The notes beneath the pieces were generated by a model. It made no database searches. It had not been told where the DNA came from and worked only from the letters and a program-made list of their open reading frames with translations. Shown piece after piece: positions 1-64,000 of a DNA stretch of 64,000 bases. Source of the DNA: Mustelus asterias (lineage: Eukaryota). The position numbers and the translations under genes are program-made. Location: positions 682,001 to 746,000 of the forward strand of contig NW_027590140.1 of assembly GCF_964213995.1 (NCBI RefSeq), written 5' to 3'. Positions within the stretch are counted from its first letter, which is position 1. Each line of letters begins with the position of its first letter.

Positions 1-560
1 ACTTGTCCCATAGCCTTGAATGTTATAGGTGCCATGTACTGATCCAGGTTCTTTTTAAAGGATGTGACGTATCCCACTACTACCACCCTCCCAGGCAGCG
101 CATTCCAGACCGTCATCACCCTCTGAGTAAAAAGGTTTTTCCTCAAATCCCCCCAAAACCTCCCACCCCTCACTTTTAACTTGTGTCACCTCGTAACTGA
201 CCCTTCAACTAAGGGGAACAGATGCTCCCTATCCACTCTGTCCATGTCCCTCATAATCTTGAACATCTCAATCAGGTCGCCCCCTCAGTCTACTCTCCTC
301 CAACGAAAACAACCCAAGCCGACCCAAACTCTCTTCATAGCTTAAATGTTCCATCCCAGGCATCATCCTGGTAAATCTCCTCTGCACCCCCTTCCAGGGC
401 GTTCACGTCCTTCCTATAATGTGGCGACCAGAACTGTACTCCAGCTGTGGCCAAACAAAGTTCTATACAACTTCATCATGACCTCCATGTTTTTGTAACC
501 GAAACACCGATTCGAAAAGGCGAGTGTTTCATGTGCTCTTTTCACCATCCTATTTACCTG
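1..560 (-). mobile_element. CR1-type LINE 3' fragment (ORF2 C-terminus)
   Basis: Minus strand reads FTQRVMTVWNALPGRVV, the conserved CR1 ORF2 tail seen in other copies in this window. Confidence 0.85.
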
Positions 561-949
561 CCATCCCGCCTCTTTGTTTCTGTTCTCTCTGTTTTCTGTC
601 TCTCTCTCTCAGTACCCCTCTCTCTCTTTCTCTCTGCCTCTCCGTTTCTCTCTCTCTTTCTCTCCCTCCCTCTCCCTCCCTGCCTCTCTCTCTCTCTCTC
701 CCTTCCTGCCTCTCTCTCTCTCTCCTTACGTCTCTCTCTCCCTGCCCCTCTATCTCCCTCTCTCCCTGCATCTCTCTTTCTTTGTCTCGCTCTCTCTCTC
801 TCTCTCTTTCTCTCTCTCCCTGCCTTTCTCTCTTTGCCTCTCTTCCTCTCTCTCCCTGAATCTTTCTCTCTTCCTCTCCTTGCCCTACTCGCTCTATCTC
901 TCCCTGCCTCTCTCTCTCTCCCTCCGTGCCCCTCTCTCTGTCTCTCCCA

Positions 950-1103
950 ATGGGATAGATTGATTGGTCATGATAAATTACCCCTTAGTGTCAGGGGGAA
1001 TGGAAGTTAAACATGTGGGGTTATGGGGATAGGGACTGGGTGGGATTGTTGTCGGTGTAGGCTCGATGGGCCAAATGGCCTCCTTCTGCACTGTAGATTC
1101 TAT
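950..1103 (+). mobile_element. HE1-like SINE 3' part
   Basis: gggtgggattgttgtcggtgtaggctcgatgggccaaatggcctccttctgcactgta tail shared with the full copy at 11371. Confidence 0.8.
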
Positions 1104-1229
1104 AAAAATATTGACACTTGGGAGAGATCATATTTGATGCAGTGAACATTGGCTATTGGGAAGATTGTAAATAGTGTGAAGGTTTTTACACAGCTTTGTT
1201 TGATGCCAGTCAGGATATCAAACAAGTCT

Positions 1230-1680
1230 GGTGTTGTCAAACTTCTTACTCAGATTTCCCATGCAGGATGGCTGCAGCCAGATCATCGTAAAGCAACTGC
1301 AGACAAATTCTTTTGGAAGCACATTCCACAAAGCCTCACAATTTGCTGAGTCAAATGTTTTGGGCAGGTCAATGAATGCAACAAAAAGTTCCTGATGTGG
1401 TTCTCGAATCTTCTTGGATTTGTCTGCCAACGAGGACCATGAGGTTCCTCTGGAAGTCCTAAAGCTGCACTGTCAGAGGGATTTTCTGGTCCCACCAGTG
1501 GCGAATATTGCCGTGAGTGGGACAGGAAATCTCCGCGCTGTGGCCCTGGGAGGATATTCTCAGCCACAGGAAGTAGGCGATTCAGGGGAATGTATGTCAG
1601 GATTTTCCCTGCTCTGGGCAAGAGGCATCACGGTGTGATCCTTGAAGATAATTAGAATTGTCACACTGCTAAAGTTTTGG
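1230..1680 (-). mobile_element. RTE-like LINE reverse transcriptase relic
   Basis: Minus-strand peptides GKILTYIPLNRLLPVAENILP and LFVAFIDLPKTFDSANCEALW resemble RTE-clade RT motifs; frameshifted. Confidence 0.7.
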
Positions 1681-2142
1681 GGGGAGTTCTATATACTCTC
1701 AAATCCATAGGATAAAGTAAATGCAGTGTCCATGTGAGCAAAAGCACACAATCTCAGCGAAGAGACACTGTCTCTCCCTGCCCCTCTATCTCACTCACTC
1801 CCTGTCTCTCTCTCCCTCTCTCTCCCTCTCTCCCTCCCTGACTCTCCCTCCATCCCTGCCCCTCTATTTGTCTCTTTACCTGCTCCAGCCTCTCTCTCTC
1901 TCCCTGCGTCTCCCTCTCTGCTTATCTCTGTTCCTGCCTCGCTCTCTCTCTCTCCCTCTCTTCCTGCCTCTTTTTCTCTATCCCCCTGCCTCTCTCTCTC
2001 TCTCTCCATGTCTCTCTCTCTCTCTATCTCTCTCTCCCCCCCCTCGCCCCCCCCCCCCCCCTCCCCGCCTCGCTCTCTCTTTCTCCCTGCCTCTCCCTGT
2101 CTCGCAGCATCTCTCTGTCTGTGCCCCTGCTTGTCTCTCTCC

Positions 2143-2183
<41 letters not shown>

Positions 2184-5100
2184 ACTCTCTCTCTCCCTTC
2201 CCCCTCCTCCCTCCCTCCCCTCTACCTATCTCCCCCTCTGCTCCCTCTCTCCCTCCCCCCTCCCTCTTTCTCTCCCTGCCCCCCGCTCTCTCTCGCTGCA
2301 CTCTGGCTCCCTCCCTGCCCCCTCTCTCTCTCCCTGCCTCTTTCTCCCTGCCTCTCGCTCCCTCGCCCTGACTCTCATTCTCTCTCTCTCTCCCCCGCGC
2401 CTCTCCCGCTCTCTTCCTGCATCTCTCTTTAACTCTCTCCCTGCCTCTCTCTCTATCTCTCTTCCTCTGTCTTTCTCCCTGCCTCTCTCTCTATCCCTGC
2501 CTTTCTTTCTCCCTGCCTCTCTCCGCCTCTCTCCCTCTCTCTCTCCCTGCCCCCTCTCTCGCTCCTTCTCTCTCTCTCTCTCTCTCTCCCAGCCTCTCTC
2601 TCCCACTCCCTTTCTCCCCCTTCCCCCGCGTCTCTCTCTCTCCCGCTCCCTGTCTCTCTCTCTTTCTCTCCCTCTCTCCCCCTGCCTCTCTCTCTCTCTT
2701 CCTGGCCCACTCTCTCGCTCTCTCTCTCTTTCCCTGCCTCTCTCGCTCTCCCTGCCTCTTTTTCTCTCTGTCTCCCCAACTGCCTCTCCCTCCCCCTGCC
2801 TCTCTCTCTCTGCTTCTCTCTCCCTGCCTCTCTCTCTCTCTCTCCCAGCCAGTCTCTCTCCCTGCCTCTCTCTCCCTGCATCTCTCTCTCCCTCACTCCC
2901 TGCCTCTATCTCTATCTCTATCACTCTCCCTCTCCCTCTCTCTCTCCCTGCATCTCCCTCTCTCTCCCTGGACCTCTCTCTCTCTCTCTCTGCCTTCTTC
3001 TCTCTCTCCCCCTGCCTCTTTCTCTCTCTCCCTGCCTCTCTCTTTCTCTCCCTGTTCCTCTCTCTCTCTCTGTCCCTGCCTCTCTCTCTCCCTCTCTCCC
3101 TGCCTCTCTTCCTCTCTTTCTCTGCCTCTCGCTCTATCTCACTCTCCCTGCCTCNNNNNNNNNNNNNNNNNNNNNNNNNNNNNNNNNNNNNNNNNNNNNN
3201 NNNNNNNNNNNNNNNNNNNNNNNNNNNNNNNNNNNNNNNNNNNNNNNNNNNNNNNNNNNNNNNNNNNNNNNNNNNNNNNNNNNNNNNNNNNNNNNNNNNN
3301 NNNNNNNNNNNNNNNNNNNNNNNNNNNNNNNNNNNNNNNNNNNTCTTTTTCTCTCTGTCTCCCCAACTGCCTCTCCCTCCCCCTGCCNNNNNNNNNNNNN
3401 NNNNNNNNNNNNNNNNNNNNNNNNNNNNNNNNNNNNNNNNNNNNNNNNNNNNNNNNNNNNNNNNNNNNNNNNNNNNNNNNNNNNNNNNNNNNNNNNNNNN
3501 NNNNNNNNNNNNNNNNNNNNNNNNNNNNNNNNNNNNNNNNNNNNNNNNNNNNNNNNCTGCTTCACTCTCTCTCTCCCCCCTCATCTCTCAGTCCTTGCCT
3601 CACTCGGTCTCTCCCTACCCTCTCTCTCCCTCTCCCTGCCTCACTCTCTCCCCCACTAACTCTCTCTCCCTCTCTCCCTGCCTCTCTATCTCACACTGCC
3701 TTTCTGGCTATCCCTGTCTTTCTTTCCCCCTGCCTCTCTCTGTCTGTCTGTCTCTCTCTCTCTCTCTCCCTCCCCACCCCCTGGATCCCTGTCCCTAGCT
3801 GTCTCGCTCCCTGCCTCTATCTCTATCTCTCTCCCTCTCCCTCTCTCTCTCCCTGCCTCTCACTCTCTCTCCCTCGACCTCTCTCTCTCTCTGCCTTCTT
3901 CTCTCTCTCCCCTGCCTCTTTCTCTCTCTCCCTGCCTCTCTCTTTCTCTCCCTGTTTCTCTCTCTCTCTCTGTCCCTGCCTCTCTCTCTCCCTCTCTCCC
4001 TGCCTCTCTTCCTCTCTTTCTCTGCCTCTCGCTCTATCTCACTCTCCCTGCCTCGTTCTCTCTCTGCCTGCTCTTTCTCTCTCTCTCTCTCTCTCCCTGC
4101 CTCTCTCTCTCCCTCTCTCCCTACCTCTCTGTCTGTCTCTTTCTCTCTCCCTGCCTCTCTCTCTCTCTCAACTCACTACGTCTCTTCCTCTCTGTCCCTA
4201 CCTCTCACTCTCTCTCTCCCTGCATCGCTCTCTCTCTCTAACTGCTTCTCTCTCTCACTTTCTTCTCTCTCTCCCTGCCCCTCTCTGTCTCTCTCTCCCC
4301 CTGCCTCTCTCTGTCTCTCACTCTCTCCCTACCTCTCTTCCTCTCTCTCCCTGCCTCTCGCTCTCTCCCTCCCTGCCTCACTCTCTTTCTGCCTGCTTCT
4401 ATGTCACACTCGGCCTCTCCCTCTCTCCCTCTCTCCCTCCCTCCCTGCCTCTTTCTCTTCCTGCTTCTCTCTCTCCAGCTCTCTCTCTCTCTCTCTCCCT
4501 GACCCCCCTCCCTCTCTCACCCTCTCTCCCTCTCTCACCATCTCTCCCTCTCTCACCCTCCCCCTCTCTCTCGCTCCCTGCCCCTCTCTCCCTCTCCCTG
4601 CCTCTCATTCTCTCTCTCTCTCACTTTGCCTCTCGCTCTCTCTCTCTCCCTGCCTCGTTCTCTCTCTGCCTGCTCTTTCTCTCTCTCTGTCTGTCTGTCT
4701 CTCTGTCTGTCTCTCTCTCTCTCTCTCCCTGCCTCCCTTTCTATCCCGGCCTTTCTTTCCCCCGCCTCTCTCCATCTCTCTCTCACTCTCTCTCTCTCTC
4801 CCCTTGTCTCTCTGACTCCCTGCTCCCCCTCTCTCTCCTTCCCTCACTCTCTCTCCCTGCCTGTCTGTCTCTCGCTCCCAGCAGCGCCCCCCCTCTCTCT
4901 CCCATCCTCTCCCTCCCTCTCCTCTCTCTCTCGCTCTCTCTCTCTCCCTCTCACTCCCTGCCCCAGTCTCTCTCTCTCTCTCTTTCCTGCCTCTCTCGCT
5001 CTCCCTGCCGCTCTCTCTCTCCATCCCTGCCTCTCTCCCCCCGCCTGCCTCTCCCTCTGCCTCTCTCTCTCCATGCCTCTCTCTCTCCTTTGCTCTTGCT

Positions 5101-5195
5101 CTCCCTCTGCCTGCCTCGCTTTCTCTGTGACTGTTTGTCTCTCTCACCCTGTCTCTCCCCCCCCCCCCCCCGCCCCGCTGCCTCTCTCTCACGCT

Positions 5196-5600
5196 GAACA
5201 AAAGAACAAAGAACAATACAGCACAGGAACAGGCCCTTCGGCCCTCCAAGCCCGCGCCGCTCCCTGGTCCAAACTAGACCATTCTTTTGCATCCCTCCAT
5301 TCCCACTCCGTTCATATGGATATCTAGATAAGTCTTAAACGTTCTCAGTGTGTCCGCCTCCACCACCTTGCCCGGTAGCGCATTCCAGGCCCCCACCACC
5401 CTCTGTGTAAAATACGTCCTTCTGATATCCGTGTTAAACCTCACCCCCCCCCCCCCCCGCCCCCCCCCCACCCCCCCCCCCCCCCCCCCCCCGCCTCACC
5501 TTGAACCTATGACCCCTCGTGAACGTCACCTTCGATCTGGGAAAAAGCTTCCCACCGTTCACCCTATCTATGCCTTTCATAATTTTATACACCTCTATTC
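5196..5600 (-). mobile_element. CR1 LINE 3' end inserted in the CT tract
   Basis: YFTQRVVGAWNALPGKVVEADTL on the minus strand plus a gaacaaa-type tail. Confidence 0.88.
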
Positions 5601-8600
5601 GGTGCCTGCCTCTCCCTCTCTCTCACTCTCTCCCTGCATCTCTCTCTCCCTCTTTCCCTGCCTTTCTTCCTCTCTCTCCCTGCCTCTCGCTCTCTCCCTC
5701 TCTGCTTCACTCTTTCTGCCTGCTTCTCTGTCTCACCCTGTCTCTCCCTCTTTCTCTCTGTCTCTGTCTCTCTCCCTGTCTCTCTCTCCCTGCCTCTCTC
5801 TCCCCCGCCTCTCTCCCTGCCTCCCTCTCGCTGCCTCTCTCTCTGCCCCTCCCTCTCTCTCTCTCCCTGCCTCACTCTCTCCCTGCCTCTCTCTCTCTCT
5901 CTCCCTGCCTCTCTCTCTCTCCTCTCTCCCTGCCTTTCTTCCTGTCTGTCATTGCCTCTCACTCTCTCTCTCCCTGTCTCGCCCTCTCTCTGACTGCTTC
6001 TCTCTCTCACCCTACCTCTCTCTCTCTCTCCCTCCCTCCCTGCCTCTCTCTCTTCCTGCTTCTCTCTCTCCAGCTCTCTCTCTCTCTCCCTGACCCCCTC
6101 TCCCTCTCTCACCCTCCCCCTCTCTCTCTCCCTTCCCTTCTCTTCCTCCCCCTGCCTATCGAACTCTCTCTGTCTCTCTCCCCGCCTCTCCCTCTCTCTC
6201 CGTGCCTCTCTCTCTAACTCTCTCCCTGCCCCTCACCCTCTCTCTCTCACACACATTCTCTCTCTCCCTGCCTCACTCTCCTTCTCCCTCTCCCTCTCTC
6301 ACTACCTCTGTTCCTCTCTGTCCCTGCTTCTCACTTTCTCTCTCTCCATCGCTCTCTCTCTGACTGCTTCTCTCCCCCACCCTCTCTCTCACCCTGCCCC
6401 TCTCTGTCTCTCTCTCTGCCTGCCTCTCTCTCTCTCTCTCTCTCTCACACACTCTCCCCCTTCCTCGCTTCCTCTGTCTCCCTGCCTCCCGCTCTCTCCC
6501 TCCCTGCCTTGGTCTCTTTCTGCCTGCTTCTATGCCACACCCTACCTCTCCCTGGCTCTCTCCCTGCCTTTCTCTCCACCTGCCTCTCTCCCTGCCTCCC
6601 TATCCCTGCCTCTCTCTCTCTCCCTCTCTCACTACCTCTCTTCCTCTCTGTCCCTACCTCTCACTCTCTCTCTGACTGCTTCTCTCTCTCACTCTCTTCT
6701 CTCTCTCCCTGCCCCTCTCTCTCTTTCATTCTCTCCCTGCCTCTCGCTCTCTCCCTCCCTGCCTCACTCTCTTTCTGCCTGCTTCTATGTCACACCCTGC
6801 CTCCCCCCCCCTCTCTCTCCCCCTGCTTCTCTCTCCCTCTGCCATTCTCTCTGCCTCCCTCTTCCAGCCTCTATCCCCTCCCTCCCTCTCTCTCTCCCTG
6901 TCTCTCTTTCTCTCTCCCNNNNNNNNNNNNNNNNNNNNNNNNNNNNNNNNNNNNNNNNNNNNNNNNNNNNNNNNNNNNNNNNNNNNNNNNNNNNNNNNNN
7001 NNNNNNNNNNNNNNNNNNNNNNNNNNNNNNNNNNNNNNNNNNNNNNNCTCTCCCTGCCTCTCTCCCTGCCTCTCTCTCTCCCCCTCTCTCTTTGCCTCCC
7101 TTCCTCTCTGTCCCTGCCTCTCGCTCTCTCTCCCCCTGCCCCTCTCTCTCCCTCTCTCTCTGCCTCTCTCTCCCTGCCTCTCTCTCTCTCTCTCACACTC
7201 ACTGTCCCTGCCTCTCTCTCTCTCCCTGCCTCGCTTTCTCTCTCCCCCTGCCTCTCTCTCTCTCCCTGCATCTCACTCTCTCACACATTCTCCTTCTCTC
7301 TCCCTCTCTCTGTCTCTCTTTCCCTGCCTCTCTCTTTCCTCTCTCTCTCCCTCTCTCCGTCTCCCTTTCTCTATCCACCTGCCTCTCTCTCACTCTGCGT
7401 CTCTCTCCATCTCCCCTTCTCTCTTTCCCTGCCTCTTTTTTCCTCTCTCTCTCTCTCCCTCTCTCCCTGCCTCTCTTTCTCTGTCCACCTGCCTCTCACT
7501 CACTCTCTCCCTGTCTCTCTCCCTCTCTCTCTCCTCCTGCCTCTCGCTCTCTCTCTCTCCCTGCCTTTCCCTGTCTCCCCCTCTCTCTCTCTCTCCCTGT
7601 TTCTCTCTCTCCAGCTCTCACTCTCTCTCCCTCTCTCACTCGCTCCCTCTGACCCCCTCCCTCTCTCACCCTTCCCCTCTCTCTGTCTCTCCCTGCCTCT
7701 CTCTCTCCCTCTCTCTCTCTCTCCCCCTGCCCCTCTCTCTCTCTCTATCCCTGCCTCTCTCTCGCTCTCACTCGCTCCCTCCCTGCCTCACTCTCTCTCT
7801 CCCTGCCTCACTCTCTCTCTCCCTGCCTCTCTTTCTCCCTCTCTCCTTGCCTCTCTTCCTCTCTGTCCCTGCCTCTCGCTCTCTGTCCTCCTGCCTCTCT
7901 CTCCCCCTCTCTCTCGGCCTCTCTCTACCTGCCTCTCCCCCCCGTCTCTCTCCCTCTGCCATTCTCTCTGCCTCCCTCTTCCAGCCTCTATCCCCTCCCT
8001 CCCTCTCTCTCTCCCTGCCTCTCTTTCTCTCTCCCTGCCTCTCTTTCTCTCTGTCCCTGCCTCCCGCTTTTTCTCCCTGCCTCTCTCTCTCCCTCTCTGT
8101 CTCAATCTCCCTGCCCCTCTCTCTCACACACACTCTCTGTCCCTGCCTCTCCCTCTCTCTCCCTGCCTTACTTTCTCTCTCCCCCTGCCTGTCTCTCTCC
8201 CTGCATCTCACTCTCNNNNNNNNNNNNNNNNNNNNNNNNNNNNNNNNNNNNNNNNNNNNNNNNNNNNNNNNNNNNNNNNNNNNNNNNNNNNNNNNNNNNN
8301 NNNNNNNNNNNNNNNNNNNNNNNNNNNNNNNNNNNNNNNNNNNNNCCGCCTCTCTCTCTCCCTGCCTCTCTCTCTCTCTCTCTCTCCCTGACCCCCTCCC
8401 TCTCTCNNNNNNNNNNNNNNNNNNNNNNNNNNNNNNNNNNNNNNNNNNNNNNNNNNNNNNNNNNNNNNNNNNNNNNNNNNNNNNNNNNNNNNNNNNNNNN
8501 NNNNNNNNNNNNNNNNNNNNNNNNNNNNNNNNNNTCTCTCTCCCTGCCTCTCTTCCCCTCTCCCTGTCTCTCTCTCTATCTCTATCCCTCTGTCTCTCTC

Positions 8601-9945
8601 CCTGTCTCTCTCTCTCTCACACTCCCTGCCTCTCTCTCTATCCCTGCCTTTCTCTCTCACCGCCTCTTTCCGTCTCTCTCTCTCCCTCCCTGCTCCCCCC
8701 TCTCTCTCCCTGTCCCTCTCTCTCGCTGCCCCCTCTCTCGCTCTCCCTGTCCCACTCTCTCTCTCTCTTTCCCTGCCTCTCTCGTTCTCCCTGCCTCTCT
8801 CTCTATCTCACTTCCCGCCTCTCTCTCCCCCTGCCTCTCCCCCTGCCTCTCTCCCTGCCTTTCTGTCTCTCTACCTGCCTCTCTCTCTCCCTCTCTCTCT
8901 GCCTCTCTTCCTCTCTCTCCCTGTCTCTCTCTCTGTCTCTGCCTGCTTCTCCCTCTCACCCTGCCTCTCTCTCTCTCTCTCTCCCTGCCTTTCCCTCTCT
9001 CTCTGCCTGCCTCTCCCTCTCTCTCACGCTCTACCTGCCTGTCTCTCTCTCCCTGCCTTGCTCTCTCTCCCTGCTTCTCTCTCTCCTCCCCCCCCCCCCC
9101 CCGCTTCACTCCCTCTGTCTCTCTCTCTCTCTCTCTGCCTCTCTTTCTTTCTCCCTGCCTCTCTCTCTCCCTGCGACCCCCCCCCCCCTCTCTCCCTGCA
9201 TCGCTCTCTCTGTGTCTCTTTCTCCCTGCCTCTCTCTCTTCCGCTGTTTCACTCTCTCTCAGTTTCCTTCTATCTGTCTCCGTTGCTCTCCCTCTCTCTT
9301 TCTCTCTCTCTTTCTGTCTTTCTCTCTGTTTCTCTGTGTTTGTGTGTTTTTCTCTATCTATCTCTGTTTCTTTCTCCCTCTCTCTCTGTTTCTTTCTCCC
9401 TTTGCTGGCCCCCGCGTCAGTCTCCCTGTTTGTCTCTCTCTCTCTCTCTCTCTCTCTGTTGCTGTCTCTCTCTTTTGGCCTCTGCTTCTGTCTGCCCACG
9501 TCTCTCTGCTTGCCCTTCTGTATTAATTTGTTTCTCTCGACGAGTTTCTCTGCCATTTTGTTTCTTTCTATCTCTATTTCTGTTTCTCAATCTTTGTTGC
9601 TGCTTTTTCATCTCTCCTGTCTGTTTCCCTTTGTGTTCCTCTTTCTGTTACTCCTTCTCCCTTTCCCTTTCTGTTGTTGCTTTAACTCTGTTTCTCTCTC
9701 TCTCTTTGTCGTGGTCAGTTCCGAGAAGAATTTTGTGCTCTGGCGTCTATTTTGGTTTTGTGGATGTTATCAGCTGACACCTTTTCTCAGGAAGTGACCA
9801 AGTCTCAGATGCTATCGCAAGTTTCTGGAACAAACCCTTCAATTCTTGCACTGAACGGATTCAATTCGTCAGCAGTTTCTGAAGATTCTCTCAGCCTCGT
9901 TCGTCCATCATCTCTCTGCACCTTTCAATCCGCAGGAATCAACCA

Positions 9946-10003
9946 ATGGATCCAGTGTATGGAAATCTGTGGGGAACCATGATCCTGCTGTCACTGTGGA
10001 GTG
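9946..10003 (+). CDS. Exon 1 (signal peptide) of a single-Ig ITAM receptor gene
   Basis: ATG..MDPVYGNLWGTMILLSLWS-G|GTGAGT; phase-1 donor matches exon 2 and gives a plausible cleavage at TAG|E; ETS-type AGGAAGTG at ~9789. Confidence 0.65.
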
Positions 10004-10730
10004 GTGAGTGAGGGAGGGAGTGGTGAGTGAGGGAGGGAAAGAGTGACGGAGGGATTGGTGAGTGAGTTATACATAGAGGGAATGGAGTGAGTGAGGGAAC
10101 GATTGACGGAGGGACTGGTGAGTGAGTGAGGGAGGGAGTGGTGAGTGAGTGAGGGAGGGAATTGTGAGTGAAGAAGGGAGTTGTGAGTGAGGGAGGGAAA
10201 GAGTGATGGAGGGAGGGAGTGGTGAAGGGGTGAGGGGTAGAGTGAGGGAGGGACAGGGAAGAAGTGGTGAGTGAGTTATAGAGTGAGTAGTAAGGAAGGG
10301 AGTTTTGAGTGATGGAGGGGTGAATGAGGGAGACAGTGGTGAGGGAGGAAAGGAAGAAATTGGGAAGGGGTGTGAGTGAAGAGAGGGAGTAGGAGGAAGG
10401 GAGCGAGAGAGGATGAGTAAGAAAGAGGCATTGAGAGGGAGGGAGTCACAGAGAGATTCAGCAAAGGTGAGAGAGTGAGGGGAGGATGTGAGGTGAGAAA
10501 GTGATAAGATGGAGTGAACCACATCAATTGAATTAGGGCCTGAGAGAGAGGGAGTGGCAGAGGATGCGTGAGGAAGGGGTGTGTGAGAGAGGGTTACTGA
10601 GATGGAGAGTGACTATGATGGAGAGTGTCTATGATGGAGGGTGCCTGTGATGGAGGGTACCTGTGATGGACGGTGAGAGTGCGGGGGAGGGGGTGAGTGG
10701 AGAGGAGGGGGAGGACAGAGTGGTGAAGAA
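10004..10730. repeat. GA-rich (gtggtgagtgagggaggga)n low-complexity repeat
   Basis: Direct inspection; a similar tract lies at 11695-12290. Confidence 0.9.
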
Positions 10731-10739
10731 GGCATTCGG

Positions 10740-11370
10740 CATGCTTGGTTCCCTCGGTTAGACCAATGAATACAGTAGTTGGGACGTCTTGTTGAATTTG
10801 TACAAAACATTGGCAAGGCCATACTTGGAATACTGTGTACAGTTCTGGTCATCCTATTTCATAAAGGAGATTATTAAACTAGAAAGAATGTAGAAATAAT
10901 TTATTAGGATGTTACCAGGACTTAATGGTTTGAGTTATAAGGAGAGGCTGGATAGGCTGGGACATTTTTCCCTGGAGAGCAGGAGACTTAGGAGGACCTA
11001 GGGGTGAGAATAGAGGTCTATAAGATAATGAGGGCCATAGATCAGTTAGCTAATCAACATATTTTCCCAGAGGTAGGGGAAAACTAGAGGGCATAGGTTT
11101 AAGGTGAGAGGGGAGAGATACAAATTTGTCGAGAGGGGCAAGTTTTTCACAGAGGGTGGTGAGTGTCTGGAACAAGCTGCCAAAGATAGTAATAGAGACG
11201 GGTACAATTCTGTCTTTTAAAAAGCGTTCAGACAGCGACATGGGTAAGATGGGTCGACAGGGATATGGGCCAAATGCAGGTAATTGGGACTAGCTTAGTG
11301 GTTAAAAAAAAGGGTGGCAGGGACTAGTTGGGCAGAAGGGCCTGTTTCCATGCTATAAAGCTCTATGACT
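10740..11370 (+). mobile_element. Degenerate CR1 LINE 3' fragment
   Basis: RPYLEYCVQFWSS- and FTERVVSVWNKLP-like segments with stops. Confidence 0.85.
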
Positions 11371-11692
11371 TGGGCAGCACGGTAGCACAGTGGTTAGCAC
11401 TGCTGCTTCACAGCTCCAGGGTCCCGGGTTCGATTCCCGGCTCGGGTCACTGTCTGTGTGGAGTTTGCACATTCTCCTCGTGTCTGCGTGGGTTTCCTCC
11501 GGATGCTCCGGTTTCCTCCCACAGTCCAAAGATGTGTGGGTTAGGTTGATTGGCCAGGTTAAAAATTGTCCCTGAGATGTGTAGTTAGAGGGATTAGCGG
11601 GTAAATATGTGGGGGTAGAGCCTGGGTGGGATTGTGGTCGGTGCAGACTCGATGGGCCGAATGGCCTCCTTCTGCACTGTAGGGTTTCTATG
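11371..11692 (+). mobile_element. Full-length HE1-like tRNA-derived SINE
   Basis: A-box-like ggtagcacagtgg, B-box ggttcgattcc, core tgtggagtttgcacattctcc and a LINE-like 3' tail. Confidence 0.9.
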
Positions 11693-12632
11693 ACTCGAGA
11701 GTGCGGAGTGGTAGGATGAGGAAGGGGGTGAGGGCGTGTGAGGGCAGGGGCCGAGAGTGCGGGAAGAGGGTGAGTGTGGGGGAGAGGGGATGAGGGCGTG
11801 GGATGGCGTAAGTGCGGCGGAGGGCGAGTGTGCAGGAAAGGATGAGAGGGTGGGAGAAGGTATGAGAGGGAAAAGGTGTGAGTTGTGAGTGAGCACCAGC
11901 GTGAGTGAATGTGACTGAGCGAGAGGAACGGTGAGCCTGAAGGATGGTGTGAGTGTGAGGGAGAGTGTGTGAGGGAGAGGGAAGGGGAGAGTGTGGCAGA
12001 GGGGGTGAGTATGAAGGAGAATACACATGAGGAAGCAGGTGTGAAGGAAAGGATGTGAGGGAAGGAGAAGGTATAAGCAGGACAGGGTGCGAAGGTGGGT
12101 GTGATTGTGAGGGCGGGTGACGGTATAAGTGAGGGTGCATAAGGAGAGGGGGTGAGGGAGAAGGTGTGAGGGAGATAATGTGAGGGGGAGGTGGTGAGCT
12201 TGTGATGGAGGGTGCTTATATAGTAGAGGGTGTATGAAGGAGGGTGAGAGGGGTGTGTGTGAGTGTGAGGAAGGGTCTGAGTGTGAGGCAGTTGAGGACA
12301 GGCAGTACAAAACTGTTGAGCTTTTCAACATGATCTTGTCTACTTTGAGATCAAACATCATCTGCTCACCTTTTCCTGAAATCCCTTTGATTAAGACTTT
12401 AAAAACCCTCAGGCTCAATTTGAAATTCAGATTTGATGGCGTCTCATTTGTTGATTTTAGAAATATTTCTTATGTTTGCCTCTCATTGCTACAGCATAAC
12501 CCTAATCTTCTCAGTCAGATACTCAGAAACTGATCACCCCCTCCCTCAACCATCCCCCCACCACCTCCCCCCCCCCCCCCCCCCCCCCACCCCCCGCATA
12601 TCCCTTGATCCCTTGAGCTATATCTAATAACT

Positions 12633-13801
12633 CACGGGAGACTGCTGAGTAAAATAAGGGCCCATGGTATTCAAGGCAAGGTACTAACATGGATTGACGA
12701 TTGGCTGTCAGACAGAAGGCAGAGAGTTGGGATAAAAGGTTCTTTCTCAGAATGGCAACCGGTGACAAGTGGTGTCCCGCAGGGTTCAGTGTTGGGGCCA
12801 CAGCTGTTCTCTTTATATATTAACGATCTAGATGACGGGACTGGGAGCATTCTGGCCAAGTTTGCCGATGATACAAAGATAGGTGGAGGGGCAGGTAGTA
12901 TTGAGGAGGTGGGGAGGCTGCAGAAAGATTTAGACAGTTTAGGAGAGTGGTCCAAGAAGTGGCTGATGAAATTCAACGTGGGCAAGTGCGAGGTCGTACA
13001 CTTTGGAAAAAAGAATAGAGGCATGGACTATTTTCTAAACGGTGACAAAATTCATAATGCTAAAGTGCAAAGGGACTTGGGAGTCCTAGTCCAGGATTCT
13101 CTAAAGGTAAACTTGCAGGTTGAGTCCGTAATTAGGAAAGCAAATGTAATGTTGTCATTTATCTCAAGAGGCTTGGAATACAAAAGCAGGGATGTACTTC
13201 TGAGGCTTTATAAAGCACTGGTTAGGCCCCATTTGGAGTACTGTGAGCAATTTTGGGCCCCACACCTCAGGAAGGACATACTGGCACTGGAGCGGGTCCA
13301 GCGGAGATTCACACGGATGATCCCAGGAATGGTAGGCCTGACATACGATGAACGTCTGAGGATCGTGGGATTATATTCATTGGAGTTTAGGAGGTTGAGG
13401 GGAGATCTGATAGAAACTTACAAGATAATGAACGGCTTAGATAGGATGGACGTAGGGAAGTTGTTTCCATTAACAGGGGAGACTAGGACGCGGGGGCACA
13501 GCCTTAGAATAAAAGGGAGTCACTTTAGAACAGAGATGAGGAGAAATTTCTTCAGCCAGAGAGTGGTGGGTCTGTGGAATTCATTGCCACAGAGGGCTGT
13601 GGAGGCCGAGACGTTGAGCGTCTTCAAGACAGAAATTGATAAATTCTTGATTTCTCGAGGAATTAAGGGCTATGGGGAGAGAGCGGGTAAATGGAGTTGA
13701 AATCAACCATGATTGAATGGTGGAGTGGACTCGATGGGCCGAATGGCCTTACTTCCGCTCCTATGTCTTATGGTCTTATGGTCTTATGGTCTTATGGTCT
13801 T
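12633..13801 (+). mobile_element. Young 5'-truncated CR1 LINE (open RT C-terminal ORF 12762-13700) with (tcttatgg)n tail
   Basis: SGVPQGSVLGP and FADD RT motifs, uninterrupted 312-aa frame, 8-bp tandem tail; inserted in an older minus-strand CR1. Confidence 0.95.
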
Positions 13802-15050
13802 AACTTGAAATCACACAACGTTTTGGCCTTAACTCCTTGCTGTCACATTGAATTCCACAGATTCACCACTCTCTGGGTGAAGACATTTTTAATCACCTCA
13901 GTCTTAATCAGTTCATCCCTTATCCTCAAAGTACGATACCTAATTCTGGACTCCCCCGCCATTTAATAATTCCTATGAGATCCCCTCTCACTCTTCTAAA
14001 CCCCAGTGAATATAAGCGTAACTGATTTAGTCTCTCCTCACATGACGGACCTGCCACTCCAGGAATGAGCCTGGTAACCCTTTGCTGCTTGCCTCCTATA
14101 GCAAGGACACCCTTCCTCAGATACGGACACCAAAACTGCACACAATACTCCAAGTGTGGCCTCACCAACACCCGACACAATTGCAATAAAACATCCCAAT
14201 TCCGACACTCTTCTCTCTCGCTATGAAGTCCAACATACTATTTGCCTTCTTTACTGCCTGCTAAGTGCCTCAGTGTTTACTTTCGGCAACTGATGCACGA
14301 GGGCACCAAGGTCTCGGTGAGAATCCACCTCTCTCAATTTACAACCATTCAAACAATAATCTGTCTTCCTATTATTGCCACCAAAGTGGATAATCTCACA
14401 TTTGTCCACGTTGTACTGCATCTGCCATGCGTATGCGCACTCATTCAGCCTGTCCAAATCAGATTAAAGAATCCCTGCATCCTCCTCACAGCTCACCCTC
14501 CCACCATAATTTGTCATCTGCAAACTTGGAGCAAATACATTTCGTTCCCTCTTCCGAATCATCAATCTTTTATGTGAACAGTTGGGATCCCAACACCGAT
14601 CCCTGCAGTAGTCCACGAGTCACTGCTTGCCAATCGAAAAAAGACCCATTTATGCTAATTCTGTTTCCTGCCTGCTAACCAGCTTTCTATCTATCTCAAG
14701 ACACTAACTTGTTAAAAGCCTTCTGAAAGTCCAAATAAACCACCTTCTCTCGTTCTCCTCTACTAGTTACATTCTCAAATAATTCCAATAGATTCACCAA
14801 GCATGATTTCTCCTTTGTAAATAGATGCTGCATTGTCTGATTATACCACTGTTTTCCAACTGCTGAGTTTTGAAATACTTGATAAACGGACTCTCGCTAC
14901 TTCGCCAATACTGATGTCAGGCTCATTGGTCCATAGTACCCTGTTCTCTCTACCCCATTTTCTGAATCGTGGGCTTACATTATCTATCCTCCAATCTGCA
15001 GGAACCAGTCCGAGTCCAATGAACTGGAAAATGACACCAAATGTGTCCCT
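13802..15050 (-). mobile_element. Older degenerate CR1 LINE
   Basis: LVRPHLEYCVQFWCP and WQMQYNVDKCEIIHFG peptides on the minus strand. Confidence 0.88.
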
Positions 15051-15055
15051 ATTTC

Positions 15056-15700
15056 ATAGAATCACAGAATTCATACAGTTCTGAAGGAAGCCGTTTGGCC
15101 TATCGAGTTTGCACCGACCACAATGCCACCCAGACCCTATTCCCATGACCCCACATATTTACCCTGCCAATCCCCTGACACTCGGGTCAATTTAGTATGG
15201 CCAATCAACCTAATCTGCACGCGGCACGGTGGCACAGTGGTTAGCACAGCTGCCTCTCATCGCCAGGGATCTGGGTTCGATTCCTGGCTTGGGTCACTGT
15301 CTGTGCGGAGTCTGCACGTTCTCCCCGTGTCTGCGTGGATTTCCTCCAGGTGCTCCGGTTTCCTCCCACATTCCAAGCATGTGTGGGTTAGGTGGATTGG
15401 CCATGCTAAAGTGCCCCATAGTGTCAGAGGGACGAGCTTGGTTAAATACATGGGGTTACGGGGATAGAGCCTGGGTGGGATTGCGTTCCTTGCAGACTTG
15501 ATGGGCCGAATGGCCTCCTTCTGCACTGTTGGAACCTTTAACTCTGTAACTTTGGACTGTAGGAGGAAACTGGGGCACCCGGAGGAAACCCACGCAGACA
15601 CGGGGAGAACGTGTAAACTCTAAACAGACAGTGATCGAGGCTGGAATTAAAGCTCGAGCTTTGAGGCAACAGTGCTGACCACTGTGCCACCGTGCCACCC
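15056..15700. mobile_element. Nested HE1-like SINEs (+ copy 15221-15530 inside a minus copy)
   Basis: SINE head, core and tail recognisable in both orientations. Confidence 0.8.
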
Positions 15701-15729
15701 CCCTCTAGGGCTGTTCCGTTATGTACTCT

Positions 15730-18700
15730 GAGATGAAGATTATAAGGCCCCAGAGACCATTTTAGAAAGAGTGATGAGATCCTGCAGCAGTTTAGGGAGT
15801 TAGATAGAATGTTAAAAAGCAGGACCTCTAGGATTGTAATCTCAGGATTATTACCTGCGCTATGTACCAGTGAGGCGAGAAATTGGAAGGTAGTACAGCT
15901 CAACATGTGGCTCAACAACTGGTGGACGGGGAAGGGTTTCAGATATCTGGACCACTGGGATCTCTTACGGGACAGGTGGGATCTGTACAAGGACAGCTTG
16001 TATCTAAACTGGAGGGGCATTAATATTCTGACCGGGAGGTTTGCTAGTATCACACGGGAGGATTTAAAGTACTTTGGCAGGGGATAGGAACCAAAGCAAA
16101 GGTGAATTAACTTAAAGTAAAAGTTCATTTATTAGTCATAAATAAGGCTTACATTTACACTGCAATTAAGTGACGGTGAAATTCCCCTAGTCACCGCACT
16201 TGGCACTTGTTCGGATCAATGCACCTAACCAGCACGTCTTTCAGACTGTGGGAGGAAACCGGAACACCCTGAAAGAACCCACGCAGACATGGGGAGGACG
16301 TGCAAACTCCACACAGACAGTAACCCAAGAAGGCAATCGAACCCTGGTCCATCACGCTGGGAAGCAGCGGTGCTAACCACTGTGCCACCATGCCGCCCAC
16401 TTAAGGAGGACTGGAGAGTAGGTCCAGTAAAATTCAGAGAAAGAGCAGGCAGAGTGTGGTTGCTCATCAAAGAGGTTCTGGTGGACTGATGTACATTTGT
16501 TTCAATGCGGGAAGTGTAACAGGTAAGAACTTAGGGCTTGGATTAATACTTGGAATTATGATGTTGTTGCCATTAGAGACTTGGCTAAGGGAAGGACAGG
16601 ATTGGCAGCTTTCCGTTCCAGGATGCAGATGTTTTCAGTGGGATAGAGGGGGATCTAAAAGGGGTGGGGGAGTTACACTACTGGAGAATATCACAAATGT
16701 ATTGTGGGAGGACACCTCAGAGAGCTCATACAGCGAGGCAACATGGGTAGAGCTCAGGAATAGGAAGGGTGTAGTCACAACGCTGTGGGTTTACTGTAGT
16801 CCCCCTAAAAGCCAGCGACAGAGGAACAGATATATAGGCGGATTTTGGCAAGGTGCAAAAGTAACAGGGTTGCTGTGGAGGGAGATATTAACTTCCCCAA
16901 AATGACTGGGACTACTTAGTGCTCGCGACGTGGATGGGGCAGAGTTTGTAAGGCACATCCAGGAGGATGTCTTGAACTATTATGTCGATAGTCCAACTCG
17001 GGAAGGAGCCATACTGGACCTGGTATTGGGGAATGAGCCTGGCCGGGTGACGACGTTTCAGGAGGAGAGCAGTTTGGGAACAGTGACCACAATTCAGTAA
17101 GATTTAAGGTACTGATGGATAAAGATAAGTGTAGTCCTCAAGTGAAGGTGCTAAATTAGGGGAAGGCGAATTACAACATTATTAGGCAGGAATTGAAGAA
17201 TATAGATTGGGGCAGATATTTGAGGGCAAATAAATTTCTGACATGTGGAGGTTTTCAACTGCAAATTGGTAGGAATTCAGGACTGGCACATTCCTATAAG
17301 GCTGAAGGGTAATTATGGCAAGTTTCAGCAAACTTGGATAGTGAGAGATATTGTGAGCCTAGTCAAAGAGAAAAAAGGAAGCTCATGGTTCCTGTGGCGA
17401 TGACTCATGTTTCATTTCCTCACCCTGCACTATAAATATCTCTGACTTTCTATGTCTTTTAGCTTTGACAAAGGGTCATCTGGAGTCGAAACGTCAGCTC
17501 TTTTCTCTCCTTACAGATGCGGCCAGACCTGCTGAGATTTTCCAGCATGTTCTCTTTTGGCTGGAGAAAAAGGAAGCATTTGTCAAGGCTAGGAGATTGG
17601 GAACACACGAAGGAGAAGTGGAATACAAGAAAAGTAGCAAGAAGCTCAAGCAAGGAGTAAGGAGGGCTAAAAGGGGTAACAAAAAGTAATTGGCCAGCAG
17701 GATTAAGGAAAATCCTTTTTATGCATATATGAAGAGAAAGCAAGAAACCTGGAGGAGGACAGGGGAGGGGATCTATGCATGGAGCTGGAGGAAAAGAGGA
17801 AATGAGCGCGGTATTAAATGAATACTTTGCGTCAGTTTTCACAAAAGAGGAGGACTTGCTTAATGATGAGTCTGGGGAAGTGTGTGTAGATAGTTTGGGT
17901 CATGATGAGACCAAAAAGGAGGCAATATTGGGTTCTTGAGAAGCACTAAATTAGTCGAGTCCACGGGGCCTGATGGGAAACACTCCAGAATACTGAGAGA
18001 TGCAAGGCAGGAAACTGCTCAGGACTTGAGAGAAATCTTTGTATCCTCACTAGTACAGTGGAGGTCCCAGAAGATTGGATAACGTTGTTCCTTTGTTTAT
18101 GAAGGGTAGTAAGGATAAACCAGGTAATTAAAGGCCGGTGAGCCTTCAGCCAATGGTGGGGAAATTATTGGAGAGCATTCTTCGAGACAGGATTTACTCC
18201 CACTTGAAAATAAGTGGACGTATTAGTGAGTCACAACATGGTTTTGTGATGGGGAGGTCGTGTCTCACTTAGTTAATCGAGTTTTTCGAGGAAGTGGCGA
18301 AGATGATTGATGAGGGTAGGGCAGTGCATGTTGTCTACATGGACTTCAGTAAGGCCTTTGACAAGGTCCCTCATGGCAGACTGGTACAGAAGGTTAAGTC
18401 GCACGGGATCAGAGATCAGCTGGCAAGATGGATGCAGAACTGCCTCGGTCATAGAAGACAGAGGGTAGTAGTGGAAGGGTGCGTTTCTGAATGGAGGGCG
18501 GTGACAAGTGGCGTTCTTCAGGGATCAATGCTGGGACTTTTGATGCTTGTAATATATATAAATGATTTGGAGGGAAATGTAACTGGTTTGATTAGTAAGT
18601 CTGCAGACGATGCAAAGATTGGAGGAATTGTGGATCGCAGTGACGACTGTCAGAGGATACAGCAGGATATAGAATGGTTCGAGACTTGGGCGGTGAGATG

Positions 18701-21565
18701 GCAGATGGAGTTTAATGGACAAATGTGAGGTAATGCATTTTGGAAGTCTTATATAGATGGGAAAAATACAGTAAATGGCAGAACCCTTAAGAATATTGAC
18801 AGGCAGAGGGATCTGGGTGTGCAGATATCCAAGTCACTGAAAGTGGCAACGCAGGTGGAGAAGGTCGATGGAGACGGGAGAGGTGTAGGAGGATTGGAGG
18901 ATTGCGGATGTGGTTCCTATTTTCAAGAAGGGGAATAAGGATAGCCCAGGAAATAACCGACTGGTGAGTCTAACCTCAGTGGTTGGTAAGCTGATGGAGA
19001 AGATCCTGTGGGACAAGATTAATGAGCATTTAGAGAGGTTTAGTATGCTCAAGAATACTCAGCATGGCTTTGTCAAAGGCAGATCGTGCCTTACGAGCCT
19101 GGTGGAGTTCTTCGAAAATGTGACTAAACACATTGACGAAGGGAAAGCGGTAGATGTGGTTTATATGGATCTTAGCAAGGCGTTCGATAAGGTTCCCCAT
19201 GAAAGGGTTCTAGAAAAAGTGAGAGGGCATGGGATCCAAGGGGCTACTGCCCTGTGGATCCAGAACTGGCTTGCCCAGAGGAGGCAGAGAGTGGGTACAG
19301 ATGGGTCTTTTTCTAAATAGAGGTCGGTCACCAGTGGTGTGCCCCAGGGATCTGTTCTGGGACCCTTGCTGTTTGTCATTTTCATAAATGACCTGGATGA
19401 GGACGTGGAGGGATGGGTTGGTAAGTTTGCCGACGACCCAAAGTTTGGTGGGGTTGTGGATAGTCTGGAGGGATGTCAGAAGTTACAGAGGGACATAGAT
19501 AGGATGCAAGACTGGGTGGAGAAGTGGCAGATGGACTTCTACCCAGATAAATGCATAGTGGTCCATTTTGGCAGGTCAAATGGGATGAAGGAGTACAATA
19601 TAAAGGGAAAAACTCTTCGTACTGTAGTGGATCAGAAGCCTGGGGTCCGGGTCCATAGGACTCTAAAATCGGCCCCAGAGGTGGAGGAGGTGGTTAAGAA
19701 GGAGTATGGTGTGCTGGCTTTATCAATCGAAGGATTGAGTTTAGGAGTCCGGGGATAATGATGCAGCTATATAAGACCCTCGTCAGTCCACACTTGGAGT
19801 ACTGTGCTCAGTTCTGGTCGCCTCATTATAGGAAGGATGTGGAAAAGATTGAAAGTGTGTAGAGGAGATTTAGAAGGATGTTGCCTGGATTGACTGGCAT
19901 GCCTTATGAGGATAGGCTGAGGGAGCTCGGTCTTTTCTCCTTGGAGAGACGTAGGATGAGAGGAGACCTTATAGAGGTGTATAAGATGTTGAGAGGCATA
20001 GATCGAGTGGACTCTCAGAGGCTTTTTCTCAGGGTGGAAATCTCTGCTACGAGAGGACACAGGTTTAAAGTGCTGGGGGGTAGGTACAGGGGAAATGTTA
20101 GGGGGAACTTTTTCACACAGAGGGTGGTGGACGAGTGAAATCGGCTGCCGTCAGTGGTGGTGGAGGCAAACTCAATAGGGTCTTTTAAGAGACTCCTGGA
20201 TGAGTACATGGGACTTAATGGGATGGAGGGTTATAGGTAGGCCTAGAAGGTAGGGATATGTTCGGCACAACCTGTGGGGCCGAACGGCCTGTTTTGTGCT
20301 GTAGTTTTATATAAGGTAGTCAAGAATGCATACAGCATGCTTGCCTTCATCGGCCGGGGCATTGAGTTTAAAAATTGTCAAGTCATGTTGCATCTTTATA
20401 GAACCTTAGTTAGGCAGCACTTGGAATATCGTGTTCAATTCTGGTCTTCACGCTACCAGAAGGATGTGGAGGTTTTGGAGAGGGTGCAGAAGAAATTTCA
20501 TAGAATAGAATGCCTGCAGTGCAGAAGGAAGCCATTGAGAGCATCAGGTCTGCCACCGACCACAATCCCACCCAGACCCTATTCCCCTCATCCTTCATAT
20601 TAACCTTGCTAATTCCCCTGACCAGAGTGTCAATTTACCATTGCCAATCAACATAACCCGCACATCTTTGGACTGTGGGAGGAAGCGGAACATCCGGAGA
20701 AAACCCATGCAGACATGGGGAGAACGTGCAAACTCCAAACAGACAGTTACCCGAGGCCAAAATTGAACCCGAGTCCCTGGCGCTATGAGGCAGCAATGCT
20801 AACCACCGTGCCACCAACCTTTTTTTATAATACTGGTTCAGTTCATCTACTATCTCCTTATTGTTTTGTTTTCAACTCCCCAGACATACTTTCTATAGGA
20901 CCAATGCTCACTTTGTTGACTTTTCTTTTTTAAGTATCTGTGGAAATTGTTACATTATATACTACATTTCAATTTCTCATATTCCTCGATAACTTTCTCT
21001 CATTCTCCCTCTTTATTAATCTTTTTGTCATTCTTTGCTGTCTTTATCCTATCCTATCCTATCCTATCCTATCCAATCTTCTTACCTGCCACCCTTTAAC
21101 CAGGATGTTGCCAGGTATGCAGGACATTAGCTGTGAGCAGAGGTTGGAGAATCTTAGTTTGTTCTCGCTGGAACGACAAACGTTGAGCGGGCGAACTGAT
21201 CAACCTCTCCAAGATTATGAAGGGGGACAGAATGGATAGTCAGACGCTATTTTCCCACAGTAGAAGAGTCAATTACTCGGGGGCATAGGTTTAAGTTGCG
21301 AGGGGCAAGGTTTAAAGGCGATGTATGAGGCACGTGCTTTGCACAGAGGGTGGTGGGTGCCTGGAACTCGCTGCTGGGGAAGGTAGTGGAAGCAGATACG
21401 ATAGTGACTTTTAAGGGGCATCTTGCCAAATACATGAATAAGATGGGAATACAGCGATAAGGTTCCCAGAAGGATAGGGGGCTTTAGTTCAGTCGGGCAG
21501 CATGGTCGGTGCAGGCTTGGACGTCCGAAGGGCCTATTCCTGTGTTGTAATTTTCTTTGTTCTTT
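15730..21565 (+). mobile_element. Long degenerate CR1 LINE with SGNH-esterase-like ORF1 and APE/RT ORF2, carrying nested SINEs, a Penelope fragment and a younger CR1
   Basis: ORF1 fragment RIVISGLLP..LNMWL..LYLNWRG (15809-16087); APE motifs ETWL and DLVL; RT YMDFSKAFDKVPH (18294-18728); continues at 20313-20500 and 21100-21565. Confidence 0.85.
18864..20312 (+). mobile_element. Younger CR1 nested in the older CR1
   Basis: Highly similar to 60611-62070; host frame resumes after it; AAGGT at 18861-18865 and 20313-20317 looks like a TSD. Confidence 0.85.
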
Positions 21566-21699
21566 GTTCAATCCCATTATTTTCCCCCAAACCATTTCGC
21601 TATTAATACTGATTTCCTTCAGCACTTCATTAAAACTTGTTTCTCTCAGAGCTTTTGGTACATTATTCATGTCTTCCTTTGTGAAGACAGACCCACCAT

Positions 21700-22190
21700 C
21701 AGGCACAAGTCAGGAGTATGATGGAATAGTCTGCTCTTGCCTTGGTAAGTGCAGCTCCATCAACACCCATGAAGCTCTACACGGCCAAAGATAAAGCAGC
21801 CCTTCCAATAACATTCACTCCTTCCACCACTGACGCACAGTGGCAGCCATGAGTAGCCTCTACGCGATGCACTGCAGGAACTCACTGAGATTCCTTCGAC
21901 AGCACCCTTCAATTGCACGACCTCTACCATCTAGAAGAGTAGCAGAAAGACCGCCACCTGGAGGTTCCCCTCCAAGTCACTCAGCATCCTGACTTGGAAA
22001 TATATCACTGTTCCTTCACTGTCGCTGTGTCAAAATCCTGAAACACCCTCTCGAGCAGCACTGTGGGTATACCTACATCACGGGGACTGACGCGGTTCAA
22101 GCTCACCACCACCTTCTCAAGACCAATTAGAGATGGTCAACAAATGCTGTTCCAGCCTGCGACACCCACATCTTGTGAGAGAATAAAAAT
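21700..22190 (+). mobile_element. L2/CR1-group LINE 3' fragment
   Basis: QAQVRSMME and IHSFHH*RTVAA-like ORF2 tail; a related minus copy lies near 52780-53150. Confidence 0.6.
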
Positions 22191-22243
22191 AGATCTTTGC
22201 TTGCAGCCCGCTGCTCGAGTTACGAATCTCTTTTTCACACTAG

Positions 22244-22543
22244 GTACTGCTGGAGAGCTGCAGGTTTGCCTCGAGAGAAAGCAGCCCAGCAGTGGGACAT
22301 GCAAAGTGGAACTGATGTGTTCCAGCGTGCGTGACTCGGCTGTTGAGTGGTTCAGAGGGAACAAGAAGGTTATCAGTGATCAGAGGCATGAGCTGCAGTT
22401 TGGTGGGATGATTTTGGATGTCACACTCGATTCCCAGCTTGGAGAGACGGTTTATAAATGCAAGGAAGCAGCAGGAGGAGTCGAGCAGACTGTTGATTTG
22501 GGAGCAACCTGTGGCTACAGCAACACTATCAAAATTCTACCAG
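22244..22543 (+). CDS. Exon 2: C2-set Ig domain, CD2/SLAM membrane-proximal-like
   Basis: Pyrimidine-rich TAG acceptor and CAG|GTAAC donor, 300 bp, phase 1-1; GTCKVELMCS..VEWF..YKC..LGATC, with 46 aa between the canonical Cys pair plus a second Cys pair. Confidence 0.85.
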
Positions 22544-22819
22544 GTAACAACTATCATTTTACTACATCTCAAATGCATGGACAAATCCTTGCTATTCAGT
22601 GACGTTACCCACACTGAATCCTCCCCCGCCCCCATGTCCTGGGGGTTGATGATCAATTCTACCACTGTCACTGGAATATATTCTGCGTCATGATATATGG
22701 AAGGATACTGCTCAGACACTCTGAAGCCGTCTTGTATCAATTAACTCGCCTCCTAACTCCCCAAAATCTGTCCACCATCTGGGAGGCACAACATCAGGAG
22801 TGTGAATGTTTTTTTTCAT

Positions 22820-23120
22820 TCATACACACATACTCATGCACGCACACACACAGACCCGTGCACGCACGCACATATACACACACACACATACACAAACACA
22901 ATCACGCGAGCGCACACACAAACACACATGCATGTGCAGACGTAAACAAACACACGTANNNNNNNNNNNNNNNNNNNNNNNNNNNNNNNNNNNNNNNNNN
23001 NNNNNNNNNNNNNNNNNNNNNNNNNNNNNNNNNNNNNNNNNNNNNNNNNNNNNNNNNNNNNNNNNNNNNNNNNNNNNNNNNNNNNNNNNNNNNNNNNNNN
23101 ACGCACTCACACACACTCAC
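22820..23120. repeat. CA-rich microsatellite with N gap
   Basis: Direct inspection; similar tracts at 50075-50405 and 50935-51210. Confidence 0.95.
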
Positions 23121-23529
23121 AGACAGTGGAATTTGTATTCAATAACAAAAATCTGGATTTAAGAATCTACTAATGGCCATGAAACCATTGTTGGAAATGG
23201 TTGGATTCACTACTGTCCGTTAGGGAAGAAAATCTGCCGTCCTTACCCTGACTGGCCTACCTGTGAATCGAGCGACAGCAATGTGGTTGACTCTCAACTC
23301 CTGTCAGAAATAGCCCAGCGAGACTCTCAATTTTAACAATCACTATGGCATTGTGGATCACACAGCACGAGGACTGCAGCGTTTCAAGAAGGCAGCACAC
23401 ACGCTGACACATATGCACACACAAGTGTACGCATACACACAAGTGCACACGCACTGCATGTGAGAGAATGTCCTGCTGTTGCAATTTGCTATTGAACGAC
23501 TCTCTTTCTCCATAATGTTCTATTTACAG

Positions 23530-23640
23530 ATATTTCCTCAGTTCAGTACCAGAAAGTGAAGATTATTCTCACTGCGATTTTCTTGGCAGTTTATACGGCA
23601 GCTTTACTGATCACCTTCTATCTATGCCATCAGGAGAACA
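23530..23640 (+). CDS. Exon 3: stalk plus transmembrane segment
   Basis: tttacag acceptor, phase 1; DISSVQYQKVK-IILTAIFLAVYTAALLITFYLC-HQEN; donor is non-consensus GTTAAG, and read-through gives AGT TAA. Confidence 0.75.
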
Positions 23641-23721
23641 GTTAAGTATTGGGTCTGTTCTCATAGCAGCAAACAATCTCCTCTTAATCCCAGAATGCTT
23701 CCCGAACACTGAGTGTCAGAG

Positions 23722-24125
23722 GGCATGGATCTCGCATTGGGGGTGTGAGTGACAGGGGACCTCGCACGAGAGTGTGAGAGACAGGGGATCTCACACTGGG
23801 GGTGTGAAAGACAGGAGATTTCGCATTGGCGGTGTGAGGGACAGGGGATCTCGCCTGGGGATGTGAGAGACAGGGGATCTCGCACGAGGGTGTGAGAGAC
23901 AGGGGAATTCACACTTAGGGTGTGAGAGAGCGGATCTCACATTGGGGGTGTGAGGGACAGGGGAACTCGCACTGCGAGTGTGAGAGACAGGGGGTCTCGC
24001 AATGGGGGTGTGAGAGACAGGGGGTCTCGCACCGGGGGTGTGAGAGACCGGAGATTTCGCACTGGGGTGTGAGAGACAGGAGATCTCGCACTGGTGCTGT
24101 GCGGCAAAGAGGGAATCTCGCACTG
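23722..24125. repeat. ~30-bp minisatellite (gggatctcgcactgggggtgtgagagaca)
   Basis: About 13 degenerate tandem copies. Confidence 0.92.
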
Positions 24126-24256
24126 GAACTGGGGTTTTAGTGGGAGAGGAAGGGAGGGTGGCAGCAGAGGGAGAGAGTGGGGAGAGGGAGGGAGTGATAA
24201 CAGAGACTCAATATCACCTGATACTGACTTTCTCTTATTTTGCTTCTTGTGTCTAG

Positions 24257-24289
24257 GCAACAGTGAAAAGAAAAGGAGACATAACCAAG
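24257..24289 (+). CDS. Exon 4: short basic juxtamembrane exon
   Basis: ttcttgtgtctag|GC..NSEKKRRHNQ G|GTAGGG, 33 bp, phase 1-1. Confidence 0.65.
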
Positions 24290-24399
24290 GTAGGGGTTCA
24301 ATCTAGCCGGTACCCCGAAAGTGTCTGACTGGCGAACAAACTGCTGTCCATTACTGTGGGTAGGAGGAGGTCAGGACCTTTCTGCCAGCACAACGGTGA

Positions 24400-24985
24400 C
24401 TGTTTGATGGGGGACAGTGTCGAGGGAGTTTTACTCTGTATCTAACACCGTGCTGTACCTGTCCTGGAAGTGTTTGATGGGGGTTCGTGTGGAGGAAGTT
24501 GTACTCTGTCTCTAATCCTGTGCTGTACCTGTCCTGGAAGTGTTTGATGGCGGATAGTAGAGATGAAGGTTTACTTTGTATCGATCCCTGTGCTGTACCT
24601 GTCCTGGGAGTGTTTGATGGGGATAGTGTAGAGGGAGATTTTCTCTGTATGTAACCCCGTCCCGTACCTGTCCTGGGAGTTTTTGATGGGGACAGTGTAC
24701 AGGGAGCTTCACACTCTATCTAACCCTGTGCTATACTTGTCCTGGGAGTGTTTGATGGAGACAGTGTAGATCGAGTTTTACTCTGTATCTAACCCTGTGC
24801 TGTACCTGTCCGGAGAGTGTTTGATGCGGACAGTGTGGAGGGAGTTTTAATCAGTATCTAACCCTGTGCGGTACCTGTCCTGGGAGTGTTTGATGGGGAC
24901 TGTGTACACGGAGATTTATTCTGTCCCTAACCTCGTGCTGTACCTGTTCGGAATATTTGATTGTGGGGCAGTGTAACAGGGAGTA
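24400..24985. repeat. ~69-70-bp satellite (gtgtttgatggggacagtgtagagggag...gtacctgtcctggga)
   Basis: About 8 head-to-tail copies with no unique spacers. Confidence 0.93.
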
Positions 24986-25728
24986 TTTTATTTGTTAAGA
25001 TCACTGAATGTAATTTTATCATTTTGGAGATGCTCAGACTGTCTCTGTGTTAATCTGCCTCCCGATCTCCCTTGCCTGGAGATTTGTCAAACAGGCGGGC
25101 ACAGGAATCAGCTCGAAACCCATGTTTGCCTCTTTTACACAAGCATTTGGTGTACTAGAGTGAGGTATTCTTGTTATAGCTACTTTGGTACTGTCACACC
25201 TGGAATACTGCGAACAGTTTTGGTCTCCTTGCCGAATTAACTTACCTTCGAGCGAGACAGAAAAAATCATTTTGCTGCTGATTCCTGGGCTGAGGGATAT
25301 TGGCTGATGTGAGATTAGTATTCTGGAAGCTAATCGTTTGAGAGGTGATCTGTTTGAAACGTACACAGATCTCTCACAGTTTCAAGTGCAACCTACTTAC
25401 TGGATGTTTTCCCCGGTTGCGGAGTCTGGGACATGGGGGTCACGGTTTCAGGCTAAGAGATCAAATTTGATACTTTTCAGTCAGAGAGTGGTAAGTCTTT
25501 GAAATTCTCTACCCAGAGAGTGGTAGATGATCTGTCCTTGAGTAGATTCAAGAGAGCAGTTGAGAGATATTTGGGCATTTTCTAAAAGAGAATGGCGAGT
25601 GGAGTGGAGAATAGAGTTGATAGGATCAGCATAATAATGCCACAGCACGAGAACCAAGCTCGCTGCATCCAACTACTTCTTGTTCTTATGTTTCTTTTTC
25701 CACTGAAATTGATCTTTCCTCTTTGCAG

Positions 25729-26377
25729 GGGAAGAAGGAATTTACTCTGATCTGCTAAGTCCTGGAAGTCAATCTGACACCAAAGAGCAAGCCCAGTCCA
25801 TTGGCCAATGGGTGCAGGGCAGGCCAAAGGGGTCTTCGCAACTGACAGTGGAGGTCGAGGCTGGTCCTGCTGCAGGCCTCAGAATGCAGGCTGTGGCTGG
25901 GCCTAGCACAGGCTCAATAAGAGAGCAGGCCGAGGCTGGGCCTGCTGCAAGCCTCGTAAGGCAGGATGAGGTTGGGCCTAGCACAGGCTCAATAAGCGAG
26001 CAGGCTGAGGCTGTGCCTGCTGCAAGCCTCAGAATACAGGCCGAGTCTGGGCTCGTTCAGGCTCAATAAGAGAGCAGGCCGAGGCTGAGCCAGCTGCAAG
26101 CCTCCAAAGGCAGGATGAGGCTAAGCCTAGCACTCCCCAGATGGTTCCAGTACAAGATTCAACATACACAAGCCTGAAGAAACGACCAAAGGATGCTGAC
26201 TACCAACTCCTCAGACGACAGATACCCAATGATCAAAGTGCAGTAACATATTCAGCAGAAGCTGAGGAGGTGACACTTAAGACAACATCGCAAGGCAACA
26301 AGATAGATTTGGGAACTGAGACAATTACAAATTCACTCCCAGCATATTCTACATTTAAGCCACTCGAAAACCATTGA
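25729..26377 (+). CDS. Exon 5: cytoplasmic tail with YxxL motif, tandem repeats and ITAM (1-bp frameshift near 26051-26060)
   Basis: ctctttgcag acceptor, phase 1; EEGIYSDL; repeats; frame stops at 26069, while the next frame gives DSTYTSLKKRPKDADYQLL and ends TGA 26377. Spliced CDS is 280 aa as written, 383 aa with one base restored. Confidence 0.72.
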
Positions 26378-26880
26378 TTATATTCCAGTTTGTAACTCAC
26401 TGCCAGGTATCTGTTGTTCTATAAACCACCCAAAACCCTCGATTAGATTCCAGTTTGTGACACTCCCTGGTATCTGTTATTCTGTATATAAACCACCATG
26501 AACCGTTCAATCAGATTCTACTCTGTAACTCACTCCCAGGTATCCGTCATTTTATGTAAACCACTCCAAAATCCTCGATTAGACAACAGTCTTTGACTCA
26601 CTTCTGAGTATCTATTATTCTATATATAAACCACCCCAAACCCCGAGATTGGATTGCAGTTTGGAACTCATTTCCAAGTATCTGTTATTCTATATATAAA
26701 ACACCCAAACCCCTCGACCATGTTTCAATCTGTAACTCAGTTCCAAACATCTGTTATTCCATATATAAACCACACCAAACCCTTGATTATATTCTAGTCT
26801 GTAACATACTCCCAGTTATTTGTTATTCTATTTATAGACCATCCTGAACCCATCAATTCGAATCCAGTCTGTAACTCAGT
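26330..26880. repeat. ~65-69-bp satellite (ttccagtctgtaactcactcccaggtatctgttattctatatataaaccacc...)
   Basis: About 8 degenerate tandem copies. Confidence 0.88.
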
Positions 26881-27779
26881 AAAGATCACAGGGCCAGTAC
26901 TGTGAACAGGGCTATGAGGAAGTGTGTGACATTCTCTTTGTTTCCTGGGGACAATCGCTGTTTCTCAGACGACAGCTTTGAAAGATAAAAACATTGGTTT
27001 CCCTGTCTCACATTGCTGTTTGTGCGATATCGCTTTGCATAACATGGTTGCCCCATGTCTAACATTGCAACACTGACTGCACTCTAAATAAAAACGTTCT
27101 TTGTTTGCTCTGAACTGTCTAGGTTGATCAGAGGTTTAGATTTATTTTGGTATGAGACTTGCTTTCCAATATGATTGTTTCGTGTGTTATCCGTCTGTGC
27201 TTGCTAATGAGGAAAGCAAAAAAACGTTTATCTTAATGTATGTGCACAAATGTGTTAAAATGTGACCTACACGATTGTAAAAACTGATTCTGCCTCAACT
27301 AGAGCATTGTTCTAGTTCGGCACACTGTACTGGAGGGAGGATGTGAAAGTATTGCTGAGTGTGTGGAAAAGATTCACGAGAATGACTCCAGAAATAAGGA
27401 AGTACCATTTTGTGGGTAGATGGAAGCAGCTGGGACTGTTTCCTCGAGTGGAGAACGTGGAAAGAGGATTCAAGAGAGATTTAAAACTCTGAGACATCTG
27501 GGCAGAGTAGTTAGAGAGAGAAACTATTCCCCCTGTGGGAAGGATCCAGATTGAAAGTCATTGGCGAAAGAAGGAATAATAATAAAAGAAGAAGTTCTTC
27601 AAATGCTCAATCCTAAGATTCTCGATTGTTCTTTCTGAGAATCTGGTGAAGACAGGATCAATTGATGCTTTGGAAAGAAAATTGGATATTTAATGAAAGA
27701 GTAAAGATTGTAGATCAACGGGAGAGGCCTGTTTGCTGAGGTTCTCTCGTGAAACATGATTATTTTGATAGCGCAACGG

Positions 27780-30700
27780 ACTGGGAGGGTCAGGCGTCGG
27801 CCGATTCATTGGATTCCTGTAAGCGTTCGCACGACGCTTGCGTCTCCTCGGACGGATCTCTGGCAATGTCTGTGTGATGCCGGAAATCGGCTGGGAGGCG
27901 CGGCAATAATTTAAATAGTATTTAGAAGTGCCAAGGGAGTGGGGTCTTGGGGCGCGGTCGAGGGGCGCGGCCTGCTGGTGGTAGGGCCTAAGGGCAATTG
28001 GTGGGGGTGGGGATCCCACTGCCACTGTGTATTGGGATGTGGTCTGGGCAGGAGGGAGCCTAGCGATCGGAACTGGCTGGGAGGGGATGGTCAGCCGGGG
28101 GTTCTGCCAATTGGGGTTTCTGCCGGTGGGGGTCTGCCTCCCGGGGGGTGGAGTCTGCCGCCCGCTGTGGGGAGGGGGGGGGCGGGGGTCTGCCTGCAGG
28201 GGAGTGGGGGTGGATCGTCTCTGATGGGGGGCTGGGCGGGATGGGGACTGGAGATCGGGATGGGACGTGGGAAGCGGGGGTGTGTTCGGGGCTGGCCCGC
28301 ACATGGAAGAGGGGCCACGATCGGGTTGTGGAGTGTTTGGGGTGCAGCACTGTGGGGGTCCCGGACTGACCAGCGATCGAGCTGGTCAGCAAACTGCACG
28401 TTGACAGTGCAGTTTGCTGTTTCAGCCCCTCCATTGTGAATAGGCCCCGCCCCCTGAAATTGAATGATATTCACCTCTGCACTGCAGAGTGTGGGAGACT
28501 CTTGCCTGAACTCTCATGATTAAACCAGCGTGAATTATTCCAGTTTTCCCGTGAATGCGACACTTCGATTTTTTTAGGAGTGTCGCCCCCATGATTCTAA
28601 TGAGGCTGAAGCAATGTTTTGCAGAGCTTCGTGAGTGCTATGGACCTGAAGTGAGCGAAGTGCGGGAGATGTTGCAGGCTCGCCCTAGAGATGCTTGGTG
28701 GGCTTCCTCCAGGCTGTCTTCAGGTGCTGGCTGGTGGACTAGTGATACCTGGGGTGGCGTGGGGGTGGGGGGGGGGGGGGCTTCCATTTGCTCAGAGCTC
28801 ACTGGGGGACGGGCCCTGATGGAGTCCTGCTCAGCTTTCCCCCTGAGGACACTGCTGTTACTTTGTGGGGAAGGGGCCCTGAAGGAGTGCTGCTCAGCCT
28901 TCCCCTTGAGGGCACTGTGCAGTGGCATTGTCTGCCTTGGGTGTGGTTATGCACTGCATTGAGTGCTGGGGTTCCGGGAGAGGAGTGGAGTGGGAGAGGG
29001 GCGCTTGTGAGTGCACCATGTGCTGACTGATGCCTAACCACATCAACAGCTGCTGCTCCAGGCCGGGGTGCCGAGGTTCACACATAGACTGCACGGAATC
29101 TGCTGTCACTGGGCACCCACCTGGTGATAACTTAAGCCTGCCTCTGCCCTGTGACACTGACCATGCCTGCAACTGATGTTGCAGATGCACACATGGCAAT
29201 TGTTCAAGGGTGGGCAGTGACCACAGCTACACGCTCACCTGCATAATCTGTGCCATCATTTGTCATGATCGGAACTTCACACAACCTAATCAGGTCACGC
29301 ATGGCACCATGGATTGTGTGGTGTTGACAGCACCTATAAGTGGGGGAACTGGCCCAAGTGAGGAAATGGGGTGGTGCTGAGTCTATGCAGGCAATGACAT
29401 TAATCTGTCATTCTTTGCTCTTTCCAAACCCCATTGTGCAGATGGATCTTAGACTGATAGATTTGGAGCTGGCCATTATGGTGGCGGATGAGGAGGCAGA
29501 GGAGGTCGCTCAGGAGGTGGAGGCTGTGGGGAGACCATTGCAGGAATAGTCAATACCAGGTCCTCAGGAAGGAGGGCAGGGGGCTGCCGCTGAGGTCCAG
29601 GAGGTGGGTGAGCAGTCTCCCAAAAGGATGCACATAAGGCAGAGGGTGCAGAGGGCAAGGAGGCACAGGCCTCGGAATTTATTTGAGACTGTCTCGGAGG
29701 CGACATGTCGCTGCTGGCTGCGGCTCACCAAGAGCACAGTGCGTCATCTATGTGAGGTGCTCGCACACCTGGAACCTCAGGGGAGGGGCGGCCATCCGCT
29801 CCCTGTGGAGGTTAAGGTGACGGCTGCCTTGAACGTTTTTGCATCTGGGTCATTTCGGGCACCCAATGGCGACCTTAGTGGGGACTCTCAGGCCTTCGTG
29901 CGCAGACGAGTGTGGCAGGTCACATATGCCCTTTATGCCCGGGAAGGATAGTACATAAAGTTTGATTCCACTCCCTGAATGTGCAGATCGTGTGTGACCA
30001 TCTCATGTGGATCATGCAGGTCGATGCACGCCATCCAGGGAATGCCCATGACAGCTTTGCCCTCAGGCAGCGGACATCTGTGACCTCTTTCAAAACCAGC
30101 CCATGCTGCCGGGATGGCTACTGGGTGACCAGGGTTACCCGCTAAAGTCATGGGTGATGATGTCTGTACGGAGGCCCGAGACCGAGTTGTAGACCCGCTA
30201 CCATGAGGCCCATGCAGCCTCTCGGTCCACAGTAGAGTGCTGCATCGGCCTGCTTAAAATGCGGTTCCGCTGCTCCAACCCTTTGTGTGCTTCACGCATA
30301 AGCATAGTTTGCTGCGTTCTGCACAACATAAAGTTTTTAAAAGCGTTTTTATTAGTCACAAGTAGACTGACATTAACACTGCAATGAAAGTATTATGAAA
30401 ATGCCCAAGTTGCCCCATCAGGCGCCTGTTCGGGTACACTGAGGGAGAATGTTGTATGTCCAATGCATCTAACCTGCACAACTTTGGACTGTGGGAGGAA
30501 GCTGTAGCACTCGGAGGAAACCCAAGCATACACGGGGAGAACTCCACACAGACAGTGATGCAAGTCGGGAATCAAACCTGGGTGTGGCAGCAGTGCGAAC
30601 CACTGTGCCACCGTGCAGCCCTCATCGCCCAGCAGCGGGGAGACAAGCTGGAGAAGGAGAAGGAGGAGGGGGGGCGGCGATGGGGCGAGGTGGACGTCCT

Positions 30701-31150
30701 GTCATATGAGGAGCCAGAGGAAACGGGGCAGGCAGCGATAACAGATGTTCGGCAGGGAAGGTCAATGATGGATGCCTTAAACGTACCCCGCTTCACGTAG
30801 CTGGTGCTCTGTCATCCCACCACTCTGTCTCCCAGAAACATCCAAACTTGTTAATGGGCCTGGGCTGGCAATGGTCGTGAGTCTGGCTTGATGGCTGGAG
30901 GATGATGGCGACTCACTGTTGTGTGCTCTGGGATCCTGCCCCTGGTGCCACTCAAGCCTGACTCCTACATGTTCTCCGAATGCACGCTGCCATCCTGGCC
31001 CACATAGAAGTAAGGGTTGTGGGCACACGTTTGTGGGATAATCAGTGCGGGTGGGGGGCATTTGCCCCAAACGTCTGGTGGATGTTGGGGAAGGTTTGGC
31101 AGGCACTGTGTAAAATGTGGTTGAGCCTCGCAAAGCATAACAGACAGCTC
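27780..31150 (+). mobile_element. Degenerate PIF/Harbinger DNA transposon (HARBI1-like transposase ~29442-30800), with a SINE at ~30331-30618
   Basis: RLTKSTVRHLC..LPVEVKVTAALNVFASGSF, HSLNVQIVCD, GWLLGDQGYPL and RSTVECCIGLLKMRFRC motifs; multiple stops; outer boundaries approximate. Confidence 0.8.
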
Positions 31151-31239
31151 CTCTATACATGGGAACCGCCCGACACGAAGGGACAATTTCACATGGCCAA
31201 TCAACCTAACCAGCGCATCTTTGGGCTGCGTTATCAACA

Positions 31240-32385
31240 GGGATTCAAACAATATAAGGGGCACTGAGAGAGAATTCATTCTGTGTGTCCAGGATTTTCT
31301 TTTCAGCCAATTAGCGATAAACCCAAAAAGAGAAGATGCAATTCTAGACCTCGCCTTGGGAACGAAGAAGGGTAAGTGGGTGAAGTGACAGTTGGTGACC
31401 ATATCAGGGATAGTGATCGCAATTCAGTTGCATTTAGCCTGACCATGGAAAAGGACAGAGATAAAGCAGAAATAAAAGGTTCGAACTCAGATAAGGCAAA
31501 CTTTGCAGGAATGAGAAGGGACTTGGCTGACATGGGATGGACAGCACTGCTAGGGGATAAATCAGTGGAAAACCACTGGGAAACACTAAAAAGTAAGATT
31601 GTGAATCATAACATCCCTACAGTGCAGAACGAGGTTATTTGATTCATGACCCACCCACCTACCCAGCCCATATTTGGACCATTGGAGGAAACTGGAGCAC
31701 CCAGGGGAAACAGATGCATGAAGAGAATGTGCAGCTCCACATAGTCAGTCACCAAAGGCTCGAATCAAATCTGGGTCCCTGGTGCTTTGAGGAAATGTAC
31801 AAAGTAGACGCGTTCCCTCCAAACTTAAGACTGGTTCTGCGAAGTCTAGATTCCCTGGTTGTCTACAAGAATAGTAAGAAGCTTAACAACACCAGGTCAA
31901 CTTCTTACTGTGTTTACCCCAGTCCAACGCCGGCATCTCCACATCATGTCAACGAGAATTGCAGGGGACGAACAAATAGAAAAAGAAAGTGTACGATAGG
32001 CATTATGAAGGAATCACTGCAGATAGCCTAGATGAATATAGGAACTGCAGGGGCAAAGTGAAAAGGAACAAAGGAAACCTGAGAGAGGGCATGAAAAAAG
32101 TTAGCAAGTAAAGTTGAAGAAAACCCAAAGATGTTTTGCCAATATATTAATGGTAAAAGTTAAGGCAAATGTCTGATCTATCAGCAATGAATAACGAAGC
32201 TTGTGTGTAGATGCAGAGGGTGTGGGAAGATGTTTGAATGAATATTTTGTTTCCATATATTGAATGGAAAGGGGTGATGCAGATTTATTAGTCCAGGAGG
32301 AACACGCTGAGATATTGGGTGGAATAATCATAAAGAGATTTTTCGAAGGGCCAGATGGACTGTTTCTGAGGATGCTGAAAGAGAA
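31240..32385 (+). mobile_element. Old CR1 ORF2 (APE/linker) fragments with SINE pieces
   Basis: AILDLALGN, SDRNSV and CLNEYFVSI-like motifs. Confidence 0.7.
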
Positions 32386-32949
32386 TCATACAATACTACA
32401 GTGCAGAAGGAGGCTACCTGGCCCATCGAGTCTGCACCGACCACAATCCCACCCAGTCCTATCCCCATAACCCCATGCATTTACCCAAACTAGTCCCACT
32501 GACACTAAGGGGAAATTGATCATGGCCAATCCAGTTTGCCCGCACATCATTGGACTGGGAGGAAACCGGAGCATCTGAAGGAAACACATGCACACACGGG
32601 GAGAATGTGCAAACTCCACACAGACACAAGTCGTGAATCAAACAGCAAATGCTATGGCCATAAAAATATATTCTGGCAATGGTGCTGAAGAATTCAGATT
32701 CAGATCTTACCGCAATCCGAGCTAAGCTGTTCCTACGCTACAACACTGCCATCTAACCGCCAATGCTACAATTTGCCCAAGATTGCCCGGTTTACAAATA
32801 TCAGGTCAAATCCAACGCCGCAAATTACCATCAGTCTACTCCTGATCATCTGTAACGTGACGGAAGGGGCAATAAACAATGATATCAGGAGGAATTCCAA
32901 TGCAAACTGGAGGAACATCGCCCGATCTCCCGATTCGGCACTTACTGCG

Positions 32950-33500
32950 TTCCAGAATTAACACTGAATTCAACAACTTCAGAGCATCTCCTTTCCTCCA
33001 TCCTCACCCAATTTCCATTTACTTTGTTTTATTTCGTTTTATCTTATTTATTTATTTTTATTATTTTATATCTTCTTTTATATATATATTTATTTTTTAA
33101 ATTTCCATGTTTTGCATTGTTTATTGAAAATCTCACTTTCCATTTTGTTGACCCCTCTCCCTCCACCCCACTCGAGCCGTCTCTTACATTTCCTTTGTTC
33201 TGCCATTAACACATTCTGATCTCTTAATGGGCAGCCAGCAGCACCCTTCTCAGCCATGATCACCACCATTAAAATTCCCTTTTCCTTAATTTATATGGAA
33301 CACCTTTGTCACCCACCCCACACCCATATCCCTCACCATTACAGTATAAATCTCGTCCAAATTTCTTTGTCTTCAGCTCTGACGATGTGTCATCCAGATT
33401 TTGAACGTTAGCTCTATTCTCCCTTCACAGTTGCTTTCAGACCTGTTGAGATTTTCCAGCGTTTTCTGTTCTTGTTTTAGATTCCAGCATCCACAGTAAA
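32950..33500 (+). mobile_element. Penelope-like retroelement 3' fragment
   Basis: INTEFNNFR-like end and gacctgttgagattttccagc tail, also seen at 17460-17560. Confidence 0.55.
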
Positions 33501-33622
33501 TGTGTTTATTCAAGAGGCACTTTGTCAGACAGACTTGTCCCTGGTATACAAAAAAATGCTAAAATGGGAACGAAGCGCCAAGTTAGCATGGATAGGTTAG
33601 ATTAAAACACTTGCAGACAGTT

Positions 33623-33689
33623 TCCGTGGTGATCTCGTGGTGAGGATTTGGCGCTTTCACCGCAGCGGTTCGATTCCTAGGTCAGGGAA
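33623..33689 (+). pseudogene. tRNA-Glu(TTC) pseudogene
   Basis: Matches the vertebrate tRNA-Glu consensus with substitutions and a deletion before the T-loop. Confidence 0.75.
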
Positions 33690-34167
33690 TGAAGATTTCT
33701 TGTTTTCTTGCAGCACATGATTTAAGTGGAATTGGAATTATTTCCTGATCGAAAACAGGAGTGATATTGGTGCCAGTTTCAACAGCACAGAGAAAAATCC
33801 GTCCCATGCCATAAACCCGTCAATTACCCAAAACAATTTGTATTTGCATTGCCTCTTTTGGTTCCTCCAGTCAAAATGAATAATGAGGTATTCTCGTAGA
33901 ATCTCTATTGTACAGAAGGAGGTCGATCGGCCCATCGAGTGCGAACCGACAACAATCCCACTCACGCCCTATTCCCGGAAACCCACATATTTACCCTGAT
34001 AATCCCGCTGACAGGCGGGTCAATTTAGCATGGCCAAGCAAGCTAACTCACACATGTTTGGAAAGGAAACCGGAGCAATCCCACGCAGACACGGGGAGAA
34101 CGTGCAAATTCCGCACAGAGTGACCCGAGAAATTTAACCTGAGCCACTGTGTCACCCTGCCGTCCTA

Positions 34168-34495
34168 TTCATAGAATCCCTACAGTACAGGAAGAGGCCA
34201 TTCGGCCCATCGAGTCTGCACCGACCACAATCTCACCCAGGCCCTACCCCAATATATTTTACCCACGAATCCCTATAACCTACACATCTCAGGACACTAA
34301 GGGGCAATTTTAGCATGGCCAATCAACCTCACACGCACATCTTTGGACTGTGGGAGGAAACCGGAGCACCCGGAGGAAGCCCACGCAGACACGAGGAGAA
34401 TGTGCCAACGCCAGGCAGACAGTGACCCAAGCCGGGAATCGAACGCGGGTCCCTGGAGCTGTGAAGCAGCAGTGCTAACCACTGTGCTACTGTGC
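34168..34495 (-). mobile_element. Full-length HE1-like SINE; other minus copies at ~16115-16400, 20499-20815, 32385-32645, 33900-34165, 38483-38750, 40860-41020
   Basis: Reverse complement of the 11371 copy. Confidence 0.88.
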
Positions 34496-35076
34496 TACGA
34501 TTCTACTGCATCTAATTTTACTGCAGTGTTCGTCCCAACCTGTGATAAACCATTTTGTGGTAATTCTGCTGATCTATATTAACTTATCACCGTTAATGGA
34601 CGGTGGGTTCCAGGGCCACGTTGGGCGCCATTGTTTTTAAACTTTGCTGCTTTTCCAGGTGAGCTCCAGCTCTCCATTCCTCCGGCAGCGTCACCGCTCA
34701 AACTGTGTCTTTTTCCATCCCGCGCCGTTAATCTCACAGTGACTGCTTTCTGAGTGAAAACTGCCTCCACTTCACTGGAGGTCGGAGAGTTACAATTAAA
34801 GTTCTTCTTGTCACTGAGTCCGAGATTTGGACCCAGACCTGCGAGGTATTTGTGTCAATGGAAACAATAAAATCTTCTCCATCAACAGCCAGATCTTAGC
34901 CCGCATCACCATCTATATCGTCAGCGCTTTGTATCCTATTTCTCTCTTTTTTTTGTTCTTGACATGTGACATTTCAAATTCAGACACAAAAGAGGAAATT
35001 AACCTACTATTGATTCCCACAGAACTGGTACAAAACTGGAAGGAACACAGGATTTTTACGCAGCAACAAACCGACT

Positions 35077-35148
35077 TTCCCTGACCGGGAATCGAACCCG
35101 GGCCGCGGCGATGAGAGCGCCGAATCCTAACGACTAGACCACCAGGGA
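35077..35148 (-). tRNA. tRNA-Glu(CTC), possibly weak or pseudo
   Basis: 72 nt TCCCTGGTGGTCTAGTCGTTAGGATTCGGCGCTCTCATCGCCGCGGCCCGGGTTCGATTCCCGGTCAGGGAA; D-loop GG changed to CG; no clean T4 terminator nearby. Confidence 0.85.
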
Positions 35149-36502
35149 AGCTGGCCCAAATTCTTTAAAAGATTGATTTATCCATGAGCCTTCTGCCTTT
35201 TATTTTTATTTCAGACTCTTTATTCACCAAAACCAAGTTTCTCCTTTAAATTGTCATGTTTAAATCGAACCCAAGGGACTGTTCAACCAATGAAAACAGC
35301 GAATCCTGTTAGCTGCAACATGAAATCGACCGTGAGGTGAAAGCTGGTCATGTGGCACTTTCAATTTCCAAAACCCACCAAACTCATCACTGTGGCTTCT
35401 GTGAAACTTGCAAGGTAACACACGGCAGACATTCACCACGGAGAGCAACTGGCAGAACACATTTATGAAACATTGTCCTGTCGCTTCTCTTCCTGTTTCT
35501 GTCGCTGCCTCTCATCCAGCTCCCTCTGGTTGTCCATTTCCCAGGGTCAGTGAGCTGCTTGATACAGACACAGAGAGTTGGTGAACTCGATCTTTACCTG
35601 GAAAGCAAGGAAAGCGAATGTATGACACACGGCATTGAGAGGAGATGGAGTTTAGAGATAACAGTATAAAGAGACACAGATATCTCATCTTCCTGATCCA
35701 GTTCCTGATTGCAGGAACGTACACAGTGCCAATTATCGACTGTCACACTCTCCTTCCAGCCATGAGCACGGAGTTAAGTTTTGAAGTGTTTGAAGTCTTG
35801 CGACAGTTATTCAGCGTTTGGTTGAGACCATATTTGGAATAGTGTGTTCAGTTTGCATCTCCCCATTTTAGACAAAATAAAAGCAAAATCTGAGGATGCT
35901 GGAATCTGAATCAAGAACAGAAAAAGCTGGAAAATCTCAACAGCTTTAACGAGAAAGAATAGATAGCATTGAAAAACTGCAGGGATTCTATCATTCTATG
36001 AGTTTGATAGGGTGGATGCTGAGACATTATTTTCCCTGGCCCGGAAATCTAAAGCACGGGGGCACAATCTCAGGATAAGGCGCTGATGATTAAGGACTGC
36101 GATGAGCAGACATTTCTTCACTCAAAGGAGAGTGAATTTGGGGAATTCTCTGTGCCAGAGGGTTGTAGATGCTCCATCATTGAACACATTTCAGTTCGGG
36201 CTGGATAGATTTATGATCTATTCAGGAATGAATGGAAGCAGGGGTATGGAATTGGAGCAGATGCTCAACCACAAATTCATGTTTCCATTCTAATTGTTAA
36301 GCTTAATGGTACAATGGAAGCATGTATATAATATTATATGTAATATGTCAGAAGTCAATAGTCATTAAATAATGTTGGTGACAACAGATAACAGTACAGC
36401 TGGCAACACTTGAGAGCTATTTTTTATTGACGACCACGGACCCCTTGCCAACACGCAACTGTTTGCCTATGAATGCAGATGGTGAGAAAACAGTAAAATC
36501 AG

Positions 36503-36576
36503 CGTCCCTGGGTGGTCTCGAATCACCAACCTTCCAGTTAACAGCCGAACGCGCTGACCGATTGCGCCACAGAGAC
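36503..36576 (-). tRNA. tRNA-Asn(GTT), degenerate
   Basis: 74 nt GTCTCTGTGGCGCAATCGG..GTT..CAGGGACG followed by TTTT; B-box G>A and weakened anticodon stem. Confidence 0.8.
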
Positions 36577-37518
36577 TAAGGCAGCATCTGCTGCTGACGA
36601 TATTCTAAGCTAGGGTGTCAATAACCACAATTCTCTTTCTGCAAAACCTGTTCCAGGACTGCAGCATGACCGCACCGTTTAGAATTCTATCCAAGTATCT
36701 TTGGTTATGTTGATCCCGCAGCATTTCTGTAGTGTGTTGGTTATTCTCATTTTCCTATGAACGTGTAGGTAAAATGAATCCATGTCTCTTATCACAGGGA
36801 GGAATTCAAAGGGAGGGAAGGGAACTGACCACCAGAAGCCCAAGGATCCAATAGTTTCCACTCAATCATCAATAACACCATTCACAGCTGTACCTGTATC
36901 CAAATATTGTGACCCATTTTCCTCAGGATTTGTTCCAAGAGTTAATATTTTCCTTGTTTTCTCCTCATTTTGAAATGAGATTCGCTTCAATATACAACTC
37001 AAATGGAATTGGAAACCTGACGGACTCATAGTCACTGGGTAACATAAACCCCATGGTGTTCATTTCCAGATTCACAGCGCTCAGCTTTTCAATCAAATGG
37101 AGGAATCTACTACTGAAACGTTTTGGAAAGTTGGTTTGAATATTGTTTGTGACTCACTCAGATACTGTTTAAATGATACTCGAAGGTTCAGTGCGCGGGA
37201 TATAATCCGTAAACGTTTTGCTGAACTTGTGTTAGGTGTATTGCGAGTTTTGAACGGGGTTGAATCTTGTGTCCCAGGGATGGGCGGTAACCCACTAATT
37301 GAAGCGGCAGTCGCCGCTTTTCTGCTGGCAGCGGATGGATGATTGGAGAATGCGGGGTAAAATGCTGCTGCTTGTCCCTGTCTCACTTACTGTGGAGCTG
37401 GTGAAGAGAGAATCATTGATGCGTTTGTTCCCCGTCTATGTTGCCTCGAATGACTGTTGTTAACGGAGGTGACGCTGTAAAAGTCTTTAATAAATGACAA
37501 AAATCAGCCCAAAGCCGT

Positions 37519-37613
37519 GCTCCAGTGGCGCAATCGGTTAGCGCCCGGTACTTATCCAGCAGTACAGCCAGTGGGCCATGCCGAGGTTGTGAGTTCGAGC
37601 CTCACCTAGAGCA
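37519..37613 (+). tRNA. Intron-containing tRNA-Ile(TAT), likely pseudogene
   Basis: GCTCCAGTGGCGCAATCGGTTAGCG..CTTAT + 21-nt intron (37557-37577) + ATGCCGAGGTTGTGAGTTCGAGCCTCACCTAGAGCA; last 18 nt tandemly duplicated. Confidence 0.82.
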
Positions 37614-40137
37614 CGAGCCTCACCTAGAGCACGTGAGATGGTGTTGGTGCTACTATCGCTTGACCAGCTACCATTTTGGGGACGGTTACGGTCGGTAGTG
37701 GAATTTGAATTCAATAAATAAAACCTCGCATTGATGACCATGAAACAATTTCCGACTGTTGGAGGAAGCCATATGCTTCACTCATGTATTTTAGGAAGGA
37801 AATCTGCTGTTATTATCTGGCCTACTTGTGACTCCAGAGCCACAGCAATATGCTTGCAACTCAACTCGGGATGGGCATTAAATGCTGGCCAGCGACGCCA
37901 GTGTTTCACAAATGACCGAAAGAAAAGCCCGAATGTGCAAGTTTGAGAGAAGCTTTCTGAACTGACAGAGCTGGAAACGGGAGCCAGTTAAAGATATTCT
38001 GTCGGGTTTGAGTGTGGACAGAAATGTGGAGGGGAAGGCGAAATGTAACGTCGTGTAAGTTACTGTATTCAGCTAATATTCAGCAATAAACGTGAATTAT
38101 TTCTATTTTCCTCACTCCGAGGTGAAACGTATCTAAAAATGTTTCCTCCCGTTTTCGAATCGGGAATCTTTCGTGTGTTTAGGTGAATGTGATAATTATT
38201 ACAGACAGAAACGATGCTCGACAACTCTGCAACAGACTGGGGTGTCGAACCGTGCAATTTGATTGTACTTCAGAGTTTCTGAAGTGTGGTGTTTTATACA
38301 TTCACTTAACATATGAAAGGTTTCCTGTGTGAAATAGGAAACGAACTAACTCATCTCTCAGTGTGAGGAAAAGTTACCTCATTTTCTTTTGTTGTTAAAT
38401 ATTGAAAGAAAACATTATCTCTCAGCCTAACTGCAGTTGCACTTCCCAAGTGTGAAACGTTATTCTGCAAAATGCTCAGTTAAAATAAAGTTTATTTATT
38501 AGTCACATGTAAGGCTTACATTAACACTGTAACGAAGACACTGTCAAATTCTCTGGTCGCCAAACTCCGACGGCTGTTCGGGTCAATGCACCGAACCAGC
38601 GCGTCTTTCCGGCTGTGAGAAGAAACCGGAGGATCCAAAGGAAACTCATGCAAACACGGGGAGAAAGTGCAAACGTCAAATAGACAGAGACCCAAACCGG
38701 GAATCGATCTTTAGCACTGTGAGATGGCAGTGTTAACTACTGTGCCACAGTGCAACCACCCTCCCCCCTACCGCCCCCACACCCCCCCTACCGCCACCAT
38801 CCCCCCCCCCCCCCCCACCCCCCGGCCACCCAGACATGGTAAAAGAGAAAAGAAATGGCACAAATGTCCTTTACTGATTCTAATGTTAGATGAATTTCTC
38901 TGCCGCATGAAAAATGGTTTTTAGCCGAATTGTACTTCCACAAATCAGGTTATAAAGTTAAATCAGACTGTACTGTTTGACCATCAAGTCGCTTTTATCC
39001 TGAGCGGACTTTGTGTATTGAAGGGATAATCACATTCTATTCATATTTGCGCAGGTCCCAGGCGCTAAACGGGGCAGAAATGCTGTCAAAACTCACTGCT
39101 CTGAAGTTTCCGAATTCAATTTTATTGTTAAATGTGAACTGAATTGGGTATCAATCAAAATATTTAATATTTACCTTTCATCATTTCATAGAAAACAGAC
39201 ACAGCTAAATCGCCAGTACTTTCTGCTGGCAGGGGATCTTTGGAGAGTGGGGGCTGGAAGATTGCTGCTTTTCCCTGTCTCACTCACTGTGTAACGGAGA
39301 AAGAGAGAATAATTAATGAGTTTGTTAGAATGGAATAATTGAATGGATTTCTAATGGGTTAGTTAAGTCTAACAGTCAGAGCCATCCATTGCAGACACAT
39401 CCATGTCACTGGGAATCAATTCTCCTACAACTGTCAGACAGTTCACCCTTCAATCCCCGCTGGCTCCGGTTCCCAAAGAGTTTCTAAAGATTCGCAAAGC
39501 TTGAGAGAGTGTTTTCTGGTTTGATTCCTTCCCCATTTTCCCCACCTGCCAACTGAAAATATTTTCCAAAATCTCTGCTCAATCATCCGCCTTGCATCAT
39601 GTCCAGGGATGAGGAAATTCAGTTTTGTGGTGAGGTAATAGAGACCGGGACTGTACTCTTGAGGACAACGTTAGTTAAATAGAGATTTCATGGAGCTACG
39701 GCGAGAATTGGATGATTTGGAGAACTCCTCCAAGGAGACATAGATACGCGGAATGACCTCATCCGCTAATCAAAGATTCTATGATTCTCGTTGTTTCATG
39801 TCGCAGTCGCTTTATTTATTGTTAGACAACTGAACAATGAGCAGGCACAGGATGATCAGGGACTTCTGTGGAGTCAACTGGCGCTTTTTTCGGCCCAACA
39901 GTTCCGAGTGCAGCTGAGAGTCACCGCACACTTCACTCAATATTGAGTCTGCAGTATCCCCACCCACAGCTTCCGTTTGCTGCTCTCACTCTGACCCGAT
40001 TGTGTGATTGGACAGATTGCTGGCGTTGCGCCATTCCTCTCATTGTTTGGATAAGCAGTGCAATGGGACGGGGATCTGTATTTCTGTCTCTGACAGAGGA
40101 TTTCTCTCAGTGCTGAGTTACAGACTCAGCAAGGACC

Positions 40138-40648
40138 ATGGAGAACTGGCTCGCTCAGATCCTCATCATTATCTCACTCCTCAGTAAGGTTTTTTTCCTT
40201 CCCAGTAAAACTACATGCTCCTGCTGACTGCTGCAACCCAGATGTTATTGTTGCTAAAACAACAGAGATGGTGGAGGTGATAATTGTATCGCTCAATATG
40301 AGGCTGACTCTGATTGTCATTATTGTTGTTATTTCTGTTAGGATGGAGCCACCAAGCCAAAGTGGAACAACTGGGTCCTGAAATATCGGTTAAAGAGGAA
40401 AGTAATGTGACACTAACCTGTACGTTGGAAACTAGTCATTCTAATCTTTATGTATACTGTTACAGTCAGATTGCCTGGAAAACGCCAGGGTACATGTTTC
40501 AGTTTATTGGAGAGCATGTGCAAAGGAACACCGACCTCAATGATCGGGTTTCATCTAAATTTGAATAAAAAACGAACAATGCGAGCGAGCTAACGTTCAT
40601 TAACACACTGATTTCCGACAGCGCCGTGTATTTCTATGCCATGGAGCC
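40138..40648 (+). pseudogene. TCR alpha/delta-type V pseudogene (leader 40138-40183, V exon from 40342)
   Basis: Leader MENWLAQILIIISLL|GTAAGG; VTLTC..LYVYCYSQ (W>C)..in-frame TAA..DSAVYFYAMEP (C>Y), then RSS. Confidence 0.88.
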
Positions 40649-40688
40649 CACACTGCTGCAGAGATATATAGAATGCGGTACAAAAATC
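40649..40688 (+). promoter_or_regulatory. 23-type recombination signal sequence
   Basis: CACACTG + 24-bp spacer + ACAAAAATC immediately after the V end. Confidence 0.8.
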
Positions 40689-42995
40689 CCACGCTGGCAG
40701 TTCCAGTTAGTGCCCAGCAAACAAGCGCGGCAAATTCAGTTTCCACCGAGTGACGGAATTTCTTCACATTGCAGCAAAAGAAACCACTCAAAAATAGCAA
40801 CTGGTGTGGTCCAGTTGCACAGCTATATTAATTGATGATCGTAACTTATGGCTGTAGAATCATGAAATCATGGAATCCCTCCAGTGCAGAAGGAGGCCAT
40901 TCAGCCCATCAAGTCTGCGCCGACCACAATCCAAACAAGGATTGTTCCCGTAACCCCACATATTTACCTTGATAATCCCCCTTACACTTGGGTTAATTCA
41001 GCATGGCCAATCAACCTAATTGATATAAGATTGACCAATCGATCTGAGATTTGTTAAGTGGTTTTCCACGCCTTTCTCTGCCTACTTGTTCCTGACTGAT
41101 TATTTACTCATTTATGACAACTATGCCCATTTCCATTTCCCAGTCTTCAACGTAAATATTTAATGCTTTTTCTGTTACCTTGTAGTTTCATTCAAAGTTC
41201 TCCAATCTGGCTGCTCGGCTATTCGGTCCAGCTTTCCATTCACATCACAGGATTTCGCTTTGTATTGAATCATTTACTAACGCTGACACTCCTGGTACGA
41301 TCCCGTTGGTCCGCAGTAAGGAATGAACATTCGGCTCCGCTCTTACAGAGAGGCAAAGTTATAGAATTTCCAAAGTGACATTGTTATTGAGTTCAGCTCT
41401 TTGCAGATAAATTCTACCTGTGACCACACTGCCTATGTTAGGCCCCGCCCACAGCTTTCCCGTGCTATTCTAACTCTGATCAGTCTCACCTGTGCTGGTT
41501 TATGAGAGATTTTATTGTAGATATTGATGTATGTTGCTTTTTTCTGTTTGGCACTGTTTGTGTCAGCAGTCCAATGGGGTGGCAAGCTATACTTCCACTC
41601 TGGAAGAGGATTTCACATACTGCAGAGTTACAAATTGAGGGAATATCATATGGAAATATCTCAGACCATTCATTATTCTATCACTTGCAGGAGTGGCAAT
41701 TATGTCGCTATCCAAATAGCAAGGACAGTGAAGGAATAAAAATACCAAAAATGTATTAACTGCATACGTATGTTGCCAAACATGAGTGTTAAACTGCTAC
41801 TTTGGTAAATGAAAACTTCAAGTCATCTGTTTTCGGGGATACAACAATTATTTCCAATCCACTTGTAAAACTTAACACTGCTGTAGACTCTGTATATTCT
41901 TACTGAAATAATTTGAAGCATAATCCAAAAAAAAATTCTAGTGGTGTTGATCGTATGCAGAGCGCTGCAGAATTGTGAAAGAATTGAATTACCATGAAGG
42001 CATATTTAAAGTATATTGCAGCCACATAATATTATGCATTGTCATGAATTTGCTCTACAATTTTCAAACAAGTTATTAATTCTGCGATCGCAGTAATAAA
42101 TTGTTCAGAATGAGGGTCATAAGCCATGAATTAGTTGAATCAGCAGTTACTACAAAAATAAAGAAATACATTAAAAATATATAGTTTAATTTCTGAAATC
42201 TGCCTGTTCTCTGCCTACAACCATGTTTCCAAAAGTTTCAAATCAATAGAGGGATGGTATCCAAAAGATGTAACTGCTCAGTGCCACTGAGTTTAAACAA
42301 TGCCGAAACGCCAAAGCGTTTCACAATTTTTAACATTTCAGAGTCACCCAGAAACAATCTCCTCAGCAGCAAAAACATAAATCGCATCACTCAGGGGAGT
42401 AAACCCCTTTCAGAGAGAAACAGCTCAATTTTGCAAACAGACAAACAGAATCAAGTGCAACATTGCAAAATAATCTCAATATAAAATGCAGCAAAACAGC
42501 TCATCATTACGTAATAAATTAAAGGTTAAACTGACGATTTTAATGGAGGAATTGAAACTGAATTTAGTGTAGTTGGATCATATTAAATATATAAATTCAT
42601 ATTAAGCAAATACATATCGAAATTTTAGCACATTTTTCAGCTTGTGTCATACTTCAAACATGATAAAATCTGCAGCGATTAGATGTCATCGAAAATAAAC
42701 ATTTTTGTAATGCCCAACTGTTTAAAAGATTTCATGTATTTAAAGTTAGCCAGTCACACAGCTGCATATCAACAGCAAATCACAACAAAAGGGGACTGGA
42801 TCCCTCCGCTAAAACATTTGTCAAGAAACAGCGGAATTCTGCATCCCCTTTTCATCTGAATCACATGAGTCATTCCAAAAAAATCACAAATCAGAATCCA
42901 CCCAACCACATTTCAGTGAATTAATATTATTAAAATAGACCAAAATGTAAAACAGAGACTCCGAAAAAATTACTTAATAAATGGCTGCTTCTTAC

Positions 42996-43646
42996 CTGAA
43001 GTTACAGTCACCTTGGGGTCCCCTGTCCCCAGGATCCATGGTAACCACTGCTATCTTTTGCACAGTAATAGATGGCGGTGTCTTCGCTCTTGAGGCTCCC
43101 CATGTCCAAAGCGAAGATATTGTTTGAAATGTTTTTGCTCGCAATAAATCGATTCTGAATCGCAGTGGCGTATTCCCTGGTCGATAAACTAAAGTAGTAA
43201 ATCAACAATTCCAACCCCTGTTGCGGAACCTGTCGGATCCAGTGCATGCCGTCGCTTCCAAGATCGAAGCCGCTCGTATTATAGGTCAGTCTCAGGCAGC
43301 CTCCGGGATGCCCGACCGCTGCCTCGGACTGACACAACACAACATCCGACTGGACACCTGTAAAAATATATCACATGAGTCATTCAAAAAAACACAAAAC
43401 AGAATCCACCCAAACACATTTCAGTGAATTAATCAATTATTAAAATAGTTCAAAATGTAAAACAGACTCAGAAAAAGTGACTTAATAAATGGCCCCGAGG
43501 ACTAATCTTTGTCAAATAATTGCTGACTCTGGAATATTCCAGAGATAGACTAACACTGACACAGTGACATTGAGAGACTTTGACAATAAAAACTACTCAC
43601 CCGACAAGAAAGCCAGCAGCAAAATAATATAAATCGCCGCGCTCAT
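42996..43646 (-). pseudogene. Germline-joined IgM-type heavy chain VH-D-JH (leader 43601-43646; VDJ exon 42996-43357)
   Basis: Leader MSAAIYIILLLAFLS|GTGAGT; [13 protein letters not shown](C>Y)[37 protein letters not shown], frameshift, then (K)VTVTS G|GTAAG; no RSS between V and J. Confidence 0.93.
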
Positions 43647-46600
43647 CCTTCTGAGAATTTGGGGGAAATGGTTGTGTCAGGAAATCAGTGAACAAACCAC
43701 CTCCCGGACTGTTGGATTCCGGTCCCAGTGAGCGCCATTTAAATACCCGGCAGAAGGGTGCAGCTTTCCAGGCGCCGCCTATTGATTCCCTGGTGGAGGT
43801 GGCAACTGGATCCACGTCCCACCTTCCACTACCCCAACAGAGTGGACTCCAAGGTTTACAATAGATTATTATTAAAATTGACATTTTATATGTATCGGGA
43901 TATGGTTTGACTGAATGGACTCATTGTAATCCGCTGGTCCCATTACTGAAACTGCATTTGCGCATCTGTTAATAAAGAAAACGAAGTTCCATGGCAAAGT
44001 GTCCCTGCTTCCCTACACCGTTAGGAAATGAACTGAATATAAAAACGAGTAAAATACTTGAGGATGGAATGGGGCGTCTGTCGTGTCTAATTTGCAACCG
44101 GTCTCTATCTGATCACAACAATGAAGTATCATCTATCAGACGAATTGTGATCCATTTATGTAACTAAATGCGGGGGGGGGGGGTGAACAAAGTGATTCTA
44201 TTTAAAATGTGAATGGCTATCCTTATGCATTTTGGATCTGCAAATAACAAGAGCCACCTCATTTTCTTTTACATTATTGCTCCTTACATTTGTCGAACTG
44301 CCCCTGAGCCTAACATGGCCCTGTGCCATTAGCACGCTTGCCTGATATTTAACTAGTGAGTTGACAGAGAAATATTTACATTTACATCAGCATCTGACAC
44401 GAAGTTAATGAATCGGAACGGTTACGCGATCAGTAAAATTCTCCTTCGGCATCCAAATCATTGCAGCTTATTTGATCGGCTGTCTAACATTCACTGATGT
44501 TGGGAGCACAGGATATCAGGACTTTGCGGCATATTACACAATATCACAAGAATAAATGTGTTACATTCCACTGAAGCATATTTCTCCACTCATTCGCAGC
44601 ACCCGTACTTCACTAAATTACTATTAAACGGGCTTTAAGAACTAGCATACTCTTGATTTGGAAATTCTATGAATTAAATCGTGTCCTCGTTCTAATGTCC
44701 TTGAGGGAAGAAATCTGCTGTCCTTACCTGGTCTCCAGAGCCACAGCAATGTGGTTGACTCTCAACTGCCCTCCAAGCGTGACTGGAGAAGGGCAATTAA
44801 TGCTGGCCCGCCAGTGGTGCCCATGTCCCATGAATGCATAAGAAAATGTTAAATGTTCAAGTTACTATTTTATCATTTTGTTTAATCTCAAAGTGGACAC
44901 GATTGTCACTGAATAAATTTCTTCAGATGGAATACCATTTAAATCTGCCATTGCTGTGCAGCTGAAACGTTTATTATTTGAATAGATAGATCCCATTTTG
45001 ATCATTCATATTTACGTTAATCTGCCCCGCACGGTATTTAAAAGCAACCCAGCCGACTGCAGTCAGGGAGGCTGGAAAGTCCGATGTCAACAACAGGAAG
45101 CAACTGGGGTGTTTGTGCAGTAAATAAAATATCTGTTTGCTCAGTATTGGCCACTTGGCTGCCAGCCAGCTTCGAACATTTAACATCGTCAATGACGTCT
45201 ATTTATAAAGAAATCTACCCAACGACAACGCTGGTGATAATCTTATATTTTTAGATTGTGAACGGATGCGAAGTGTTCCGATTTCCAAGAAAAGAGAAGT
45301 TATTCAATTTGTGTTGTCCCTCTTAGCTACAACAGTCCTATGGAGGGTCGCGCCAACAGATTATAACATTTGATGGATGTTTTGATGGTGAACAGGAAAT
45401 ACAAGCAGGCTACAAGGCACAGGATACATTTGGAAGAGTTCGTCATATTGCCCTCCATCTGGAGACAAATGTAGTTGAGTCCAGGGTACGATGGAGGATT
45501 CAGTTCAATGGTGGATCAGAGAGGTTCCCATCGTAACTGTTAGTCGGTATTCCAAATTCTACTCAAATTGCCTTCAAATTCACCAGCTACTCTGATGGGA
45601 TTTGTTCCCATATCGCCACAGCATTAACCCGGCATCTCGATTACTGGTCCAATTCCAGTAAAAATATGCCACTGTCGGCCCGAAAAAATAAAGAGGTGAC
45701 GGGGGTAATGTAACAAACAGTGACATTTGGATGCCAGGCCATTTTGTTTCTGGAATCAATGAATGAATTGATGGATATATCCATAGACGGGCCCGAAAGA
45801 CGTTGTTCGACATTCTCCTCTTTGTTCTCCAGTACTTCATTAATTGAACCAGGTCCTTTATTTCATCTGTGTCGACTACCTTCATTCCTTCCAGAGTTTT
45901 TCAACGAATTCAATCCCCAGACTATCAGGAAATATCGACTGTCCATCACCAGGAGATATTCCTGCTCTTCTGCTGATTCTTCCACTGCTGATGGTGAATC
46001 TTCATCTCAAGGACAGAAAGAGGGAACATGAATAGTATGTCGACGGAGGGTTGTAATATCTGGACCATATGGTTGTTTCATGTACAACAAATCACTCAGC
46101 ATATGTTCGCCCAAAATAGTAAAGCTGACAGACGAAAAACTTAATGATGTGGCAATGTAACTGTTGGGCAGCTGACATTGTTTAATTACGTCCCAAAACA
46201 GAGTGATAATCAATAAAAATTAAAGATTCATTGTCGTTACAATCACCATACACTCCAGTTAGATATCAGCAGTTTCTGTGATTATAGAATCCCGACAGTG
46301 CAGAGAGAGGCCATTCGGCCTATCAAGCCTGCACCGACAACAATCCCACCCAGGCCCTATCCCCGTAACCCATGTATTTACCGTCCGAATCACCTTGTGT
46401 ACGTGTGTGTGTGTGAATGAAAGAGAGAAATTGCGTGTGGTGTGAATAGCTCTCTCTCTCTCCTTCAAATTCACTGTCATCACCAACTTCTCAAACAAAC
46501 TATGACACATGCCTTTGTAAACGACCATCCGATCAACCATTCCTCACTAAAGCCCTTGGATGTTTTACCTTTCTAATTGTGTATAGTAACGTTTGTTTTT

Positions 46601-47388
46601 ATTCAGAATCTGTGGAATCTTATACCTTTATTCACTTGCGAACCATCGGAAACAGTGCCTCATGCAATGCCCAAGGAGGGTCTGACCAGCACAATCGTAA
46701 TGTGGTTCAGCGAAACATAAATATGGAAAGAAACCACTGTAATTATAAAGAGGCCTAGGACTGGTATAAAAAATATCTGATAATTTCCATATGTTCTTCA
46801 GTCTGAACTTGGTTGACCCTCCTACGTGATGAGCTTTGGAGAATTTTATGATGTTTAGCGTGCTGTTAAATGCGTAAATGTGTCGTGAGAATGCAGGTTT
46901 TCTGGTGTGGATGACCGGTGGCTTCTGCCGGCATCGTTTATACTGTGTGGAACTATATGTTGCAGGTGACTTTTACTTCAGTTCTGGGAGGACATTCGAC
47001 AGAATATGACTATAATTGCCATTCCGATTCTCTTCTGTTCTAATGTCACTGAGCTATGCCGGCTTCAGCATCATGGCTATAATATTTCTTAGGTAATTCC
47101 TAATAATGAATATTCCACATGGTAAGCATGTCTTACATTTAGCTATTAGCTAATTAATTCTAAACTATGTTAGGTTGCACGGATCTCCGCCCCCCTGCGG
47201 TCTCGCAACATTCTAAACCCCTCCCTGAATGAACATGGAAAGTTACTGCTTAATCAGTTTGTTTAACTAACTGTAAATAATTGTGGAAGTTAATTGCCTC
47301 CCTATAGATTTCCAATGGTATAAATGTGGGTTTATTTGACCTTGTCACAGAGAATCCTGTGATCAACCGTCATTGTTTCTCAAACAGA

Positions 47389-49569
47389 ATGCATGGGCGA
47401 ATAACTGGTGTAGTTTATGGCATTTACTATCCAATTATTGCTGCCATTGGGGTTCCGGGTAAGTCATTCTACTAAATCATTAACTTGACGTGCCGCTGTT
47501 TTATGAAGTAAGTGCTGAACATGGCAATAAAGAACATGACATAATTGTTTCCAGGTATCTTCCAAAACCTTATTTGCTCAGTGGTATCCTATCATTTCAT
47601 CATTTAATTATGCATTTTATTGATGAGAAGCGAAAAATGGTATATATTGACGGGAGTTTCAAAGAGTGAGAGGCGACCTCGTTGAAAGAGAATTCTCAGC
47701 AGGCTCTTACTCATGAAGTCTCCGACACATTCAATACTCTGTGGCTGATCTTGCCAGCATGCATGAACGGAAGCGAGGCTGTTCATGTTTTTGAAACGTG
47801 TAGTTGCTGTGAGAATACGTTTACAGCAATACAAACTTTGGGCATGATTCCACAATCACCGGACACAACATCCCAGTATATACTCTGTCAAGCCTGCTGA
47901 GAATTCTCTTTCAACGAGGTCGCCTCTCATTCTTTGAAACTCCAGTCAATATATACCATGTTTCACTTCTCATCATGGAACAATTCATATCATTGCTCAG
48001 TAGAATGGAAACTGCTGTTTCCAAGCCAGCAAGATTTCTGATGCAAACCATCTGATGCTCCTTAAATTGTATTAACTTGACACACCCAACTACTGAAAAG
48101 ATTCCCGTGGAATTCCAACAAGCCAAACTGAATCCTTATCACATTATACAGTTTAACAATGCAACTGTAACTGATATGTCAACCGTATCTACAGACTATT
48201 TCGTTTATGGGATACATGATACAAAGGTTGAATGTCAAATTTCGTATACAATCTGGGGATCTTCAGCCTTTCAGTCCTTAACTTTGCAATTATTGCCCGG
48301 AATCACATTGCCTTTCTTTCTCACTCCGTTCCTCACATGCTTTCCTTAAGTGTATTTCGTCGTCCAGTTATTCAGCATTTAACATAATTAATATCTGCTC
48401 CTGTTGTTAGATGTCAAATTGTACTGCAGCACTTTCCTGTTAAGAGACTTGGGAAACCTTTTGCCTTAAAGGTGCGACAGAACTGGAGGTTGCCCTTGTA
48501 GCTCTTTCTGAAACACAATTGACCTTGAAAAAAAACAAGAATAGCCGTCTCTTCTAACGAAGGTGAACTGGCAAACATGTCCAAATAGGTCTGTCACACC
48601 CAAGTGCTTGTTTGGAATTCGTTGAATAACTTTACAACTTTAATTTTCTTTTTCCTCTCAGTTAACGTGGTGGCGATTGTGATTCTGTCCCGAGGAAGGT
48701 GTGGTCTCTCCAAATGCATTACTCGGTATCTGATTGCCATGGCAGTGACGGATCTCCTTGTCGTTGTCGTCGCTGTGATATTCAATCGGATTATTGGCAT
48801 TTATTTTCCAGTAAGTTTTATGTCGTTGACTCCAGCCTGTACTCTGAGTTCTGTGATAATCTATGCAATCATGGAGTGTTCTGTTTGGCTAACCTTATTT
48901 TTCACCTTTGATCGTTATGTAGCCATTTGCTGCCAGAAATTGCGTACAAACTATTGCACTGAAAAAACAGCGGATGTGGTGATAGGAACGGTTTGTTTGT
49001 TGAACTGTTTGAAAAGGATTCCGTCGTACTTTATATATGAGCCAGTCTATATAGTGAACAATGTGCCTTGGTTTTGCAAGATAAAATCAACCTACTACAC
49101 TTCCTTCTCATGGGCAGTCTATGACTGGTTTGCACGTGTATTAAATCCTATTCTGCCTTTCCTTCTGATTTTGTCATTTAATGCATTGACCGTGAGACAC
49201 ATCCTGGCGGCCAATAGATCCCGCCAGAGACTCCGGACTCACAGCAGTGCAGAGAATCAGAATGATCCAGAAATGAAGAACAGGAAGAAGTCTATTGTTT
49301 TACTTTTCACCATCTCGGGGAGCTTTATTCTGTTGTGGATGACATACATTGTGGATTTCCTCTATGTGAAAATTACAAATGAATCTTATTTCGCAGGGTC
49401 CAATTTCAACGACCCCAAATTCATTCGCCAGGAAAGCGGAAACATGCTTCAGCTGCTGAGCTGTTGCACTAACACGTGTATTTATGCAGTGACGCAGAGG
49501 AAATTCAGAGAGGAGTTGAAAAATGCAGCAAAATATCTTGGCAGTCTCATTGTAAAAATAGTAAAGTAG
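47389..49569 (+). CDS. GPR139/GPR142-like class A GPCR, two coding exons (47389-47458, 48662-49569), 325 aa
   Basis: MHGRITGVVYGIYYPIIAAIGVP|GTAAGT spliced in phase 1 to VNVVAIVILSRGRCGLSKCITRYL; multiple hydrophobic TM segments, FDRYVAIC and TNTCIY motifs; 978-bp open CDS. Confidence 0.92.
47621..47975. repeat. 85-bp inverted repeat (47621-47705 / 47891-47975) in the GPCR intron
   Basis: Arms match 81/85 by eye; sequence is CR1-derived (LEFQRMRGDLVE-like). Confidence 0.88.
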
Positions 49570-51859
49570 AAATTCCAAAGGGTTTGGTTTAAGTTGCAAA
49601 TGGAAATGTATCGTGTCATCTCTGGCTTTTTCTCCTTGACATCTGAGGTTGAATTGGTCTTCGGCAGTTCTGTAAATAGGTGCCATCATTTTCACTTCTG
49701 TTCCACTGAGATGCCATGTAAGAAAGTTAGTAATGTGGATGAACAGAATCACTGGACAGCCAATTCGTTTTTAACAATAAACATTTATGAAACATGAAAA
49801 GACTGTCAATAACACAATCCTCCTTCATTCCACTCATCCCTTGCTGCAGTGAACACACAAACACTGAGGGCGCTCCCCCTTGTGGCAATGTGAGGTCAAT
49901 GGTCTCTGTCTGGGAGATCACTGAATCCTCAGATTACTGAAGGATCGTGTTGAAACATAGAAAAGTTGGAGGATTGTGCTGCGGTATTTTTCTTATTCCT
50001 ATTATTTTTATTGTAATGCTGACGAACCTATTCACAGAATTGATACCAATCTCAGAAACAGCTACAAGTGAACTCGCGCACACACACACATTCACAGGCA
50101 TACACGCTCAGACAGACACAGGCAAACTTGTACACACACACATTCACAGGCATACACTCTCAGACAGACCCTGGCAAACTCGCACACACACGCAAACACA
50201 TTCGCAGACAAACATTCTCAGGCAAACAGAGGCAAACTTGCATAAATTCGAAGACATACACTTTCAGACGGGCACAGGCAAACGCGTAGACACCCACAAC
50301 ACACACATGCAATCACAGACATGCAGACAACGTAAAACACTGAGACTTGCACAAATGCACACACCTACTCAAACACAAACACTATCACATACACTTTCCC
50401 AAACATAATGAGAGGCTGAGATCATGGAGAGTTGATGTCAATTTCAGTCCAAGTAACCTGCTGGGCACTAAAATAATAACAGAAGCAAATCTAAAGCTCG
50501 GTGTGTGGGTTTTATTGCGAAATGAGAAATTATATAAATATACCCCCATAGCTCAGGGTGGGAGAGGAATTGATGATTTGCCGGCTATCTGTGATCTCCC
50601 TGCAAAAATATTAAATTTGAGAGATTATAAATTTTGAATTCTAGCTTGAATAAACCAGAGACAAGATTATGCTGAAAATAATCAGAATGACTGCCAGTAT
50701 CTGTCGAATGAGAAAAAATATGTTAACGTGACCTTTCACCTGAACTGAAAAAACATAGTTGTAAGGAAGTACCAAGGCCAATAAATGCTGCAAAGGGTAC
50801 AGAACAAAATGATAGGATGGCACGCAGATAGGATAGGATGGCAGGCAGGAACACTAAATAAAAAAGCAACAGTGGTACATGTTGGATGTAAAAATGTGGA
50901 AATGGAATAATAGCCACTGTATATCATCTGAAACATAAAACACACATACAAGCACATACACAAAGACGCACACACATACATACACATATACACACAAACG
51001 CACGTACAAACGCACACACACACATATACAAAGGCACACAAAACAAACGTGCATGCCCAAACACACACAAGTACAAGCACACACACAAATGTGCACACAC
51101 AAATGTACACATACAGACACACACACACACACATGTACACAAACACATGCAAGCAGCCACAATCATACGCAAACACACAGAAAAACACCGCACAAACACA
51201 CACACAAATTCACGTTGCAAAGTTGGAGATGGGATGGGGCAAGATTACAATCTATCATTGCTGAAATCAGCATTGATTCCCTGCTTGTTGGCGACATACT
51301 GACGTTTATCCTTATGTTTGATTACAACATTTGGCAACAGAGGGCAGCGAAAGACATTGTGAAGTCTGTTGGCTCCGTTTTTATAATGATATTTCAATTA
51401 TTTTCCGAAATTCGATATTTTATTAACATAATGCTGGAAGGTTTACACAGAACCTCTCTGTGTGAAAAACCCATGTTCTCTCTATAAAACAAAGTTTTCA
51501 AACCAGAACCAAGACTTCTCAGGCAGAGCGGTTCAGTCCGTGCAATGAACTATCAATTAGGTGTGAAAATATGCTGAAGTATTTGGATGGCAGTCTAAAA
51601 ACAGAATTAGGGTCTCATCTGATGACAGAGTCCTACCAAGAATGAAGGAGTAGTCATTCTCATTTCTAACTATCTGTGAACTTTAATTCACAGAGAACCA
51701 CCATCAGTTTTCTCAGCTGAAGGAAGATTTACTAAAAGTGTTCGAACCCATCATGTATTTCGATGGTGTAAATCAGGAACAAACTTTTCTAGCAGCAGGA
51801 GGCTCTTTAAACTGAAAACAATGATTTGAGGCGACTGGAAAAATCAGACATGGCATGAC

Positions 51860-52310
51860 AGAGTGAGACTGCGGATAGTTGGGAACCTGTCTCGGGGGCA
51901 GGGAATTCATATGGTGTTCGTGGAAGTGGAAATGACTAGGGTTGGGAAGCATTTTCCGATGGGGCCATTGTGATCTCCTGGACTCGTTTCGATCGCCTCA
52001 GGGGGTCGGAGAGGAATTTCCCAGATTTTTTTCCCCATATTGGCCCTGGGGTTTTTCACTCTGGGTTTTCGCCTCTCCCTGGAGATCACATGGTCTGGAA
52101 TGGGGGGGTGGGGTAAGTTAATAGGTTGTAATGAACAAAGCATCGTAGCTGTGAGGGACAGCTCGGTGGATAGGATATTGGTATGTAGATAGGCTGGAAA
52201 ATTGGGCGGGGATCCTGGATTCAGGATTCAATCCTGGACCGGGGAGCGGCGCGGGCTTGGGGGGCCGAAGGGCCTGTTCCTGTGCTGTATTGTTCTTTGT
52301 TCTTTGTTCT
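51860..52310 (+). mobile_element. CR1-family 3' UTR with (tgttctt)n tail inserted in an older CR1
   Basis: gggccgaagggcctgttcctgtgctgtattgttctttgttctttg tail, complementary to the 5196 copy. Confidence 0.7.
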
Positions 52311-54577
52311 TTGACAGCGAGTTGTGAGTTAGACGCGCTGCGTGAAAGGGCGCTGGCAGCAGCTACAATAGTATCTTTCAAAAGAGGAGCGGGTACATTG
52401 TTGCAGAGGTGTTTGTTTACAGGGCTCTGGGGAAAGAAGAGGAGAATGATATTAATTGAATTTCTCCACCAACCAATCTAAGAATGTATGGCGAGCCGAA
52501 TTGCCATGTTCTGTTGTATTTCATTTACCAATTGCCTCCCCTCGTTTCTTATTGTAAATCAAAGCTTCACCGTGGAGTCAAGAAGCATGTCCGCGTCCTT
52601 TTCTTCTTACCAGGCCTGCCATTTCCCTTCGGTGTCCTATTGCTCTTTCTATATTTATTGAATATCCTTGAATTTAATTGTTTTATTTTTCATCCCCTCT
52701 TTGCTTTCTTTCTTTTTAAAAATTCCCCTTGCACTTATTTTAATAAGATGGCACTGACGGAGGAACTTCAATTTCTTCATAGATAAGGATCTCCAGTGAA
52801 TTTGAGGGGAACTTGCTCATTTCGGTTTTTCCTGCGCCCTTCAGATTCCAGGTGGTCGAGTTCCCGGGTTTGTAAACCATTGTCGAAGGACCCATGGCAA
52901 GTTGCTGCAATGTGGATAATACACGCTGGAGGCGCTGTGGAGAAAGTGAATGTTAAATTTGTGGATGAGGTGCCAAACATCAAGGCTGTTTTACCCTCGA
53001 TTGGGTCTTGCCCCATGATTGCTGTTGGAGATGCGCTCGTCCAGGGAAGTGAGCAGTGTGTGTATCACACATTTTGCATGCCAGACTGGGGAGTGGCTTC
53101 ATGGAAATCAGGAGGCGCATCGCTCCCAGAGAGCAATCTTTCTATGTAATTAGACTTTAAAGGTAAATTGTGGATTTATACGGCTCTTCGCAATACCAAT
53201 GGACATTTCAAAACATGTTACAGCCAATGTTTTATAATAAGTGCACTCGCTATTATAACAGAGGAAGTACACACGGAAAATTAACCCAAACAGCAATGTG
53301 GCAATGATCACGGAATCTGTTTGTGTGATGTTGATTCCAGAATAAACATTGACCTGGACACCAGGGATAACTCCCTTACCCCTCTGTATATTTTATTTAC
53401 AAGGCACGATTAGTATCTGTATTATCATATTACATGACAGTTCAAAGTTGGCATTACAAAAATTGCAGTAAAATTCAACTGCTTTCAGTACATTACAACA
53501 CAATCTGAGATGTATTTTATTTACCGTTAAGACTTATATTTACTTTTTTTTGTCAAACACTCTCTGATTCATTCTCTGTCCACTTCTGTGATACTTGAAT
53601 TGAAAACTCGTTTGAGGCCAGGCAGGAATCCAGGGAGACACAGGACTTATTCATCAACTTTCAAGAAGAAACGATTGAAAAGAATGAGGTAAAAAACCAA
53701 GGAAGGAACCATTTGCATAGTGCTCACACTGCTCGCTGCGAACTGAGAGATAGAGGGTTTATACTATGGCACTGACAACAGACAGCAACCAAGGCTCCAA
53801 ATTCTGCTTGGACATCTAGTGAGCTATTCAGCTATGGAAGCCCCCTGACCTCCCTCTGTGTCTCCCAATCATACTTTATCTCCCGCAACCATCAATTATT
53901 TTCGTAATCATTCAGTGCCCCCTCTCCCACTGCATCCTCCATTCCATTTCTGACTCTCCCATTCCCCCTCTCTCCATTATTCCGTCTGCCTCTCCGACTC
54001 ACTCTCTCCCTTCCTCAAACAATCCTTCATTACTTCTTCCTCTTTCAAGATCCCTTTCTGCTTTTCTCAAGCCCTGTCATGGGTCTAATGAATAGGAGCA
54101 GGAAAGGGTTAAGTGCCGCCCCAAAACTGCTCTGTCATTACCTCTTGAACATTCCACCTAAAAACCTTGAGCAAATGCACCCTTCCTGAAGAACACTGAC
54201 GGAAACTGCACTCTTTTCTCCAAACGTGGCCAGGCCAAAGTCCTCTTCCATTGCAGCAAGGCGACCATTCTCGTGTAGCTCAATTGCTTTGGAATGAAGG
54301 CCAAAATTGTATTTGCCTCCTGGATTGCTGTCTCCACCTGTAGGTTACATGTGTATACAAGGACAGTGAGATATGTCTGCACACCAACATATAATTGATT
54401 CTCACCATTTAAATGTATGATTTTATTTCTCTCTACTTTTCTCGCCAATGTGAATAACTTCTTAATTTTCCGCAATATATTCCTGTTGATCACTTTCTTG
54501 CAAACACGCTCATGCTCCCCTATCTCTTTGCAGCCTCTATGTGTCTCGTTTTGCTTTGTATCAATGCTAAATATGCA

Positions 54578-55460
54578 TGTTGTGGATAGTTTGGAGGGAT
54601 GTCAGAAGTGGCAGCGAGACATAGATAGAATGCAAGACTGGGCGGAGAAGTGGCAGATGGACTTCAACCCAGATAAGTGTGTAGTGATCCATTTTGGCAG
54701 ATCCAATGGGATGAAGCAGCAGTATAATATGAAGGGTACCATTCTTAGCAGTGTAGAGGATCAGAAGGACCTTGGGGTCCGGGTCCATAGGACTCTTAAA
54801 TCGGCCTCGCAGGTGGAGGATGCGGTCAAGAAGGCATACGGCGTATTAGCCTTCATTAATCGAGGGATTGAGTTTAGGAGTCGGGAGATAATGCTGCAGC
54901 TTTATAGGACCCTGGTTAGACCCCACTTGGAGTACTGCGCGCAGTTCTGGTCACCTCATTACAGGAAAGATGTTGAAGCCATTGAAAGGGTGCAGAGGAG
55001 ATGTACAAGGATGTTGCCTGGATTGGGGGGCATGCCTTATGAGGATAGGTTGAGGGAGCTTGGTCTCTTCTCCCTGGAGAGACGAAGGATGAGAGGTGAC
55101 CTGATAGAGGTTTACAAGATGTTGAGAGGTCTGGATAGGGTAGACTCTCAGAGGCTATTTCCAAGGGCTGAAATGGTTGCTACGAGAGGACACAGGTTTA
55201 AGGTGCTGGGGGGTAGGTACAGAGGAGATGTCAGGGGTAAGTTTTTCACTCAGAGGGTGGTGGGTGAGTGGAATCGGCTGACGTCGGTGGTGGTGGAGGC
55301 AAACTCGTTGGGGTCTTTTAAGAGACTTCTGGATGAGTACATGGGATTTAATGGGATTGAGGGCTATAGATAGGCCTAGAGGTGGGGATGTGATCGGCGC
55401 AACTTGTGGGCCGAAGGGCCTGTTTGTGCTGTGGCTTTCTATGTTCTATGTCTATGTTCT
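54578..55460 (+). mobile_element. Young 5'-truncated CR1 LINE
   Basis: Open ORF2 C-terminus to 55373 and (ttctatg)n tail; same family as the 59312 copy. Confidence 0.93.
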
Positions 55461-55926
55461 ATTATCAGAAAAAAGGTAAAGTTAAATGGATTCCTTCTCT
55501 TTATTAATAGCATTTATTGGATCACAGCGTTTCAGGAAACGTTTCTTTCCCAACCCGGGACAGTAAATCCGGATCCATTCCCTTTCATAAGGACAGTAAT
55601 AGCATTCGGTGTCAGGATGCTTTTAGTAACTGCCTGCGACCTCACGATATGTCAATCTAGGGACAAAGGAAGTGAGCTGAGAATATGCTGAAACACGACA
55701 GCAGAATATAGAAGGCGAGGATTAAAAGGGTGTCTTCAAATATCGGGCAGCCCTTTTGCAGAGCGGACAGGTAGAATGCGACTACTCAGCATCTGGGTTG
55801 TGTGGGGAGCATTCTTGGCAGGGAACTGTGGAGGAAAGACATTTCGCCCTTTCTCTCGTTTCCCAACCATGGGTTAAATCAGAATTTGATCAGCTGCAGA
55901 TCGTAACTTTTCTGTTCTTCTTTGAA

Positions 55927-56216
55927 ATGTGGCTCATGCAGATACTGTGACTCAGTCGCTCTCGTCAGATGCAAAGACAGAAGGAGAAGTGGTGACTTTA
56001 AACTGTAGCTATGAGACTGCAATGAGCGGCTATATGTTACATTGGTACCGACAGTATCGAAACACACAGCCCGAGTTTGTACTGCTGAAGGCCAGTAATA
56101 ATTATGAAGAGAAAGCAGATTTTGCGGAAACACGTTTTTCCGTGGAGCTCCAGATCGCGACTAAATTCACCAGTTTGACTATCTCGAGTTTGCAGCTGAC
56201 AGACGCTGCCGTATAC
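55927..56216 (+). pseudogene. TCR alpha/delta-type V segment truncated just before the second Cys, no RSS
   Basis: DTVTQ..VTLNCSY..LHWYRQY..RFSVEL..TSLTISSLQLTDAAVY, then unrelated sequence. Confidence 0.9.
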
Positions 56217-57403
56217 AAAGATACCTCAACCCCGTTTGTTGTTAAACATTGACAGAAACAAATTATCTCACAGCGTAACTACATTTATTCTTACCCAAGC
56301 ATTAAATGATATTCTGCAAAATTTTCAGTCACGAGGACAGACGGAAGAATTGGCGCAAATTTAACTTTATGACTCAAATGTTAGATCAATTCCTGTGCCG
56401 CATGAATAAGGGTTTCAGCCGAATTGGACTTCCACAAAACAGGCTCTGAAGTTCAATCAGACAGCACTGTTGGTCCTTCCAGACCAGTCGCTTTTATCCT
56501 GAGCGGAATTTCTGGACTGAATGGATTACGACATTCAGTTTATATTTGCAGAGGTCCCAGTTCTAAACAGGGCAGAAACATTATCAACATTCACTGCCCT
56601 GACGGTTCTGAATTCAAGTTTATTGTTGAATGTGAATGGAACCGAGTATCAATCAAAATATTGAAGATTTACTCTTCACTATTTCTGAGAAAACACACAG
56701 CAAAATCACCAGTGCTTTCAGCTGGCAAGCGGTGTTTGGACAGTGGGAGGCTGGAATATTGCTGCTTTTCCCTGTTTCACACGCTGTAGAATGAGGAAAA
56801 GACAATAATTAAAGGGTTCGTTAGAATTGAATAATTGAATGGATTTCTAATGGGTTCGAGGCAGACACAATTTAAGGCTAATAGTCGCAGAACACCCATT
56901 GGAGGCACATACATGGCACCAGGAATCAGCTCTCCTATAACCGGTGCCGTCTCCCTTTAAGCCTTTCTGTGTCTTGTCTGTAAACAAATATTCGGACTGT
57001 CCCGAAGCTGCTTTTAGGTAGAATTCCTGATGTGCTGGAACGAGAATATTTTCAATATCTCCGAACAGTTACTTTCACTGCCAACGTCAGAGTCAATGTT
57101 CCAGTTTCATAAAAACGGGAAAGGTGCCTTGACTGTCTCTGCTCAGTCAGACAGTTCACCCTTCATTCTCCTGTGATTCCGGTTCCCAAAGAGTTTCTAA
57201 AAAATCATAACTTTGACAGCCATAATAAAAAATCTCTTGAAAACAATGTAAGTTTGCTATCGATGCTGGTATAATATTTCTGTTTCCACATTTATTCTTT
57301 TAGTTAGATTTTCTCAATGTTTTTACTGGCTACGGTTGTGAGTTTGGAATTCGCCCCGATACTGAACCCAACACGGTATCTCACGGCCCTCTGCTGGGGT
57401 GAC

Positions 57404-57693
57404 ATGGAACTACAAAGTGCAGCTTCCTCCCACCTGTGAGTCTTTGGGAGTCAAGTTTGTGTTCAACAATTTCCGATCATGAATTCTGCTAGGATTTTGT
57501 TTATGCCCTTTATTCAAATTTTCGACTGCACCTGGGGTGGAGAATCTGTTTTGTTATGAGGCCTCCTTCTCCAGTCAAAGAGAGCCCATTTCTATATATG
57601 GGTCGTGGAGATTCTGTCACCCAGCCGCTGTGCTCAGCAGTTCAGACAGAAAGAGAAGCAGTGACTTTGCAATGTATCGACAAGACAACATTT
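57404..57693 (+). pseudogene. TCR V relic: shortened leader (57404-57435) and FR1 fragment (57598-57693)
   Basis: MELQSAASSH..|GTGAGT; MGRGDSVTQPLCSAVQTEREAVTLQC aligns with FR1 of the 55927 V. Confidence 0.7.
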
Positions 57694-57694
57694 T

Positions 57695-58135
57695 ACTCCC
57701 TGAAAAGGGGAACAGTCTGAACAAATCAGTTAAGTTGCTTTAGTACCCCTTTGCTTCGACAGTAAAGAAAGCAAATTAGTCTGTCAATGCTTGGCGCTGT
57801 TCTGATTTATAACTTCGTAAATTTCTCCGAAGACTTGGCGTTCTCTCGACTTCGTCGTCACCAGGATTTGAAAAGAGAACTCCAGCATTGATTTCCGCAG
57901 ACTTCGCATCGTTTTCCCAAATACATATCAACAGTAACAAAGTCAGTCTCCAAAGAGCTCCAATTTAGATACCCGGGCAGCATTTTATTCTTGGTGTTAT
58001 TTACAGTAAACCCTGAAAAAACTCATCAGGAAAATCCGAACGTGCAATGAAAAGCATTTGCGGACAGACGGTGCCAGATTGAAGACCCAACTCTGCAAAC
58101 TGAAAGCTGTATGGATGGTAGGCTTGTGATGTCAC
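57695..58135 (-). pseudogene. Possible antigen-receptor V promoter/leader/intron relic on the minus strand
   Basis: CRE-like TGTGACATCA (58126-58135) ~70 bp upstream of ATG 58057; frameshifted hydrophobic leader ending |GTAAAT; acceptor ttccccttttcag at 57700, then W-S-K. Confidence 0.4.
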
Positions 58136-58147
58136 AGTAGAGTCACG

Positions 58148-59240
58148 CCCTTCCCCCCTCCCCATCCCCCTCCACCACCCCCCTTCCGCCCCATTCCCCA
58201 CTCCCCCGTCAATCCACCCTCCCCCCTTCCATCCCACCTCCCCCGACATCTCATCCCCCCTTCATCCCCCCAACTCTATTCCCCCTCCCTCTGCATCTCC
58301 ACACACCCATCCCCTGCATCCCCCCTCCCACTCAATACCTCTCCCTCCCCCCTCCCCTCCCTCTACCCCGTCCCCCCACTCCCCTCCCACGACCCCCGCC
58401 CCGCCCCCCCCCCCGCGTTCCCTTCCGCCCTCCCTTCCCCCTCCCCTCCCTCCCCTCGTCACCTGCACCCCTTCCCCTCCCCCCACCTCCCGCGCCCCCT
58501 CCCGCCCTCCCCTCCCCCTTCCCCCATCGCCTCACTCCCCTCCTCCGCTTCGCTCCCCTCCTCCGACGCCTTCGGCCCTCTCCCCCATCCCCTCCACCCC
58601 TCCCTCCCCATGCCTCCAGTTTCCCCCCTCCCACCTCCCCCTCTCCCCTCCCCTTCCACTCCTCCCCCACTTCCCTTCCCCCATCCCCGCTGCACCCCCT
58701 TCCAGCTCCCCTCCCCCTCTCCCTCCCCTCCGACCGCCTCCCTCCCCCATTCCACTCCTTCCCTCCGCGTCCCCCTACGCCTCCTCCCCTCCCCGTCCCC
58801 TCATCCTCCCCCCTCCCACCCGCTCCCCTATCCCCCCTCCCTGCCTCTCCCCCACGTCCCCCCACGCACACCTCCTCCTCACCTGTCTGCCCGCACCTTC
58901 CCCCCTCACCCAACCCCTCGCCCCCTCCCCCCTCAACCCCTATCCCCTCCTCCCGCTCCACCACCACCTCCCCCCTGACCCACCTCCACCTCTCCCCCCT
59001 CTACCTCATCGCTCCCCCTCCTCTTCCCCCTCGCCCCCCTCCCCCCATCTCCCTCCACCCTCCATTCCCTCCCCTCCGCCTCCCCCTTCCTCCCTCTCCT
59101 AGCCTCCCTCCGGCACCCTCCCTTCCTGCCCCACTCCTCCTCACCCTCCCCTCCCGTCCCGTCCCCCTTCCCCCGCCCCTCCCTCTCCCTCCCCTCCGCC
59201 CTCCCCATCCACCTCCCCCCCCTCCACATCCGCTCCCTCC
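58148..59240. repeat. Aperiodic C-rich low-complexity tract (possibly low-quality sequence)
   Basis: No repeat unit; grades into a recognisable V 3' end. Confidence 0.8.
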
Positions 59241-59311
59241 CCTGGAGGACGGGGCGATCGATTACTGTGCAGTGAGCCACAGTGCTAGATTACAGTTAAA
59301 ATGCTGTACAA
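59222..59311 (+). pseudogene. 3' end of a TCR alpha-type V with 23-RSS (nonamer cut by CR1)
   Basis: LHIRSL..LEDGAIDYCAVS + CACAGTG (59278-59284) + exactly 23 bp + ACAA, then CR1 sequence. Confidence 0.82.
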
Positions 59312-62070
59312 GGCTTGGATGTCTCAGGGACAGGACTGGATACTCCGGGTGCCGGGATTCAGATGTTTCAGGAAGGACAGGGAGGGAGGCAAGAGAGAGG
59401 GTGGAGTGGCACTGCTGATCAGGGATAGTGTCACAACTGTAGAGAAGGTGTATGCTGTGGAGGGATTGTCCACACAGTCTCTGTGGGTGGAAGTTCGGAG
59501 TGGGAAGGGGTCGATCACTTTGCTGGGAGTTTTCTATACCCGCCCAATAGTAACAGGGAGGTGGAGGAGCAGATAGGGAAACAGATCCTGGAGAGGTGCA
59601 GTAATAGCAGAGTTGTTGTGATGGGAGAGTTTAATTTCCCAAACATAGATTGGAATATCGCTAGGGTAAGGGGATTGGATGAGGAGCAGTTCGTGAGGTG
59701 TGTTCAGGAGGGTTTCCTAACACAGCATGTGGACAAGCCTACAAGAGGGGAGGCTGTACTTGAGCTGATACTGACCAATGAACCTGGACAGGTGTCAGAT
59801 CTCTCAGTGGGAGAGCATCTTGGGGATAGCGACCATTACTCTATCTCCTTTATGATTGCATTGGAAAAAGAGAGGATCAGGCAAGCTAGGAAAGCGTTTA
59901 TATGGAGTAAGGGGAAATATGAAGACATAAGTCAGCAAATTAGAGGAGTAAATTGGAAGGAGGAATTCTCAGGGAAATGTACTGAAGAGAGGTGGCACTT
60001 TTTCAAGTAATGTCTGTCTAGAGTTCTACGGGACAACGTTCCGAGCAGACAGGGAGGTGTTGGTAGGTTAAAGGAACCGTGGTGCATGAAAGCTGTGCGG
60101 GACCTAGTCGAGAAGAAAAGGAATGCATACAAAAGGTTCAGAGAGCTTGGCGAAGATAGGGATCTAAATGTGTATACGGCTTGTAGGAAGGGACTAAAGA
60201 AGGAAATTAGGAAAGCCAGAAGGGGTCACGAGGAAGGCCTTGGCAGATAGGATTAAGGAAAACCCTAAGGCGTTCCATAAATATGTGAGGAGTAAAAGGA
60301 TGAGACGTGAAGGAATAGGGCCTATAAAAGTTGAAAGCAGGAAAGTCTCTACGGAACCAGTAGAAATGGCAGAGGTGCTTAATGAGTATTTTGCCTCGGT
60401 TTTCACAGAGGAGAAGGACATGGGTGGATGTACTGCGGGCTTGCGGTGGACTGAAAAGATTGAGTATGTGGACTTAAAGAAAGAGGTTGTGCTGGAATCT
60501 TTGAATGGCTTCAAGATAGATAGGTCGCCGGGTCTGGCTGGGATGTACCCCAGGTTACTGTGGGTGGCGAGGGAAGAGATTGCAGAGCCTCTGGCGATGA
60601 TCTTTGCGTCGTCGATGGAGACGGGAGAGGTGACAGAGGATTGGAGGATTGCAGATGTGGTTCCTATTTTCAAGAAGGGGAATAAGGATAGCCCAGGAAA
60701 TTACCGACCGGTGAGTCTAATCTCAGTGGTTGGTAAGCTGATGGAGAAGATCCTGAGGGACAAGATTTATGAGCATTTAGAGAGGTTTAGTATGCTCAAG
60801 AATACTCTACACGGTTTTGTCAAAGGCAGATCGTGCCTTACGAGTCTGGTGGAGTTCTTCGAAAATGTGACTAAAGACATTGACGAAGGGAAAGCGGTAG
60901 ATGTGGTTTATATGGATTTTAGCAAGGCTTTCGATAAGGTCCCCCATGTAAGGCATCTAGAAAAAGTGAGAGGGCATGGGATCCAAGGGGCTGCTGCCCT
61001 GTGGATACAGAACTGGCTTGCCTAAAGGAGGCAGAGAGTGTGTATAGATGGGTCTTTTTCTAAATGGAGGTCGGTGACCAGTGGCATGCCCCAGGGATCT
61101 GTTCTGGGACCCTTGCTGTTTGTCATTTTCATAAATGACCTGGATGAGGAAGTGGAGGGATGGGTTGGTCAGTTTGCCGACGACACGAAGGTTGGTGGGG
61201 TTGTGGATAGTCTGGAGGGATGTCAGAAGTTACAGAGGGGCATAGATAGGATGCAAGACTGGGCGGAGAAGTGGCAGATTGACTTCAACCCAGATAAATG
61301 CGTCGTGGTCCATTTTGCCAGGTCAAATGGGATGAAGGAGTACAATATTAAGGGAAAGAAGCTTCGTACTGTAGAGGATCAGAAGGACCTTGGGGTCCGG
61401 GTCCATAGGGTTCTAAAATTGGCCTCGCAGGTGGAGGAGGTGGTTAAGAAGGCGTATGGCGTGCTGGCCTTTATCAATCGAGGGATTGAGTTTCAGAGTC
61501 CGGGGATAATGATGCAGCTATATAAGACCCTCGCCAGACCCCACTTGGAGTACTGTGCTCAGTTCTGGTTGCCTAATTACAAGAAGGATGTGGAAAAGAT
61601 TGAAAGGGTGCAGAGGAGATTTACAAGGATGTTGCCTGTATTTAGTGGCATGCCTTATGAGGATAGGCTGAGGGAGCTCGGTCTTTTCTCCTTGGAGAGA
61701 TGTAGGATGAGAGGAGACCTAATAGAGGTATATAAGATGTTGAGAGGCATAGATCGGGTGGTCTCTCAGAGGCTTTTTCCCAGGGAGGAAATGGCTTATA
61801 CGAGAGGACACAGATTTACTGTGCTGGAGGGTAGGTACAGGGGAAATGTTAGGTGGAGGTTTTTCACACAGAGGGTGGTGGGCGAGTGGAATCGGCTGCT
61901 GTCAGTGGTGGTGGAGGCAAACTCGAAAGGGTCTTTTAAGAGACTCCTGGATGAGTCCATGGGACTTAATAGGATGGAGGGTTATAGGTAGGCCTGGAAG
62001 GTAAGGATGTGTTCGGCACAACTTATGGGGCTGATGGGCCTGTTTGGTGCTGTAGTTTTTCTATGTTTCT
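59312..62070 (+). mobile_element. Nearly complete CR1 ORF2 (APE + RT) with a few stops and frameshifts
   Basis: ORFs 59301, 59483, 60240 and 61038 tile APE (GEFNFP, SDH) and RT (YMDFSKAFDKVPH, PQGSVLGP, FADD). Confidence 0.96.
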
Positions 62071-62074
62071 ATTA

Positions 62075-64000
62075 ATTGTTTTGTTGTGGTAATTTCTGCT
62101 CCAATATGTGGGTGCATTCCCTAATACGTTCTGAATCTCCCCTCTGAATCTCTGTTTTACATGGGGTGAAGGATTTATAATTAGCTTTTGGACGTGCACC
62201 ATTTCCCCGTTGGGTTACTGCCGCTAAGTTGTATTCTAGCGCTTCCCACTCCTCTGGAGGAGCGTTTGGTCCCTTTGCGGACTCATTCGGAGGTAGAGGA
62301 ACAGTTTCCCCTCCCCATTGTTTTTCTTCTAAGACTTGGTTTCATTTCTCCAATTCTCTTATTCTGGATTCTAAATCTCTAATCTTTTCTTTATCTTGCT
62401 CAGTTATTCCAGCTAACTGACGTACTAACGATACTCCTATTTTCTTTGTCTCGTTTCTCTTTAGTAGGCAGGGGGCTTTTGTCCGTTAATTTCTTTTACA
62501 TAGATCATTTTATTCGTTATGGGTAAGGGTAGGTCAGTGATAGATATGGAGGGCCCCGTGCCCAACAGCATTTCACATTATCTGCCCCCTACTAGTGCAG
62601 ACACGTAGATTCTACCCTCCTCTTACCCAAACTCGCCCCTCATCAGTTTGCCCACTCCTGTGATGGCGGAGGAAATCCGTGTTTGCTCCAACAAGTGGCC
62701 TCAGTATGGCCAACCTTATTGCAAAACAGGCAGATAGGGGCCTTCCTGCGACCCCCCCCCCCCTCCTCCTCCCCCCGCCCCCCCCCCCCCCCCCCCCTCC
62801 CCCCGGTGCCCTACAGTCTCTGGCAAAGTGACCCAGTTTCCCACAATTATGGTACGCACCCTTGGGTTCAGCTACTCCACTGTTTGCACTAACTGTTTCC
62901 TGTTTTATTCGTGGGTATGGTTTCTCATCTGGTCCGTCTCTAATTCCAGATGCCCATTCTACTAATTCATCATAGTTCTGGATATTGCGAACTCCCATTT
63001 TAAGGATTTTTTTGGTGAGCTGGCGACAGCCCTTCTTTAAATGCTTGTAAAAAGGCTTTATCTGTTCGGGCACTTTCGGGTATTCCAGAACATTCATGGT
63101 ATACTCTAAAGAGTCGCTCTCCAAATTCGGAGGCTCCTTCATCCCTTTGTTGTTTTATATTGGTAATTTGTTTGGTGCATTACCCAAGACTCGTTGGACT
63201 TCTGCCTTAAACCGATTAAATTGCTCAACCGTTGCTCGATTTCGGCGGTTGTCTCTGTCGCGTATGTCCAACTCCCACCTCGGTAATCCAACCGAGCTTG
63301 GTCAGCGACATTAACCTCGTCCCCACCGTCACCCATTAGTCTCCATTTATCCCGCGGGCGAGCAGCCCGTACCAACTGGTGTATATCCCGCAAATGTAAC
63401 TGGTGTCCAACCCAAATAGTGTCCAGTTCTGCCCAAAATTTGCTGTTGTGACTCCGGGGCTGGAGCCTTCCCAGGGATGCCAAAATCTGTTGTATTTCAC
63501 CTGGGGTAAAGGGTTTATATCGGGCAGTGGGATGCTGTAACGTCCCAGCCCGAGTTATGGGACCGAGATCATGGATCTCTTCCTTATAGGGGTCTCCCAC
63601 TGGCGCCGTGGATTGTACGGCCGGCCCATAGGGAGGCCAGAATCTCCGGATAGGGTCCTCTGAAAGTTGGTTTCGCTTTTCTAATTCGCTATTGCGTGTT
63701 TCCAACATTTTAATTGTTGCTTTGTCATCAGCCCATTTCTTACCAGAGACTGCGACCTGTTCAATTAATCCAGCCAATTGCTGAACGAAGAGAACCACAC
63801 TTTTCTTAGTTCTGTCTTTCTTTGCTTTTTCCAACCACTTTCGTTGTTGGTCTCGTGGGTGGTCTATCTGTTTAATGAGTTTGTCTCTCTTAATCATATT
63901 TTCATTTATCAGGGACCCCGGGCCACACTGTCGTTGCCCGACATTACATCGATAAGGTTATACTCACCAAATGGAGACTCTCCTTTCTCGCTCTCCCCTC
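62075..64000 (-). mobile_element. Endogenous retrovirus relic: gag (capsid, MHR, two zinc knuckles), degenerate protease, then a second divergent gag fragment
   Basis: YKPFTPGEIQQILASLG capsid start; MHR IKQQRDEGASEFGERL (~63111-63161); YHNCGKLGHFARDC and CLFCNKVGHTEATC; MLLGTGPSIS (~62541-62574). Confidence 0.82.

What the first reader, a model, noticed from the sequence alone, without database searches (positions are those of the whole stretch)
9946..26377. Hidden five-exon single-Ig receptor with its own ITAM next to TCR V segments
Seen: five exons (58, 300, 111, 33, 649 bp), all joined in phase 1, give signal peptide + C2 Ig domain + uncharged TM + basic juxtamembrane stretch + long tail with EEGIYSDL and a canonical ITAM, D-S-T-YTSL-x8-YQLL. 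The ORF track misses the gene because introns are TE-filled. Established: CD2/SLAM receptors are V+C2 and signal via ITSMs or proline-rich motifs; most activating Ig receptors borrow ITAMs from adaptors through a charged TM residue. Inference: an adaptor-independent activating IgSF receptor of cartilaginous fish, linked to the TCR V array and possibly undescribed.
Basis: partly seen in the sequence, partly recalled or inferred. Interest (0 to 1): 0.87.

Follow-up and report, generated by a model that had tools for sequence, protein, structure and literature searches.

The report
Shark SLAM-like receptor gene, ITAM frameshifted
The five-exon immune-receptor gene is real and belongs to a shark-and-ray family of one-domain SLAM-like receptors that normally carry their own activation motif, but this copy has lost one base and stops before that motif.

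Summary
The five exons are real. Three junctions appear in spliced contigs of two runs. All exon translations occur in order in RefSeq XP_078058725.1, Mustelus asterias LOC144484031, "uncharacterized protein", 280 aa. The assembly gap lies inside intron 2 and is spliced out.

The last exon is not one reading frame. The third copy of a 75-bp coding repeat has 74 bases, giving TAA at 26067-26069. The ITAM (26165-26212) is out of frame. This copy encodes 280 aa without an ITAM, not 383 aa.

The family claim holds. Eleven M. asterias loci exist, 7 long with an ITAM and 4 truncated. An ITAM is present in 8 of 9 shark and ray species.

The Ig-TM module is homologous to the C2 domain of shark SLAM-like receptors (hhalign 96.5%, E 8e-10). 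It has no V domain and no ITSM.

No paper was found. Unchecked first-reader notes report similar genes beside TCR V clusters on other pieces of this genome.

Verdict: a new variant of a known kind, already annotated but unnamed.

The parts
9946..10003 (+). Exon 1: start codon and signal-like peptide MDPVYGNLWGTMILLSLWS plus 1 base. Donor is G|GTGAGT.
   Evidence: It equals residues 1-19 of P0043 and is 85% identical to the N-terminus of catshark P0027.
10004..22243 (+). Intron 1, 12,240 nt, filled with retroelement debris.
   Evidence: 4 of 5 ORFs tested match Pfam RVT_1. tblastn with shark SLAM-like proteins found no V-domain relic.
22244..22543 (+). Exon 2: one C2-type Ig domain with cysteines C-x5-C...C...C plus one extra N-terminal Cys.
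   Evidence: It equals residues 21-119 of P0043.
22959..23100 (.). Assembly gap (N) inside intron 2 (22544-23529), flanked by CA-rich simple sequence.
   Evidence: Spliced contigs of X3 and X5 join 22543 to 23530 directly.
23530..23640 (+). Exon 3: stalk and uncharged transmembrane helix. Donor is GTTAAG.
   Evidence: It equals residues 121-156 of P0043.
24257..24289 (+). Exon 4: 33-nt basic juxtamembrane cassette (SNSEKKRRHNQ).
   Evidence: The exon is absent from isoforms P0034 and P0004.
25729..26069 (+). Exon 5, translated part: EEGIYSDL, then Ala/Pro/Gln-rich repeats, ending ...ESGLVQAQ and TAA.
   Evidence: It equals residues 169-280 of P0043.
25852..26133 (+). 75-bp coding tandem repeat, 3.8 copies. 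The third copy (26007-26080) has 74 bases because one base is missing within 26050-26059.
   Evidence: TRF. Copies printed in register. Contigs carrying one extra base at 26051 or 26054 are.
26072..26377 (+). Former tail, now out of frame and part of the 3' untranslated region. It holds the ITAM YTSLKKRPKDADYQLL at 26165-26212 and VTYSAEAEEV.
   Evidence: It is 91% identical over 77 aa to the tails of the long paralogues.
55929..56252 (+). Neighbour: TCR alpha/delta-like V segment.
   Evidence: Pfam V-set 2.2e-13. The best natural matches in PDB are TCR alpha and delta V domains, around 1e-14.
43008..43340 (-). Neighbour: VH-like V domain with a joined ...YYCAK...WGQGT end.
   Evidence: Pfam V-set 1.4e-11. 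The best PDB matches are antibody heavy-chain V domains.

Best explanation
The window carries Mustelus asterias LOC144484031. It is one of at least 11 paralogues of an elasmobranch-only family of type I membrane proteins.

The family's build is: signal peptide, one SLAM/CD2-type C2 Ig domain with no V domain, a short stalk with a conserved Cys, an uncharged TM, an optional 11-residue basic cassette, and a long disordered tail. The tail holds a membrane-proximal IYSDL, a variable number of 25-residue repeats, a canonical ITAM and a C-terminal TYSA..EEV.

In the long forms, tyrosine phosphorylation of the ITAM would recruit a Syk/ZAP-70-type kinase directly, without a charged-TM adaptor. This step is inferred.

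The copy in this window is a short form. One base is missing from the third repeat copy, so translation ends at 26069. The product of 280 aa keeps the ectodomain, the TM and the IYSDL motif but lacks the ITAM. It can therefore at most bind what the long forms bind and signal weakly or not at all, acting as a decoy or modulator, or it is on its way to becoming a pseudogene. This too is inferred.
For: Gene model.

Splicing: three joints with GT..AG ends appear in X3 and X5. Intron bins there have zero depth.

Identity: all five exon translations sit at residues 1-19, 21-119, 121-156, 158-167 and 169-280 of the 280-aa P0043, which is XP_078058725.1.

The frameshift is real. Ungapped contigs across 25926-26086 occur in X1 (1 difference) and X3 (2 differences). 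The same ...ESGLVQAQ end is annotated at two more loci, P0036 and P0037.

Family size: 7 long and 4 short loci in M. asterias.

ITAM: present in 18 of 25 family proteins retrieved and in 8 of 9 species with a tail sequence. Pfam ITAM PF02189 matches 2 of 14 members, best 1.8e-5.

SLAM link: after the family itself, phmmer lists ray 'HEPACAM2-like' and Heptranchias 'Ly-9-like / SLAMF5-like' proteins at 2e-9 to 3e-7 in 1.84 billion proteins. BLASTP to P0041 gives 7e-8. hhalign gives 96.5%, E 8.3e-10, over C2, stalk, TM and juxtamembrane region. The ESM Atlas nearest clusters are SLAMF7 (0.94) and SLAMF8 isoform 2 (0.93).
Against: The spliced contigs differ from the window: 9 of 298 letters (X3), and 11 of 255 plus 8 of 114 (X5). 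At 23634 all runs read another letter. The contigs may therefore come from paralogues or from another individual or species, and expression of this exact locus is not shown.

Run kinds are coded. RNA is inferred from the splicing and from the empty introns.

Contigs with one extra base at the frameshift site exist: +C at 26051 in X1 (49 of 116.7) and X5 (210 of 210), and +A at 26054 in X3 (17.4 of 28.3) and X4 (4.05 of 4.05). An intact allele of this locus cannot be excluded.

No signalling experiment exists. Heterodontus lacks the second ITAM tyrosine. Human or mouse SLAM/CD2 structures did not appear in the PDB sequence searches at E up to 10.
Confidence: 0.62

Rival explanations
1. This copy is a dying duplicate. 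The family expanded recently in the houndshark lineage. Several copies, including this one, have lost the ITAM tail by random mutation and have no function of their own, even if they are still transcribed.
For: 4 of 11 M. asterias loci are truncated before the ITAM, by at least two independent events. P0038 ends at ...GSI and groups with a long-form clade at 99/98 support. The Mustelus copies form one young clade with short branches. The locus is full of retroelements. In the window the old tail frame runs about 30 codons past the point where the long forms stop.
Against: The Ig, TM and proximal tail are intact and 100% identical to an annotated model. The stop is in the last exon, so the mRNA should escape nonsense-mediated decay. 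Short-form exon 5 contigs are present in the spliced run X3. The same frameshifted end is kept at three loci.
Confidence: 0.24
2. The frameshift is an assembly or consensus error in a tandem repeat. The locus then really encodes the reader's 383-aa receptor with its ITAM.
For: Tandem repeats are error-prone. Contigs with one extra base at 26051 or 26054 exist in all four runs. The downstream frame is open and its ITAM is identical to that of the long paralogues.
Against: Ungapped, near-identical contigs across the site occur in a DNA-like run (X1) and in a spliced run from another sample (X3). Two further annotated loci end with the same ...ESGLVQAQ. The contigs with an extra base may be from paralogues: those carrying +A behind 26054 would read GPSSG, as in the long forms P0032-P0034, if the two letters before the insertion also differ. 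That is my alignment of the long forms' sequence; one search did not list those two differences.
Confidence: 0.07
3. The family is not a ligand-binding receptor. It is a CD3/CD79-like signalling subunit that pairs, through its single Ig domain and stalk cysteine, with another chain, possibly one encoded nearby in the TCR locus.
For: It has a single small Ig domain, a conserved stalk Cys (TCG) and its own ITAM. The weak best Pfam match is Ig_4, the CD3 delta domain, in 8 of 14 members. It sits inside or next to a TCR V array.
Against: All Ig_4 matches are far below the cut-off (best 0.01 to 0.069 against 30.1 bits). The TM has no acidic or basic residue. The ITAM lies in one exon rather than being split. 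Significant homology is to SLAM-like C2 domains.
Confidence: 0.07

Closest known systems
SLAM/CD2 family receptors, here shark and ray 'SLAMF5-like / Ly-9-like / HEPACAM2-like' predicted proteins P0041, P0014, P0006 and P0012
   Same: The membrane-proximal C2 domain shares the C-x5-C...C...C cysteine pattern and the W(F/W)RG and H.L motifs. The stalk Cys, the TM and the Y.C(R/H) juxtamembrane stretch are also shared. All introns are phase 1. Homology is significant.
   Different: There is no N-terminal V domain in any of the 25 family proteins. No ITSM (TxYxxV/I) occurs in any tail. Instead there is an ITAM plus IYSDL and TYSA..EEV. The gene sits beside TCR V segments.
ITAM-bearing Ig chains CD3 gamma/delta/epsilon and CD79a/b
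   Same: One Ig domain, a stalk cysteine, and an ITAM in the chain's own tail.
   Different: The Pfam Ig_4 match is below threshold. There is no charged TM residue. The ITAM is not split by an intron. The tail is long and repeat-rich.
Allergin-1 (MILR1), an ESM Atlas look-alike
   Same: It is a small Ig receptor with tyrosine motifs in its tail. Feature score is 0.92.
   Different: This is only a language-model resemblance. No alignment or E-value was obtained, and it was not tested further.
Paired activating/inhibitory receptor families (KIR, LILR, NITR; recalled, not from a call)
   Same: A multigene family with near-identical ectodomains and tails that differ in signalling capacity, here long with ITAM against short without.
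   Different: The short forms arise by truncation, not by a switch to ITIM tails or to charged-TM adaptor use. No ITIM is conserved.

Membership tests
SLAM/CD2 family | Membrane-proximal C2-set Ig domain homologous to that of family members | tested here: met
   phmmer to the Heptranchias Ly-9-like/SLAMF5-like cluster gives 3.2e-7, and to ray HEPACAM2-like proteins 2.4e-9. BLASTP gives 7e-8. hhalign gives 96.5%, E 8.3e-10. The link is to predicted shark and ray proteins named automatically. Solved mammalian SLAM/CD2 chains did not match at E up to 10.
SLAM/CD2 family | N-terminal V-set domain that binds the ligand | tested here: not met
   The leader exon is followed directly by the C2 exon in P0043 and in all full-length homologues. 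tblastn with four V-C2 shark or ray proteins hits only exon 2 in the window.
SLAM/CD2 family | ITSM (TxYxxV/I) in the cytoplasmic tail (SLAM subfamily) | tested here: not met
   A regex over 25 family proteins and both window tail frames found no hit in any tail. The only 2 hits lie inside the TM of P0035 and P0047.
SLAM/CD2 family | Position in the conserved SLAM/CD2 gene cluster | not testable with these tools
In the window the neighbours are V segments and a 7TM gene, not SLAM genes.
ITAM-bearing receptors | YxxL/I-x6-8-YxxL/I in the translated cytoplasmic tail | tested here: not met
   This holds for the window's product: the ITAM at 26165-26212 is out of frame behind TAA 26067-26069. The feature is met in 18 of 25 family proteins, including 7 of 11 M. 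asterias loci.
ITAM-bearing receptors | Recruitment of Syk/ZAP-70 after tyrosine phosphorylation | not testable with these tools
   This needs a binding or signalling experiment.
CD3/CD79 signalling subunits | CD3-type Ig domain (Pfam Ig_4) above threshold | tested here: not met
   E = 0.01 and 16.8 bits against a 30.1-bit cut-off for exon 2. 8 of 14 members match, best 0.069, all below the cut-off.
CD3/CD79 signalling subunits | Charged or strongly polar TM residue for assembly, and an ITAM split by an intron | tested here: not met
   The TM IILTAIFLAVYTAALLITFYL has no D, E, K or R. The ITAM lies wholly in the last exon.

The most novel reading that the evidence does not exclude
An elasmobranch-wide, V-less offshoot of the SLAM/CD2 family carries its own ITAM. 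In houndsharks it has been amplified together with TCR alpha/delta V cassettes into a paired system. Long ITAM forms are autonomous activating receptors or TCR-locus-linked signalling chains. Recurrently truncated short forms, such as this gene, act as ITAM-less decoys. This would be a non-rearranging activating receptor family embedded in an antigen-receptor locus.
Probability: 0.15. Interest if true: 0.75.

Novelty: new variant of a known kind. Interest (0 to 1): 0.45.

Why it matters
Mammalian SLAM/CD2 receptors signal through ITSMs and SAP adaptors, and they bind ligand with a V domain. A lineage at least as old as the shark-ray split that kept only the C2 domain and acquired its own ITAM shows another way of wiring this receptor family. 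The expansion to 11 loci in one houndshark, with long and truncated tails, gives a natural series for asking what the ITAM adds. If the paralogues really sit among TCR alpha/delta V segments, as unchecked notes on other pieces of this genome suggest, the family would also bear on how non-rearranging immune genes are co-amplified inside antigen-receptor loci.

For annotation, the practical point is that this copy must not be reported as ITAM-bearing.

Tried and rejected
Paralogues inside the window: tblastn of the five exon pieces found none beyond the gene's own repeat copies.

V-exon relic in intron 1 or elsewhere: none at E up to 5.

CD3/CD79 kinship: only sub-threshold Pfam Ig_4 matches, no charged TM residue, and the ITAM is not split. 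Rejected as membership.

PDB sequence searches with exon 2 and with the family profile gave only weak myomesin, obscurin, titin or VEGFR2 Ig matches, with E of 0.004 or more. These are uninformative.

Tail-only search (P0032 residues 158-355) found only the family itself, 9 proteins. No V-C2 protein with this tail was seen, but only the 8000 candidates sharing most words were scored.

The search with ray protein P0007 added only Hypanus sabinus LOC132395789. Nothing was found outside elasmobranchs. All word-indexed searches are limited in reach and by length window, so absence elsewhere is not shown.

Literature: five searches covering shark + ITAM + IgSF, SLAM family + shark, six LOC/XP identifiers (0 papers), shark TCR delta locus + SLAM, and SLAM family + cartilaginous fish. 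I saw listings and abstract starts only. For PMC10322711 I read four passages; none was relevant. Supplements were not opened; scRNA-seq marker tables of shark lymphocyte papers could list these LOC genes.

Structure prediction and fold search were not possible. Synteny in other species was not possible.

The spliced model was never joined. Every search used single exons or database proteins, and lengths were summed arithmetically.


Full report
**The gene model.**
- Exon 1, 9946-10003: ATG, 19 codons plus one base, donor GTGAGT.
- Exon 2, 22244-22543.
- Exon 3, 23530-23640: donor GTTAAG.
- Exon 4, 24257-24289.
- Exon 5, from 25729.

Each acceptor is AG behind a pyrimidine tract, and each intron splits a codon after its first base. 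In 23660-25700 there are 5 open 33-nt stretches bounded by AG and GT. Intron 1 is 12,240 nt, and 4 of 5 ORFs tested there are reverse-transcriptase fragments, so the remark about TE-filled introns holds.

**The assembly gap.** The N run 22959-23100 lies inside intron 2 (22544-23529). Spliced contigs of two runs join 22543 to 23530 with nothing in between. The annotated protein also runs from ...KILP straight to D-ISS.... The gap therefore does not affect the frame or hide an exon of the main isoform. I did not try to fill it.

**The last exon.** The frame fixed by the acceptor reads EEGIYSDLLSPGSQ... and ends at TAA 26067-26069. The ITAM (DSTYTSL-KKRPKDAD-YQLL, tyrosine codon at 26165) is in another frame, which is open from 26072 to the stop at 26375-26377. 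The cause is visible in a 75-bp coding tandem repeat (25852-26133, 3.8 copies, 80% matches). Copies 1 and 2 have 75 bases. Copy 3 (26007-26080) has 74, with one base missing within 26050-26059. The coding length as assembled is 843 nt, which is 280 aa plus stop.

**Reads.** One run search and one lay (4,351 letters; runs X1, X3 and X4 of organism A, X5 of organism B; all Logan contigs; 90% likeness) gave the following.
- X3 and X5 hold the three joints 22543>23530, 23640>24257 and 24289>25729. All three have GT..AG ends.
- X3 and X5 have zero depth in unique intron bins, so they behave as RNA. X1 and X4 cover introns and show none of these three exon-exon joints, so they behave as DNA.
- An X3 contig of 367 letters lies on 22243-22540 from its 27th letter. 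The acceptor at 22244 is therefore used, but the 26 upstream letters were not shown.
- At the frameshift, contigs without any gap cross 25926-26086 in X1 (1 difference) and X3 (2 differences).
- Other contigs there carry one extra base: +C behind 26051 in X1 (49 of 116.7) and X5 (210 of 210), and +A behind 26054 in X3 (17.4 of 28.3) and X4 (4.05 of 4.05).

Caveat: the spliced contigs differ from the window by 3-7% (9 of 298 letters in X3; 11 of 255 and 8 of 114 in X5). At 23634 every run reads another letter. They may therefore stem from paralogues or from another individual or species. The junctions are confirmed for the gene family at these very positions, not strictly for this locus.

**Identity.** I searched exon by exon and never joined the model.
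- phmmer of exon 2 against 1.84 billion representatives gave 26 hits at E up to 0.001.
- The top ones are 'uncharacterized' proteins of Scyliorhinus canicula, Heterodontus francisci, Rhincodon typus, Stegostoma tigrinum, Mobula and Narcine.
- A profile search added Scyliorhinus torazame and many Mustelus asterias loci. Cluster look-up brought the M. asterias count to 11 loci, 5 of them on one 20.43-Mb contig.
- One of them is P0043 (XP_078058725.1, LOC144484031, 280 aa, on a 1.408-Mb contig). It contains the five exon translations at 1-19, 21-119, 121-156, 158-167 and 169-280.

The window is therefore almost certainly M. asterias, and NCBI already annotates exactly this five-exon, 280-aa short form.

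**The family.**
- Of the 11 M. asterias loci, 7 are long (319-355 aa, ITAM YTSLK(K/E)RP(K/N)DADYQLL) and 4 are short.
- Three short loci end ...ESGLVQAQ: this one, LOC144487169 and LOC144480759. One, LOC144481071, ends ...GSI.
- On a tree of the N-terminal 170-176 residues the Mustelus copies form one clade (96/97 support). This shows expansion after the split from catsharks.
- The ...GSI form groups with a long-form clade (99/98), so truncation happened at least twice.
- A complete ITAM is present in 18 of 25 family proteins retrieved (isoforms and one 93-aa fragment included) and in 8 of 9 species with a tail. Rays have two. Heterodontus lacks the second tyrosine.
- IYSDL/IYSHV near the membrane and (T)YSA..EEV at the end are also conserved.
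- Exon 4 is a cassette: isoforms P0034 and P0004 lack it.
- Nothing was found outside elasmobranchs, within the limits of those searches.

**Relationship to known families.**
- After the family itself, phmmer lists ray 'HEPACAM family member 2-like' and Heptranchias 'Ly-9-like / SLAM family member 5-like' proteins, which are V-C2 or V-C2-C2 receptors.
- Exon 2 aligns to the C2 domain of P0041 (BLASTP 7e-8).
- The family profile aligns to its C2, stalk, TM and juxtamembrane region (hhalign 96.5%, E 8.3e-10). The shared features are the C-x5-C...C...C cysteines and the W(F/W)RG motif.
- ESM Atlas neighbours are SLAMF7, SLAMF8 isoform 2 and allergin-1 (leads only).
- The defining V domain and the ITSM are absent.
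- CD3-type Ig_4 matches stay below threshold.

I file the family as a V-less, ITAM-bearing variant related to SLAM/CD2 receptors, not as a member in the full sense.

**Context.** Downstream lie:
- a leader plus V-like ORF (40314-40568, weak);
- a VH-like joined V domain (43008-43340, minus strand);
- an intact 321-aa rhodopsin-type 7TM ORF (48604-49569);
- a V segment whose best natural PDB matches are TCR alpha and delta V domains (55929-56252).

Linkage to a TCR V array is thus true for this locus. First-reader notes on other pieces of this genome (s1-891374, s1-894056, s1-891860) describe similar genes beside TCR V clusters.

**Mechanism.**
- Shown: the architecture, the splicing, the truncation and the conservation of the ITAM.
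- Inferred for the long forms: they signal by Src-kinase phosphorylation of their own ITAM and recruitment of Syk/ZAP-70, without a charged-TM adaptor.
- Inferred for the ectodomain: the C2-only ectodomain, with an extra N-terminal Cys in sharks and a stalk Cys, may dimerise or pair with another chain.
- Inferred for the short form here: it keeps only the YSDL motif. It is a decoy or modulator, or a decaying copy. Its stop lies in the last exon, so its mRNA should not be degraded by nonsense-mediated decay (established rule, not tested).

**Limits.** Run identities are coded. Papers were seen as listings, abstract starts and four passages only, and supplements were not opened.

Noticed in passing
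window 24290-25019 (intron 4): A run of roughly 70-nt tandem units, whose translations repeat ...YSVSNPVLYLSWECLMG.... Summed contig depth is 1e4 to 3e6 in all four runs, against about 100 in the flanks, with many internal joints. It looks like a very high-copy satellite or SINE-like repeat.
   Followed up: no
window 23700-24150 (intron 3): A second tandem array, whose translations repeat ...GVRDRGSRTGGV.... Its depth is ordinary.
   Followed up: no
window 48604-49569 (+): An intact, intronless 321-aa rhodopsin-family 7TM receptor ORF (Pfam 7tm_1, 8.6e-20) sits between V segments. Its subfamily was not determined.
   Followed up: partly
window 43008-43340 (-): A VH-like V domain ending ...[18 protein letters not shown], that is, germline-joined. 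Its best PDB matches are antibody heavy-chain V domains. This is the same feature as first-reader note s1-894079.
   Followed up: partly
window 40314-40568 (+) and 55929-56252 (+): The first is a leader plus partial V-like ORF (Pfam V-set only 0.024). The second is a clear TCR alpha/delta-like V segment (V-set 2.2e-13; PDB TCR alpha/delta around 1e-14). Recombination signals were not examined.
   Followed up: partly
window 1-9900: Strongly CT-rich, strand-skewed simple sequence (GC skew down to -0.8) with five N gaps: 3155-3343, 3388-3556, 6919-7047, 8216-8345 and 8407-8534. It lies directly upstream of exon 1, so the promoter region is poorly assembled.
   Followed up: no
P0029, P0004 (Stegostoma) and P0003 (Rhincodon), alignment A1 columns 43-100: The orectolobiform members lack both canonical Ig cysteines: the B-strand Cys is deleted and the F-strand Cys is replaced by Gly. 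They keep the other cysteines. This makes an Ig domain without its core disulfide.
   Followed up: no
window 62612-63897 (-): Two adjacent ORFs of 252 and 176 aa, the second with a CCHC zinc-knuckle-like CHNCGKLGHFARDC. They look like a retroelement gag.
   Followed up: no
window 26279-26377: In the old tail frame the window reads on for about 30 codons past the place where the long M. asterias forms end (...VTLKTTL stop). This fits a tail region that is no longer translated in this copy.
   Followed up: partly
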